From: Schizochytrium sp. TIO01
Taxonomy: Eukaryota; Protista; Bigyra: Labyrinthulomycetes
Direction: 5' to 3'
DNA: 64,000 nt
Assembly (NCBI GenBank): GCA_004764695.1
Contig: SMSO01000034.1
Coordinates: 248,001 to 312,000 of the forward strand
Part shown: positions 1 through 64,000 of the stretch, in pieces
How the letters are laid out: each line of letters starts with the position of its first letter
Position numbering within the stretch: position 1 is the first letter of the stretch
Notes under the pieces: generated by a model
Told to the model about the DNA's origin: nothing
Databases searched by the model: none
Seen by the model: the letters and a program-made list of their open reading frames with translations, nothing else
Position numbers and translations under genes: made by a program

Positions 1-694
1 TATGGAGGTTCGAGATATCTGTGTTGCTTTGTCGTATTTTGGGTGAATCCTGAACATTTGGTAGACGATGACTGGTGACCGACAGAAAATGTTGCGGTTC
101 CGTACGAGAAATCAAATCACTTAACCTCCTCACTTCAGCTTGATGATCATCGATTATGTCCTGCGTTTTTGCAAGGCGTTGTTCTTTGGCAAGAATTTGT
201 TGCTCTTTCACTTCTAACGACTTTTCTTTTTCGATAATTTTTTTGGACAAATTCACGCAAACGGCAAGAGTAGCGTCCTGTATATCATCGGGCGAGTACC
301 CGTACCTCCTCTGGAACAATTTTGACTTGATCTCACCACGACAGAAAGCATCGAGAAAATTGTAGTTATCGAGTCCTAATTTGTCGGTGATTTCCTCTTT
401 CAGATCCTCGATTTCTTGCAAAAGCTTGGCTTTTTCAGCCTCGAGGTTCTCAAGTTTTCGATCCATACGCTTGTTCTCCTCAGCCTTTTCTGCACGCAAA
501 GTTCTAGCGTCGGCCAAGAGGGAAGCTAATTCCTGATTCAAGACTACGTGTTTCATAGGAGTGGGTCTGTCTGAATCGGTTGTGAACATCTGAATTGATG
601 AGAGGCGGGGTTCTCGTCTTCTAGCGGCATTCCTTGTCTGGTTGGTGATCTTGGAGGCTGCATTTCTAACTACCTTGATAGTAGCACCTATCAT
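1..694 (-). CDS. Hypothetical coiled-coil protein, 3' end truncated by the window edge
   Basis: Not in the ORF track. Manual translation from ATG 694 gives 231 uninterrupted codons to the edge (MIGATIKVVRNAASK...LRAEKAEENKRMDRKLENLEAEKAKLLQEIEDLKEEI...KEKSLEVKEQQILAKEQRL...), rich in E/K/L heptads. Confidence 0.6.
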   Translation of the reverse strand, partial: MIGATIKVVRNAASKITNQTRNAARRREPRLSSIQMFTTDSDRPTPMKHVVLNQELASLLADARTLRAEKAEENKRMDRKLENLEAEKAKLLQEIEDLKEEITDKLGLDNYNFLDAFCRGEIKSKLFQRRYGYSPDDIQDATLAVCVNLSKKIIEKEKSLEVKEQQILAKEQRLAKTQDIIDDHQAEVRRLSDLISRTEPQHFLSVTSHRLPNVQDSPKIRQSNTDISNLH

Positions 695-1615
695 GGTGTT
701 CGAACGAATTTTGAGGTGTTCGAACGATTGGGTTTTGCTGCTCTTGAGAACTAGGTTTGGATGCTTCCTCTATTGTCTATACTTGATTTACTAATGAATC
801 TTACTAGTAGATATTCTTACTTATTTATTTGTTTCTTACACACCCTCAAATCAAACCCATATCTTCTTCTAATGACTCATACACTGCACGAGGGATAAAC
901 TATAAAACAAGCTCTGAATATCATTACAAATCGCATCGATCTATATAGGTGCAATAGTATGCTAAGTATTCTTTTTAAAAAATTACTACTCAAGTTATCG
1001 TTCATAAGTATTTTGCGAAACCCAGAATCCGCGAAGTAAAGTCTGCAGTGCTCGTTTGCATAACTTTGATGCCGCGTGGCCGCAGCGTCCACGAATCTAT
1101 TTCTCTCCTCGCACGCGCCGTTTGCCGTGTGCGCGTACGTGCATGCACTCATTCCACCCATCTCTCCCTCCACTGTTCGATCACGCAAGTCAAACGTTGT
1201 GATGATTCGATGCAAGTGGGTAAGATCGATGCCCCCGCTCGCCAAGGCCAAGGACAACTTTCCATGCATCGTTTGACTGCGTAAGTCGAAAGTTGTGCAG
1301 GTTGTGCTGGCTCGTGTCGGTAGGTAGAAGAAGAGAAGATCGGTCCTCTCAGTAGACCTTGATCAAGCGATTTGTGCAGGCAGTGCTAGGCAGGAGAGGA
1401 GAAATGAAGATCGGCTGATCGTTTGGTTGAGCAGTGTTGTTAGAGACTTGAAGAACGATTTTCTGACTCGCCAGCGGTAGAGGCTTGACTACTTATCTTT
1501 TGATCACCTAAGTCGAGAGTAGTTGTGCAGTTAGAGAAGATCGATAGGTAGATGGATACCCTCGCTCACCAAGGACAAACTTTGATCAATCGTTTGTTTT
1601 ATTTCAAAAGCTGTA

Positions 1616-2574
1616 CTATTCAGAGTTTATATTCATGAGTCCTCTACCAAACGCACACTGATTCGGTGCTTCTTTTTGAAGCTTATATCTATACTTTACA
1701 TAATAATCAAGGTCATTCCAACACTCAGGCTCCACTGTGCTCATAAGTAGGTACTCTTGAATGTCAGAAGCCCAGGGAGGAATGTCCTAAACATGTGAGA
1801 CAATAAAGGCTCTCTGTGTGATATCTTTCATTTTAATTTTATCCCTTAGCCATCTGTCAAATCCGCGCTTGTCACCAGTCTTCAGTATGCCATATGCAAA
1901 ATTTCTCAGACCTGAGACGGAATCAAAATGCCCCTTTTCACACATTAAATTAGCTCTCCAAGGTCCAACATATCTGATACAAGTGAGACACTCATCTACA
2001 ATCGTTTCTTCGTTCTCAAGATCATCAAGTTCCTTAAGCAGATCGCGCTTCGGTGCAATCCATTCTTTATAGATGTTTTCCAAAGCGAGAACGTCTGCAT
2101 CAGCTCGGTGCGCATTCTCAATAGGTTTGCCAAACATGACCTCATGAACATCCCCCAATCTAAATGATTTCATATTGGGGTAATTTTTCCTTAACCAAGG
2201 TAAAGAGTCCCAAAACTTAATTTGTTGAGGAACAACACCATTCAACACTTTGAGGAGAATTAATTGATCAAAATATGTGTTATTGTGAGCAATCATTTCC
2301 ACATAATCGAAATCGTCGACGTTGAATTCCTTAAACATTTTAGCAACGGCCTGTTCGATGGTGGGTGCATCTTTGATGTCTTGGTCATGAATGTTGTGAA
2401 TCAATGAAGAATTAGGAGGAACTCCTCCCTTAAAACCGGGATTGACGAATGATGTAAAATGGGTCCATCTACAATTTTTGCGCATATTTGTAGAATCTTA
2501 TGATTTTTACTAAACATTGGCATGTTCCGAAAACCGGTTGTTTCCAAATCGTATATAATATGAAGAACTTTCAT
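1616..2574 (-). pseudogene. DEDDh (DnaQ/DNA pol III epsilon-like) 3'-5' exonuclease, disrupted
   Basis: ExoI YDLETTG lies in ORF 2401-2679 (ATG 2574). ExoII AHNNTYFD and ExoIII AHRADADV lie in ORF 1787-2485. The two join through a 1-nt frameshift near 2464. After the TAG at 1787-1789 the frame stays open for 56 more codons, to TAG 1616-1618. Confidence 0.8.
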
Positions 2575-2666
2575 GTTTTTAATAGCGGCCGCTTGTCGTT
2601 TCGAGTTTGCATTAGATTTTTTTTGTTCTGTTGAGCGGGGGAGGGTTCTTGGATTAAGCTCTCCAA

Positions 2667-3188
2667 ATGTATGTTTCAACCGCTTATTGTCTCGTATTCA
2701 CAGCACTAATATGTATCCTTGGACCTGCTTTAGGATCGGATGTCTCTGTGACGACATCCGATGGGACAACTGAAGAATCAGGTGTAGAGGTGGTCGGCAA
2801 TGAAATAGTTTCATGCAATCTAAACACTGACACTGGTAATATGCTGTGTGCGAATAGAGGTTATGATACTATCATCCAATATCACAACGTTAGGCAGTTA
2901 ATGATGTGTGAGTATCACTACTGCGTAACCTTCACAGACGATGAAGATGTGTTGACTTGCTCCGGCTATGTGTATAAATCTAACGCTGTAGGTAGCTCCA
3001 AACTTTATAACCCATTGACTCCATGGGTTTCTGATTCTGATCCTAGCACTCGATCCGATGGTACTGTTGTTGAATTAGGTACTCCATTTAATATAATGAC
3101 TCTATGGTTGTTGCATTTTTCTCGATATGATGCATGGGTCATGATGACTGAAACGAATAAGCTGATGAGAAACCGGGACTCGTTTTAA
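2667..3188 (+). CDS. Hypothetical secreted Cys-rich protein (possible RCC1-like repeat fragment)
   Basis: 173-aa ORF with a hydrophobic N-terminal signal-like segment (CLVFTALICILGPALG) and spaced Cys motifs (SCNLNTDTGNMLC, HYCVTFTDDEDVLTCSG). It is divergent from the exonuclease with a 92-bp spacer. Confidence 0.45.
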   Translation: MYVSTAYCLVFTALICILGPALGSDVSVTTSDGTTEESGVEVVGNEIVSCNLNTDTGNMLCANRGYDTIIQYHNVRQLMMCEYHYCVTFTDDEDVLTCSGYVYKSNAVGSSKLYNPLTPWVSDSDPSTRSDGTVVELGTPFNIMTLWLLHFSRYDAWVMMTETNKLMRNRDSF

Positions 3189-3407
3189 TTTTGCTTTAGA
3201 TCAAGAAGAAGAGGATAAACATGTTCTAGCACTTATGCGCGCTATCCATGATCATTTACATTCTCTCAAAGACTATTTACAACAACAATATGCCGCTTTC
3301 TTATGAAATTGATATCTATAGATGTACCTTATGTTCATTTTTATGCTATCTCACTTCAAAATATTTTATCTCGATAAGTGTTTATTTTAATTTTATATTT
3401 CCGAAAT

Positions 3408-3545
3408 GATGGAGACTTTAAAAATATTTTATTTGAAATAAAAATCTTTTGTCTCACGATGGGAAACTGAAAATATATTATTGGAATTAAACATATTTTG
3501 TCTCAAGATGGGAAACTGAAAATATTTTATTGGAATCAGAGATAT
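3408..3545. repeat. AT-rich ~50-bp tandem repeat, about 2.7 copies
   Basis: Units beginning GATGG at 3408, 3458 and 3507 (GATGGGAAACTGAAAATAT.TTATTGGAAT; the first copy is more diverged). Confidence 0.75.
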
Positions 3546-3671
3546 ATAAAAATTCATATGAACATTGAATCACTTTCCTTCGAGTAGCTCATTGTTGCAA
3601 TTTATTCGGCGCTTACTTTCTTTAAGGCTAGCAAGATGGGTTAAGGTAGAATGATTTTTTTTTCTTTGTGC

Positions 3672-4650
3672 TCACAAAACTTCATCCACGAGTTCTTCGA
3701 TTACAGCTTCGAGCATTTGCATCTCAACATCGCAATTGGCTACAAATTGCTCTGTTCGTTTGGGACTGTAAGTGGCATTTCCAAAGTCAGATACGAACAT
3801 CGTCGTTAGAGACCACCATATGGAAAGCAGGGAGACATATTTTGTGGTGTGTGATCCCATTCTCGTGCAGGATTGAAAGCGTCTTACGCATATCATCTCC
3901 ACGTGGATAAAGGCTTGCTCCAATGCAGCTTCTGGCATCGTTGCCAGTGGCGACCCTTCCGAGAAGTCACAAAGATTTGCCGATCGTTAGTAAACCCCCC
4001 GGCGTGAAAAAGGTAGGGTGCACACACACCTTGCAAACTGCGAAGAGGGTCTCTGTACATCTTTATTTCATCATGAAAGTACGCCTTGGCGTAGGGATCC
4101 TCCTTATCCAGGGTTTTTAGCACGAGAGGAATACCACTTATAGTCATTTTGATAGATTGAGTTAGAGAGTTTGCACTGGGACGTATTTCGCGCACCTCCC
4201 AAGGAAAACCGATGCAAATTTGCTTGAGGGGGGGGGTGTATCTATCAAAGCATGGCGTAAAGAATCTCCAGCTGACTTCTTGTTGCGAAGATGTTTTCAC
4301 CAACTGAAATGAAAGTATTTTTCATATTGTTGATGATGTTCCCAGGAACTAGCGCGGCATTGTTATGGATGCCGTCTCCATTTGCACCTCCACCAGCGCC
4401 AGCTGCTCCAGGTGCATGTGGCGGCGGCTGTTGACCGCCGTTTCCTGGACCTTGACCATTTCCACCTGGAGCGCCACCACCTCCATTGTTGTTATTGTTG
4501 CTGTTATTGTTGCTGTTAGCTGCTTGCTGTTGGGCTTGTTGAAGAGCGAGCCATGCATTTTTCATATCCTGAACAAATTGTGCTTTATTCATTTGAACGT
4601 CAATGGTGTCTCTGCCACTAGGGTGGCTGTCCAGTACTGGTCAAGAAAAT
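3672..4650 (-). pseudogene. Frameshifted protein-kinase-like gene with a Q/N/G-rich linker
   Basis: Fragments across frames: VLKTLDK...FHDEIKMYRDPLRSLQGVCAPYL (N-lobe Lys/alphaC Glu), DDMRKTLSILHENGITHHKI (catalytic-loop region) and FVSDFGNA (DFG). The low-complexity ORF 4245-4592 lies upstream. Several frameshifts; the 5' extent is uncertain. Confidence 0.55.
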
Positions 4651-5331
4651 TGTAGAATCTAGTGTTGTTTTAAATCACCAAACGATGTCCAGGGTTGCCT
4701 GTTTCCGCCTCTCTAGCAACATGTGCTAAAAAACTGGTGAGCAATGCTGTCGGAGAATCTGTTGAAAGACCACCGCCGCAGCCATTCAGTCCGGGGCTCA
4801 CAAACAGTCGACCATTTAGTATTTACTTTAAAATCGTGGCAAACTAGTTAAAGGCTTTCATGTCAGACGCTTCACTGGATACCATTGCTGGTTTGGTCTT
4901 GAGTGCTTCGCTTTTGAAAAGAATACCAAATTTTTGGATGATTGTTGCGAAATGCTACGTGGAATGCATTGGCATGGTATTCAAAATTGGTTTTACGAAT
5001 TACATCGAGCAACTGTGTTTAACCAGTAAAATGACCATGTTTTCCCGTAGTACTTCCATCATGAAAAAGGTGAATTTTGGGGCCTTTAGAAACATATTTG
5101 ATGAATCTATTTAACAGAAAGAGGTGATACAATTTCAAGAACTCTTCCAGTCATTTGAAGCATATTTGGAATGTTCCTCACCTCAAGAAGAAATAAAACT
5201 GTCATTCCTCAAACCACCTGCTAGGTCCTTGGAGGAAGTGAAGAGAGAAAACATGAAGACTGAGTGTGACATTCATTGAAGTACAAATAGTGAAATATTT
5301 ATGAAAACGGAGACGAACTACAGGTAGAATA

Positions 5332-7257
5332 TTAAGAGAGAGCGAGAGGTTGCTCTGGAGTAGCAACTGCAGCACTGGCCTTTGCATTCTGATTATACTC
5401 TTGTTCCACATTAGTCACAGTAGAAGGAATTGAAGCACTTACATTTGCATTGCCGTCTGGCAAATGAACAGTGGAGCTCTCTGGAACTGTCACAGTACTT
5501 GCGACATCATTTGGTGTTCGGTGGACACCAATCATGCGCTCATAATACGAAAGGTGCTCAGGTTTCACAGCTTCGCCATGATAGTCCTCTGCACGGCCCA
5601 GTAAAATGAGGTCCCAACGATCATCGGTATGCGACATGTCCATAGAAGACACATCTGGTGTAAAAAGCTCAGTGACCACGAGACCAACAAAGCCACATGC
5701 AGCACAAAAGAGAAAGATCGACTTGATTGTCAGCGTATTACCTTGATTTCCATAAGTGAGTAAAAGAGCACCAAATAGGGCACCGAGCTTGCCGACTGCT
5801 GCTGCTACACCATGCGCCTGACTTCGTACATCAGTTGGGAAGAGTTCAGCAGGCAGGAGCCACGTGGTCGCGTTTGGACCAAATTGCCCAAAGAATGTCG
5901 TGAGATAGTACAAGGCCTGGAACCAAGACGTATATTCGGGTTTTGAGAGGTCATTGTAAGCAACTCCGCAAATAAGAAAGAGAATGAACATTGCAAGGAA
6001 GCCTAAACTCTGCAGACGACGTCGCCCCATCCAGGGCTCGTCGATGACAAAGGCAGCACCATAAAGTCCAACGAGAGCTACACTTGAATTGAGCAGTGAA
6101 TATTCAAGGGTGAGAAATACAGAGCTGTCCTGCCCAATAATAGACGCAATAATAGAGTTCTGAAAAAGCTTATTGCTGTAGTAGATAGCATCCCAAACAA
6201 ACCAACTCACAGAGGTACCAAAGACACGATGCCAGTAATACTTTAGAACTAGATTCCGGTGTTTTTGTTGTTTAGTTTGCACTTTGGTACCATTTTTTTC
6301 TTTGTTAGCACTCCAAACTTTAGACTCCTTCAAAAACATGAACCGACCAGCAACTAGCACAGCAAGGAAGAAAGCGCCGATTGCGTACTGAAGACGCCAT
6401 GTGAGTTCGAGAGATCGATCAGAGCATCCGGTGTCTTCGGTGCAACCCGTCCCTGCCATGGTGGCAAGAATGACAACGGTATTACCAACATTGCCGATGC
6501 TCTGCATCGCGAAAGTAAGTACTACAGCTTTGCCACGAATCTGGTATGGCAAGTTTTTCTCCTTTTTGAGTGCATCTGCTGACTCAGCAGCGCTTGCAGA
6601 AGCCAGAGGAAATTCGCCTCCAACTCCATAAGAAAAGAAGAATAAGGCAACAGCAAAGAAGATCCATTGACCCGTTAATGTGCGCCCTTTTGCAGCTGCA
6701 GTGAGGATACCACATACGCACATGATTAATGCAGTGAGGCAGGATCCCATGCGGCGGCCAAAGACATCGGCTACATAGCCAAAACTGAGCATGCCTGCAA
6801 TAACACCAAGTACCTCGACATAGGTCAAGCTCGATACCACACCATTGTTACAGGTCGGATCATCTGAGTAGCACTCTGGATACAGTTCTTCCCAGAGCAG
6901 CTCGAGATTCCCGATTGCGAAGAGAAAGTAGGCTTCATTGAACATACCTGCCCCTGCCAGAATGCTTTTGCCGCACAATGCAACATTGTCTTTTGACTTT
7001 TTCTTGAACGAGCGGTCATCCTTGCGCTCAACTTCAAAGCCTCCACCGCTGCAGACGTTTGCGGAAGACCCAAAGGCCCGTTCATAAAAGGCAAGTCGAT
7101 CTCGATCCGCTTTTTCTTCTTCATTTTCGCGCCCTGCAACTTCGCTGTCCTTGGCCATTACCACCGGTGGCGCTGGTGGCTCACTCGCATCCCTTTCTGA
7201 GCTGTAAGACTCAGAGGTCTCAACCGAGCCAGTATTGCTGGCATTTTGCAAGTCCAT
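5332..7257 (-). CDS. MFS phosphate:H+ symporter, PHT1/PHO84 family
   Basis: 641 aa, about 12 TM helices, MFS motif ADVFGRR, PHT1-signature-like GVGGEFPLASASAAE, and FFGQFGPNATTWLLPAELFPT. Confidence 0.9.
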   Translation of the reverse strand: MDLQNASNTGSVETSESYSSERDASEPPAPPVVMAKDSEVAGRENEEEKADRDRLAFYERAFGSSANVCSGGGFEVERKDDRSFKKKSKDNVALCGKSILAGAGMFNEAYFLFAIGNLELLWEELYPECYSDDPTCNNGVVSSLTYVEVLGVIAGMLSFGYVADVFGRRMGSCLTALIMCVCGILTAAAKGRTLTGQWIFFAVALFFFSYGVGGEFPLASASAAESADALKKEKNLPYQIRGKAVVLTFAMQSIGNVGNTVVILATMAGTGCTEDTGCSDRSLELTWRLQYAIGAFFLAVLVAGRFMFLKESKVWSANKEKNGTKVQTKQQKHRNLVLKYYWHRVFGTSVSWFVWDAIYYSNKLFQNSIIASIIGQDSSVFLTLEYSLLNSSVALVGLYGAAFVIDEPWMGRRRLQSLGFLAMFILFLICGVAYNDLSKPEYTSWFQALYYLTTFFGQFGPNATTWLLPAELFPTDVRSQAHGVAAAVGKLGALFGALLLTYGNQGNTLTIKSIFLFCAACGFVGLVVTELFTPDVSSMDMSHTDDRWDLILLGRAEDYHGEAVKPEHLSYYERMIGVHRTPNDVASTVTVPESSTVHLPDGNANVSASIPSTVTNVEQEYNQNAKASAAVATPEQPLALS

Positions 7258-9837
7258 CGTTGCCCTCGTGCACAGCTTTGAGTTCCCCTCGGTTCATCCC
7301 GAGTTGCTTCAAGTCCCGCCTCTTGGGCACTTCCTTTTGATCGTTGTTTGCACGCACCTGGGTACCTACTATGCAGCACTCGGCGGCTCTTCTTCTCCAA
7401 ACCATACTTGTCAGACTTACAAAAGGAACAGACAGCAGTCATTTACATGTCTTTAGTTCAACTCTCAACTTTGTGCATCGTAATACTTGACCCAGAGTTC
7501 GGGTGCTTTGCTCCACTGCCTCCTTGGGGGGGCCTTTCACTCACCGCAGCCTCTCTCCAGCGCAATCCAACGACACTGCGGCAAGTTCCGCAACGCCCTC
7601 CCACGTCTCGAGCTACTCCAAGCTAAGCCTGGTGCCCTTGCGTTCGGCATCCAACCTCGATTCCTGCACTTCACGAAGCTTCGAAGCTCGTGCATCGTTC
7701 CCCAAACGACACATTGACGCATGGCTCTTCCACTGTTTCCTCTTTAGCCTCGCTCTGCGAATGAGTGACATACGGCATCTTCATAGGTATTGCGGTGAGT
7801 GATTGAGTGAGTGAGTAACCAAAAGTAAGTAAACGCGCGAGGTACTGAACGGATTGAGGCCTGAACAAGAGCGTTCAAGAATCAAATGAAACTCAACAAA
7901 CGAGATCGAAGCCGAGAGTGATCCTGCTCCGGCACAGTCTTCTAAACGACGATGGAGGCCTCGCTTCTTAGGGGCAGGGGACGAGCGATCATTCTCAAGT
8001 CGACTCGAGGAACTTGCACTTGGAGGAGCTGATTGATTAGGGCTCCGAGTCCTTGCATGCCGGCTTCAAGATCTAGCAAAACTCCAAGTTGGGCCCGTGG
8101 TTTCAGGATACGGTTCCAGGATACTCTTGCTTTGACCGAGTATGGCACGAGCTGGCGAAATGCTGACCGTGCAGCAACCCCCCAATCCACAGCAGGGAGT
8201 TCGGAAAGGTAGCTCGCTAGTTTCATTAGTTTGATAGAACATTGACAAATATACAAATATGCCAGTGACTCGCGGAAAATGGTCCTTATTCAGCAGTGAC
8301 GAGGTTCCTCAGAACCAGAGGACGGACGATCGTGCAAAGCTTGCTTAGAAGCATCTAGTGGAGAAGCACCTTGAGGGCCGCGGTGATCGCTCATGGCACG
8401 CCTGGGTCTGCCTCGCGCCGTATGCACTAGATCGTCCCGTCGAGTTTCCAGTTAACCTTCCTTTGATTAGAGTGGCACGATATGGAGTCAAGATTGGAAA
8501 CTTCAACAGTCTTGGAGTCAGACACGGAGCTGAAATGGCGAGGCTGAGATCCCAAGCAAGATACTACTACCAGTGTCACCCGAGGTAAGAGCATCAACCT
8601 ACTAACAACTAGGTGTTAGGATGAAAATAGATTGCGCAAATCTTAGCATGGATCGTAGTTTCCACAGTAATTCACACCGGAAAAGTTGTAGCAAAAGTTT
8701 GCCCAATGGCAACGCCCGCGCCGTCGCAAGACCATGATCTTAGGCTGTGTTTGGCTGCAATTGACATGTTTCCTGTTCCCGCTTTATGTGAACAGAAACT
8801 CACTGCACCTCGGAATGGTGCCCACGTAGAACCAGCTGGAGAGAGCTCTGGCTAAAATTAGTTAATCCTTACGATGACTTGGTCTTTATTATGTTGTTAC
8901 TTGTAAGTTGTCCGCAGCAATTCGACTATTGCATTGTCCCCAAACTCCTTTCCTTCTGGCCTGACAATCATTATTCTTTGGAGTGTCCTTTCTTTCTTCT
9001 TTTCTTTGTTAATTTAAAGGCAATACAGATCATGTTCTCTTGTAGCACGATCTAGATATATCATTTTGCAATACCCCCGCTGTTCTTAGCTTATGTAAAC
9101 GTTATATCTCACCATTTAGGGGGCTATAGAAATGTCTTCAGAAGGGCGATAATGTTTGATTCCAAAACGGTAAAACTTCTTTGGTCTTGCTCGAGATTTA
9201 GTCCCAAGTATTTTAAACCACTCCATCTAAACAGAGACTACCGCTTGCAATCCTTCGATTTGGGCACACCACAAGTCAAAAGCAAAACAACGTGTTTATG
9301 AGAATATAGAAATGACCATGGCAGCTCATAAACCAGTCAAGAACATCATAATTGTTTGTGCTGGCGTATATTACCTCACATCAGAGGTTTCATCTTCTTT
9401 TGCTCCGCCAGTTGAAAAATGACAGCTCATATGTGAGTTGCTTGAGTTCATTAGCTCCCACTTTGGTTCTGCTGCTCTGAAAAATGCTATATTCAAGTTG
9501 ATAAATGTAATAATATTCATAAAATGAGCGAATGCCTCCAATCCCGAGAAAGGGCCATGAACTGGTGTGTATCCTCTTAATACACCCAGTCTTTAATAGA
9601 TTTTACAAGCTTTAGATAACATTTTCTTATAATGAAGGCAAAATTAAAGGACTTAAATAATACATTTTGGAGCAGCAGTTTGAGTCCTGAGAGTGGACAT
9701 GATAATTTTATGGAAACGTGAAATCAAATCATCGAAAAAGTGGGTCCAAGGTCAAGCAACGAGCCTCTTCAGAAACCACTGCAGATTGATAAACTTGCGA
9801 AACATCTTGCGTTGGGATAGGGGTTCTGGTTCGAAGG

Positions 9838-11205
9838 ATGTCGTCGCCGTCCTCACCTGCTGGCGCGGAATCCGCAGTGCCCAAGGTCGATGAGCAGCGC
9901 TTCCATCGAGCAGTCCAACGTCGTTATGTAGGGTTTGCGCCTTCTCAAAAATCAAAGAACTATAGTCCTGAAAAGAGCCCAGGGGATGCGTCTGATGAAG
10001 AGTACACATTTGTACAGCTCGCAGACACGCAGTTTGGCATGATGGCTGAGTCTAAGAATCTGCAGTGGTACCGGCATTTCAGATACCTGATTCATTTAGC
10101 GACATGCGGCAGAAACGACGGCAAAGCACTCATTCCAGTGCCAGAGTTGCGAGCTGGACTCCGAGATCTGGATGATGAAGCATTTTTGGAACTGGAAATT
10201 GAGATTGCTCGAAAGACTGTCAAGGTGATCAATAGACTACGGCCGAAACCACGTTTTGCCGTTGTGTGTGGCGACTTGACCAATGCTTTCCCAGACAAGA
10301 AACCTTCAGCGCAGGAAAAAGAAGTGAATATTTTCAAGCAAATCTTTTCCGATCTAGACTCCGAGATTGAGCTGGTTTGCGTGTGTGGAAACCATGACGT
10401 TGGCCAAACACCGACACCTCGAACCCTCGAGGCGTATAAAAACAGGTTCGGGGATGACTACTTTTCGTTTCGTGTGGGCTCTGATCGCTATGTTGTGCTG
10501 AACTCGCAGTTGTACATGGACCCTTCGAAATGCAAAGAAGCAGCTGAGGCGCAGGACCTCTGGCTTGATGGGGAACTTTTTGACCGCGCGCCTTCTGCTG
10601 TACGTCACAACATTGCTTTCACACACATCCCTCCTTTTATTTCGAAACCGGATGAACACCATGCCGGGTTTAACCTGCCAGTACCGACGCGCATGAAGCT
10701 CTTGAGCCGCCTCGCCCAGGCGGGTTTTTCGCATGTCTTTTCTGGTCATTATCACCGTAATGCGGGAGGAGTTTTTGAGCGGAAGCACCTGGGCCCTCTC
10801 GAGGTTGTTACAACAGCAGCGATAGGTGGAAACTTAATGACTGACCCGGAGGCCGACCCATTGGCTTACGAAGGAATGATGCAAATTGATATCAATGATC
10901 ATCTTAGCGGACTTCGTATTGTCCATGTTGGCCCTAAGGGTGTCCGGCACGAGTTTCGTACAATTCGTGAGCTCCGCGACAGCTACCGTAAAGAGCGTGA
11001 CGCTTGGACGGTGGAGGAAGATGATACCATTATGACCATGCGTAGAAAAGGAAATCCATGGGAAGAAATCGCTGCTTCACTCAACTCCGCACGTGTTGAT
11101 GCCAAGGCTGAGCTTGCACGACAACGCTCAGCTTCATTGATTAAACATCGTTATAAAACCTTGAAGTCTGCTCGCCAGGCTGCACTTGCAGCCCAGAATG
11201 CTTGA
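9838..11205 (+). CDS. Calcineurin-like metallophosphoesterase (CPPED1-like) with a C-terminal Myb/SANT domain
   Basis: Motifs LADTQFG, VCGDLT, CGNHD, FTHIPPF, SGHYH. The C-terminal WTVEEDDTI...WEEIAASL...RSASLIKHRY fits a Myb repeat. Confidence 0.85.
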   Translation: MSSPSSPAGAESAVPKVDEQRFHRAVQRRYVGFAPSQKSKNYSPEKSPGDASDEEYTFVQLADTQFGMMAESKNLQWYRHFRYLIHLATCGRNDGKALIPVPELRAGLRDLDDEAFLELEIEIARKTVKVINRLRPKPRFAVVCGDLTNAFPDKKPSAQEKEVNIFKQIFSDLDSEIELVCVCGNHDVGQTPTPRTLEAYKNRFGDDYFSFRVGSDRYVVLNSQLYMDPSKCKEAAEAQDLWLDGELFDRAPSAVRHNIAFTHIPPFISKPDEHHAGFNLPVPTRMKLLSRLAQAGFSHVFSGHYHRNAGGVFERKHLGPLEVVTTAAIGGNLMTDPEADPLAYEGMMQIDINDHLSGLRIVHVGPKGVRHEFRTIRELRDSYRKERDAWTVEEDDTIMTMRRKGNPWEEIAASLNSARVDAKAELARQRSASLIKHRYKTLKSARQAALAAQNA

Positions 11206-11751
11206 TGCAAGAGCAAGAAGTCAAGGCGTACTTTTGATTTTCGTCAGGGCAAACCAGGAAAAATGCGTCACGCGCGTACCAATCATCGTCAAGCCACCCT
11301 GTAACGCCTATGTACCACAAGAACCTTGAGAAGGAACACAATTCAACGCCAGCGGAAGCTTTTTTATTTTTTCTCCTGAGAGTGTGCTAGTTTCAAGAAA
11401 GAACAAACATGAGTAACAAAATTGATTAGTTGGACTCGAACTTTTTGGGGGAGTATTTCTTTGGCAATAATAAGGATCAGAGGAGAAGGTGGATGAGTCC
11501 CTTTTGACTACGGTTGGGACTTCTCCATTTGTGTTGTTTATTTTTGGGTTTAGCTTTTTCGAAGTTTTACAAAGATTAAGTGAAGGTAAAAAGAACGGGA
11601 GGAGGGGAGGACACAGGGAACACAAAGAAAGCATATAAAGAAGTGATTGGACATGTACATTGCGACACTGGCTGGCAAAGGAGCAGAAGTGCTGCTATAT
11701 TCAGAAAGATCTTGGAGTCTCGCTCAAAGTTAACTAGCCGGTCCATTCATT

Positions 11752-12783
11752 TCAGAAAACGTGTACTACACGGATAATGAGTATACCAAGGACAACAATC
11801 AAAAGAAGACACAAACTTGATGTGAAGACGTAAAAAGGCCGTAAATTGCCAGCAGCAATGATTGTTCCTGTCCAAGGACAAAAATGGTCCGTATGTTTAA
11901 TGATCACTTGAGCCTCCACATCATAGATGGCATGGGGCTGACGATATGTCTGCCCTGGTTCGCTGTACGTCCAGGTAGAATCCTTGGGTTGATCATGGAT
12001 TCGCTGGATGCCAGGATCAGTGCATGCAGTCACACAAAAAGCGATAATCACGATACCAAGCACAACACCAGCAACAATGGAAAAATAGAACGGCAAATTT
12101 GGCAGACACGAAACAAAAACAGCCAAGCTCACACATGTAATGAGCATAAAGGTAATAAAGATCATTGGCCAGCAGGGTCCCACAACGCAGAAGAGCTTGG
12201 GCGTGCCGTCTGCCTGGGTTTTCTCTGCCATAACGTACATACGCCCAACTTGACGTACAAAAAATGGCGGTGGTGGAACTTGAGCTGAAATACAGAAACG
12301 GTCTGGCGTATAGATTGGATATCTATACACACGCGCCGGGTCCGTATCTACACCCGAGTGACTTGCCCTAAGTCCATCTTGACTTTCTGTGTCCTGTGAT
12401 GGGGGGCGTGCCTTCTGAGGTTGAACGAATGTGGGTTGAGTGGTCATACTTGCAGGCGGTGGAACCATCGCTGGTAAGTTTGGTATTGAGGTCTGACCGG
12501 GAGAGGATCTTGAGGTTGGTTGTAGCAACGGCGACGCTGGGGCTACTGAAGGTGAACTTGTCGACGGCAAGGTACCTGGGATAACACCCGGCGAAGAGCT
12601 CGAAGTAGCTGCAGCATCTCGTCTCACAGAGGGCCTCCTGACATTACTCTGTTGAGGTACCTGTGGAGTCGAAACTGGAGTGTTCGATGGCCTAGAGGTT
12701 GTACTTGAAGGTCTCCTTGCAGCGGGAACGAGGGCTGTTGACTTTACATTGCCAGAGATCTTGGCAGATGGACCTGCGGCCAT
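11752..12783 (-). CDS. DHHC-type palmitoyltransferase-like protein (DHFC variant)
   Basis: Long Ser/Pro-rich N-terminus, two TM helices, TDPG, then DHFCPWTG...GNLRPFYVF and one further TM helix. First ATG at 12783. Confidence 0.8.
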   Translation of the reverse strand: MAAGPSAKISGNVKSTALVPAARRPSSTTSRPSNTPVSTPQVPQQSNVRRPSVRRDAAATSSSSPGVIPGTLPSTSSPSVAPASPLLQPTSRSSPGQTSIPNLPAMVPPPASMTTQPTFVQPQKARPPSQDTESQDGLRASHSGVDTDPARVYRYPIYTPDRFCISAQVPPPPFFVRQVGRMYVMAEKTQADGTPKLFCVVGPCWPMIFITFMLITCVSLAVFVSCLPNLPFYFSIVAGVVLGIVIIAFCVTACTDPGIQRIHDQPKDSTWTYSEPGQTYRQPHAIYDVEAQVIIKHTDHFCPWTGTIIAAGNLRPFYVFTSSLCLLLIVVLGILIIRVVHVF

Positions 12784-14498
12784 TGTCTCCAATTCCTTTT
12801 ACTAGGCAATTCAAGACCTGCCAATGTTCAATCTTCACAGCAGTGTCCAGCAGAATTAGCAGAAGACGTGGCAAGTCCTTTCCTTTCGATTCCTCCTTCG
12901 TAGTATGTATATGCAATACCTTCAAATATGGATCCCAAGTTCTCTGCGAACCTTCTCGTCAAACAATTCTCTCGACGTCTGGTCACCACTCTACGTTTCG
13001 CCTAAAGGCGGGTATAGCAACCCGTAGAGGAGGAGGTGGATGTGATGCACGCTCAGATGTTCGGACTTCGTCGCGTCGCCTAAGTTATTGCTATTTTTCA
13101 ATAATAATAAAAAAAATATAACTAATCCAGTCTCTACGTGTGTAGAGTTTAAAGTTGACTATAGACCCGCCAGATCCCAAGATCTGGGCAGCCTGTTCCG
13201 CCCGCGGCCTCAGGCGCTACCGCAGAGCCGCCCTTGCAGACGCCGCCAACCGTCCCAGCGGCCTGGCGTCTGCGGCACCGCGATCGGCGCCAACGAGGGA
13301 ATCGTCGATCGTGAACTGCTTTGACTGCGTTACTTCGGTTCATTCCTATTTCTTGTTTTTATTTGTGTATTTTATTTTATAATCGAATTTTCACTTTTAC
13401 CTTCTTTAGGAAAATGCAAAGTTTAACTAATAAGTAAGTCTACAAATGGGGGGAAAATGAAGAATTAAAACGAATGCCTATTGCTAGGAGCTCCTTAGGG
13501 TCGCCTATCTGCTGAGCCAGGTGTGAATTCTGTGTGTAATTAAAACAGACTTACGTAAAAACAAAGTATAAATAGTGTGAAAATGGGGTTTTCTGGTAAG
13601 AGTACTGGACACTCTATCGAATGGACTCTACTTTTGCCTCTGTCAAAGAAATGCTTTGAGTTTTCATAAAACGACGGGAGACAACGCTGGACTTTATGCT
13701 AGGGGTTTTGCAGGAGATTGATTGTGCAGGAGCAGGAGGTCGTGCCGAAAAACTTGATCGGCAATGACTGCAAGGGCAGCATTGAGGGGAAAAAACGGGG
13801 TTGCTGCATTTTGCTTGATCTGTATAACGTTATTGGTAACTTGTATGCTCTTGACAGATGTGCGGAAATTCGTAAGAAACGTGGAAACTCCTAATGAGCA
13901 TGGAAAACATACAGATAGGCAAAGACCAAAGAAGCAGAGGTGTACTGAGGGTTATTCATTAGAAATGGGTATAGATATGTAGAGAGCTTCGTTCAGGGTG
14001 AAAATTGCCCCTGATGAACCGTGCTTATTGGATTTTGCTTACAGAAGTGGCAGAAACTGCCATACGCTCAGTTCTCGCAGGTTTAATCGTCATTCCTTTA
14101 ACCAAAACACTGTCTAGTTCACCTTTGTATTGACAGCCAAACACAGGAAGCAATAATCCTCTTGAAACTCAAAAAGAAACAACGAAACACAGATTTGATA
14201 GCGCCGAGTACTTACCAGTTTTGATAATGTACATGAATGGCAGAGGCCTGCTGGCTTGCTCGCATAGCTCTTCAACTTTGAATAATGGAGACCAACGTGA
14301 TACGAAGGATGATCAATTCAAACAAGAACAAAAAAAAAGTCTAGTACGTACGATTTTAGTTTGTTTAATTCTCTAGTCACCGTTAGTCCAAAGGATCTAA
14401 CTACTATCAAAGAAGGTTCAGCTAATGAACGCTCTCGCACACAGGACCATAGTTGACGTATAAGTAAATCGGATGTGAAAGGGAGTAGGAAAAAGGTT

Positions 14499-15617
14499 TT
14501 ACAGGAAGAAGTCGTCTTGCTCAACATCGTTAGAAGGGTCAATCTCAGGTTCCTCCTTCTTCGCTTTAGCAGGTTGAGAAAGGGGTTTCTTTTGTTTCTT
14601 AGAAACCTTCTTGGCATCCGTTTTCTTAGTTTCATCCTCAGCAGCGTTGTCCTCGGCATCACTGCTGCCCTTGGTATCGTTTTCAGCAGCAATGTCCTCC
14701 TTCTTCTCTTCACCAACTTCATGATCATCATCAGCTGCAACCTGGTCGTCCTCGTTGTCTCCCTTGCTTTTCTGTGCAAGAGCCTTTTCACGCTGTTCTT
14801 TTTGCTTGCGGGATTTGGCCTTGTAGAAGGACAGTAGAGCCTCTTCAGAGCCCCTCTCAGTGCGCCGTGCGACAGCACACGCTCTTTGGCGGCACTTTGT
14901 GCGCAATTCTTTCTGCTCCTCAGAAATTTTTTCGTTGAAAAGTGAGATATACTCTGTGTCATGTGGGAAGAACCTCGTATAGCGAAGATCAGTGAGGAGA
15001 CGTTTCTTCTCCTCAAGGAGGTCTTTGTCTTCTGGTTTATCCTCAAGAGCAAGAAGCACCTTCTTTAGGCCTCTTTCGACCTTCTGCCTCTCGAAGAACC
15101 TTGCCCGGTGATTCTTACGAGCAACCTCGCGTTCTTTCGCTAAATCATCAGCACTCTTAATCGCCTTGCGTCTCTTTTGATGCGGTAAGAGGCTGGCTTG
15201 CTTGCGTTCTTGTTCCTCTTGCCGATTCTTACGCTCCTTCTCACGCAGTCTGCGCTTATCCTTCTCTGCGCCACGGCCATCATATCTGTTTAATGCCAAA
15301 AGTGCAGGGGACTTTTCCTCCTCTTCCTCCTCGCCCTTCTTGCCCTTGCCCTTTTTGTGATTTTTGTTTCCCTGACCTTCTGAGTCTTTGCGAGCACCCT
15401 CAGACTCCCCGTTGGGGCCAATCCTCCTACCAAACTTGTCGTACTTTTCGGACTCGTTTCTGGCATTGCTACGCTTTGGTTGCATATTGGCTTCCCTGTT
15501 GTTGCTGGTATCAGTGTTGCCGCTCTTGAGGTCATCACCACGGGCCCTTTTCTGGCCCCCACCACTACTGTCATGGGTGCCGCGGGACCTCTTCGCGTCT
15601 CTTCGTCTGTCACTCAT
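14499..15617 (-). CDS. EFG1: rRNA-processing protein Efg1
   Basis: Conserved RKNHRARFFERQKVERGLKK and DLRYTRFFPHDTEYISLF blocks, K/E/R-rich, with a C-terminal DDFFL. Confidence 0.8.
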   Translation of the reverse strand: MSDRRRDAKRSRGTHDSSGGGQKRARGDDLKSGNTDTSNNREANMQPKRSNARNESEKYDKFGRRIGPNGESEGARKDSEGQGNKNHKKGKGKKGEEEEEEKSPALLALNRYDGRGAEKDKRRLREKERKNRQEEQERKQASLLPHQKRRKAIKSADDLAKEREVARKNHRARFFERQKVERGLKKVLLALEDKPEDKDLLEEKKRLLTDLRYTRFFPHDTEYISLFNEKISEEQKELRTKCRQRACAVARRTERGSEEALLSFYKAKSRKQKEQREKALAQKSKGDNEDDQVAADDDHEVGEEKKEDIAAENDTKGSSDAEDNAAEDETKKTDAKKVSKKQKKPLSQPAKAKKEEPEIDPSNDVEQDDFFL

Positions 15618-16847
15618 GGTCTAGTCTTTGCGTAAGTGACTGAGAGCGGTGAGGTTGAGATTGAGGTCTTCGTCCTCCAGTGCCACCGCCACCACCGGTT
15701 CGCCTGAGCCGATGAGGGATGAAGAAAGCTTCGAGGAAGAGAGAGTCGCCGGGGAGTACAGTCGCTGTGCTGGAGAAGTCACCTCGACCACCTTCGCACG
15801 ACGATAGCTTGATCGAGAACCGATCGCTTGCTTAAGCTTGCCGTTCTCAGTTTGATTGTTGGTTGGTTTTTGATTGAAGAACTCCGCTTTTTCAATTGGA
15901 GCACTCTAAGTCTTCTCAACCGTTCTCGTTCTATTTTTTTTCTATACTTTGTCTTTAGGACCCAATAATGACAACAGTAGCAGCTAAAATGAAACGTTCT
16001 GTTCTTTGACTATTCGTTCTACCTACAGCTTCACAAATAGTGACTGACATGACTTGCAACACCAAAGTCCTTCAGTAGAGACCTTCAGGAGGAGTCATTC
16101 TGAGTTCAGAAACACGAAAATCAATAGTTTAGACAAGAGGTCGATATCAGGAAAAGCTCGAGCAGTAAAGTTGAGATAGCGAGTGTCAAATTGAGCTGGA
16201 GTGAGCAGGAATTAAAAGTACTCCACAATTTCACGAGTACGAAAAACGATCTATTCAAATCTAGCAGGCCTACCACAGCGAACAATGCTCATCAAGTTTC
16301 AGTCAAAATTATAGATTACTACATTGAGTACTCGAGGGTCAGTGGCGTCTTCTGTGTTTCCCCTGTGCAGGAAGCGATAGCTGCATATGGGGGGAACTTA
16401 GCGGTAAGATACACACAACAAAAGAAGGATTGCGGACAACTTAAACTGCGCTGAATGGAAATGTACACGCCTTACCACTGAAGATCAGTTTAGAATCACA
16501 AGAAAAGCTCGTATTGAACTTTTACAGAAGCAGATGTAAAAAAGAATCACAACAGAAACGCTCAAAGATTTTCTGGAAATCCCAAATATGAACTCAGGAG
16601 AGGAACCTATTTTGGGTTGTTGAAAGAGAAAACAGGAGAACCGTTTAATTGAGCTGCTTTTATACTTAAGCATTGTCTCTGCATATCAGTAAGATGCAAC
16701 TCATGTTACAACCTTCATTGTGGATTCATGGTAGTAAAGATGAATAATTAATGATTATGCTTCCTTGGTGTTGAGAAGGCAGGGCATGGGCTCTCGCGCT
16801 TATTTTATGTTCTTAAAAAATTATTTGCTTATTTTGTGCTCCAAGCA

Positions 16848-18461
16848 CTACTGTGACGCTTCAGCCGATGGCTCGTCTAGGGGGGATCTTTTCTCAGCCG
16901 ACACGATTTCAATCATGTCTTCCCATTCCTTCTGTAATGGCCCTACGTGTTTCTTAACTACAGTATCCCGCAGTGAGTTCTTTAAATTGTTCTTGAACAG
17001 CGTATACACATTATAGACACCAGAAGTAATTGAATCCTCAGAAGCAAAGTCAAAGTTGCTAGGAAACCTCCCTGGTAACTTGAAATCCAGGTAGTCTTCA
17101 ATAATATTCTCAACTGCGAAACCGTTGTACTCAGGATGGAAGTACTTTCTCAGAAAACATAAACGTTGTGACTTATCTTTGTCGCGACGACACGAGGATC
17201 GATATTGAAAGGGTCGTGGATTCATGTTTTGGTAATCCAAAAATAGAAAAACCTTATTAGCTCGATTTTTTTCTATCAACACTTGAATGACCCTTTTGTT
17301 CAGATCGGCTTTTGAACTTTTCTTACTCCTTTTTGAAACTTCACGCAACCCCGAGCGGTAATTTTCTTCAGGTTCGAAAGGTGGTAGCACAACTAAAGGC
17401 ACTTCATCACCACCATCAACGAGATTATGAGCTCCTTTTTCTGCTTCAATATCTTCGGCATGGTGATGATTCCCATGCGGATAGTTCCTATCTACATGTC
17501 GTGCGACAGAATCTGCTTCTGTTAAATGCACGATATGTGATGCATTATGGTCTCCCTCTTCTGATAGCACTACATCGTGAACTTCCTCTCCTCGCTGCAC
17601 TACGTATGATGCGTCATGGCTTGCTTCCACCAAACGCACGGCTTCGTTTGCCATATCACTTGGCTCTGCAGGATAGCTTGAATAGGCCGGCACAGACAAG
17701 CGGGAATTCCGTTGAGGCGCGGGTCTCCTGTACACTGAGCTCGGTTCAAGAAAGTGTGCTGGTGATTGCTTCACATGGCCCACAGATAGTTCATTGCTTT
17801 CGTATAAACTTACGTGCCTTCCAGACTTTGCAGGCCGCATTTCTTGCGATATGACGAGCTCCCTACGACTCTTTGGCAGAGTCTCAATATGCGTCGTGAT
17901 GGTTTCTTTGAGTAAAGCCTTCATTCGCTTCTCGAAGGCAGAGAATTGCTCTCTCATATTTTCATCTATGATCTCTATGAAAGATTCCAAAACAGTCCCA
18001 AAAGCCTTGGTGGCCAAGGCTTGGCGTTCCGCTGAACGCGATGTGACATCCTTTATTTGCTCTTGAAGACACTTCAGGCACCCCGTCAATTCCTGCCTTA
18101 TAGCATCTTGAACACGAGCTGTATCTTCATCAGATTGCGTTGCTACGTCTTCGATATCAGCCCTTTTGTCGTGCTCTGCTCTTGGAACACTATTAGAAGC
18201 AGGACACACACCTGACGATCTTGAAGATGTTGCTACTACAGACTCAGAGGAGTTCAAATTCATTCTTCTTCTTTTCAACTTTCTGGTGAGTTTACCAAAA
18301 GGGCTGCTTTCAGAGCCCGAATCATCAGCATCATAATACAATGGTTCAAAGCGGCCATCCCTCAGATCATGCCTCTCGTGAGATGCAGACATTTCCTTGT
18401 GAGTAACCTTCCCATTTTGCTTCGCAGACGCAGCAGCAGATCCCTTGATGTCCTCCGACAT
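16848..18461 (-). CDS. Hypothetical protein (coiled coil, disordered linker, globular C-terminal domain)
   Basis: Uninterrupted ORF (track 16848-18530; first ATG 18461) with basic KLKRRR. No family recognised. Confidence 0.7.
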   Translation of the reverse strand: MSEDIKGSAAASAKQNGKVTHKEMSASHERHDLRDGRFEPLYYDADDSGSESSPFGKLTRKLKRRRMNLNSSESVVATSSRSSGVCPASNSVPRAEHDKRADIEDVATQSDEDTARVQDAIRQELTGCLKCLQEQIKDVTSRSAERQALATKAFGTVLESFIEIIDENMREQFSAFEKRMKALLKETITTHIETLPKSRRELVISQEMRPAKSGRHVSLYESNELSVGHVKQSPAHFLEPSSVYRRPAPQRNSRLSVPAYSSYPAEPSDMANEAVRLVEASHDASYVVQRGEEVHDVVLSEEGDHNASHIVHLTEADSVARHVDRNYPHGNHHHAEDIEAEKGAHNLVDGGDEVPLVVLPPFEPEENYRSGLREVSKRSKKSSKADLNKRVIQVLIEKNRANKVFLFLDYQNMNPRPFQYRSSCRRDKDKSQRLCFLRKYFHPEYNGFAVENIIEDYLDFKLPGRFPSNFDFASEDSITSGVYNVYTLFKNNLKNSLRDTVVKKHVGPLQKEWEDMIEIVSAEKRSPLDEPSAEASQ

Positions 18462-19728
18462 AGGCGCAGTCAACAAAAGGGGCCAACTCCAGAAGACTCT
18501 GTGTACGATTGGGTTTTGCTTGGCGATCACAGCTTCTAGTCTCCAGCATTGCCATGGAGACTAGAACACGCCGACTAAAAGCTGGTCAACACTTGCGAGT
18601 CTAATTTACAGCTTCAAAGAGTTCTTCGAATTGCTCAATTCTTCATCAACCCTCGGAGAAAATATACTATGCTTGCAATTGCGAGAGAAAATAAATGCGC
18701 TCTCAATTCGAGTCGGTGCGCGTGATTGCAACCCACCTAGTCTCGGGGACACCAGTGGGCGCGCATGTTCTAATAAGGCTCTGCGACTAGAAGCAAAGGC
18801 GTCCGAGTCAACCTATGGAGCCTGGTTTGAAGTTCCCCAGACAACGAAGTGGGATGAACGCGAGTTGGATGTGCATGCACATCTAAAGAAGGCTGGCAGC
18901 AGCCAGATGAGGTTGAGACTAGTAACAACTCCTGTAGAGAAGAGGCATCGTAGCGCTGAGATAGCTAGGGGCGATTGTTTCCTCGTTGGATGGTTGCAAT
19001 AGTGCGCCACTTGCTGCAGTCCCGCGAGCTTGAACCTGTGTCATTTTTTATTATACTTTGTAAACATAGGAGTACCCTAAAGTAAGGTGTAAACTTCAGT
19101 CTACAAAGTGAGGCCGCTATTGAAACTACAGCACAAAAATTGATACTAATAGTCTGTCACAATCCAATGGGTCTATATAGCACGCAATAACTATCATGGA
19201 TTCCTCAAAGATAATTCCTGTTGAATTCTGCTGCTTATGGTTTCGTTCATGAAAACATCAACCAAGGAAATGAGAACCCAGATTTGACACTATGAGAGTC
19301 GAATCGAGGTTCCTTATGTTGATACCAAACAAAGTTAACATGGGAAACTTTGAATACTAATTTAGAAGTTACGAATACATTCACTGCACTTATTTATGTA
19401 TCTCAAGCAATTAAATCAGGGTACTCAACGTACGCGCAGATACTTGTCAAAGCTCTTCCTAACTCTTTTGAACTTGAGATAAAAACAAAATGTGGGTTTG
19501 CGTAGTGGCCAAGGAAGAACTAATCATAAAAAGTCGGAGCTAATCCATACCTGATTCAGAAGACGCCTTGGAGGTGATGCCATGCCAGGTTTGCGATGGA
19601 ATCGAGTAAAACATATGACGTTGGCGTTCTTAGCAAGAAGGTTGGCACTTTCAAAATTTTGAGATTGATGACGAGCTCATCATGCGGCTGAAAGTTAAAT
19701 ATAAGAAACTAAAATTACATGAGTGCAT

Positions 19729-22700
19729 TCACAATTTAGGTGCATTGCTCAGCGAGGAAAGCTCTTTGTTTTTCGGCGATGTAGGCTTTGCGGACTCAAA
19801 AGCTGCTTTTTGAGCGCGCCTTACAGCAATTTCTCGTCGCAAAGCCTCGATTTCTGCAATCTCCTCTTCACTATCAAGACTTGTCAAGTCACTGGAATAC
19901 TGTTCATCATTGTCGCTATCTGCAGAAGTGTGTCGCTGGCGTTTGGAAGGAATTGCAGACTGCGGTCGGCGAGAGGATTTTTTCGACGAAAGGCTCTTCT
20001 CCGAGGAGTTTACAGAGGAGGAAGAAGTTGAGGAGGAAAAGGATGATGAAGAGGATTTAGAAGAAGAGGAAGAAAAAGGATTTGCTGAAGCAGGTCGAGT
20101 AGTTTCGCCTTTTGCACTATTAGCTTTGCTGCTCTTCTTTCTATTCGATTTCTTATTCTTGTTTTTGTTCTTCTTTGTTGACGCCTTTGAATAATTTACA
20201 ATTTCATCATCTGCTTCGTCGCTGTCTATCGTACTTTTGCTAGTTTTGGGGATCACGCCCGCACCAGAGACATCAGCATCGCGTGACATATGTTTCTTGT
20301 TTTGCTTTTTGTCCTTCTTTTTATCCTTCTTTTTGCTTTTCCTGTCCCGTTCCTTCTTGTCCATCTCTTTCTTCGAGGCTTTTCTCTTTGACACATGAGA
20401 CTGATGGTTTAGATTATTATCGTCTTCTTCGTGGTGCGCGTTTGCCTCTGTAATGGAGGGATCGGTACGATTTGAGCTGGATGTAGAAGGAGTAGCTCCG
20501 GGCGAAAGAGGGTTCAACTTTTGTTGTTCACTGGTACGGTCTTCGTCCTCGGAGAATTCATCCTCATATTCATCCTCGTATCGATCATTCTCCTCATCGT
20601 AGTCACTGCCTTTTTTGATCGTTTGATTTTGTTGTCCCGAGCTTGAAATGTTTATAGATGCAGTGGGAAGTAGTTGCTCATTCGGAGAGGACATAGCTGT
20701 AGGAGACGAAAAGCCGAGCTCGTTAGGAACCGCTACTGGAGAGATAATGATTTCTTCAGGAGGGAACTTGAAATGTACATGACGAGCATCATCATTTTCA
20801 TCAAATTCTTCATCCTCGTATTCGTCTTCTTGCTGATCAATTAAGGCCTTTTGAATTGCATCAGCTTTCCATTGTCGAAATGCTTTTTGAATACAAGTTG
20901 AGGCTTTTTTCCGGGAATCAAGAAAGACACGAAACCTGAACCAAGTTTGCAACATTAATGCGTTGCTGCGTTGAGCATAGTAGGTCTTAGATGCCTGGTT
21001 GCAACGCTGATAGGCTTGAAGACGGCATGCTGCAAGTTCCTCGATGCCCTGTAGGAGCAATTGCTCTTTAGCGTGTGCAGCACACGGAGACTGACATCCT
21101 TCTATCGCTGAAACGTTTGTTGAAGAAGAGACCTCCCGTGCATCAACACGTAAAGAACAACCCACCTCCAGCATAGTTCGCTCTATTTGAGAATACTGGA
21201 TAGAAATCTTCATGAGTTGCGAATCAGCATGCTCTGGCACAGGGACCAATATGTGAGAAACACCACGCGGCGCAGGTAGATCCGTCCAAATATGACTCTC
21301 AAGTTTGTTTTTGTTGCTACTCATAGAAAATGTCGACCGTGAAGGGTTTGAGAGCCAGATTTCCTCACTGATAACAACAATCGTTCCTTGGCCAAGGTTT
21401 TGGCCACGCTTTGACTGCTGTTGACTGGGTTGTTGAACACAGGAACTGAAGGAATTAATAGTCTGCGCTTGATGTACGACTGGTTGCTGACTGAAATTCA
21501 TGACTGAGTCCGGACGAAAGTCTACCACAATGGTGGACAGCTCTGTCTGTTGTAAGGAAGCGCTTAGGGACTTTCGTGGAAGAACCCGGACGTATTTTCC
21601 AAGCGCAAAATAGCATGTCCAGTCGCCTTGTCTACCATCTTGACCAAAGCCAAACGTCTGAAGTGCGACACCACCACAGAATATTGTTACGGACACTTGC
21701 AAAGGCAACATATCGGCACGCATCCACTGCGTGTCGGAATCGTCGCCAATAACAAGAGCCGCTGCATGAGGCAGGTCTTGTGCAATTCCGTCTTTAAACT
21801 CAATCCATTGGTCCTGAGTATTAAAGCCAGTGAGCTCTCCAATAAAAGCACCTGTAAAGCGACGTACCTTCGCACCAATCTTTAAAGCTGGGTGGTTCTT
21901 GAGACCTTGCACAAAAATACGCAAGGTTTCGCTTCTTCTTGCACAAGTGTATCCGCACCCTGAGAATGATAATAAGCGCTGACACATGGCGCGCCAAACA
22001 TCAAGTCTTTCACTTACATGGCCTGGAGCGACTTTGTCAACAGAAACGAAGATGTTCTCTCGTGAGATAACACCACCACCAGATGAAGGAGATCCAAGTT
22101 CCAGCGGTCTGCACTGTAGCATACCTTTGGCAGAACGTCGTACAAGCTGAGCTGGCATGTCTGTTCCATCTGTTTGCCGAATAAACAGGGGCGCCCCCCG
22201 AGCCAGGGCCTGGTAGCCTAGAGTTTGGCGAAGTTTAAGTCTTTTCTCTCCTTCGCAACAACATGTGCACCAACCTTTGATTGAGGAAGACGCAGTGGTT
22301 TCGTCTTCGATGCGAACAATAACACCACCACGGGATTGGGTCTTGGTGCACATGCATATCTGCCTTTGCGTGATTGAGGGGAATACTAAAGTACACCATT
22401 TGTAGCGAGGACGCGCACTCTGAATAATAACTTCGATTGATTGATTGGCTTTCCAGTCAGTCCAAGGAGTTGCCACGAGTGGCCGCGCCTCTTTATCGTT
22501 GTTAGACTGAGCATGCTTATCTGCACGGTGATTATAATTGCCGCCGCTCTCTTTTTCATCTTCATCGCAACTATCGTATATCCAAGATTCTGCATCAAAA
22601 TTCTCGTCGTTTGCATCATTCTCAACATCCCGACATGAGCCTTCATCATCCTCGGGCTCATCGTTCTTGTGTGTTCCACTTTTTTGAGTTAGTCTTGGCA

Positions 22701-23754
22701 TTTCTGCTTTTGGGGCCACAGAGTTCTCGCGCCCCACGAAAACCTGGGTTGGTGATTTTGTAAAAGTCCAGTCATCATTATCAAGGGGTTGTACTTCTAC
22801 TAGCGTGCCCCAAAACTCCTGAAAAGAAAAGCCTCCATCCGAGTCTGTGATAAGAAGTTGAGACAATGGTGGCTGTACCTTTGGAGAGGCCAAGCCATAC
22901 GGTTTATGTTTGAGCCCACGTCGTTCGCTTGTTACTTGGACTTGTACACCTGCGCCTAATGGACAACCACTCAATGATTGTATGCGAACACTGACAAGCT
23001 CACTCCGCATGGCCACAAGATGTAGAATTGCAGGCCCACAGGTATCTACAAAAACTTCATGTGAAGGTTCTACAAGTTCCCAGCCTCCGTGGCGTACAGC
23101 GAATGCAATCGTGGATTCCTCTTCTGCCTCAACAAAGCAAATCTTGCCTTCTGGCGTGTCCTCTGAAAGAATAGAAAGTTGATAGCCAGCGCTGTCTGTG
23201 CATGTCAGGCTTGCCCCGTACTGATGCTGAAGATCGTCCGTAATAAAGATAGGACAGCCGTTAAAGGCGTCAGTCGCTATAAGAAATATTCTGTGCAAGG
23301 GTTTGTCTAGCTTCAGCCCTCCAGGCGAGGAAGTATATTTATGTAATGCTAAGTCTTCCTCAACCGCTGGAGTTTGTGGTGGAGAGGTAGTGCGCAATTC
23401 AAGGCCAAGAAGCGAGCGCACTCTTTTGACGACATAGCGTGCCGAAGGGAACCGACCACGACGAACTTTGCTAAATATGGGGTAGCGGTGTTCATTAACC
23501 ACCAGGTCAACTTCAAAGGAGCCAAGCACAACTTTTCCTTGTGGTTTTTCACGAACGACAGCGAACGACATTGGTGAAAGAGAGGTTGCATTTTCTGAAG
23601 CCTCGAGCTCTAGTGAGTTGTGAATTTCACGCCATAAACTTTCATACCTCTCAGGATTGTGCCGTGTGGAGACTTGACGTGTGTTTGTGTTGGGAACCAC
23701 AAGACCTCGCACCTCTACTTTTAGAGGCGCAAGGAGCGCCAGGGTCTCCGTCAT
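19729..23754 (-). CDS. Large hypothetical protein with an N-terminal Rdx (SelW/SelT)-like domain, IQ motifs and a disordered acidic/basic tail
   Basis: 1380-codon ORF (first ATG 23754). STRHNPERY...GSFEV...IFSKVRRGRFP is Rdx-like. IQ-like motifs RLQAYQR, MLQTWFR, CIQKAFR. Confidence 0.75.
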   Translation of the reverse strand: MTETLALLAPLKVEVRGLVVPNTNTRQVSTRHNPERYESLWREIHNSLELEASENATSLSPMSFAVVREKPQGKVVLGSFEVDLVVNEHRYPIFSKVRRGRFPSARYVVKRVRSLLGLELRTTSPPQTPAVEEDLALHKYTSSPGGLKLDKPLHRIFLIATDAFNGCPIFITDDLQHQYGASLTCTDSAGYQLSILSEDTPEGKICFVEAEEESTIAFAVRHGGWELVEPSHEVFVDTCGPAILHLVAMRSELVSVRIQSLSGCPLGAGVQVQVTSERRGLKHKPYGLASPKVQPPLSQLLITDSDGGFSFQEFWGTLVEVQPLDNDDWTFTKSPTQVFVGRENSVAPKAEMPRLTQKSGTHKNDEPEDDEGSCRDVENDANDENFDAESWIYDSCDEDEKESGGNYNHRADKHAQSNNDKEARPLVATPWTDWKANQSIEVIIQSARPRYKWCTLVFPSITQRQICMCTKTQSRGGVIVRIEDETTASSSIKGWCTCCCEGEKRLKLRQTLGYQALARGAPLFIRQTDGTDMPAQLVRRSAKGMLQCRPLELGSPSSGGGVISRENIFVSVDKVAPGHVSERLDVWRAMCQRLLSFSGCGYTCARRSETLRIFVQGLKNHPALKIGAKVRRFTGAFIGELTGFNTQDQWIEFKDGIAQDLPHAAALVIGDDSDTQWMRADMLPLQVSVTIFCGGVALQTFGFGQDGRQGDWTCYFALGKYVRVLPRKSLSASLQQTELSTIVVDFRPDSVMNFSQQPVVHQAQTINSFSSCVQQPSQQQSKRGQNLGQGTIVVISEEIWLSNPSRSTFSMSSNKNKLESHIWTDLPAPRGVSHILVPVPEHADSQLMKISIQYSQIERTMLEVGCSLRVDAREVSSSTNVSAIEGCQSPCAAHAKEQLLLQGIEELAACRLQAYQRCNQASKTYYAQRSNALMLQTWFRFRVFLDSRKKASTCIQKAFRQWKADAIQKALIDQQEDEYEDEEFDENDDARHVHFKFPPEEIIISPVAVPNELGFSSPTAMSSPNEQLLPTASINISSSGQQNQTIKKGSDYDEENDRYEDEYEDEFSEDEDRTSEQQKLNPLSPGATPSTSSSNRTDPSITEANAHHEEDDNNLNHQSHVSKRKASKKEMDKKERDRKSKKKDKKKDKKQNKKHMSRDADVSGAGVIPKTSKSTIDSDEADDEIVNYSKASTKKNKNKNKKSNRKKSSKANSAKGETTRPASANPFSSSSSKSSSSSFSSSTSSSSVNSSEKSLSSKKSSRRPQSAIPSKRQRHTSADSDNDEQYSSDLTSLDSEEEIAEIEALRREIAVRRAQKAAFESAKPTSPKNKELSSLSNAPKL

Positions 23755-23768
23755 AGTGTAATTCCACC

Positions 23769-23905
23769 GGTCCAGAATAATCAGAAAGAGAATGCAAGAG
23801 TCCAGAGCTGCTCTGGGGAGCTCGATAGCTCCTGTATTTCGTGGTCCAAAATAATCAGAAAGAGAATACAAGAGTCCAGAGCTGCTCTGGGGAGCTCGAT
23901 AGCTC
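23769..23905. repeat. 74-bp-period tandem duplication upstream of the Rdx/IQ gene
   Basis: GGTCCA(G/A)AATAATCAGAAAGAGAAT(G/A)CAAGAGTCCAGAGCTGCTCTGGGGAGCTCGATAGCTC at 23769 and 23843. Confidence 0.9.
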
Positions 23906-24239
23906 TTGTGCTTTGTTTAATCTGCTAACACAAATCGTACAACTTGAGTTTCCTTACAGCAAGTTCAACAACCCTAGGTGATGATAATAAGTGTTGCCAC
24001 TTGTTTGATAATAGTAGATCTCCTCCTCTTCAATCTAGGCCTCAATCATTCCGCATGAGTGAAACTGGCGCCACGCTCCTTGTTTTGGTCAACTCAGAGG
24101 ATGGATTACATAGACCCGCCATTTGTACATGCAGGATAATATAATAAATAGTGCGGTCTTTTGTTTACGTTGAGAATACCTAGCAGCCCATGAGTGTTCC
24201 ACATGTTCTATATTTAGTCTACTGCCTGCTCCTAAGGAG

Positions 24240-24367
24240 TACGAACTGCTTAGGGTACATAAGTACTACTATATACTTAGTAGAGTGTATAAGAGCTATT
24301 CTGATATTCTGATATTATTATAAGAGCGCATAGGTACTCCTATACACTTAGTGGTTTGCATAAGTCT
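24240..24367. repeat. Left part of a degenerate ~30-bp quasi-palindromic minisatellite (transposon target)
   Basis: Units such as GTACATAAGTACTACTATATACTTAG and GCATAGGTACTCCTATACACTTAGTGGTTTGCATAAG. The array continues at 30604-30790. Confidence 0.7.
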
Positions 24368-27300
24368 GGCTCGTCTGCCATGCTGACAAAAGTCTCTCTT
24401 CCAAAAGAGCAAAAAACTCGCGCTTAGAACGCCTATGAATTAATATGGGAGACTCATTGGTGTTCTAGAACAGTGTTCTCAAGGGTGTTCTGGAACGGTG
24501 TTCTGTTCTTAGTTCTTATATATTATATGAGTCTAGCTAACAGTAACGGCGACTTGACTTGAAAACTCAGTCGCTGAAATCTGAGGCGCTTGAGCTTGAC
24601 TTTGACTTGACATTGCTTGGTTGGGATTTTTGATCGCAGCTAAGATTAAATTTAAATGCGTAGACCCCCTTGCGTCAGATCTGGCTGCCCAATAGACCTG
24701 TAAATATGAAATATTGTAAACCCTCCAGATTCCACGAACAATGTCCATCGCAAATGCCCTACGATAAACTTCATTCATATGTTCATCTTGAATTTCCTGG
24801 TGAGCAACTTCTTCAGCTACATCTCCACGCCATAAAGTATACATTAGAGTAGATACGTGATATCCGCAATCCACACCGTTTTTTTGGTTGCCTCGCCTAA
24901 TCTCGATCTCCCAGTCTTCAGCTCCAAAAAGACGGATGGCATCGCCAAATACTTTCATCACGTGGCTCGGTTCATGCAAGGTACTTAATGGGTCGTAAAA
25001 GACAACACGCGCTTGCCTTTGGTTAAAATAAAGAAGCTGCCAATGACTTCCTGTACAAAACGGTAGCATAACATATTCAATGACATCTGGAATATAGATT
25101 GACCTCGTTGAGGAGCTGTCCTTTTGAAAATGGCCTCTTGGTGTGGCATTTGCAATCGCATTGCATACAGACGATATAAACAAATCGTGTCGGTCATCTA
25201 CCGAACTTGTGAGGAATTGAAGTGCGGTGCTAGGTACAAATGCGGTTCCGTGACACTTCTTTCTTTCTGCAGGCTTCATAACGCGATTTTCTTCGCAGCA
25301 GGTAGCACACCATGCATCCATTGCATCCCCTTGCATCCATGATAAAGGTTCCCCGAAAGATTCGGGGTTAGTTGATTCGGAGCATGGCAAGTTCCCATGA
25401 GAGTCTAAGAACAGCCTTTGACACATGCCAAACTCTAGAAACGTATGATTCATAGTGATGTTGTTTGAATGAACAAAGTGTTTTCCACTTGTAAAAACAG
25501 AGTGCTTGGGAGAAATGGAGCTCTTCAGAAGACTGAACACCTTTGCTGAAGCTTTCCAGAACGCTGTGCATTTTGAGTTAAACGTTCGCACAGGTCCTCC
25601 TTGTCTTGGTTGCATTTTGACACCGCGTACATTTCCAACCTTGGGGACATCTACAGTATGTTCTTTAGGGGCTATCGCTTGAGCCCTTCTTTTTTCAGAC
25701 CCGAAAAAGTCTGTGGGTGGTAAACTGTCCAGGGCAGAAATTGTTGCTTCGCAGGTCTGAAGTTTGCACTCAGCGCCAAATGGCGTGGGGTGCCCTTCTC
25801 TTGGTGCATAGCAAGACTGACAGTACTTGCACTTGCTCAGATTTTCAGGAGCTCGCCAGATGCTCTTTCGTTTACTTTTCAAATGCTTGAATTGGAAAAA
25901 GGTTTGTTGAGGTGCAAGGGGGAAGTTCTTCGTCATAATTGACCTCAACTCTGCTGTGTCAAATCGTTCCAGAGAGGGATGCCGAGAGAGGAGTTCTTCG
26001 TTTATGATGTTCGCTTCCAGATTGCAACGTGTTGAATAGTCCAGCTCTCTGATACTTTCCAATAGATGCAAGGGATGCACCAAAGCACCATCTGCAGTAA
26101 CAGGTACGTCGACCAATGGCTCAGTCATGTGCTCTAACTTGGACGCTAGCATTAGTTTTCGATTTTTGGCAGAAATGCTATCTCTCTGATTCAGAAAATC
26201 TGCATATTGCCTGAGTAGGAACGCCGTCTTTGGTTTCAGATATTCCCTCAAGTCGCCCGGATGAGAGATCTGCACGGAATCAAGCTTCGGAAGGAAAAGA
26301 CCGTCAAGATCCCCTGCAGGACAAGCGTATCGATTCCACAACTGTGCAAAGCTTTCGAAGCTGTTAGACAGAATGGGCGCAGCTTTTCGATTGAAGTTTT
26401 TGGTTTTAAGAAGATATAAATAAAAGTCTTGCTCCACTTTGTCCTGCTGTTCGGGCTTACCTTTCATTTTGAATGGGCAAGGCGTGCTAGCTCCTATGAG
26501 GTCCTTGGGGCGAGGTCTGGCCCAACCAGAGCCTTTTATGCCGCAAGTTGTATAAGATGCCGACAGTACTTGCTGCTGCTTCTTCCTACATTCCACCGTT
26601 TGCTCGGCATCATCCCCACTATTTTCGCTGAGAACTCTCTCCCACGAGACGTCATCAGTCAGAGAGGTTCCAGATCGATTTGGCAAAGGATCTTCACAGA
26701 ATGCAATCCAACGGGTACGGTCAGGCCTTGCCTCTTCGGCAGGGAACAAGCCTTTTTTTACCCTTGGCGCAGAAGCAAGCTGCGCTTTTGGAAGATTTGT
26801 AATATTTTTTCGAACAGAACATCCAATGTGCAGATGAATATCAGCGTTTGAGCTACCAACCACTAATTCTGATATTGGGTCATCCTCGTGTTCAGGCGGT
26901 TCTAACTGTACGCACGATATTTTGATCCTTTCTTTAAATTCCTCAGAATCAGAGTCTGTACTTATACAATCTTCAAGAATTTCTACACAAGTTGAAAGGA
27001 CTCTCTGAACACCAATATCACCTTGAGGTTCAGGCTTGTCACCGTTCTCTCCTTTAGTGAAAAGGCTGCCGTTTACTAGTATATTCATTGCTATCAGGCG
27101 CAAGCTGATGTGGTCTTTCAATTTTTTATCGATGCCAGCCTCGTCGAGGACTGATCGATCTGTTTCGGTGGGTACCCCTCCTCCCGTTAGTTTTCGAAGA
27201 ACTTTCTGGAGGTAACTTATGGCTTTTCTTTTATGTTCTGGTCGTGCGAGAGCTTTTGCAAAGGCAAATATCACAGCAATGGCTTGCTCTACGGCATGCG

Positions 27301-30300
27301 CCAGTGTTGAGTTCTCCGTGCTGTCGAAGAAAATCGGCACCACAGTGGCTCGCGTCCTCATTATATGATTAGACTCCAAAACAGAACCAACACTTGGCAT
27401 CATGCTGAATCCCATATGTAAGTCATGAGAAACGCACAAAGGCAGTCGTGCATCTGGATAAGGGAGCTCATTATGCTCGATTTTACCATTGAACGCATCA
27501 TTGACGAGGGAGTTTATCGTGAGGTGGTGGCTGAATGGTTGGTGAATTAAATACGAAGGTAAACCTTTTATCTCAATCATTCTGGAACGATTGTATTTAG
27601 CAACCACTTTGGTGAGTAGCGCGTCAGCACGAACAATACCAATGGTAGCACTTGCAACAGCCTGGTTCAACATACGATGGAACACCTCATTTGCATTAGT
27701 ACCTCTATTTCCCACAAGATGATTTTTGCCATTGATTTTAGTCTGTAGAACGAGACCTGGAGGGTCGCTCAAGCAGCCCTTATGAACATGTTCAAAAAGG
27801 CCTGCAATATACTTGTCTAGGCCAACCCCTGTGGCGGTCTTAGATAAAAATAATCCATGCCGAAACCCATTTGGATAGGGTCCGAAATGTTCTACACAAG
27901 CGTTACCAGATCTTGGTTTGCAACGCTCTCGTACGCGATGAAGCAGGTCAGCACTGAGATCCATCTTCGAGTTCATAATATAGTGAGTCTTAAAAACTTC
28001 CATGATGCGCTTATATAGAACCTCTGGTTGTGGGATTCGGGTTTCAACAGCTTGATTGATAAGCCGATCTTTTGTGAAGTTGCTCTTACTCTTATGTTCC
28101 TGTTGAACCTGCTTCACTCGCTTGTGGTCGCGCTGAAGAACAGCGTTTGCTAATGCAGTCATGAATGCAGTACGAGGTGCTCGGCTTTCGTTGCTGCTTT
28201 TCACCATTATTTGCTCCCAACGCTTGAGCCAGTGAAACAAATCGAGCTTGATGGGGACTCCCTTGAAAATTTGTGATAGGCATTTATTTAATTTTCCACA
28301 ACATGTATCTGTCCAAATACATTCAGGCCGGTAATCCCGACCATGCATTTCCTGGCGTAGCTTGACGAATCGTCCTAAAGCTTCTCTTATTTCCCTCTCG
28401 TTCTCACTGTTCGCCAACCCACAATAGAATATAATCTGGTTGTGTTCGTTACTGATTGTGAGTAGGGCTTGATATGGCTGGTATATCCTAAAGGATTTGT
28501 CTTGGTCTTGGAATCGAAGTTTACAGCGCTCGGGAAACCGGAACGTGCAATCGATAGCGATATACCTGGCGCTGTATGACGCAATTTCGCGAAGCAAAGG
28601 TCTTGCCTCTCCTTTAAACTGGTCAATACATAATTCGTCGAGAAATTTGGAGCTTAATCGATATCCGTTGTACTCCATGTCGAAGTTGCCAAAATTTTCA
28701 GGAGCCGTGATTGATTTCTCTTGCGTTTCTTCTTCATTTGAGCACGATGCTGATTGATTTGTCTGGTCGACCTGTTTGCTCGCTTGCTCAGCTGCTTGCT
28801 CGGCAGATTCTTTATTGATCTTGTCTCGGGCAAGTCGCTCGTTGCGCTGCTGGATAACCATTCGAGCATACTCCACGCTCAGTAAGTCCTTTTCTCGGAG
28901 TATCTGGTTGATTGTAGTCTCCAAAAGTTCTTTCCAACCCTCTATAACCCTCGTTCGGTCCCTCTCACGTCGAGCAGTGCTGAGTTGCTTGATTTTCTCG
29001 CCGTTTTTTGTATCTAGGATGTTCTTAAGCTCATGGAAGACATCAACAACTGTAGAGATATTGAGAGCAGACTTTAGGATTTTAATCTTTTTTTCTCCCA
29101 AACTCTTGATTTGCTTTAAATCAAATTCCAGTAATTCACGAGCAGCCGTCTCCTTTCTCAAAACCTCAGCAGAACATTTTTCGGGCTGGAATTGAATCTT
29201 AGATTTGAGCGTATTTGTCGAGTTCACTGCTTGCTTTTGAAAAAAACTTGGGATTGTATTGGGGCCAGCTTCATCGAAGCGCCGAGTGTGTTCTCCTAAG
29301 CTTGATGCATAGTAAAAGTACTCTAGACGATTATGGTTCCGTACCTGAGCCTCATTGAAAGCATCTGCAGCCCACGCGGGACTTTTCAACCACAATTGGC
29401 TGAGACGTTGGCTAACCTCTGTTTCAATCCCGTGGCGTGGGGTTAAGGTCAGGCCAAAGCGTATCCGTACGTCAGCAGGGCACAAACGAAGAACATCCTC
29501 ACTTGTATTGCGAAACTCTTTATTGCACTTTTTACATTTATACTTTCGAGCCACGAGAAACCAATTTGCAGTCGCACCAGCAATCTCTCGGTAATTTGGT
29601 GCCCAGAAGCCATCGTCACCAGAGACGCTGACAAGAGGTTCACCCAAATGCGCTTTTTGGTTGCAGTATGGACATGGCATGCGATTGTTCATCGACGCAT
29701 ACATTTTTGCTGGATGCCATAACCCAACGCTGCGCTGGTGAAAGTACTCTGGTGCAATTTGTTGACCTCTTTTTACTTTCGGCAGTTTGGGTTTCTGGAG
29801 CCAAGTGATTGTCCCATCAGGAACAATGTCGTACAGGGACTGGCATGTTTTGATATCCATTTTATCAAGTGTGTCTTTGCAGCTGTCGATAAATTTTTGT
29901 TGGATTAAGGTGATCGTAGTCTCGCGCTTCTCCTCATCTACATTAGCGCTTTCATTTAAGCCTTCCAGATCCTTTCTGATATCCTCATGACTCAAGGATT
30001 CCTGATCATTGTCCCCGGGAGTGGCTGTCGCCTGGCGAAGCTTGCAACGTGATGAAAATTGCATCATTTTCGTGTTTGATGTTTACCTCGTTGTTGAGTT
30101 TCGCTACCTCAAAGTATCATTTAATATGCCCTGATCATCCAGTGAATATTTCCAAGTCTCTTTGCACATGTATTCGAGCCCAAGGAATACGAGCTTAACC
30201 ACCATCAAAGTCCAGTATTAAATTGCATCAGTGAAACGTCGGCGTAGTATTCGTTGAGGTGGATGTGCCAGTTTACCAGAAATATGTAACATCCTTGTGA

Positions 30301-30603
30301 GGAGACCCAGTGGTGATACACTTAATTATTTTCAGTGGAATTAGAGGAAGATTATCACTGAGTGTTCTTGCTAAAACCAGTAACAAAATTCATAAAGAGT
30401 TTTAAATTAAAAGCTAAATGTCATGCCGCGTCCCACAGTTAAAGCCATATATCTTATAAAATGCATATCAAAAAACTCGCCAACACAATGATTTTGTGAG
30501 GAAAAGTAGAATTTCCCCCCAGATTTTCGCCTGTTCTCTCCTATGTTCTCTCCCCCCCCCGCGAGTTTTTTTTTTGAGCTCACGTCAGCATGGCAGATGA
30601 GCC
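24368..30603 (-). mobile_element. Autonomous cut-and-paste DNA transposon, 6236 bp, 20-bp TIRs, 8-bp TSD
   Basis: Left TIR GGCTCGTCTGCCATGCTGAC (24368-24387) and right TIR GTCAGCATGGCAGATGAGCC (30584-30603) match at 19/20. ATAAGTCT flanks both ends (24360-24367, 30604-30611). Subterminal CAAAAAACTCGC motifs. Confidence 0.92.
24533..30067 (-). CDS. 1844-aa transposase: DUF6729-like Zn domain, DDE/D core, Ulp1/C48 cysteine protease
   Basis: N-terminal LWHP...CPYC...YKCKKC...FGLTLT. Putative triad IAIDCTF / IWTDTCC / GTNANEVFH with a DxxH motif (LDLFHW). C-terminal GSHWQLL, FYDPL and QKNGVDCG give an H-D-C protease triad. Confidence 0.85.
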   Translation of the reverse strand: MMQFSSRCKLRQATATPGDNDQESLSHEDIRKDLEGLNESANVDEEKRETTITLIQQKFIDSCKDTLDKMDIKTCQSLYDIVPDGTITWLQKPKLPKVKRGQQIAPEYFHQRSVGLWHPAKMYASMNNRMPCPYCNQKAHLGEPLVSVSGDDGFWAPNYREIAGATANWFLVARKYKCKKCNKEFRNTSEDVLRLCPADVRIRFGLTLTPRHGIETEVSQRLSQLWLKSPAWAADAFNEAQVRNHNRLEYFYYASSLGEHTRRFDEAGPNTIPSFFQKQAVNSTNTLKSKIQFQPEKCSAEVLRKETAARELLEFDLKQIKSLGEKKIKILKSALNISTVVDVFHELKNILDTKNGEKIKQLSTARRERDRTRVIEGWKELLETTINQILREKDLLSVEYARMVIQQRNERLARDKINKESAEQAAEQASKQVDQTNQSASCSNEEETQEKSITAPENFGNFDMEYNGYRLSSKFLDELCIDQFKGEARPLLREIASYSARYIAIDCTFRFPERCKLRFQDQDKSFRIYQPYQALLTISNEHNQIIFYCGLANSENEREIREALGRFVKLRQEMHGRDYRPECIWTDTCCGKLNKCLSQIFKGVPIKLDLFHWLKRWEQIMVKSSNESRAPRTAFMTALANAVLQRDHKRVKQVQQEHKSKSNFTKDRLINQAVETRIPQPEVLYKRIMEVFKTHYIMNSKMDLSADLLHRVRERCKPRSGNACVEHFGPYPNGFRHGLFLSKTATGVGLDKYIAGLFEHVHKGCLSDPPGLVLQTKINGKNHLVGNRGTNANEVFHRMLNQAVASATIGIVRADALLTKVVAKYNRSRMIEIKGLPSYLIHQPFSHHLTINSLVNDAFNGKIEHNELPYPDARLPLCVSHDLHMGFSMMPSVGSVLESNHIMRTRATVVPIFFDSTENSTLAHAVEQAIAVIFAFAKALARPEHKRKAISYLQKVLRKLTGGGVPTETDRSVLDEAGIDKKLKDHISLRLIAMNILVNGSLFTKGENGDKPEPQGDIGVQRVLSTCVEILEDCISTDSDSEEFKERIKISCVQLEPPEHEDDPISELVVGSSNADIHLHIGCSVRKNITNLPKAQLASAPRVKKGLFPAEEARPDRTRWIAFCEDPLPNRSGTSLTDDVSWERVLSENSGDDAEQTVECRKKQQQVLSASYTTCGIKGSGWARPRPKDLIGASTPCPFKMKGKPEQQDKVEQDFYLYLLKTKNFNRKAAPILSNSFESFAQLWNRYACPAGDLDGLFLPKLDSVQISHPGDLREYLKPKTAFLLRQYADFLNQRDSISAKNRKLMLASKLEHMTEPLVDVPVTADGALVHPLHLLESIRELDYSTRCNLEANIINEELLSRHPSLERFDTAELRSIMTKNFPLAPQQTFFQFKHLKSKRKSIWRAPENLSKCKYCQSCYAPREGHPTPFGAECKLQTCEATISALDSLPPTDFFGSEKRRAQAIAPKEHTVDVPKVGNVRGVKMQPRQGGPVRTFNSKCTAFWKASAKVFSLLKSSISPKHSVFTSGKHFVHSNNITMNHTFLEFGMCQRLFLDSHGNLPCSESTNPESFGEPLSWMQGDAMDAWCATCCEENRVMKPAERKKCHGTAFVPSTALQFLTSSVDDRHDLFISSVCNAIANATPRGHFQKDSSSTRSIYIPDVIEYVMLPFCTGSHWQLLYFNQRQARVVFYDPLSTLHEPSHVMKVFGDAIRLFGAEDWEIEIRRGNQKNGVDCGYHVSTLMYTLWRGDVAEEVAHQEIQDEHMNEVYRRAFAMDIVRGIWRVYNISYLQVYWAARSDARGSTHLNLILAAIKNPNQAMSSQSQAQAPQISATEFSSQVAVTVS

Positions 30604-30790
30604 ATAAGTCTTATGTGATTAGTATAGTACATAGTTATTCTTAGGCACTTAATATGGTACATAAGTACTCCTATGTACCTAGTGGTTTGCATAAGTGCTC
30701 TTATGTACTTAGTATCGTACATAGCTATTCTTATTACGTTCTTTTAAGAGTACATAAGTACTCTTATATGATTAGTAGCGTACATATCTA
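30604..30790. repeat. Right part of the ~30-bp quasi-palindromic minisatellite
   Basis: GTACATAAGTACTCCTATGTACCTAG, GCATAAGTGCTCTTATGTACTTAG, GTACATAAGTACTCTTATATGATTAG. Confidence 0.75.
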
Positions 30791-32044
30791 CCTACCTACG
30801 AGCAAACAGTAATGCAAGTCCGAGCCGCAAGCACTTGAAGACCGTCGAGAACATACCAGAAAATAATCTCTCAAAGAACCAGCGTGTTGAGGTTTCCCTA
30901 CCTCAAGGGTATGATTGAACTACCAATATCACAGATCCATTACTACTAAGTTCAAATAACCAGTCTTCCACAGAAAAAATAATTAATTCGAAGTACACGA
31001 CGTTTTCTTTGACCCAATACTACCTTGGTCAATCATTTCCCATGCACTGACTTTTAAAATATGAATCGGACAGGATTATGAATATCATTTGTATGCAATG
31101 CTCATCCTAGCGCCTTGGAGTACATCGAGGGATTTAGCCCAAGACTTTCAAAAACATTGGGGCTCTTCTGATGCGATAGGTCAACATTCAAGCCAAAACA
31201 TTCTTATGGTAGTATCGCTCTGCTAATCTCTGTCTGGGTGACGCCATTACTGAAGGTGGCCATCAGAAATAAGAAAACAATCAGGGCTGTGAAAATTCAT
31301 GCAATGCTCCTATCTTTCATGCTATCATGATCAATTTCGGAAATCGTGTCCGCCAGCTTTTCATATAATCTCCACATGAAATCAGGGGTAACAGAGGTCT
31401 TGGTAGTAAACATTCCACACGAACATATTTTCCTTCTTTACCAACTCCTCCTTCATCAACATCGTCGCATCCAAATATTGATCGAACAGCTAGCGACTAT
31501 GTGCAGAGAAAATCCAAGTCCCATTCCTCTCAGGCAGGCGTGATTTCACACACCATAATAATCGTCATCATCTTGATAGACCATACATGAATAATGCCTT
31601 GCCGGTATGGGAGCCCTCATCCTTGTACTACTATCCTAGCAACAGTATTATTAGTGCTACAGCCGCTATGCATTGCCAGTCATTGGCGCTAAACGGAAAG
31701 GTGTGCGTTTGCGCGGTGTGCGAACCTTGGGCTGACCAAGATTGGGATTTGCTGGAGGTGAAATTGGGGCTCACCATTATTTGGGATGAGGAAATGTAAC
31801 AAAGGCGGGAGCGACTCTATTTGGGATCAGTTGTGAGAGAGGAGTGAGGACGATGAAATTAAATTTTATTTTTTATAGTTTATTTTATTTTAGAAAGAAA
31901 GAGGACAAAGAGTAAATGTATGATTGTTTTAGATTCAAGTACTTTTAATTAAATGAGCGAGTTTCTATGTTTAAAAATTGGAGAGAGGAGCTGGAGCACG
32001 GGGTTGTGATAGGGGAGCGCCGGGTTGGCAAGCACCTTCGGCAT

Positions 32045-32640
32045 GGAGGTCAGAGATGAGTGACGATGGTATCAGCGGTAGTAGAGTTGTTCTTTTTAGT
32101 TTTTGTTCAGAAATGAGCGACTTTAAATCAATGGTAACAAGGAATGCGAGTAATAAAATCTGGCGGTAGATTGCAAATGCAAGCGCGGAAGGGATCAGGA
32201 TGGAGGGTGAGTGGATTCAAGCGCGGTTTGTTTATTTTGCAGGTCAAGAATGAGTGACGATGATGTTGGCGCAATGGATGTAGTAGGTATGTGTACGTCC
32301 AAGAGTAAAAAGAAAAGTAAAATTAAAAAGTAAATCATTTGTGGTGAATGTGGAAATCTGTCTCGCTGGTGATTGTAGGAAGGCATTGGGGTGGAAGTAA
32401 ATTGCAGGCGCGTTTGATCTGCAGGTCAAAAATGAGTGACGATGGAGTTGGTGTAATTAATTAATGTATGTGTAAAAAGAAAAGTGAAAGTAAAAAGTAA
32501 GTCATTCGTTCGTGTTGAATGTGAAAGTTTGTCTCGTCGCTGGTGATTGCAGGAAGGCATTGGGGTGGAAGTAAATTGCAGGTGCGTTTGATCTGCAGGT
32601 CAAAAATGAGTGACGATGATGGTGGAGTTGGTTCCAAAGT
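32045..32640. repeat. Degenerate ~175-195-bp tandem repeat, about 3.3 copies
   Basis: AGGTCA..(G/A)ATGAGTGACGATG recurs near 32045, 32239, 32421 and 32595. AGGAAGGCATTGGGGTGGAAGTAAATTGCAGG occurs twice. Confidence 0.8.
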
Positions 32641-33090
32641 AAAAGGAAAGATGAAACAAAAAAAGTCACTCGTCATGAATGGGGAAAAAAATCACCTGTG
32701 GCAAGCGATTCGAGGCTCAATAGATAGAATGGAAGGCAACACCATGTACGTTTGGTATGATCGTGATGAAGCTGGATGCTGGATGATAAAACCACGCTTC
32801 TGGGTCTTCAAGTATTTCCTGTGGCGAAAGAGAAAAATAAAGTTGGCGGGTGACAACCGACAGGCGCGATGTAACGAAATAACTTTCCAATGCGGTTGAT
32901 GCGGGAGTCAGCTTGCAGTCTCGGTTGCACTGCACATCTTGTATTCCAAGAAAGGTATTCATACCTACATCGTCACGATTGTAGTTTTCATTTCATTTCA
33001 TTTTCTGAGGCTTTCGCAAAGAGTGACGAAACGATTTATCATGAGGCATCATGCATGTGAGGGGAAAATGTTGGTTAGTACTTTCATTAA

Positions 33091-33321
33091 AATAAATAAA
33101 TAAATAAATAAATAAACAAACAAACAAACAAACAAACAAACAAACAAACAAACAAACAAACAAACAAACAAACAAACAAACAAACAAACAAACAAACAAA
33201 CAAACAAACAAACAAACAAACAAACAAACAAACAAACAAACAAACAAACAAACAAACAAACAAACAAACAAACAAACAAACAAACAAACAAACAAACAAA
33301 CAAACAAACAAACAAACAAAC
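33091..33321. repeat. Compound (TAAA)n(CAAA)n microsatellite, ~230 bp
   Basis: Perfect tetranucleotide runs. Confidence 0.98.
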
Positions 33322-35699
33322 ATTTTTTTCTTTCACGGTCTTAAATCACAAGCTCCATTAGAGATCGGCTTCATCCCAAAGTCTTTAATTACCGCAGCAT
33401 TCCATCTCCCACAACAGCCTTTCGTCTCGCTGCCTGCGTCTCCATCACATCGTTCATCATTTTCCTATTTCCCTAGACCCTCACATTTAGCCCAGCAAAT
33501 CCGGCCAACATCTCTTCTTCGCGCTGCCAGCCGCTCGATCCTGCCTCTCTCCCGACCTCCTTCACCATCCCCAAACCCCGCTTTAGCGCAAACCAAACCT
33601 CAAAACTCCACCCACACCTCTTTCAACCGCCCGCATTTCCCTCTCCAAATCCAACTTCGTCCACATTCATCGCTCTCCCAATCAATCAATCAATCAACCA
33701 AATCAACCAAATCAAACCAAAGTCAATCTTCGATGGATATCCGCTCCTTTACCCTAATACAGCCGGGCCAGCGGGACGTCTTATGCCCGTCTCCACTGCG
33801 CCGCCTCCCATATTGCGCAATACAATGTGGGGCTCGCGAGGTCCACCCGTTCTCGGGGCCAGCTTGGCGCGGCTTCCCCGCGTGCCCTTGGAAACCACCG
33901 CACTTCCGAGTGGCGTTGGGCTCAGCACGCTTCGGCGCCGAGGCTTAATTCCAAGTGCACTCCCTCCCTCAGGGGCTGACTTTCTTGGTTTGTTTGTTTA
34001 TTTGTGTACGCATTTCTTGGTCTTCGACGAAATCGCTTAACCTGCGCTGCTTCGTTGTCGCACGTTTTCGAAAGGTACGCAAACCTGATTGAGTGATTCT
34101 CAGCTTCGTTTGAAAGAAACTGCTCATTATTACCTTTCGAAGTCTTGGGAGAAACTTTATTATTATTACTACTTTCGTTTAAAATTTTCATTTTCACACT
34201 TTTTTTTGTTGTTGGTAGTTTTTACTTTTGATAAAATATAATAAAATAAAATAACATTAAAATGAAAAAAGGAAAAAGGAGAATGGTCATCATAATGCTG
34301 AATCAGCTGAAGATCACGAACGAGACCAAGAAGAAAAAGCACATTTCAAGCCCCCGAGCCGCCGCCCAGTCAGAGCGTCTGGCGCGTAGCAGCCTGCTCT
34401 TGCCCTTCCTCCCCAAGAACCTCAGAGCCGCGCTCCTCAAAGTACCCTTCTAATAACTCCAACATCAACTCCAACTTCATCTTCAACTTCAAGTTCACGG
34501 CCATTTCCCATTGCACTGCTGCATTACATTAGTCCTACCGTTATGCCCATCTGGCCGCCTCTAGCGCACCCTCTAAATCGCTCATTTCTTGCTTGCTTGC
34601 AACCTATTTCTCAAACTATCATCGTGACGTCGAGCCAATGTCGCAGCGCGGTTGCAGTTCGTGGCAACGCAGGTGGCTATGTTCAAGTGCACCTCCTCTG
34701 CAGCGGCGCCGGAATGAGTGACTGATTGATTGACTGACTGATTGATTGATTGATTGATGGAACGAGTGCTTGAGTGTGCTGTGTCACCGCCATCGACGTC
34801 GCACTTTTTATTGTCTCCCTCACTGAGAGAGCTTCAATATGGCGAGTCATCGACTCCAACTTTTAAAACCCCATTCGCTTTCAGTTATTTTCACATAATA
34901 AATTATATTAACAAAAAACATTCTTTTATAAAGCTATTGGTTAAATTAGCAATAAAATAACAACAAACGATCAGGAACATAGAAATCACAGAAATCATTG
35001 GAAAAGGTGATCAATCATTCATTGATTCATTGATTGATTCATTCATTTCTTCTTTACCGCCTAGGACCTCCTATCACTTACTACCCAATACTCAGCCACA
35101 GCCGTTCTCTGCCTCTTTGTGTTGGCTGGCCTACAGAACCAGCGCTTCCATCAGGAACGGGCGTCTTTCCTCCTCCAGCCTGCCGCCAGGCCTCAACCGA
35201 GGGCTCTCCGCAGGCCGTCTTTATCGTTCTTCTCCCTCTGCCTCTGCCTCTCCCGCCGCCTTCGAAGCCTCCATGGCATTCCTTCATTCTCTCAGTTTCT
35301 CCAATCAATCAATCATTCATTCTGCGCTTTCTCTCTCTCTCTCTCTCTCTCTCACCTGTGAGCTAGGCGGTCCGCTAGCCAGTGCTACCCATAGCAGTCA
35401 GCTACGCCGGTATAGCCAAAGGCTGCTGCTGCTTTTATCTAAGGCCCATGAGGGCTCGAGAATTGCTCTCTGAGGCGAAGGGGTTTCCGGCGACGTTCTT
35501 GGCGATGCCTTCGTCGTCGTTGGAGTCGCTGATAGGGAGAGCAAGCGTCAGCAGAGGCGTCGTCGCGCGGCTTCGTAGGCGCCGGGACCAGAAAGCGAAG
35601 GCGAAAGTGCAGGCGGCTTGATCAATGAATCAGTCAATCAATCAATCTTGAGGGGCCTGAAAGAACTGGAAAGAACTGGAAAGAACTGGAGCTCATTGA

Positions 35700-35700
35700 G

Positions 35701-35755
<55 letters not shown>

Positions 35756-35756
35756 A
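35700..35756. repeat. (GAAA)n microsatellite
   Basis: Direct reading. Confidence 0.95.
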
Positions 35757-38379
35757 CGATTTGCTTCGATTCTTTGGGAACTCGAAGAATTGCGCGAGCT
35801 TCGCCGTCGAACAAGCGCAGGGTACGCTCGAAAGCTTTGGTTGGCGGAACGAGTGCTCGGGGAGCGGAGTCGCGAGGCTGCCTGCCTGCCTACCTGCGTG
35901 CCTGGAGACCTTGCTTTCCCTGGGCTCGCTCCGAGTTATTGTGAGGTTCTCAATCATCGCCACCGAAGCCAGCGCGTAGGCACTGCTAGCGTTTCGCGTA
36001 ACCACTGCTATCACACCCTCTATATTTACTCTGATGAGTGAACGATTGAATGAACGAATGAATGAGTGAATGAGTGAGTGAATGAATATGAGTGATGTGA
36101 ACATTATTATTCGCTCAATGTTGTTGTTATTGCAAATGCGATGCTGTCGAATAAAAGATGGTACATGTGTTGAAGAATCGTCGAAAGAGCTTCAAGAACT
36201 TCTTACCTTCTCTGCTCTGCTCACAAAAGCAAACAGCGAAGTGTTTTTCAGGAAGGCTTTCCGCCTTGAAGACCGAGTCGTTGCTGCCTCTAAAGTTCTG
36301 CTGTTCTGCATGATTTATTATATCATCTCCAAGAAAGAATCCTTCATGATGATGAAATGATCTGATCTTCATCGCTGTACTTCGAAATAGGTATATATAT
36401 ATACTAATGCTAAGTATGCGCAGATTCGGTTCATAGATTCATTCATAGAAAGGGCTTGCTTGCTTGCTTGACCTGTTCAACTCTTGAAAGTGCTTGAGAA
36501 ATTCCTAACGAATTGCAACAACTTTTCAACGTAGAGTGAGCAGCGATTTTAATTTCGACTCCTCATAACTAGCGAGCTGTCCTGATCTTCAACTTACTTT
36601 ATCCCCAGAGGCCTTCATCAAATCACTCAGAACTTGTCAGAAATGCTAACCGCGTGCGCTTTCCTCCTCGTTCTTGGACTCCTTCACACCCGCGTGCGCC
36701 GCCAACTCGGAGCCTCCTACCCTTTACCTTAGTAAATCGCAGCTCTTCCCATGCCCTTTTTTTTTTTTTTTTTTACTACATTACGATGACGCCCGATCTA
36801 TGGAGCTGATGTTGGTCACGAGTACATAGTGTGTGTAATGTAATCTTAACAGTACGTAGCCTTGAGATGATGATGATGAATGCTGCAGAGTCATCAGTAC
36901 CTCCCTCCGCAGTGATAACGGCAGTGATTTATGTATAGGTGATGGCGAACCGATGATGCGTGTGATGATGCCGAGGAACCAGTGGTGGTGCTGTAGCGCC
37001 GCTCATGAGGAGGCGTAGCGTGACGCATCGCTGTGCTGCAGAGACTCCGACACATATTCTCGCTCGCACTTACTTCGGAGCGGTAGGGGTGTGGTAGCAG
37101 TTTATGCTAGCAAGAGGCTGTAAACACAAAGTAGCACCTTTCTTTGAATATGTTCAGAAGGCGAGAAACTTCTTCTTTTTTCTTTCTTTTTACACGTTAT
37201 AATAAAAGTAAACATAAATTGAATGTTTTTCGAAAGTCGAGTTGGAGAGGAAGTGAGGCTAGAGCATTGCAGGAGAGGCACCAAATGGATGGATGCTGTT
37301 ATTCTTGAGTGCGTTTATGAACACAACTCAAGTCAAGAAACGCGGCAGAGAATGGAGCAGACCAGGCCGGTCACGATGAATCAGTCAAGAAGCCGAAGGT
37401 TGTTGATTTCTGGCGGCGTCACGAGCGGTGACTGCCGTGAAAGAAATCAAATTTCCGTGTGCTCGGGTGTAAGGCATTTATTTTCAAAGAGCTCGAGTTG
37501 AATGGCGGATGCGGCTTCCGAGAGAGGATTTTTGGACAGTTCATAGAGAAGAAATGGCGGAATACTTTTCCTCAGCGACAGAGACGATGGTTATGAGCTG
37601 TTAGTTAATGCATACATAGCCAGGTACCCACACATCGTATCGTTGTGAGCACTAAAGACGTCCATTCATTCTATTTGTAAACCAGAGACTTCGAAGAAGT
37701 TGGACTTTAAGAGCTTTGGGTTGGTTGAAATGCTGCCTAAAAAACGACAGGAGGCAGCGTTCCGCTGTAAATAATCGCATGCTTTCCCAGAATTGATTTC
37801 CCAGAATTTGCATGATTGATTTGCTGGAGTTTATGGAGGTACCTGTAAACTTTTCGTCAAATGACGGTTGTAAGTAGCCAGGTCCCTAATTTCAATCTGC
37901 ACGAATCCTTTCGCGGAAATCTTGCCCCCAACGCTAGTGGCCACCAGCTGGACCAGGGCAGAAGTGACGCTGCTATCAGCGGTCGTGACGCTGGCGCCGA
38001 GAGCCTGCATGTACATCTCGCACCTTGATTCGTGCAGGATGGATTCTGGATTGGCCATCACAATAATAACATTATCATTAACGCATTGTGGGACCACGTG
38101 GACCATGATTACTTTGAGTAGTTTATTACTATTATTAGTCAATCTTTTGGTGGCATGTCAGCGATGACATTTCTTCGCTCTGGCCAGCTAGCTAGATTCG
38201 GCAGCGCTTCAGAGATTGCTGCAAAACAGCCATCTCTGCCTTCGAGTGCGTTTCTTGGCGCCGTTGATTTTCCTGCACCGCAGCCCCAAAGCCCTCCATC
38301 TTACCGCCACAAACCGCCCAACATTCTGCAAATGAAGCGATTCATTTCGATCGATCGATTGAGCTCACTCGTCGCCAAA

Positions 38380-38422
38380 TCTGCTCTGCTCTGCTCTGCT
38401 CTGCTCTGCTCTGCTCTGCTCT
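38380..38422. repeat. (CTCTG)n microsatellite
   Basis: Direct reading. Confidence 0.9.
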
Positions 38423-40146
38423 GTGCACATTACATTTCTTGGATTCATGGCCATTACACTAAATGACACAGTCACAGTTCCTTTTTATACACTTTGGGTA
38501 CTAAGAAAGAGTAGGTAGAAGGGCAACAGCTAAGAGACGAGGGGGTCTTCGCAGGCAGTCCAATTGGCGCCAACGCCACCAATATCTCGGAGCTCGAGCG
38601 AGTGACTCAGCTGCGAAATCCAGCAGCGAGCAAGACGCCGCGGCGCTCCACGAGTCGCCAGTCGGTGTTTGTTTAGTTACTTGCTTACCCATAGTTCTTC
38701 GCAGCCTCAGACATCATATCTTGAAGAATTCCATGCTCATTCTCACTCATTTACATGCCTCGATTCTTCAGTTCCCAAGGTTGACGTCAGCACCGGGAGC
38801 GCTATAGATAACGGTAGGAGGTGCTACCAGCAGCAGGGTGCACTGGTACCGCCGACCTCCGACTTCCTGCAAGTTTCTTGATTGATTTCTTGGGCCAACG
38901 ATAGAGAGCCTTGGAAGCCTTTCGACGACGACGCTGAGTCGACCTGAGCTTGGTTCCAAGCCGGCTCAGGCGTGCGTTTCGTCACCGTGATTGGCTGCCT
39001 CCCGCGTTTATTTGCTCGCCCGTCGATTGGTTGGTTGGTTGGCTGGCTGGTTTGCTGATCTTGATCTCTCGGCTTTGCAATATTAAAAAATATTAATTGC
39101 TTTTCTTTTCTTTCTTTCTTTCTTTCTTTCGTGAGAAGAAGAAGAAGAAAGACACAGCGAACGATTCCTCTCACGTTGTGTGCTTTAGCAACTCTTACAT
39201 ATTTATTAAAAAAAGAAAAAGAAAAAAGAAGTTACCTTCTGGTTGATTTCAAAGTTTATTTTCATCCAAAGTAAATAAATAAGCACTAATTAACTAAAGA
39301 GTGATAATAAACTGTTGTTTCTGATTCAGAAAGAAAAGGGATCGAAATTGCTTCCACACCGAACTTTAGAGACACTTTGTTTCTTTCCACTTTTCTTTTT
39401 CAAAGGTTGGAAGAGGAACGAAGTTTGGCGATGGAGATGATTCACGAACTCCTCTCTCTCTCTCTCTATCCGTCTCTGTCTTCTCCGCTAAGCGTAGGCC
39501 GCGTGCGTAAGCATCTCCCCCCCCTTCCCCGACTCCCCCCGACCTTTATCCACCCTCACTCCTTCGCCTTCGATGCCCAATCTCCAAGAAAACCAAGAAT
39601 ATTGCACAAAAGAAGCAAAGAAACAGAAAACCAAAAGAAGCGACACCATCGAAACATCAATCGATCAATCGATCAATCGATCAATCAATCAATCAATCAT
39701 TTACTTACAACTTTCAAAAAAACTTTAAACACAATCAATCAAAATCGCGGCTCCCGCTGCCGCCCCTACCGTTTACGCTAGCCGCCCCTACCACTGCGGT
39801 GGTAGTTACTTACTTCCTTACTTACTTACTGGAAGCGCCTGCCACTAGCACCGTCTACGCCTCCACTAGGAGCCGCCGCCTCCTCTCTTCTGTTCGAAAA
39901 GAGGAAATTGGTCGCTCTGGCGCCAGCTGCGACCTGCTAAGGTAAACTGTAGGGGTGTGCTAGCGCACGGGCGGATTGCGGGGGGCGGTCCTAGCGGCGG
40001 GTAGGTGAGTGGTAGGCGTGTGGTAGCAGAAGGAGGCGAAAGAAGAGATTTGGGCGGCGAGGGCATTCATGGCCACGACAGCAAACCCGCAACTCGAAGC
40101 CTCACTGCAATTCAATCGTAGAAACTCACATCACAAGTCAGCCAAG

Positions 40147-40422
40147 ATGTTCCGTCAGACTATCACCCGCGCTGCCCGCGTGCAGCAGGCCGGCGCCCGC
40201 AAGTTCTCCACCATGGACAAGGTGCCCCAGAAGGGTCTCTCCGAGGGCGGCCACCTCAACGTGCTCCAGCGCGACCCCCCCGTCATGGAGAAGTGGATGA
40301 ACTTCAAGGCCTCCCCCGAGATCATCCCCATCGTCGGCATCGTCGGCTTCGCCCTCTGCCTCGCCACCTACAAGACCTTCGTCGTCGACGGCATGAACAA
40401 GCCCTTCGTCAAGCGCCTCTAA
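40147..40422 (+). CDS. Small mitochondrial single-TM protein, NDUFA4/B12D-like
   Basis: 91 aa from ATG 40147. Arg-rich transit-peptide-like N-terminus (MFRQTITRAAR...RKFS), PEIIPIVGIVGFAL motif plus a TM helix, and extreme C/G-ending codon bias. Confidence 0.7.
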   Translation: MFRQTITRAARVQQAGARKFSTMDKVPQKGLSEGGHLNVLQRDPPVMEKWMNFKASPEIIPIVGIVGFALCLATYKTFVVDGMNKPFVKRL

Positions 40423-40957
40423 GCGAGCGCCCGCCACGACTGACTGAGCTTTGCCTGCTTGGACCAGAACGAACTGCTGTCTGACTTCTCTACCAAACCA
40501 ACAACGCTGTCTCTCTCTCTTCAACATCCCTCGCGCCCGGCCAGCCCAGCTTTGAAGCAGCCGCGGCCTCCTCAGCTAAACCCTGCAAACACCAACTACA
40601 CTACACATCCGTATAAACTAGAACGATTGTGAAACATACCTATCCAAACCCATCCTCATCCATACTCTTGAACCGTCTCCGCCCAAGGCTTCCCGGCCTT
40701 GGCTTGGCTGCTGCTGGTTGGCCCACACCGCACAACTATATGCGAGCTCGCTGCTCGAGGAGGACCTCGAAAAGGACTTCGAAAAGGACCTCGAGAGCGC
40801 CGCCATTGACGTCGCCAGGTGTCGCAGAATCTCGGCCGCAGGGCTCCACATTGCAGGAATCTGCATCGCTCGTCGGCGTCATCATCATCATAGCGCCACA
40901 AGTGCGGGGACCTGAGAATTCGACGCTGCGCGACACAAAGAAATGAACGCGAGGACT

Positions 40958-41035
40958 TGCGATGCGATGCGATGCGATGCGATGCGATGCGATGCGATGC
41001 GATGCGATGCGATGCGATGCGATGCGATGCGATGC
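40958..41035. repeat. (GATGC)n pentanucleotide microsatellite
   Basis: About 15 perfect units. Confidence 0.97.
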
Positions 41036-42129
41036 AGCGTGTGCGAGGATGGGTGGAGTGAGGGGAATACCGAAGCAGCGGCGCAGCGGAGGACCTCCAT
41101 CGTCGTGCACATGCTGAGTTGAACAAGATATTGTTTCTGGCCAGAGGAAAGAAGAAGAAGAAAAGTAATGATTAAAGGAAAAAAAAAATGATAATAAGAC
41201 TAATAGGACACTAAGTGCGACGAACGATCCGTTGTCGACCAGAGCGTGGGCGAGCACGAAGAGTGGAGGAGTAGAAAGACTTGATGATGCAGGGCACCTG
41301 CGAAGTATTTCCAATGGCGCGGCTGAAGTCGCCCTGTGGTTTGCAGGTGTTATTCATTCTCTCCGACGGGTGAAGTGGGGACTAGCTGGGACAGTCAGTC
41401 TTGGCTCAATTGAAGAAAAAGACCGTTTCGGAAGTGACAGGTGTAGAGTATAGTGATATTATGGCACAAGCAGCAGCATTGGTTAACGGAGTGGCCCAAA
41501 CCCTGTTTTGAGCGGCCACCGCATCGCTGCGAGTTTTCAAATTCTTCTGGTTGGTGGATGGTAGGACGTAGCTGAAAAATAAAATCGCTTAATGAATTGA
41601 CATGTATGAAGCTGGAGGGCGAGACGAGTTTATTCCTGGAAGTGAATCTCTCTCACGTACACCAAAGGAGTTCGCTCAACATTTATAGAGGAAATATATC
41701 TTTGCGAGCTTTTTCTACCTAAAAGAAAAATGAAGAAATACATGGGTTGCCTTCCCGGCTGCTAGAACACAAATTGTGGATTTTTTCTGTGCAAAAAGGG
41801 ACACAAAGTTGTACAAGAAAATAAGAATTCTTCTTGCATCATGCAATGCATCTCGTAATCAACTTATGCTATGTCCGTATACTTTCTGAACAAACGCATT
41901 CTTGATAAAACTTTCTATTATACGATAGGGAGGCAGGCCATTTGCTTTTGTTGTACTTATAATCCAGCAAGTTAGCTCTCCTCGTTCATGCTATCTAAAG
42001 ATGGTGTATTTATGCTGAGACTTGAGTCTACCAGCGGTGGATGACTTTTCGTTTTATAAAAATTAGATACACTTTGGATGTTTTGTTTGACGGCAACCTG
42101 GGTACTATTTTTCTCAACACTTTTGAAAT

Positions 42130-42740
42130 ATTCCTTACAAATATAATCTCTTTTCAAAGAGGATTTAGAGGAACTCACTCCCAGATAAAAGTTTCTGGTC
42201 GTACATTTCTTTGGGGCTCCCTTGCAAAATATTCACTTTTCAAAGGGGATTTGTGGAAGTCGTTCCCAGAGAAAATTTTATGGTGGTACATTTCTTTGGG
42301 GCTCCCTTGCAAAATATTCACTTTTCAAAGAGGATTTCAGTGGAGGTCGTTCCCAGAGAAAAGTTGTGGGTCATACATTTCTTTTGGGCTGGCTCCCTTG
42401 CAGAATGTTCACTTTTCAAAGAGGATCTTAGTGGAACTCATTCCCAGAGAAAAGTTGTTGGTCGTACATTTCTTTTGGGCTGGCTCCCTTGCAGAATATC
42501 CACTTTTCAAAGAGGATTTCAGTGGAAGTCGTTCCCAGAGATTTTTTTTTTAAGTGGTACATTTCTTTTGGGCTGGCCCCCTTGCAGAATGTTCACTTTT
42601 CAAAGAGGGTTTTAGTGGAACTCATTCCCAGAGAAAAGTTGCATATAGTAGAGCTTTGGGGAGTACTTATTCCTTACAAAATGTTTATCTATTTTTCAGA
42701 GAGAATCTTAGCGGAAATCATTCTCAGTGAAGAATGTTTT
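42130..42740. repeat. ~85-93-bp minisatellite, 5 good copies plus about 2 degenerate flanking copies
   Basis: TACATTTCTTT...CCCTTGCA.AAT.T.CACTTTTCAAAG.GG.T...TTCCCAGAGA units start at 42202, 42287, 42374, 42465 and 42558. Confidence 0.92.
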
Positions 42741-43732
42741 GTAGTAGAACTTGGGGAAATAATTTTTGCTTGACGTTGGAAAAAGTCAAAACTCTTAACA
42801 CTATTCAACGAAGTAGTTTGGGCGAGTGTATGAGGTACCAGTTAAAATAAGACAGTAGTATCGTAAATGAACATGTGGACTCTAAGGAAAGTCCGTATTC
42901 ACCTTCACCGCAAAACACCAGTTTGAAGGATCCTACATTTTACAATTAGCCGGATACTGTCTTTTAGGTCACAATTTCACATTAAAGTGTTCAAAAAGTT
43001 TACAACTCTCAAGCAGAGACAAGAGCTCGACGAAACCCCTTTTGCATGCGGAACTTGTAAACATGCAAGCTTCAATTAATCTCGGAAAGGAAAAAGAAAG
43101 AAACCACCACCTCGTAAACAATCTCTTAAAATTCCCTACCCATGGCAAAGGAGTGCGCTTGCTACATGCCAATTTTATGTAGTGTATATGATCCAAATCT
43201 GGAAAAAGCGTGGTGGGAGAAAGGAGCAAACCAGAAAGAAAGTCAAATCGTTAACGCATGTATGTATGTCTATATGTCTAAAGCATTTTTTTGTGTTTTC
43301 GTTGCAACAAAGTGATATTTTGATGCAAGCCGTGTAGGGTGGTTGATGGGTTTTGGGGTGGGGTACCATGTACCCAAGCGGAATGGGTAGGGTGCAGCCG
43401 AGCTCAAGGCGAAGTGGAATGAAATTCGCATAAAGTTTTTTTTTTTGAGCAGAATGAGGCGCTCGCGCGCGCGCAACGGTCAACCCTCATAAGCTCACGT
43501 TTGCGTGTCTTTCTTATTCTCTTATAGTAACTTTGTCTAGCCGATCAATCTGTGCACAGATGACACAGCGGGTTATAGGAACGAAGATGTTTGGTCGCGA
43601 TAATGCTTTTGCTCCCAACCTCCTGTTGGAACAACAGAATGAAGAGGAGGAGAAGCAAAACGAGGATGCAAAAAGAAGAAGATGAAGGAGTTGTTCATGT
43701 ACTACGCCTTGCATACAGACTCGACTGCCAAA

Positions 43733-45313
43733 TCAGCACTGAGAAGGCGTGGAGCGCACACTGCGCTCGCGGTTCAGTTTCGCAACATCGTTGCGCTCGG
43801 CGGCCAGCGAGGAAAAGTACTCGAGGTCGACGTCATTGGTCACGTAGCAGCCCGAGAAAGTAGATCCCTCAAAGGTCTGGAGCTCGGGGTTGATGGCGCG
43901 GACCGAGTCCTCAAGGTCAGGGAGGTCTTGGAAGAGGACCCAGTCGCACTTGAGCTCGCTGGCGATCTCCTCGGTGGTGCGGCCGAAAGCGACAAGCTCG
44001 CTGGCCGTCGGGAGGTCAATACCATAAATGTTGGGGTGGCGAATCTCCGGAGCAGCACTGCAGAAGAACACCTTCTTGGCACCTGCATCGCGTGCCATGG
44101 ACACGAGCTGCATAGAGGTGGTTCCTCGCACGATGGAGTCGTCGACCAGAAGCACGTTCTTACCTTCGAACTCGGCCTTGACCGTGTTGAGCTTGAGACG
44201 CACGTTCTTCTTGCGCTGTGACTGCTCGGGCATGATGAAAGTACGGCCAATATACCTGTTCTTGATGAATCCCTCGCGGTACGGTTTGCCGAGTTTCTGT
44301 GCGAGCGCCAGTGCTGAAGTGCGACTGGTGTCGGGAATGGGGATCACGACGTCAATCTCGTCAACGTCATGTTCACGCTTGATCTTCTCCGCGAGCTTCT
44401 CGCCCATGAGGAGTCGCGATTCGTACACGGACACACCGTTCATGATGGTGTCCGGTCTCGCGAAGTACACGTACTCAAAGAGGCACGGCACCACAGTGTT
44501 GCCATCTCCGACAAGCTGCTTGGAGATGAGCCCAAGGTCATCACGGGGGTGGTTAGGCTTCATGGGAACTGCCAGCACGCACTCACCAGGCCTGATATCA
44601 CGGATCATCTCAAAGCCAAGGGTGTCGGAGGCAACGGACTCAGAGCTGAAGACGTAGTCGATACCTCCCTCGAGGGTCTGACTGGCGCGCTTACCCATCA
44701 TGATGGGGCGAATACCCCACGGGTCCCTGAAAGCCAAAACACCAACATCGTGAACCAGCATAACAACTGAGTATCCACCACGGCAGAGGTCCATTGTGCG
44801 CTTGACAGCCTCAAAAATGCAAGAAGGGGTAATCTTGGCCGAACGGGGTCCGCCACGGGAGTCGAGTTGGAGACGAAGCTCCTCAGCAAAGACGTTGAGG
44901 AGGGCCTCACTGTCACTCTGGGTGTTAAGGTGGCGGTGGAGGCCTCGCACGTGCTCCTGCAGTTGGCTCTTGTTCGTCAGGTTTCCGTTGTGCGCGAGCG
45001 CAAGGCCGCACGGGTAGTTGTTGTACATGGGCTGGGCCTCGTCAGCAGAAGAGGTGTGGCCAGCGGTCGGGTATCTGCAGTGACCAATACCGCAGTTGCC
45101 CTCAAGTTTCAACATCTCATCCTGGGTGAACACATCGCGCACAAGGCCGAGTGCCTTGCACTGGTTCAAGCGGGTAGAGTCTTCCGAGGTTGCAGAGGTC
45201 ACGATGCCGGCGGCATCTTGGCCACGGTGCTGGAGCACGGTAAGACCATCAAAGAGCGACTGACGGCAGTGAGCCGACTGGTCGGCAAGCAAAAGTCCGA
45301 GAATGGCGCACAT
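43733..45313 (-). CDS. purF: Amidophosphoribosyltransferase (glutamine PRPP amidotransferase)
   Basis: N-terminal nucleophile Cys2 (MCAILG), LQHRGQDAAG, GHCRYPTAG, HNGNL, CLFEYVYFARPD, PRPP-binding VLLVDDSIVRGTT, and strong codon bias. Confidence 0.98.
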   Translation of the reverse strand: MCAILGLLLADQSAHCRQSLFDGLTVLQHRGQDAAGIVTSATSEDSTRLNQCKALGLVRDVFTQDEMLKLEGNCGIGHCRYPTAGHTSSADEAQPMYNNYPCGLALAHNGNLTNKSQLQEHVRGLHRHLNTQSDSEALLNVFAEELRLQLDSRGGPRSAKITPSCIFEAVKRTMDLCRGGYSVVMLVHDVGVLAFRDPWGIRPIMMGKRASQTLEGGIDYVFSSESVASDTLGFEMIRDIRPGECVLAVPMKPNHPRDDLGLISKQLVGDGNTVVPCLFEYVYFARPDTIMNGVSVYESRLLMGEKLAEKIKREHDVDEIDVVIPIPDTSRTSALALAQKLGKPYREGFIKNRYIGRTFIMPEQSQRKKNVRLKLNTVKAEFEGKNVLLVDDSIVRGTTSMQLVSMARDAGAKKVFFCSAAPEIRHPNIYGIDLPTASELVAFGRTTEEIASELKCDWVLFQDLPDLEDSVRAINPELQTFEGSTFSGCYVTNDVDLEYFSSLAAERNDVAKLNRERSVRSTPSQC

Positions 45314-47612
45314 TGCTGATTCGAGTTGAGATTATCGAATTGTCGGAATGGAATTGAATGAATGAATGAATGAATGAATGAATTCGGGGTCGTTGAGTTC
45401 GACTTGCGTGGATTCAAGAACTTGCGAAGAAGGTCTGGCCACCACGAGCTAGCGAGCTAGACGAGTATAGAAATCGGCAGCAAACACACGTCGTTGGGTC
45501 AACGACAAGCTGGCGAGCTGTTTTGGCAGTGCAGGGTTGTGCAACTAACCTGAGTTTCTTTGTGCAGCAGGGCAGACGGATGGATGGATGGAGAGATGAA
45601 CCAACCAACCAACCAACCCTGAGAGATGAACGACGGGTCGAAGCGAGTCGAGGGTGAAGATCCGGGGAGATTCACTGACGACGTATGACTTCCGCGCCAA
45701 GCCTGCTCACTCTGGCGAGCGAGCCGCGACCCGGGCCAGCCAAGCAAGCGAGCGAGGTCTGCAAGCTGCCAAAGCGAGCAAAACCAAGCTCCGCAGCCAG
45801 CCAACGAGATGCTCCGCTCGCGCTCTCTCGCCCTCCCTCCTACCATTTATCCTATCTGACTCCTACCCGTCCAACCACATTTCTTTTTCTTTCTCCTGAA
45901 AAAACAAACACAAACAAACAAAAGAAAACAAAAGAAAACCAAAGAAACCCAAAGAAAACAAACCAAACAATAAAAGAAAACCATAAAAGAAAACCAATCA
46001 AAAGAAGAACAACCGCGTTGTTAACAACAACAATAACAACAACAACAATAACAACAATAAATAACTTTTTCCAATTCAGCAATTATTAACCTAATCGGAA
46101 ACAAGCGACAAATTCTTCATATTTCTGACAAGTCAATCAGATATCCAGCCTCACTTCACTCTCGCAGAACTCGGAGGAAACCAACCCTCTGCTCCGACTC
46201 TCCAACGGCGCTGCCCTTTCATTGATTCAATCAGTCCACCAATCAGTATCAATCAATCCATCAATCAATCCACAACAAATCAATCAATCAATAAACAAAT
46301 CAATCAATCAATAAACAAATCAATCAATCAATCATCAAATCATCTTTTCATCACTCTTATCAAAACTACGGTACTTTTCCCAAACAAAACAAACTAAACT
46401 CACTAAGACACCCTTAACAGCACATAGCGCATTAAAATCGTCTGGTTATTCTTGTTCGTTCGCACTCCTACCCGTTTACGCTAGCCGCCGCTAGCCTCCC
46501 CTCGCCCGCCATCTTTGCCTTCCACTGGAGCGGAGGCCGTCTTGCAGCAACGAGCGCCGCCTCAGGGCCGAACGCCGCCCCGGGGCCGCCGCTCCTGCCT
46601 CGCCGCGGGACCCTGCCTGCCGGCTTCGATGTCAGCCGCCCCCGCTTCTCGCGAGCCGCCGCCTCGTGCTGCAATCTCCGTCGGTTTCTGGTCTTTTCCG
46701 ATTCCCGCATCGAAGGCTCGCCGCAAAGAATATGACATTTTCATCCACCGGAGAACAGGCATTTGCCTATTGGCCCTAGCACGGTACCTTTATTGAGTAG
46801 TAAGATATCCGGTGCTAGTGGATGCCTAACGACGATAAAGAAAAAGTTTAAAAGAAACACCAAACCTTCAGAAAAAAAATGCGGTGCTACCGATGTGTAG
46901 CAACTACTATGCGCTAATAATTTTTTATTTTCATTTTAAATTAGAAAACATTTGTTCTTCGTATTTTGGCACTGCTATGATATATAATTATTTATATACA
47001 GAAAATGAAAAGGCGACCTAACGACGGGCGTCTTAAAATGTGCCTCAAAGCAGAGAAGCAGTGTCCGAAAAGCGAATTTGGCGTCCTAAAATGCCCTATC
47101 CAGGACTCAGGAAGGAATTGGGGGGAACTGTGCTTTCCATGCGCGACAAAGGCTTTCAAAGAGAGGGGCAGATACAGAGGATGCATTTCTATCATGATCA
47201 CCAGCATCATCAGTAGTGCTGAGCGCAATTCGCGCAATCCCTGAAAGAAGTGCAGTGCAGGTTATCATCTTTTCTTGACTCTTCACAGTTCTACTATCCT
47301 ACTATTGCAAAAAGTCAGTTTTTGTTTATTTACGATGTTGGTTTCATCATCTCAGCAGAACCGTGCGGTTCGCACTAGCACTGTGCTAGTATTTATGGTA
47401 CCCAGGGAGGCATTTACTGCAATGTTGCCCTCTATTGTTAACGGTAGAAAGCCCCATAGGACTGAGGCCACACCACATTTTGCATTTAATACTTAATAGT
47501 AGAAAGAAAAAAGGATTATCATGAATGATACGTCAACTTTCTATTTTCTACTTTCAATCAAAAATTAAAACGAAAAATAGATGATTCTGCTTAGTTTTAT
47601 TAGGTATACTTT

Positions 47613-47677
47613 ATAATAATAATAATAATAATTAATAATAATAATAATAATAATTATTATTATTATTATTATTATTA
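47613..47677. repeat. (AAT)n followed by (TTA)n, an inverted AT microsatellite
   Basis: ATAATAAT...AATTATTATTATT, which is self-complementary. Confidence 0.85.
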
Positions 47678-49483
47678 AAAACAAATAGACCCTATAGAAC
47701 TGGTATAGTAAAGGATAAGTGTATACATTAATTATTTTTTTAATTTTGTGTATAATGGAACAGCCATTATAAAGTATGTTAGTCCTTAAACTCTGCGAAG
47801 AATAAGCATAGCGGCGGTGGGCCTAGTTCCTGGCCGTAAGCGTTGGGCCTGGAGGGCCGCGAGAGGGACAGCCCGCACCGGCGTGGGGGGCGGCCTCACC
47901 AGCACTTCCTGCGCGGCCTCGGCACCCGTCCGTCGTTTTATTTGCCAGGACAAGCCGCCTCGAGCCCGCTCGTGAGCCTTTCTCGCAAAGCCCCATTCCA
48001 CTCCAGCGCCCACGAAGGGCTGCGAGGAGGGGGGTACACAGAGAGTTATCTATGCACATTCTGCATGGTTTATATGGTGCCAGTTCATTATGAGTTGCTA
48101 TTATAGATAAGAAAAGAGATCATATGGTGACCCCCAAGTACGGGGGCTATTTAAGGGACCTTTGAAGGGTCCAAAGTCCGGTAATGTGAACACGAACAAT
48201 GTGCTCAGTATATGAGTTCTTCCTAGGAGAACATCAATGAATCAGCTGAAGGTTATAGAATGCACCCATGGCCCTGCCGCGGAGATACTTAGTAATTAGC
48301 TCTATCGGGGCCTAGTCAGAGGTACGGCTAGTGCAAAACCCCATAGTTCTTCTGATGATAAGGAAAATCTCAGGTAGAGGTGTGTACCTAGCCTCATTTT
48401 CAGAGATTGATTGGGTAACACAAGTTGAAGTGCATTTGGGTCTACGAGTTGGAGATCGTGATGGCTTGGTGACACGACGGAGGCTCTTGAAAGAATGACC
48501 GTTACATTGTTTTTGTTTTTTGCTTTTTGTTTTTTGTTTTTTGTTTTTTGTTTGGGGGGGGGGTTGTCGACCGCGAATCGTCACGGAAGAGGCAATGTAC
48601 CGCATATGTTTTGTCCAAAACAAAAACTTACATGGATGCAGCAACAAAAAAACTGCTTTGCAAGGTGGGTATGGCTGCTTTTCTATGCACAGAACAAATT
48701 TGAAAACCTATGTAGTCAACCTCCTCCTTTTGATGACCTTCCTTTTTGCAAATAGGGCAACGTTATCATTAAAAATAAAGCTGTAATCAAGACAAAACAG
48801 AAACAATAGTTACGATAAATTGATTAATTGATGAATTTATGTCATGTGGCTTTCTTTTATTTGTTAAAACATCTAAAGGACAAATTTAGAAACTTGAGGA
48901 CCTGAATCGGCTATGCTCTCTTGACGACGGCTCGTATTCGTGTAGCAAGTAAGCTGTCTCGCTTCCCTTCGGTAACGCATAAGCACTGTTCCAGGAATGG
49001 GCTCCGTTTCGCAAAATCCTGAGGTACATGAAAACAAAGTTTTAGTTTCTTAATTAAAAAGAATTAAAATAGACTATAACAACAAATGGTTTTCTGTGAC
49101 TCCGGTTCCAAAAAACAGAACTAGTGGAAAGTGCAAAGACCAGTCGTAGGACGATCTTGAATTGTACGCAAAATGGAGATGTTACATCTTGAAGAAAGAG
49201 AGTAGGGCACGGTCGTGCCGACAGGTGAGAAGATCCATTTCAATCTACAATTTAGCAGAGAAAATTATTACCAATGCGAAGTTGAAAATCTCGGGGCTTC
49301 CTGCATGTTTGTGCGGAGCAGGTTCTTGCACTGATGCCAACCGGAAGTTTAAGACGTTTGTGCTACTCAGAGCATATGATCCTGCATTTACATGATTTAG
49401 AAAGCCAATGAAAGGACACATGATGACTTGTGAGCAACAGATAGGAGAGAAAGAAAACAATACATGCATCAAAGAATATAAGA

Positions 49484-52400
49484 CTACTGTTCTTCAGGTC
49501 GCACCAACTGCAATCTGTGTAGGTCACCTGTACCTTGTAAAAAACAAAAGAAATGGTCTTCGGCTCCTACGTAGCAGGCCACATTTGCCTCAAATGAGAA
49601 GCTTGCCTCGAATCCTCTTTGGACGTGTGGTCCAGAAACTGACCAACCGTTCGGAAATGTGCAGTCCTCCTGACTTAAACCTAAAGGAGGCGAACCTTCA
49701 TATCTTGAAAACTCTATCTTTCCCGAGATATTCCAGTGTTGATCCTTCAAACCAACATGCAACACGACACCTTTGTTGGTAAGCGCAAACAGTCCACTTT
49801 GATCATCTATGTACAACTCTTCAATAACATCTGGGTCATGGATGATAGTTTCCGCGTATTGTTTGTTTGATCGTTTCCAAATCCGAGTGGAATGATCCAG
49901 TGACGCAGATACTATAAAATCAGTGTTTGCTACAATACATTTTATAGCACCTTCCTGAGGTGGCCCAAGACTTCCCATAAAAGTGCCATCTTTACTATTC
50001 CACATACATACGTTACCTCTCTTATCACCGCTTAAAACAAGTTCTTCATGCAGACAGATGCAGCAAACATCACCAGAGTGCCTCTGCTGATTATGTGGAG
50101 ATAAACCCCGAGTGCAATTGTGCGAAACCGAAGTGAAAGCATACTTTGTAACCAAAATATGGCCATCCTCGTAACCAGCAGCTACATATCCTTGCTCATC
50201 AAGTGCCACACTCCATACTTCCTGCTCATACTCATCATATTCTTCAATTTGGCTACCTGAGTCTATTTCCCATAATCTCGCCTTCCCATCCGCTGCCCCA
50301 CTTAAGAGCCATACGTCCCCAGAGGGCATTGTCTGACACGCTAGAGAGTGTATCATCTTCCGTCTTCTGCCCATTGGCAAGTCTTTTGCGACAACATCAG
50401 GAATGCAACCCTCTGCATCATGCCATACAACCAGAGAGCCGTTTGATGTGCCTGCGAAAATCCACTTGCCTGAAACGCAGAATGATGTGCAGCTCAACAT
50501 GCGAGGGTGTTCGTCACAGCTAAATCCTAATGAGTAGGAAAAATCAAGTGTAGCACGGTTCCACACAAGAATCCGAAATTCTTGCGTTGCTACAACGATA
50601 CTGTTTTCGTTAATTCCGCAACCAAAAATTGTTCCCTGAACAGGAAACTTATGCTCACATGTTGAGGAGTCGAGTGATCGCACACACCACGTGGAGTCGT
50701 CGCGAGAAGAGGTCAATAGCACTGTGCTGTCCATTGCCATAGAGGAAACTCTAGATTGGTTATTATGCCACTCATGTTGCTTTGCTAAAGATTTAATGTC
50801 ATATACGTGCAGAAGTGACTCACCGTTACCATCAACTGCACATGCAAACCTTGACTCATGGATTGTGAGAGATGTCAATGGCGAATCGTAAGAATCGGCC
50901 AAAACTTTACGTTCCCTTCCTGTGGCCAGCGAATAAACAACCAATGACCCATTTTCCGAAGCTGCAATCAAAGTATTGTACTTGGAGGATATTACGAGTC
51001 CAGTTATCTTACCCTCGTGCGTACTATCTCTATTTGGAATTGAGTATAATAAAGGCTGCATGGCGTGGTAATCTTCCTCTAACATTTTAAGCTGAGAATA
51101 TTCGTTCTCCATTTTTGCACCTTCAATTAGTGGATGCTCGGATTTAAAATAATGCAATATTTGAGTACATAGCTCTCGGCAATCGTATGTAAGTGCTCTA
51201 GCCGTTCGTCGGAAAAAATTACCCATCTCAGATAAACTTTGGTGGGTATTCGCGTCTGGTTTATCGAAAGCGTCCTCTAACCATCCATAAATAGGCGCCT
51301 TGAGATGAACAATTGCAGTTTTAAGCCACTGGTAGTCGAGAAGATACGTTTCAACATCTTTCAATTGTTCAGCTCTCTTGAGATGAAATAGCACATGCGC
51401 AGCACAGAAGGAGTTTTGTTTTACATTGACCCCGTGAATGCAAGCTTTGGCCAACGTCTCATGGCCTCTTTGTTCACTGCAATTTATGTAATTAAGGAGA
51501 AGTTGCTTCACCCAATGGTCGTAAAATCGAAGAGCTTGATCAGACGAACCTGCGGCAACCCACGAGAATATGCTGTCCGGGAATTCTGCGAGAATCAACT
51601 CTTCGCTTGCCAGATGTAGAATGGAGATGACAGTATCAAATGGAATCGGCTCGCGCGCAACAAGAAGCGCACAGACGAGGTTCACCCGATTTTCACAGTT
51701 TTCACAGTGTGACTGGAACAGAAAATTGTCAAGAACACTCTGGTAGTATTCAGCTGGTTCTGATGATAAGCCTTGGTTGGCCGCGTGATGTACATTTGCT
51801 AGTCTTTCAGCACGAGCCATGTTTCCTTCACTCATTTGGGTAATTTCAGTTATACCTCTGCGAAGTCTTTCTGAATTAACTACACCCTGTTGGTCGAAGA
51901 TATAGCTAACAACATTTTCGATATCCTTTATGTTGCTCTCTGAGGTGGGCATGATTGGTTTAATCAAACATACCTGATCGTTAAGCATGCTATTGGGTTC
52001 ATCGCAAGAGGCAATGACGACTAGCCAAGGTGGCATCTCTTCTTTCCATCTGTGCGTCAATATATCAAGAAGATCCTCGAAGCCTTCAATGCCTGGATAT
52101 AGATTGTCAAAGACCACAATCAAACGTGGAGAAGTATTGGCTTGGGTAGACTGAAAAGGCTTTACAAGAAGTTTCTCAAAGATCTCTTGAAGAGATGTTT
52201 CCTCTATTCCAGCATTAACAAGGGCTTCATCCGCAGCCAGGGCATCTTTGAGATATTCAGGGAACAATTGATGCAACTGCTTCGCAATGCTGAGAAGTGC
52301 AAGCTTTGCACTTCTTAGTTGAATGTCTTCAGAATCGAAAAAATGGGCAGCCGCAACGCAAAATTTGTATCTACCTCCTGAGTCAGATCTCGATAAGCTC

Positions 52401-53200
52401 ATGCTTATTCGGAGGGATTGACGCTGGCTGACCCTTTCCGAGTTCCGAGTTCGATATTTTATAGCGGCGTCAAGATCAAAAAGGTGTCCAATTTGACTTA
52501 GAGCTGCGAGAAACGTGGATTTGCCGATACCATGCTCTCCGATAATGACACACAAGCCAGGTTCATTAGATTGTACCCAAGCCTGTACATCGCTTAGCAA
52601 CCAGACCCTTGTATTGGTTACGTACTTCTTCGCTTTAGCTTTGATTAAACCCAAAAAATTTAGCTGATTGATTCTACGAAGAGCGCTATCGTTGATTGGA
52701 TCAACGCCCCAACAAGATTTTACGTGACTTATTTGATCTGCGATTGAAGTTGCTGCCTCTTGCGCTTCAATGTCAGGGCTTGAAGATCCAATTGTATGTC
52801 GATACAAATGCAGCAAATGGTTAATCATGCTGAACTTCCTCCAATAAAGAGTATTTTGAAATTCTCTGTCTTGGGCTATTGGAATAACTTGCGATGGTCT
52901 GAAGAAAGATTTCATGAGATTGAATTCAAAACGGCAATATGTAAAATCATCCACATCGAGTTTTTCTGCATACTCGCGAGTCAGGAAAATAACCACAAAG
53001 GTACATTCCTGCATCCCATTTTTGATCATATTCTCCAAGGCACCCCCAATGAGGCTAGTTTGGTCCCTCCAAACGTTGATTCCATGATCATTTTCAAGAG
53101 CTGTTTCCACGGCCTCCACAAAAGGCTGATGTTCACGGGGCTTATATTCCGAGCCCCATGCATATGAGAAGAAGACCATGTCTGGTTCATCTGACAACAT
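49484..53200 (-). CDS. TIR-NACHT/STAND-WD40 NLR-like protein (paralog A)
   Basis: TIR: VFFSYAW...VWRD...VVIFLTREY...YCRFEF. Walker A GEHGIGKST; Walker B LIVVFDNL. APAF1/NWD-like helical region LLDYQWLK. Many WD40 repeats (LLSGAADGKARLWE, IVSASLDHSTRIWK). First ATG 53200; the track start 53239 is TTG. Confidence 0.92.
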   Translation of the reverse strand: MLSDEPDMVFFSYAWGSEYKPREHQPFVEAVETALENDHGINVWRDQTSLIGGALENMIKNGMQECTFVVIFLTREYAEKLDVDDFTYCRFEFNLMKSFFRPSQVIPIAQDREFQNTLYWRKFSMINHLLHLYRHTIGSSSPDIEAQEAATSIADQISHVKSCWGVDPINDSALRRINQLNFLGLIKAKAKKYVTNTRVWLLSDVQAWVQSNEPGLCVIIGEHGIGKSTFLAALSQIGHLFDLDAAIKYRTRNSERVSQRQSLRISMSLSRSDSGGRYKFCVAAAHFFDSEDIQLRSAKLALLSIAKQLHQLFPEYLKDALAADEALVNAGIEETSLQEIFEKLLVKPFQSTQANTSPRLIVVFDNLYPGIEGFEDLLDILTHRWKEEMPPWLVVIASCDEPNSMLNDQVCLIKPIMPTSESNIKDIENVVSYIFDQQGVVNSERLRRGITEITQMSEGNMARAERLANVHHAANQGLSSEPAEYYQSVLDNFLFQSHCENCENRVNLVCALLVAREPIPFDTVISILHLASEELILAEFPDSIFSWVAAGSSDQALRFYDHWVKQLLLNYINCSEQRGHETLAKACIHGVNVKQNSFCAAHVLFHLKRAEQLKDVETYLLDYQWLKTAIVHLKAPIYGWLEDAFDKPDANTHQSLSEMGNFFRRTARALTYDCRELCTQILHYFKSEHPLIEGAKMENEYSQLKMLEEDYHAMQPLLYSIPNRDSTHEGKITGLVISSKYNTLIAASENGSLVVYSLATGRERKVLADSYDSPLTSLTIHESRFACAVDGNGESLLHVYDIKSLAKQHEWHNNQSRVSSMAMDSTVLLTSSRDDSTWCVRSLDSSTCEHKFPVQGTIFGCGINENSIVVATQEFRILVWNRATLDFSYSLGFSCDEHPRMLSCTSFCVSGKWIFAGTSNGSLVVWHDAEGCIPDVVAKDLPMGRRRKMIHSLACQTMPSGDVWLLSGAADGKARLWEIDSGSQIEEYDEYEQEVWSVALDEQGYVAAGYEDGHILVTKYAFTSVSHNCTRGLSPHNQQRHSGDVCCICLHEELVLSGDKRGNVCMWNSKDGTFMGSLGPPQEGAIKCIVANTDFIVSASLDHSTRIWKRSNKQYAETIIHDPDVIEELYIDDQSGLFALTNKGVVLHVGLKDQHWNISGKIEFSRYEGSPPLGLSQEDCTFPNGWSVSGPHVQRGFEASFSFEANVACYVGAEDHFFCFLQGTGDLHRLQLVRPEEQ

Positions 53201-54256
53201 AATCGTTGTTAGGAGAGGTGTCGGAAAGTTCTGCACCAATGCACTCTGTAGTTGAACACAGTTTGACGCGCTAAATCAAGAAGAAAACTGTTCTCTTGAC
53301 ACTCTTCTTCAACGATTTGCCTGCTGGCTTGGCGGGCGAGTACTTCGTGACGGTCGCTATTTCACTATCGCCTACAGCAGGGGAGCAGGGAGGCAAACAT
53401 AGATAGCACGAAACGTCAGGACTGTCAAATCACGTGGGGGGAGCGCGTTATGCGCAGCAAGGGAGGTATATATCTATGAGCGTCGATGACACATCAAGAA
53501 GCGTGTTTACTTTTGCCATTTTTCAGAGTTTATGATGTTGCGATTTATTATTTATTATTTATTAGTTAATTAGAAACCCATAAAATGTAAACTAAAAACT
53601 AATTACTAATTACTAAAAAGTCGAGATTAAAATAAACTTTGACCTTCAAATTTGCTAATTCAAATTTAATTCTACAAAACAAACAAATATGTATAACTTT
53701 AAAACATTAATAAAGTTATAATTTTTTAATTTTTTTACCAAGTAGGAGTAGGGAATGTCGTGCACAAAAGGAAAAGAAAAGAAGAATAGACACCACTCCT
53801 ATTGTTGGGTAGAAGATCAAATCAAGCATATTACCTAGTTGACGTAAAGCCAATCATCTAAAGTATCCAGCGTTGATAAGAAATGATGGGGATGTGTAGT
53901 TAATTTTTGTCTGCTGATCCACTGTGCGAACAAATGCGCCAACGAAGTAGTATGGCTTGTTTATTCGATAAAGAACATGATATTGGCTGTTTTAGTATCT
54001 TTTAACGATGTCATTCAATGGGAATTCAGGGATCAAGTTAAGTCATCATGGAAAGCAGCTTCGGTAATAGAATCCTCCATTTGGAAAGGTTGAGTTCTCA
54101 CTTTGCTTAACCATATAATGGAATGCCTCTATCCTTGGGGGCCGTGGCAAGTTCAAATTTGAGAATGGACTGGAAACCTTCAACATCATTATGTTTATCT
54201 CAACAACGAAGGTCCTTCTTACCAATATAATTTCTGCGACCTTGGTTTCTACTCTT

Positions 54257-56338
54257 TTATTCCTCATCGTCAGACTCACTATCATCATCGGCGTCGTCAT
54301 CACTCCATTCCAATGGAGAATGCACAATAACATTCAAGCCATTCAATGAGTGCCTTTCTGCATTAATTGGCCGAAATGTTTGTGAGTCATGGCGCGACGG
54401 AGACGCTGATATCCCTTTGGAGCAGCTACAGTCACCGAGGCAGCCTCCTTCCTGCCCTCCACAGCTACATTGTGGATCGCACAGACACATCTCACGTTTT
54501 ATGTATTGCTCTTTAAGGCGCTTTCGCATCTCCTTCCGGAAGACAAGCTCATTCACAGCCTCATCCACATCTGATTTCTTACTTCTCACTATAGATCTGA
54601 CCCTGTCAAGCATCCAACGACTGACACCTCGCGCCTTTTCTGCATCCACTTTGTCTTCACCTTGGAGCGCTTCATTCAATGGTTGTTTTGATGTAAACGG
54701 CAAAAATCTTCTCTTAGGTTTCACGTTGCTCGAAACCGATGGCGGAAAAAAAGTAGAACTTGGAATTGCCTCGGCCAAGTCCTTAGTTAAAGTAAGGGTG
54801 TCAATCGCCTTATTTACCCTTTCTAGCAAGGCAGCAGCAGCAGCGTTGCTAAATTCCTCAATGCTTTCACGAAGGCGGCGCAAGACATATTTGATAAGTT
54901 CAATACTAACTTTCACCTCTGAGTAGCTTGCTACTTTACGATACTTTGTCGCGTGCTTCAGGGTATCTTCAAGAATTTCCACTGATGTTGCACGGGCTTC
55001 AACCATCGAACTAGAGGATTGGAGCGACCTCTGTGCCAGAAGCACACCATCCCGTACCTTTTCACGAGTTCGAATAGCACGTGTCTTTGGTGCACGATGC
55101 TTGCGCTTGGAACTAAGTGTGCGGTCTAAAACGAGATCAAGGCTAAGCTCATTAGAGCGCTCCATGTCTGCTCCCCGTCTTCTTCGAGGCCTCTCAGTGC
55201 ACAGCCTGGCTGTCAAGAAATGGTACGCAGGGGTCGGTGCTTCGCACGTTGAGTTGAGAAGAATCGGCACAGTAAACGTCCGAAGAGCGCCAAATTGTCC
55301 CTTTGGCAGAATCAGTTTGCAGGAGTCTTCATTTAAACTCTCCTTGATAAAGTCAGCCGGAAGTCTGTCCTCTAAACGCGCTTGGTCAATGGTAACCTCA
55401 TCCCTCCGTTCTTCTGGGACAATGATGTAAAGGGTGTTTAGCAAGTTGGGTCCTTTAACCTCGTCAGCATCTTCAATCTTTATATTCTCTTGGCCAGGCA
55501 CAGACATATAACCCCCCAAAACTTTTGTAAGTCTCTCAAAAAAAGCCTTTGCAAAAGTGTCACCATAAAGACCGATCGGGTATGCCCGAAGTTCAATCTG
55601 CATGAAAGTAAGGCTAGCCAAAGGGACAGGGTCACTATCCTCTTCTCCCTCTCCATCATCTTCTTCTCCGGGTGATCTGGCCGATGCATCTTCTGCTCGG
55701 GTATTTAAGTTTCGTAGATGCTTTGCCGCCAACTTCATTCTTTTGGCCGTTTGCAGGGTTTCTTCCGCGTCAAACACCTGACCATCACTCGTCACATGAA
55801 TCTCAAGCCTGGTTGAAGTGGCGATGTCGCTGTTTTTGGTCTTGTTGGTGAAGGCAACCTCTGCTTCACGAAGTTTGATGAACCCAGTGTTCATGTTGGT
55901 TCCACCGTAGATTCCTTGAGAGTTGACATTTGCGATCAATGCTTCTCTAGATGCTTTAGTAAGAAGTATAAATCCATTTGTGATATCCTCGGCCATAGAC
56001 CCAAAGCAGATTACCGCGCAGTAGATTGTTTGTTCATGCAAATCCAACGCCTCAATCCAAGTTTGAAACTGTTGCTTTGCTTGTACAGACTTTTCTCCGG
56101 CCATGCTGCCACTGAAGTCCATGATCCATGCTACAGCGTAGGAATCCCGAACGGAATATTTTGCGATTTCATAGGAGAAGCCAATCTCAAGTTCTTCTGG
56201 GCTCATTCCAGTTTGCTTGGGGTAGCTTATTTCAAACCTTGGGAATACATCATTCGAAGCATCTAGCGTGGTTTCTTTGTTACTCCTACGTGTGAATGAA
56301 TTCACTAGAGAAATCCGCCCAACCGTGCTGCGACTCAT
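54257..56338 (-). CDS. von Willebrand factor A (vWA) domain protein, paralog 1
   Basis: Intact MIDAS: IMDFSGSM, GGTNM, VTSDGQ. Followed by beta-rich and helical regions and a Cys-rich tail. Start uncertain: ATG 56338 favoured; the track start 56494 lies in a poly-A run. Confidence 0.88.
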   Translation of the reverse strand: MSRSTVGRISLVNSFTRRSNKETTLDASNDVFPRFEISYPKQTGMSPEELEIGFSYEIAKYSVRDSYAVAWIMDFSGSMAGEKSVQAKQQFQTWIEALDLHEQTIYCAVICFGSMAEDITNGFILLTKASREALIANVNSQGIYGGTNMNTGFIKLREAEVAFTNKTKNSDIATSTRLEIHVTSDGQVFDAEETLQTAKRMKLAAKHLRNLNTRAEDASARSPGEEDDGEGEEDSDPVPLASLTFMQIELRAYPIGLYGDTFAKAFFERLTKVLGGYMSVPGQENIKIEDADEVKGPNLLNTLYIIVPEERRDEVTIDQARLEDRLPADFIKESLNEDSCKLILPKGQFGALRTFTVPILLNSTCEAPTPAYHFLTARLCTERPRRRRGADMERSNELSLDLVLDRTLSSKRKHRAPKTRAIRTREKVRDGVLLAQRSLQSSSSMVEARATSVEILEDTLKHATKYRKVASYSEVKVSIELIKYVLRRLRESIEEFSNAAAAALLERVNKAIDTLTLTKDLAEAIPSSTFFPPSVSSNVKPKRRFLPFTSKQPLNEALQGEDKVDAEKARGVSRWMLDRVRSIVRSKKSDVDEAVNELVFRKEMRKRLKEQYIKREMCLCDPQCSCGGQEGGCLGDCSCSKGISASPSRHDSQTFRPINAERHSLNGLNVIVHSPLEWSDDDADDDSESDDEE

Positions 56339-56713
56339 TGCGCTGGTACTACAAAGCAAATATCTACGATTGCTAAGGGTTGTTTTTTGGTTTTGCTGTA
56401 CCATCGCCTTCTCAATTTTTTTCATTGGAAAAAGGATGCTTCGCCACAATGCTTCTTTACTTTTTTTTCTTTTTTTTTTTTCTTTTTTTTTCAAATTTTA
56501 AAGAGAGAGGATTAAAAGGCCAAAATAAAAGTTGTTTAATTAAAAATCCCATTCTTCAAAAGACATTTCAAAATCACTAATACGACTCTTTTACCTTAGC
56601 TTTTAACTTTAGTTAATTAAAATTTTTCTAAACTAAAAGATGGAGGTGTTATTTCATAGGACACGTATTATCATTCTTAAGTATTCTTTTTTTGATGAAA
56701 ATAAGAATCGTCT

Positions 56714-56793
56714 ATAAAAAAGTGTTTCTTTCAAGAACGTTTTCTGTGAGAGCATAAAAAAGTGTTTCTTTCAAGAACGTTTTCTGTGAGAGC
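56714..56793. repeat. Perfect 40-bp tandem duplication in the divergent vWA1/vWA2 spacer
   Basis: ATAAAAAAGTGTTTCTTTCAAGAACGTTTTCTGTGAGAGC at 56714 and 56754. Confidence 0.95.
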
Positions 56794-57995
56794 TCTCTAG
56801 AGGCACGTGAAAAGAGTATATGTTAGTGTACAAGGAGGAGTACACACCAAAGAGCTAGGCAAGCTCTCCAAGCCAGGAAATCTTGAAGGTTCTACAACTG
56901 CACGTATTCACGAGACATGCTTGTAAGAGAAAATCACGCAAGTTGAACTTGTTCTGGATGCGCAGGCGGCTGCGTACAACTGCGATGGCCCATTCTAAAA
57001 GAACAGTAGCGAACCCAATTGATAATAACAAACCTCTATTTACAAGAGACCAAATCCATGAGAAGATCCAAAGTGTACTTTAATTAACAAATAGTCAGTG
57101 CGCAATCAACCAAAACAACCAGGGCTCAGGTAGTGCACACCATTAGCCTTGGCTCACTAATGAGACATGTTTACTTTTCATCCTTCGACTTGGTTGGAAA
57201 CTCAGGTCAAAATAATCAGTTATTGTAGGGGCTTGGCTTCGATGAACGTGGTAATGGTAGGAGGCTTTCGCTAACTGGGTTTTGGCGGGCATTTTTAAAG
57301 GACGTAGTTACAGTAGAGGGTGGGAGTGATAAAGAAAGAACAAGTTGTGCACCATTCATCCTAAATCTCCTTTGAATTTGACACTCGCCCCAAATATACA
57401 ACCATAGGCTACTTTTGAGAATACGTTTTCGTGAGGAAGTGCAAGTCGCACATTTTGAGAGCTATCAGAATAGGACGGTAATCATATAGTAGTAGAACGG
57501 ATCAGATTATATGAAAGGTTGACGCTATTCCTTATTTGGAAATGGTTTCACATACCTAGGTATTGTTCAGCACTGCACATAAAATTCTTATTATTATATA
57601 CCAAATAAATACTTAAAAGATGTTTTCACTTCACACTTCAGAGTTTTTAATTTAAAAGTGAGTAAATATTTTTTTTAAACAAAATGTTACAAAAGAATGG
57701 AAACAACTTTACAGCTACACGTTTGAACATGAACATTGCACGTTGCTATAGCACTCTCACTAGTTATCTCTTACTAGTCCTATTTCTTGGATTAAGTAAA
57801 AGCATTTCGTTCATTGCAGCAGAGTCTCATCATATACCATAGTAAGTAAACTAATTAGATATTGGGTTGAAAAATGATTTATTTAAACCTGAAAAGATTC
57901 TTTAAAGGCTGCTCAATGATTTTTCTGCCACTGCTTCGCTGGCAAATCTAGAATACGAAACTAATACAGTTGCCTGGTTTAAAGCGCTAGGAATC

Positions 57996-59819
57996 ATGGA
58001 GCTAGATTTCAAGCTCGAGCATGATCAGCTAACGACGAGCCCTGAAGAGTCCTTTCTCTTGGGAACTATCACCACTGGTGAAGAGAAGGTTGATGGTGCC
58101 GTTTTGCTGGTGCTTCTCGACACTAGTCGCTCGATGGACCATCGCCAACCAGAGCTCGAGACAGTGGACGACTTCTATCGAAGCAGAATTGAAGTAATCA
58201 AGGTAGCTTTGTTTGAGCTTCTTGATGAAGCAAATGAGAATGACCTGGTCGGACTCATTACCTTCGATAATGATGCCGAGACAATCTTTGAAATTGAACA
58301 TGCTACAGCAGAAAATAAAAATTATTGGAGAGAAGCCATCAATGAAAACATTGAGTTTGCCGGGCAAACAAACCTTGAAAAAGGCATCAGATCTGCCGTG
58401 AATGAGCTTGAGTACGTGGAGTCTTTTCTTCAGAAAGACTCAGCGGTGATAGTTATTATTTGTGATGGCTATATCACATCAGGGGTTGGATATCCACGTT
58501 CCAGAAATCAAGTTAACGTTGCTCACCAGAATCTTATTAGCTTGATCAGGAGACAACTAGAACAACTCGAAAACATGAATGTTTCTATTCACTCCTGTGG
58601 CATTGGAAATGAATTCGATAGACGATTCCTTCAGAGGATATCATCAGACTGTGGATCTGGGGGGCGCTTTCAAGGATTTGTTTTACCTGAAGAGCAGTTG
58701 AAGACCTCTAGTGGGTTTTTATCTACATTGCTTCAAAACGAGAGGCGGACGCTCAAGGGCAAAACCGGGGTATACTACACCCTTACTGCGGAACCCGGTA
58801 CCACATTGGCAATCCGTACAGCAACTGAAGCGTATGATCCGAGCTGCTTGGAAATTGAAGAACTTGAAACTGGCAAGTATAAGATTACACCCAAGAAGCA
58901 GTTTGTACATAGGAAGGTACTATTTACAATGGTTGTTTTGCTGGAGGAAGTAGTAACACCAAATCAAAATCATAAAGTTGCTCGATTTTACTCGAGTACA
59001 GATAGCCATACAAAATATGTTTTTGTTGATCGATGCGACACAAGAACCCAGAATACGAAGCGCAATATAAGGCGAAGAGCTGTTGAAAAGCAGAATAGTT
59101 TAGCTACTGAACTGGAAAATCTGAGCAAGCAAACAGACCAGGAACAGGTTGAAAACATCGATGAGTCGCATAGAAAGTTGATTGATTTTAAACAGAGTCT
59201 TCAAAGTGTTTTCAACCTTGCGTGTACTTTTGGTCAAGATCCACCTTCCACTAACCAGCTTCTACAGATTTCTTTGATTCTGGAAAAGGTTTTGAAAGCT
59301 GTTACAGATGCTATGAGTGAAATTCAAACAGGCATTACATCATTAAGGCAATCGGTTTTGGGGTTCCGCCTTGGATCATTATTTGCAACGTTTGCAGATA
59401 TCCTTCGAACACAGATGCCGTCCACCTTCGTTTTTGCGTACACCGAGGACAGTGAAGAGGACGTGGAAGTTAGTCTGAGGAAGCAAATATCGGATGCTGA
59501 AAAGGAGATCCAAAGATTGGAGGAGCTGGGTCGCGTTCATGGTTTCGATGAAAACCAGTTCAGTATCGCCGAATGCCATGCACGTTTAAAAAGAATCGAG
59601 GAGCGCAAAATGGAGCTTCAAAAAGAGCTAAGAGAAATTGGGCTTCTAAGAGAACCATCATCGCAAATATCCCGGAGAAGTTCTTCAGGAAGTCAACCCA
59701 GACGAAGCATCTCAAGGTTCTTTCCACGTATCTTGCGACGTCAAGAAGAGCCTTCTACAAGATCAAGTGCAGACGGCTCTTCTCGAACAAGCTCAGATTC
59801 ATTTGATGCTCAAGAATAA
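57996..59819 (+). CDS. von Willebrand factor A (vWA) domain protein, paralog 2
   Basis: Intact MIDAS: LLDTSRSM, GQTNLEKG, IICDGY. Also SIHSCGIGNEFD, a C-terminal coiled coil and an S/R-rich tail. Confidence 0.9.
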   Translation: MELDFKLEHDQLTTSPEESFLLGTITTGEEKVDGAVLLVLLDTSRSMDHRQPELETVDDFYRSRIEVIKVALFELLDEANENDLVGLITFDNDAETIFEIEHATAENKNYWREAINENIEFAGQTNLEKGIRSAVNELEYVESFLQKDSAVIVIICDGYITSGVGYPRSRNQVNVAHQNLISLIRRQLEQLENMNVSIHSCGIGNEFDRRFLQRISSDCGSGGRFQGFVLPEEQLKTSSGFLSTLLQNERRTLKGKTGVYYTLTAEPGTTLAIRTATEAYDPSCLEIEELETGKYKITPKKQFVHRKVLFTMVVLLEEVVTPNQNHKVARFYSSTDSHTKYVFVDRCDTRTQNTKRNIRRRAVEKQNSLATELENLSKQTDQEQVENIDESHRKLIDFKQSLQSVFNLACTFGQDPPSTNQLLQISLILEKVLKAVTDAMSEIQTGITSLRQSVLGFRLGSLFATFADILRTQMPSTFVFAYTEDSEEDVEVSLRKQISDAEKEIQRLEELGRVHGFDENQFSIAECHARLKRIEERKMELQKELREIGLLREPSSQISRRSSSGSQPRRSISRFFPRILRRQEEPSTRSSADGSSRTSSDSFDAQE

Positions 59820-59914
59820 CCAAATACTAAAACTCAGTCACTGTACTTCTCTTCATCGAAGAAAGTTTGAAAACCATACTAAGCAAAACCTTGAAAAGCT
59901 AAACAAATACGAAG

Positions 59915-62900
59915 TTAATGAGAGCTGTTCTTCTCAATTTTTAACATAGATAGAGTACTACTTCCTGCAACAAAACCGTAAAAGCTTGTCTCTGATGCTG
60001 TCCAGTGGCTTATATTGTCATCAAAAGTAAAGCTTGAAGTCTCAGGATATTGCACGTGCCCGCCCTGGACTTGCCATTTTCCAGGCCGATCTCTCTTCCA
60101 ATCACATTTGGAGACTGTCGCTTGATCAATAGGTTCAATGGATTTCCTATCTTGGGCTATGTGCCAGCCACGTTTCACCCCATATTGGGTTTTTGCCAGC
60201 AAAATGTCCTCTGACAGGCAGAGATCAGTGGCTATGAAGGTCAGTTTTCGCGAAGCAAGCTCTGCAAGAGAGTTCAAATCCCATATTTTGAGGACTTTGT
60301 CACTAGATGCAGTTGCAACCCAGTCAGTCGCAACAACGATCGAGGTGATTTTGTCTTTATGAGCATCGACGATACACATCTCTGCTTTTTCTTCTCCTTT
60401 GGAACGCTCCCAGACTCGTATGCCTCCTTTGCAATCCCCACTCAAAATATACTCAGGAGCTAGTGCAAGGCACGAGGATGGTGCTGCCGCTGCATCTGGT
60501 TGTACGTGACGACTGATATTGTCATCATCTTGTTCATCTCTACCCAAGGGCAACATAGAAAGCCGTCCTACTCGAATCTGGCCATTCTCGTATCCAATAA
60601 CACTTCGCTCCTTTGGACTTAGCGTAACACTCGTTACAGCTGAGTTACTTTTTATGAGTCCAGTGCACTTGATTGCTTCAAGATCTGTAAGGTCCCAGCT
60701 GCAAACAGTTCCATCTTCTGATCCACTTAGTAGGAAAAGTTTCGTTCTAAATTTACGAATAGAGAGGGATGAAATACGACCTAAATGTAGACGCTCGCCT
60801 TCCTGTGAAATGCGATGAGCAGAAGCAGTCTGGTTCGACGATTTGCTTGAAGTATCATCACTCTGGTCCTCGATTTTCCACACAGAAATTTCTCCTTTCT
60901 CATTCCCCACAATGATTAAACTTTCACCATACATAACAAATGCAGTACACACCGCAGATACCAAATCTTGCAACACCCTTGTGCAGCATTCCGAATCACT
61001 CTGGTGAAGGTCCCAGCTAAGAATCTGAAAATCTTCGGTGGCTACAAATATCGACTTTAAAGTCAGTGCTACACCAATAATAATTTTTTTTGTATCAAAT
61101 TCTCTTCGGGGCTTGTGGTCCTCACTTGAGTGATCCCATAGAGTTACACAGCCGTCTAATGATCCACTCACCAGATATTTTGAATCCATTGCCATAGATG
61201 TGATATCCATGTCATGCCTGCTAGGAAACTCCTTCTGGTGATATTTTGAATCCATTGCCATACACGTGATATCCATGTCGTGCCTGCTAGGAAATTCCTT
61301 CTGGTCTAATTCTGTTGGTGTGTAAACACGGATTAGCCGACCTTCTTCACCGCTAAACGCACATGCAAATGCGACTTCCCCATTGCTTTCTGAAGAACAC
61401 ATAGCCAAGCATGTTGGTATCATATCGATGTCAAGGTGGAAGAGTTTCTCACCAGTGTAGATATTCCACGCATTGACCTGCTCGTCATCTTCTGATAAGG
61501 AAATAAAAAGGTTGGCCGCAGCTGCAAGACTCGTTACATCATCGTGATGCTTTCCGCTTAAAGTGTACAGAAAGAAGCCCTGGGTGGTTGAATTAACTGG
61601 CATAAGTTCATCATAGGAAAGGCTGTGCCGGCCTTCTGCACCTGTGCATAAAGGATGCTCTTTCGACAGACGACAAAGAATTTGGGTCCGAAGTTGACGA
61701 GAGTCGAAAATAAGTGCGTCAGTATTTTGCACAAGAAAATCAATTGTTGTGATCGCAGCAGATTGTTCCTTTGGAGCAACAGAGCGATATTGTTCAAGGT
61801 CTTTGTTCCACAGTGTGACATCTACACCCTGTTGCACAATCGCCCCATAGATCTTGTCATAATCTACTAGGTATCTGGCGAGATCTTCCAATCGATTTGC
61901 CTCAAGCAGATGGTATATTGCATGTTTAGCGCTAAAGAGACACTCTGATACCCTATCTTGACAAACCTCAGCTAAAAGCGCATGGCCCTTTGCCAAAATT
62001 GGCCTTAGGTCCTCCCGTAAAATACTTTTGATTCGCTCGAAGTCTCCCAATTTGACCGTCTCAAGTCTTGTGCGTTCCAAAATTCCTTGAGAGGAATCAA
62101 TAACAACTTGTATGTCTTCTGTATATGCCACATGTAGAAGAGTTTTTACAATATCAAATGGAATTGCCTCGCGTGCTACACACAAAGCACACAAGAAGTC
62201 CTTGCGCTTATTCCCGTCCGCACTGTTTTCATTTAGAAAATTATCCCTTAAACATGACTCGTAGATTTCCAGAGGTGATCGTGAATCTTCTGGTTGGTTT
62301 GGTAGAGATGTCGTATCAAAGTCATACTGAGTAACAAAGTTGCTGGCTTCACCCATGTTCCCCCCACTTTTTCGCAGTGTCAAGGCTATCCATTCGTCAA
62401 GGGGCTGGGTATTGGGATATTTCTCTTCGAGTCTAATTTTTGCGACCTGTTTGACATCTTGGTAATTGTTGGGTAATTGCGGGTCTAGAAGATGAACTAG
62501 AGAATTTGACAAGATATCTTGTCTCTGACTAGACAGAATGAGGCCGACCCATTTGGGCAGCCTTTCGTTCCAATCATTTAAAAGTCGTTGAAGATCATCT
62601 TTTCCTTCAGTGATGAAGTCAAAGCCATCAATAATGACCACAACATTGCGTTCACTTTTGACGCTTCCTAGTGGCTTAACAATAAATTCAGTGAAGATAA
62701 CATCTAGTGTGACGCTCTCTAGCTCGGAAAAGTTTGTGAATGTTTCTGATACCGCTGTTATTTGATTACAGCAAGTTTGCACAGACTTCTGTAGTTGTTT
62801 GGCAATGCTTAGCAAAACAAATTTCGCAGACTTATTTGAGGTACGCCCATGGGACTCTGCTTCTTCTGGGACAAAAAATGCTGCAGCGACTAGAATCGTT

Positions 62901-63751
62901 GATGCAGACTTTGAGAATATTCCCTTCATCTTCTGGGAGAGGCGACGTAACGATAGTCGCCTGGATGCGTGTTGGGAGTCACGTTCCCAGTTCGAAAATG
63001 CTTTTGGATCTAGACATTGCGCAATTTTGTCTGGATTGAAGAATTCGCCGATGCCGCAGAGGGCAGCCAAGAACACAGATTTCCCCATTCCTTTATCTCC
63101 CGAGATGAGTAGAGAGTTTGAAAAAGGTTTTGAAGCCCATGTTTTAACAGCATTAAAGAGCCACGTTCGAGTATCCTCGATAAATTTGTAATAAAGGTCC
63201 TTAATTCTGGCCAAGTTTTTGGATTCATCCAACCCTACCAGAAGTGAGGCTCCAGCATCACTTTTAATACCTGCTTCGCGTTCCTTCATAATTGCATCGA
63301 AAATAAATCTCGCGGCTTCTCTGGCGTTGTTTTGATTTTCCTCAGCTATAGAATGGTACAACAATGGCGCCAATCGAAGGAGCCTGAGGCCCCAATTTTT
63401 TTGATCATGCATATTCGGATTTTGCACAACAGGAAAGACGGTTTTTTGCGAGTGATGTGTCAGCATCACATCAAATTCAAATGAACAATTTTGAAAGCTA
63501 CCTTCGTCATCCAACTTTTGTTGGTATTCCGTTGTGATGAAAACTACCATGTACTCGCTGTTTACGATGCCCTTGGCAATTTGTATATCAAGGCCGCGGC
63601 CAACCATTAGGTCGTTCATATCTTGCCAAACATCAAGGTTTAGCTTGCTAAGTTCTTCATAAACCATGCAGACAAACTTCTGACGTTCCCTGTTTGGTCC
63701 CCACGCATAGGATAAGAATATGTCCTTCGCAAAGGCTTCCGTTCGTGGCAT
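59915..63751 (-). CDS. TIR-NACHT/STAND-WD40 NLR-like protein (paralog B)
   Basis: TIR: DIFLSYAW...VWQD...VVFITTEY...NCSFEF. Walker A GDKGMGKSV; Walker B VVVIIDGFD. WD40 repeats (LVSGSLDGCVTLWD, LLSGSEDGTVCSWD, VATASSDKVLKIWD). Confidence 0.92.
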   Translation of the reverse strand: MPRTEAFAKDIFLSYAWGPNRERQKFVCMVYEELSKLNLDVWQDMNDLMVGRGLDIQIAKGIVNSEYMVVFITTEYQQKLDDEGSFQNCSFEFDVMLTHHSQKTVFPVVQNPNMHDQKNWGLRLLRLAPLLYHSIAEENQNNAREAARFIFDAIMKEREAGIKSDAGASLLVGLDESKNLARIKDLYYKFIEDTRTWLFNAVKTWASKPFSNSLLISGDKGMGKSVFLAALCGIGEFFNPDKIAQCLDPKAFSNWERDSQHASRRLSLRRLSQKMKGIFSKSASTILVAAAFFVPEEAESHGRTSNKSAKFVLLSIAKQLQKSVQTCCNQITAVSETFTNFSELESVTLDVIFTEFIVKPLGSVKSERNVVVIIDGFDFITEGKDDLQRLLNDWNERLPKWVGLILSSQRQDILSNSLVHLLDPQLPNNYQDVKQVAKIRLEEKYPNTQPLDEWIALTLRKSGGNMGEASNFVTQYDFDTTSLPNQPEDSRSPLEIYESCLRDNFLNENSADGNKRKDFLCALCVAREAIPFDIVKTLLHVAYTEDIQVVIDSSQGILERTRLETVKLGDFERIKSILREDLRPILAKGHALLAEVCQDRVSECLFSAKHAIYHLLEANRLEDLARYLVDYDKIYGAIVQQGVDVTLWNKDLEQYRSVAPKEQSAAITTIDFLVQNTDALIFDSRQLRTQILCRLSKEHPLCTGAEGRHSLSYDELMPVNSTTQGFFLYTLSGKHHDDVTSLAAAANLFISLSEDDEQVNAWNIYTGEKLFHLDIDMIPTCLAMCSSESNGEVAFACAFSGEEGRLIRVYTPTELDQKEFPSRHDMDITCMAMDSKYHQKEFPSRHDMDITSMAMDSKYLVSGSLDGCVTLWDHSSEDHKPRREFDTKKIIIGVALTLKSIFVATEDFQILSWDLHQSDSECCTRVLQDLVSAVCTAFVMYGESLIIVGNEKGEISVWKIEDQSDDTSSKSSNQTASAHRISQEGERLHLGRISSLSIRKFRTKLFLLSGSEDGTVCSWDLTDLEAIKCTGLIKSNSAVTSVTLSPKERSVIGYENGQIRVGRLSMLPLGRDEQDDDNISRHVQPDAAAAPSSCLALAPEYILSGDCKGGIRVWERSKGEEKAEMCIVDAHKDKITSIVVATDWVATASSDKVLKIWDLNSLAELASRKLTFIATDLCLSEDILLAKTQYGVKRGWHIAQDRKSIEPIDQATVSKCDWKRDRPGKWQVQGGHVQYPETSSFTFDDNISHWTASETSFYGFVAGSSTLSMLKIEKNSSH
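61174..61305 (-). repeat. In-frame 66-bp tandem duplication inside the WD40 region of NLR paralog B
   Basis: 61174-61239 vs 61240-61305 match at 62/66, encoding QKEFPSRHDMDIT(C/S)MAMDSKY twice. Confidence 0.95.
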
Positions 63752-64000
63752 ATTTACAGCCTTGCTTTAGCAGATATGATCTCGTCAATTCCCGGACTGG
63801 GCTCGCCTGTCTTCAAGGAGTTCTGCTGCAGCTTTGCACTTGCGTGAGGTATTTCAACCCAAGTAAAAGTTTTGACAGACTACTAATAGAATAAGTATAG
63901 AACTTTTGAAATAGCATTCAAAACGAGTAGTTAGTTTACGATATTACTGTGTAATTATAGGGTAGACACGATGGAGGAAGTCTGCAAAAGTTGTAGTGTA

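Follow-up and report, generated by a model that had tools for sequence, protein, structure and literature searches.

Background

NLR-like receptors of the STAND class have been studied extensively in plants, animals and fungi and, more recently, in bacteria. To our knowledge, little is known about the roles of such receptors in free-living protists; thraustochytrids, the group to which the organism analyzed here belongs, can be grown in culture. The TIR-NLRs of plants combine an NB-ARC NTPase with an LRR sensor and are organized in tandem birth-and-death clusters. One of these receptors, SNC1, is restrained by a vWA-containing protein, the copine BON1, and the two are not encoded by neighbouring genes. 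Copines are defined by their C2 domains, two of which precede the vWA domain at the N-terminus.

The fungal NACHT-WD40 NLRs of the HET-E/HET-D/NWD2 type, which consist of an effector, a NACHT domain and WD40 repeats, form clusters of paralogs and diverge fast (Dyrka et al. 2014, PMC4986451). In the MoxR-vWA ternary systems of bacterial conflict, STAND and TIR are found fused to, or linked with, vWA components (Kaur, Burroughs, Iyer, Aravind 2020, PMC7159879). We found a single known case, TEP1, of one unit that combines a vWA domain with a TIR-type NADase, a NACHT domain of the NPHP3/TEP1 type and WD40 repeats; its architecture is TROVE-vWA-TeTIR-NACHT-WD40 (bioRxiv 10.64898/2026.09.21.753143).

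Results and Discussion

Organization of the locus

The window, that is, the entire stretch of DNA that was analyzed, comprises 64,000 nucleotides of a Schizochytrium sp. TIO01 contig (C33), so that a window coordinate equals the contig coordinate minus 248000. An ORF map confirmed the coordinates and strands of four adjacent ORFs that had been singled out in the initial annotation, namely, NLR-A (49484-53200, minus strand; a single ORF of 1238 amino acids from the first ATG), vWA1a (54257-56425, minus strand; 722 amino acids from the first ATG, although translation may instead begin at another ATG, at 56206), vWA2a (57996-59819, plus strand; 607 amino acids) and NLR-B (59915-63751, minus strand; 1278 amino acids), the upstream region of which (63752-64000) continues past the window. 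The stop codons of the convergent vWA2a and NLR-B are separated by a spacer of only 95 bp (59820-59914).

These 14 kb are the left third of a cluster of approximately 42 kb (contig positions 297.5-339 kb) that extends 27 kb beyond the end of the window and in which eight vWA copies or remnants from two families are interspersed with three TIR-NACHT-WD40 genes. The vWA1 family contributes two genes and the vWA2 family six copies, of which four are intact, one is a pseudogene and one a fragment. Genome searches, the ORF map and tblastn searches for remnants identified, beyond the window and in contig coordinates, vWA1b (315712-317556, minus strand), which is the true duplicate of vWA1a, followed by vWA2b (321839-323857), vWA2c (324641-326641) and vWA2d (327449-329470), all on the plus strand, the vWA2e pseudogene (330027-331109, plus strand), NLR-C (331583-335326, minus strand) and the vWA2f fragment (337700-338905, plus strand). 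All copies of the three families that were detected in the genome are confined to this cluster and, in the ORF map of contig positions 290001-340000, no ORFs of at least 150 amino acids other than the NLR and vWA genes are present between 297 and 339 kb.

The NLR proteins

NLR-A can be aligned with NLR-B over the full length at 28% identity (E 2e-106), and the peptide pairs on which their original identification as full-length paralogs was based were recovered. The proposed TIR-STAND-WD40 organization holds as well: TIR_2, NPHP3_N and WD40 all exceed the Pfam cut-off in both proteins. In NLR-A, the TIR domain (52868-53176, minus strand; amino acids 9-111) scores 44 bits against a cut-off of 28, the NACHT-type P-loop NTPase (52097-52612, minus strand; amino acids 197-368; Walker A GEHGIGKS, Walker B VVFD) 38.7 bits against 24.8, and the WD40 beta-propeller region (49757-51028, minus strand), which also matches many other propeller models, 56 bits against 27 for PF00400. 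The corresponding regions of NLR-B are the TIR domain (63407-63721, minus strand; amino acids 11-115; 44.9 bits), the NTPase (62519-63172, minus strand; amino acids ~194-411; NPHP3_N 39.5 bits; Walker A GDKGMGKS), for which the NACHT model PF05729 remains below the threshold (18.7 versus 26.7 bits), and the WD40 region (60191-61285, minus strand; PF00400, 51 bits against 27). Because the Walker motifs are intact, these proteins do not belong with the inactive STANDs. Judging by the presence of the NTPase, the N-terminal effector and the C-terminal repeat sensor, NLR-A and NLR-B are predicted NLR-type STAND receptors of the NACHT clade; NLR-C has the same three domains, its TIR likewise being of the bacterial type and its Walker motifs intact.

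The closest solved relatives of the NLR-B TIR domain are the bacterial TIRs AbTIR and PdTIR (PDB matches 7uwg, 8g83 and 3h16), and its PADLOC matches are ThsB, bSEFIR and PDC-S66 TIR. The three NLRs share an invariant Glu, E92 in NLR-B, within a C-x-F-E-F motif and at the expected distance; because the alignments with the solved structures end at residue 79, it is assigned as the putative catalytic Glu of TIR NADases by motif position only.

The fungal NACHT-WD40 NLRs have the same tripartite arrangement, with an effector at the N-terminus, an NTPase of the NACHT clade and a WD40 sensor; lineage-specific expansion, clustering of paralogs and fast divergence are further common features. The differences are the bacterial-type TIR, in place of the fungal HET, HeLo or Goodbye domains, the stramenopile host and the interleaved vWA genes. 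The plant TIR-NLRs likewise are TIR-STAND-repeat receptors in tandem birth-and-death clusters, and one of them is restrained by a vWA protein, but the NTPase here is NACHT rather than NB-ARC, and the sensor is WD40 rather than LRR. A tentative likeness to TEP1 consists of NPHP3_N, found in both NLRs, and of the Beta-prop_TEP1_C model, which is above the cut-off of 32 in NLR-B (44.5) and below it in NLR-A (22.1); propeller models cross-match widely. Unlike in TEP1, the vWA domains are encoded by separate genes, and there is no DUF4062-like TeTIR upstream of the NACHT domain, the N-terminus matching canonical TIR_2/TIR models only; furthermore, the TROVE domain has no match genome-wide, and there is no sign of RNA binding.

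The vWA proteins

The initial annotation had interpreted vWA1 and vWA2 as paralogs. The SPEE motif and the MIDAS residues DxSxS...T...D are indeed found in the ORFs of both, but BLASTP yields no match between them, and hhalign aligns the MIDAS motifs without significance (probability 0.2-0.3, E 0.2-0.3). At the sequence level, the two families thus appear to be unrelated, with only the vWA/MIDAS core and a similar layout in common.

The vWA2 family can be assigned to the vWA superfamily, with a predicted MIDAS. In vWA2a, the vWA domain (58104-58655, plus strand; amino acids 37-220; VWA_2, 5e-14) contains D42-x-S44-x-S46, T125 and D157, and the protein continues with a beta region, long helices and a tail that is basic and rich in Ser. 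With an AF2 model that is itself low in confidence (pLDDT 43), Foldseek retrieves the vWA fold. Of the copies, vWA2a and vWA2b retain the complete MIDAS; vWA2c and vWA2d have lost residues of it. The vWA1 proteins are more divergent: vWA1a matches Pfam VWA below the cut-off (3e-4; 21.5 versus 23.8 bits), and no vWA model at all matched vWA1b. The putative vWA core of vWA1a (55763-56140, minus strand), with the MIDAS residues DFSGS, GGT and SDG, was placed by the non-significant hhalign alignment on the vWA2 MIDAS; these three motifs are invariant between vWA1a and vWA1b, which share 30% identity (E 6e-51). The AF2 model of vWA1 (pLDDT 33) is unusable. Neither family contains a signal peptide or a transmembrane segment, so that, as far as can be predicted, these are soluble proteins; their C-termini matched no Pfam, NCBIfam or PADLOC model, and no C2 domain was matched by Pfam in any of them, which sets them apart from the copine BON1.

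Comparison with the bacterial MoxR-vWA ternary systems, which had been invoked at the outset, reveals a common coupling of vWA genes to STAND NTPases and TIR effectors in the genome and recurrent diversification and duplication. However, the MoxR AAA+ ATPase, VMAP and the inactive-STAND third component are missing (Pfam tables include no MoxR-type gene among the cluster ORFs of at least 150 amino acids), the vWA proteins lack a recognized C-terminal effector, and the genes are eukaryotic, monocistronic and of mixed orientation rather than arranged in an operon. The analogy fails because neither MoxR nor an effector-fused vWA is present.

Conceivably, vWA1 and vWA2 were captured from, or mimic, the abundant vWA proteins of giant viruses (Nucleocytoviricota), in which case the NLRs would recognize viral vWAs or their activity, and the host copies would be baits or decoys. 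Large DNA viruses are known to infect Aurantiochytrium, and one thraustochytrid carries a persistent mirusvirus infection (PMC12606086). Moreover, the nearest language-model clusters of vWA1a and vWA2a consist of VWFA proteins from Nucleocytoviricota that are similar in length (scores 0.94-0.95), although scores of this kind are leads only, and the weak HMMER and Foldseek matches include vWA proteins of Yasminevirus, Klosneuvirus and Pithovirus. These sequence matches, however, do not extend beyond the generic vWA core, with E values no better than 1e-7, equal scores come from plants, fungi and dinoflagellates, the structural model has a pLDDT of 43, no relative emerged from two scans of viral contigs, and the cluster contains no viral hallmark genes. 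We consider this scenario improbable.

Duplication history and selection

According to the initial annotation, an NLR-vWA pair was duplicated as a unit and co-diverged. The block copying stands, but the co-diverged pair is not the one that had been named: vWA1a plus NLR-A corresponds to vWA1b plus NLR-B, rather than vWA1 to vWA2. In both cases, vWA1 is located upstream of the NLR on the same strand, and the divergence is similar (30% identity for the vWA1 proteins and 28% for the NLRs). In two other cases, an a-type vWA2 is convergent with an NLR (vWA2a with NLR-B and the vWA2e pseudogene with NLR-C), and DNA self-comparison detected a homologous segment, X/X', together with a b-type vWA2, beyond NLR-B and beyond NLR-C. 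NLR-B and NLR-C are 90% identical, and this recent duplication begins exactly at the NLR stop codon, leaving out the 95-bp spacer. The coding sequences of vWA2b-d are 91-93% identical, compared to ~98-99% for the spacers, in a mosaic pattern. The cluster is a lineage-restricted product of birth-and-death evolution that grew as nested block duplications copied NLR genes along with vWA genes and was then reshaped by gene loss, gene conversion and rapid divergence of the proteins.

With dN/dS close to 1 in the recent copies (0.88 for NLR-B/C and 0.68-1.08 for vWA2b-d), a pseudogene and a fragment inside the cluster and no homologs in large databases outside Hondaea, the ORFs might be taken for leftovers of a once-active family or mobile element. 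Yet, nine ORFs of 607-1278 amino acids are intact; the 134 substitutions between NLR-B and NLR-C include no stops (P = 0.003 under random substitution); all four coding indels between them are multiples of 3, compared to 16 indels, mostly not multiples of 3, in 1.8 kb upstream; putative catalytic and MIDAS motifs are preserved between paralogs of 28-30% identity; and the cluster shows neither a transposase nor repeat termini. That this is decaying DNA is, accordingly, very improbable: the genes are kept by selection while the proteins evolve fast.

Linkage in the genome and in relatives

The alternative that we take most seriously is that the NLRs, like the majority of STAND sensors, function by themselves, whereas the vWA proteins are unrelated to them in function, all three fast-evolving and dispensable families being neighbours in a duplication-prone stretch. 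When a block is duplicated, neighbouring genes are copied irrespective of any interaction between them. The repetition within the cluster, which arises from duplication, is therefore not independent evidence of partnership and can be reduced to about one founding adjacency. One such NACHT-vWA adjacency somewhere in the genome is only mildly unlikely by chance (p ~0.07, a rough estimate, given that 64 Mb contain 33 matches to VWA_2 and 16 to NPHP3_N). Elsewhere in the genome, none of the 13 other NACHT loci has a VWA_2 match within 400 kb, no NACHT neighbours were found beside the other VWA_2 matches, a second tandem cluster of vWA genes, on another contig (C31), includes no STAND gene, and the seven other vWA proteins that were sampled are PAN/PT adhesin-like, AAA_5-linked or Agenet-linked, with no vWA-TIR or vWA-NACHT fusion among them. 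Within the cluster, the recent NLR-B/C duplication or conversion tract leaves vWA2 outside, and NLR-C survives next to vWA wrecks alone. Indeed, the proposed one-to-one cognate pairing is contradicted because NLR-C is intact while its neighbours are the vWA2e pseudogene and the vWA2f fragment, and its vWA1 copy is deleted.

The only outside relatives that we found are two vWA2-like proteins of the thraustochytrid Hondaea (GBG30635.1 and GBG30637.1), similar to vWA2a over the full length and encoded on a 57-kb contig with one gene between them. No NLR homolog surfaced there, a weak indication given that the search missed even its own query. Several observations argue against mere neighbourhood: two vWA families unrelated in sequence, absent elsewhere in the genome, are both found inside the sole cluster of this NLR subfamily, the orientation is preserved in duplicates as old as 28-35% identity, and all the proteins are cytosolic and fast-evolving. 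On balance, coincidental neighbourhood is a realistic prospect that falls short of even odds.

A possible function

The explanation that we favor, with a probability of roughly 0.45 for the whole, is a birth-and-death cluster of NLR and vWA genes in which the NLRs sense in the STAND manner and the vWA proteins are their binding partners. By analogy with the rest of the family, the NLRs would be intracellular receptors in which ligand binding by the WD40 propeller releases NTP-dependent oligomerization; the TIR domains thus gathered would consume NAD+ or produce a nucleotide signal, resulting in cell death or arrest. The vWA proteins may be cytosolic partners in the same module, binding via the MIDAS face, perhaps, as adaptors or as guardees watched by the NLRs, and the MIDAS-dead vWA2c and vWA2d might act as decoys or regulators. 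Such a partnership would exist at the level of families rather than as strict one-to-one pairs. That NLRs and vWA proteins are functionally coupled at all is a tentative proposal, somewhat less probable than not.

A more specific version, which we regard as rather unlikely, is a two-component immune module, a "split TEP1-like" system expanded by block duplication in thraustochytrids, in which cytosolic vWA proteins with MIDAS, along with MIDAS-dead decoys, capture a ligand or are guarded for the TIR-NACHT-WD40 receptors, possibly, against large DNA viruses. If true, NLRs outside plants, animals and fungi would have a partnership of a new kind. Our literature search, in agreement with the initial annotation, found no description of linked NLR and vWA genes in thraustochytrids or other stramenopiles; the fused TEP1 architecture is the only known parallel for the candidate partnership. 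TIR-NACHT-WD40 proteins and two private vWA families that were duplicated, lost and diversified together offer a concrete candidate, open to testing, for a module of immunity or allorecognition in a protist. Even if the vWA proteins prove to be nothing more than neighbours, the locus remains a clean case of birth-and-death evolution of stramenopile NLRs.

Sequencing runs that we guess to be RNA contain 22-63% of the words, only a hint of expression. NLR-B also carries a 66-bp tandem duplication (window 61174-61305), detected as a self-match between contig positions 309174-309239 and 309240-309305.

Extent and composition of the cluster

The ORF map of the window (C33:248001-312000) contains four long ORFs where the initial annotation had placed them, namely, the TIR-NACHT-WD40 genes NLR-A (window 49484-53239, minus strand; translation from the first ATG, at 53200, gives 1238 aa) and NLR-B (59915-63751, minus) and, between them, the vWA genes vWA1a (54257-56494, minus; first ATG at 56425) and vWA2a (57996-59819, plus), with the stops of the convergent genes vWA2a and NLR-B separated, as claimed, by 95 bp. 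Searching the genome (64 Mb, 37 contigs) with each protein as the query and reading the DNA beyond the window, we found that the cluster is real and bigger than originally described. In contig coordinates (C33), NLR-A (297484-301200, minus), vWA1a (302257-304425, minus), vWA2a (305996-307819, plus) and NLR-B (307915-311751, minus) are followed, past the window end, by vWA1b (315712-317556, minus), vWA2b (321839-323857, plus), vWA2c (324641-326641, plus; extrapolated window start 76641), vWA2d (327449-329470, plus; extrapolated window end 81470), the N-terminally truncated pseudogene vWA2e with at least two stops (330027-331109, plus), NLR-C (331583-335326, minus) and the fragment vWA2f (337700-338905, plus). 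No further copies of the NLR, vWA1 and vWA2 families were recovered in whole-genome searches; on the left, the cluster is bordered by an amidophosphoribosyltransferase-like gene.

The NLR proteins

The domain assignments and the paralogy proposed for NLR-A and NLR-B are borne out: TIR_2, NPHP3_N (NACHT-type) and WD40 all score above the Pfam cut-offs, the GxxGxGKS and hhhhD motifs are present in both proteins, as are the previously quoted peptide pairs, and the two sequences align end to end (28% identity, E 2e-106). As judged from these predictions, the NLRs display all three architectural hallmarks of NACHT-clade STAND receptors. The TIR domain is nearest to bacterial TIRs, with AbTIR and PdTIR as the best solved relatives and with PADLOC matches to ThsB, bSEFIR and PDC-S66. 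The glutamate of the C-x-F-E-F motif is invariant across all three NLRs and is the putative equivalent of the catalytic glutamate of TIR NADases; both the TIR and the NTPase domains are apparently competent. A word-based search with NLR-B returned only weak, generic NACHT and WD40 matches and failed to recover the query itself, so it is uninformative on orthologs, and no relatives were detected when bacterial and archaeal genomes were scanned with the NLR alignment.

At the start of the WD40 region of NLR-B, a 66-bp direct tandem duplication (window 61174-61305, 94% identity) adds a 22-aa repeat that is missing from NLR-C. Numerous ORF copies of ~850-880 aa (L008-L022; e.g., C7:37441-37854, C30:12326-12730 and C8:69333-69746) match the TIR of NLR-A at ~29-37% identity, each copy being compared with that TIR and not with the other copies; the two that were scanned combine a COR-A (ROCO-type) domain with a C-terminal TIR, and several are located near contig ends.

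The vWA proteins

The vWA2 protein is clearly a vWA protein (VWA_2, 5e-14); for vWA1, this assignment is less secure, the Pfam VWA score being below threshold (21.5 vs 23.8 bits), although the DFSGS, GGT and SDG motifs fit a MIDAS site. The suggested paralogy of vWA1 and vWA2 did not hold up: there is no BLASTP match between them, and profile-profile comparison overlays their MIDAS motifs at a probability of only 0.2-0.3. What they have in common includes the vWA superfamily, of which vWA1 is a probable member, and the order of regions, with the vWA domain followed by a beta-rich region and long helices. Two of the MIDAS residues are lost in vWA2c and vWA2d (D to A in DxSxS, and T to E); the MIDAS residues are retained in vWA2a and vWA2b. 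Because none of the vWA1 and vWA2 proteins contains a signal peptide or a hydrophobic segment, they are predicted to be cytosolic, as are the NLRs. Sampling of seven further vWA proteins of this genome gave, in contrast, PAN/PT adhesin-like, AAA_5-linked or Agenet-linked architectures, with no fusion of vWA to TIR or NACHT. The C-terminal halves of vWA1 and vWA2 have no match in Pfam, NCBIfam, PADLOC or PDB, and the AF2 models are poor (pLDDT 43 for vWA2a and 33 for vWA1a), with the vWA domain of vWA2a as the sole recognizable fold.

A basic, serine-rich RRxS-like motif near the C-terminus is common to vWA1a and vWA1b, vWA2a-d and one vWA2-like protein of Hondaea (P0009). Unlike vWA1b, vWA1a has a cysteine-rich stretch (CLCDPQCSCGGQEGGCLGDCSCSKG) followed by an acidic tail at its C-terminus (window 54257-54500). 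A second tandem cluster, with five vWA matches, is found at C31:3327514-3358737, with no STAND gene nearby; the one ORF scanned there is adhesin-like (1350 aa; PAN, PT-repeat and vWA).

Duplication history and selection

The cluster combines old and recent duplications. The old splits separate NLR-A from NLR-B and NLR-C (28% identity), vWA1a from vWA1b (30%, E 6e-51) and vWA2a from vWA2b-d (33-35% within the vWA domain); vWA2e is of the vWA2a type (34% identity over residues 128-490, E 1e-46) and matches vWA2b-d only at ~1e-6. Two of the NLRs have a same-strand vWA1 gene upstream (vWA1a/NLR-A and vWA1b/NLR-B), and two have an a-type vWA2 in convergent orientation at their 3' end (vWA2a/NLR-B and vWA2e/NLR-C). 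Moreover, homologous segments past NLR-B and NLR-C (C33:318274-318903 and 337076-337694, 73% identity) are each followed by b-type vWA2 sequence. The recurrence of this geometry across the duplicates establishes, at the sequence level, that blocks of several genes, with NLR and vWA genes together, were copied. The proposed duplication as a unit thus stands as block co-duplication with a repeated geometry, although the partners differ from those originally named. One-to-one cognate pairing of NLRs with vWA proteins, in contrast, was not kept: the NLR-C unit has lost its vWA1 gene by deletion and retains only the dead vWA2e and the fragment vWA2f.

NLR-B and NLR-C share 90% protein identity, and their DNA match begins precisely at the stop codon and takes in the coding sequence plus 1.8 kb upstream; the 3' spacer and vWA2 are outside it. 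NLR-C would be either a recent copy inserted beside vWA2e or the product of gene conversion that overwrote an older NLR. The two genes differ by 134 substitutions that include no stop codon, an outcome obtained by random substitution in 0.3% of trials, and each of the four coding indels has a length divisible by three, whereas the 16 indels in the upstream 1.8 kb mostly do not; these observations indicate that the reading frames are maintained by selection. Identity is 96.4% in the coding sequence compared to 88.8% upstream, but the dN/dS values are high all the same (0.88 for NLR-B/C and 0.68-1.08 among vWA2b-d). The three genes vWA2b, vWA2c and vWA2d represent a recent triplication (81-86% identity), in which the coding sequences are 91-93% identical, in a patchy, mosaic fashion, compared to ~98-99% for the intervening spacers. 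Gene conversion from diverged paralogs and diversifying selection, acting alone or in combination, are both compatible with this pattern. The vWA genes are predicted to encode soluble MIDAS proteins of two private families; the frames in the cluster are maintained, and divergence is fast and mosaic.

Relatives and linkage

An exhaustive HMMER search of 1.8 billion representatives with the vWA2 alignment identified two real relatives only, which align with vWA2 over the full length. Both proteins (P0008 and P0009; GBG30635.1 and GBG30637.1) come from the thraustochytrid Hondaea fermentalgiana and are encoded on the same 57-kb contig, with the accession numbering suggesting one gene between them. 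Together with the 64-Mb genome size and the rDNA copies near contig ends, these relatives make an Aurantiochytrium-like thraustochytrid the probable source of the genome. The remaining matches, from plants, fungi, a dinoflagellate, giant viruses and bacteria, are weak and involve the vWA core; likewise, a metagenome scan with the vWA2 alignment produced four generic vWA-core matches only. Word-based searches with vWA2a and with the vWA1 alignment retrieved the queries themselves or their paralogs, and no relative of vWA1 was found by this approach outside this genome. In a vWA2 tree that included the Hondaea proteins and outgroups, the deep nodes are without resolution; each of the families in the cluster comprises only 2-3 old lineages. 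Our literature search turned up no report of NACHT, TIR-NLR or vWA genes from Aurantiochytrium-like thraustochytrids.

Elsewhere in this genome, there are 13 NPHP3_N loci and ~25 VWA_2 matches, and because none of these NPHP3_N loci comes within 400 kb of one of these VWA_2 matches, the NACHT-vWA linkage is peculiar to this locus. The linkage traces to roughly one founding event, whose chance probability we estimate at only ~0.07. Three arguments favour the alternative that the NLR and vWA genes are plain neighbours without a partnership, namely, that duplication carries neighbours along whatever their function, that NLR-C stands alone and that none of the other NACHT genes has a vWA neighbour; we take this reading seriously, at less than even odds and slightly below those of a partnership.

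A possible partnership of NLR and vWA proteins

From what is known of the family, a ligand would trigger NTP-dependent oligomerization of the NLR, which would activate the TIR. The vWA proteins may be partners of the NLRs. Beyond the block co-duplication, which the gene order demonstrates, we infer this functional coupling because both vWA families are exclusive to the NLR cluster, because the orientations are held across old duplicates and because a precedent is available in TEP1, which combines TROVE-vWA, a TIR-like NADase, an NPHP3-type NACHT and WD40 in a single chain (bioRxiv 10.64898/2026.09.21.753143). We assign the partnership a tentative probability of roughly 0.4-0.45.

A virus-bait variant is far less probable. 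As leads only, vWA1a (window 54257-56212) and vWA2a (57996-59819) have the same nearest atlas clusters, Nucleocytoviricota VWFA proteins of similar length (0.94-0.95), and Foldseek matches among viral models include vWA proteins of Klosneuvirus, Pithovirus and Yasminevirus; however, two scans of viral contigs yielded no relatives and so did not bear out the link.

The cluster is not one of the bacterial MoxR-vWA ternary systems (PMC7159879): MoxR, a VMAP/iSTAND component and an effector-fused vWA are all absent from it. It does not belong to the TEP1/TeTIR family either: its TIR is canonical, the vWA domains are on separate genes and no TROVE domain was found in the whole genome. Copines differ from its vWA proteins, which lack C2 domains. 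The closest in working are the birth-and-death NLR clusters of fungi and plants, to which this cluster adds a putative vWA component.

Transcription signals and neighbouring DNA

Sequencing runs presumed to be RNA contain 22-63% of the words found in window 54200-60100, a result consistent with, but no proof of, transcription of the two vWA genes. A recurrent word, TAAACTAA(TT), is present in the DNA upstream of NLR-A, NLR-B/C, vWA1a, vWA1b and vWA2a (window 53588-53604, 56629-56636, 57847-57856 and 63931-63938; the others are past the window end). The 9-mer form of the word is found in 4 of 6 upstream regions vs 0.01 in shuffles, in a post hoc comparison with mononucleotide shuffles, and all four TAAACTAA matches in the 64-kb window are within the intergenic DNA of the cluster. 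Genome-wide, the 10-mer TAAACTAA(TT) is not enriched (229 occurrences vs 333 for a control word). Conceivably, this word is a shared cis-element, a candidate that we regard as a lead only.

Farther to the left, a 1380-aa ORF without a Pfam match (window 19729-23871) adjoins an 1844-aa ORF (24533-30067, minus) in which DUF6729 is found together with a Ulp1-type C48 peptidase domain; this pairing is suggestive of a transposon association. Full-length 18S rRNA genes are present near many contig ends of this genome (125 candidates, 12 scored; e.g., C7:18211-19997, C35:16608-18392, C5:4047-5831 and C4:34610-36397), in agreement with the published subtelomeric position of rDNA in Aurantiochytrium limacinum (bioRxiv 10.1101/2023.06.15.545109).
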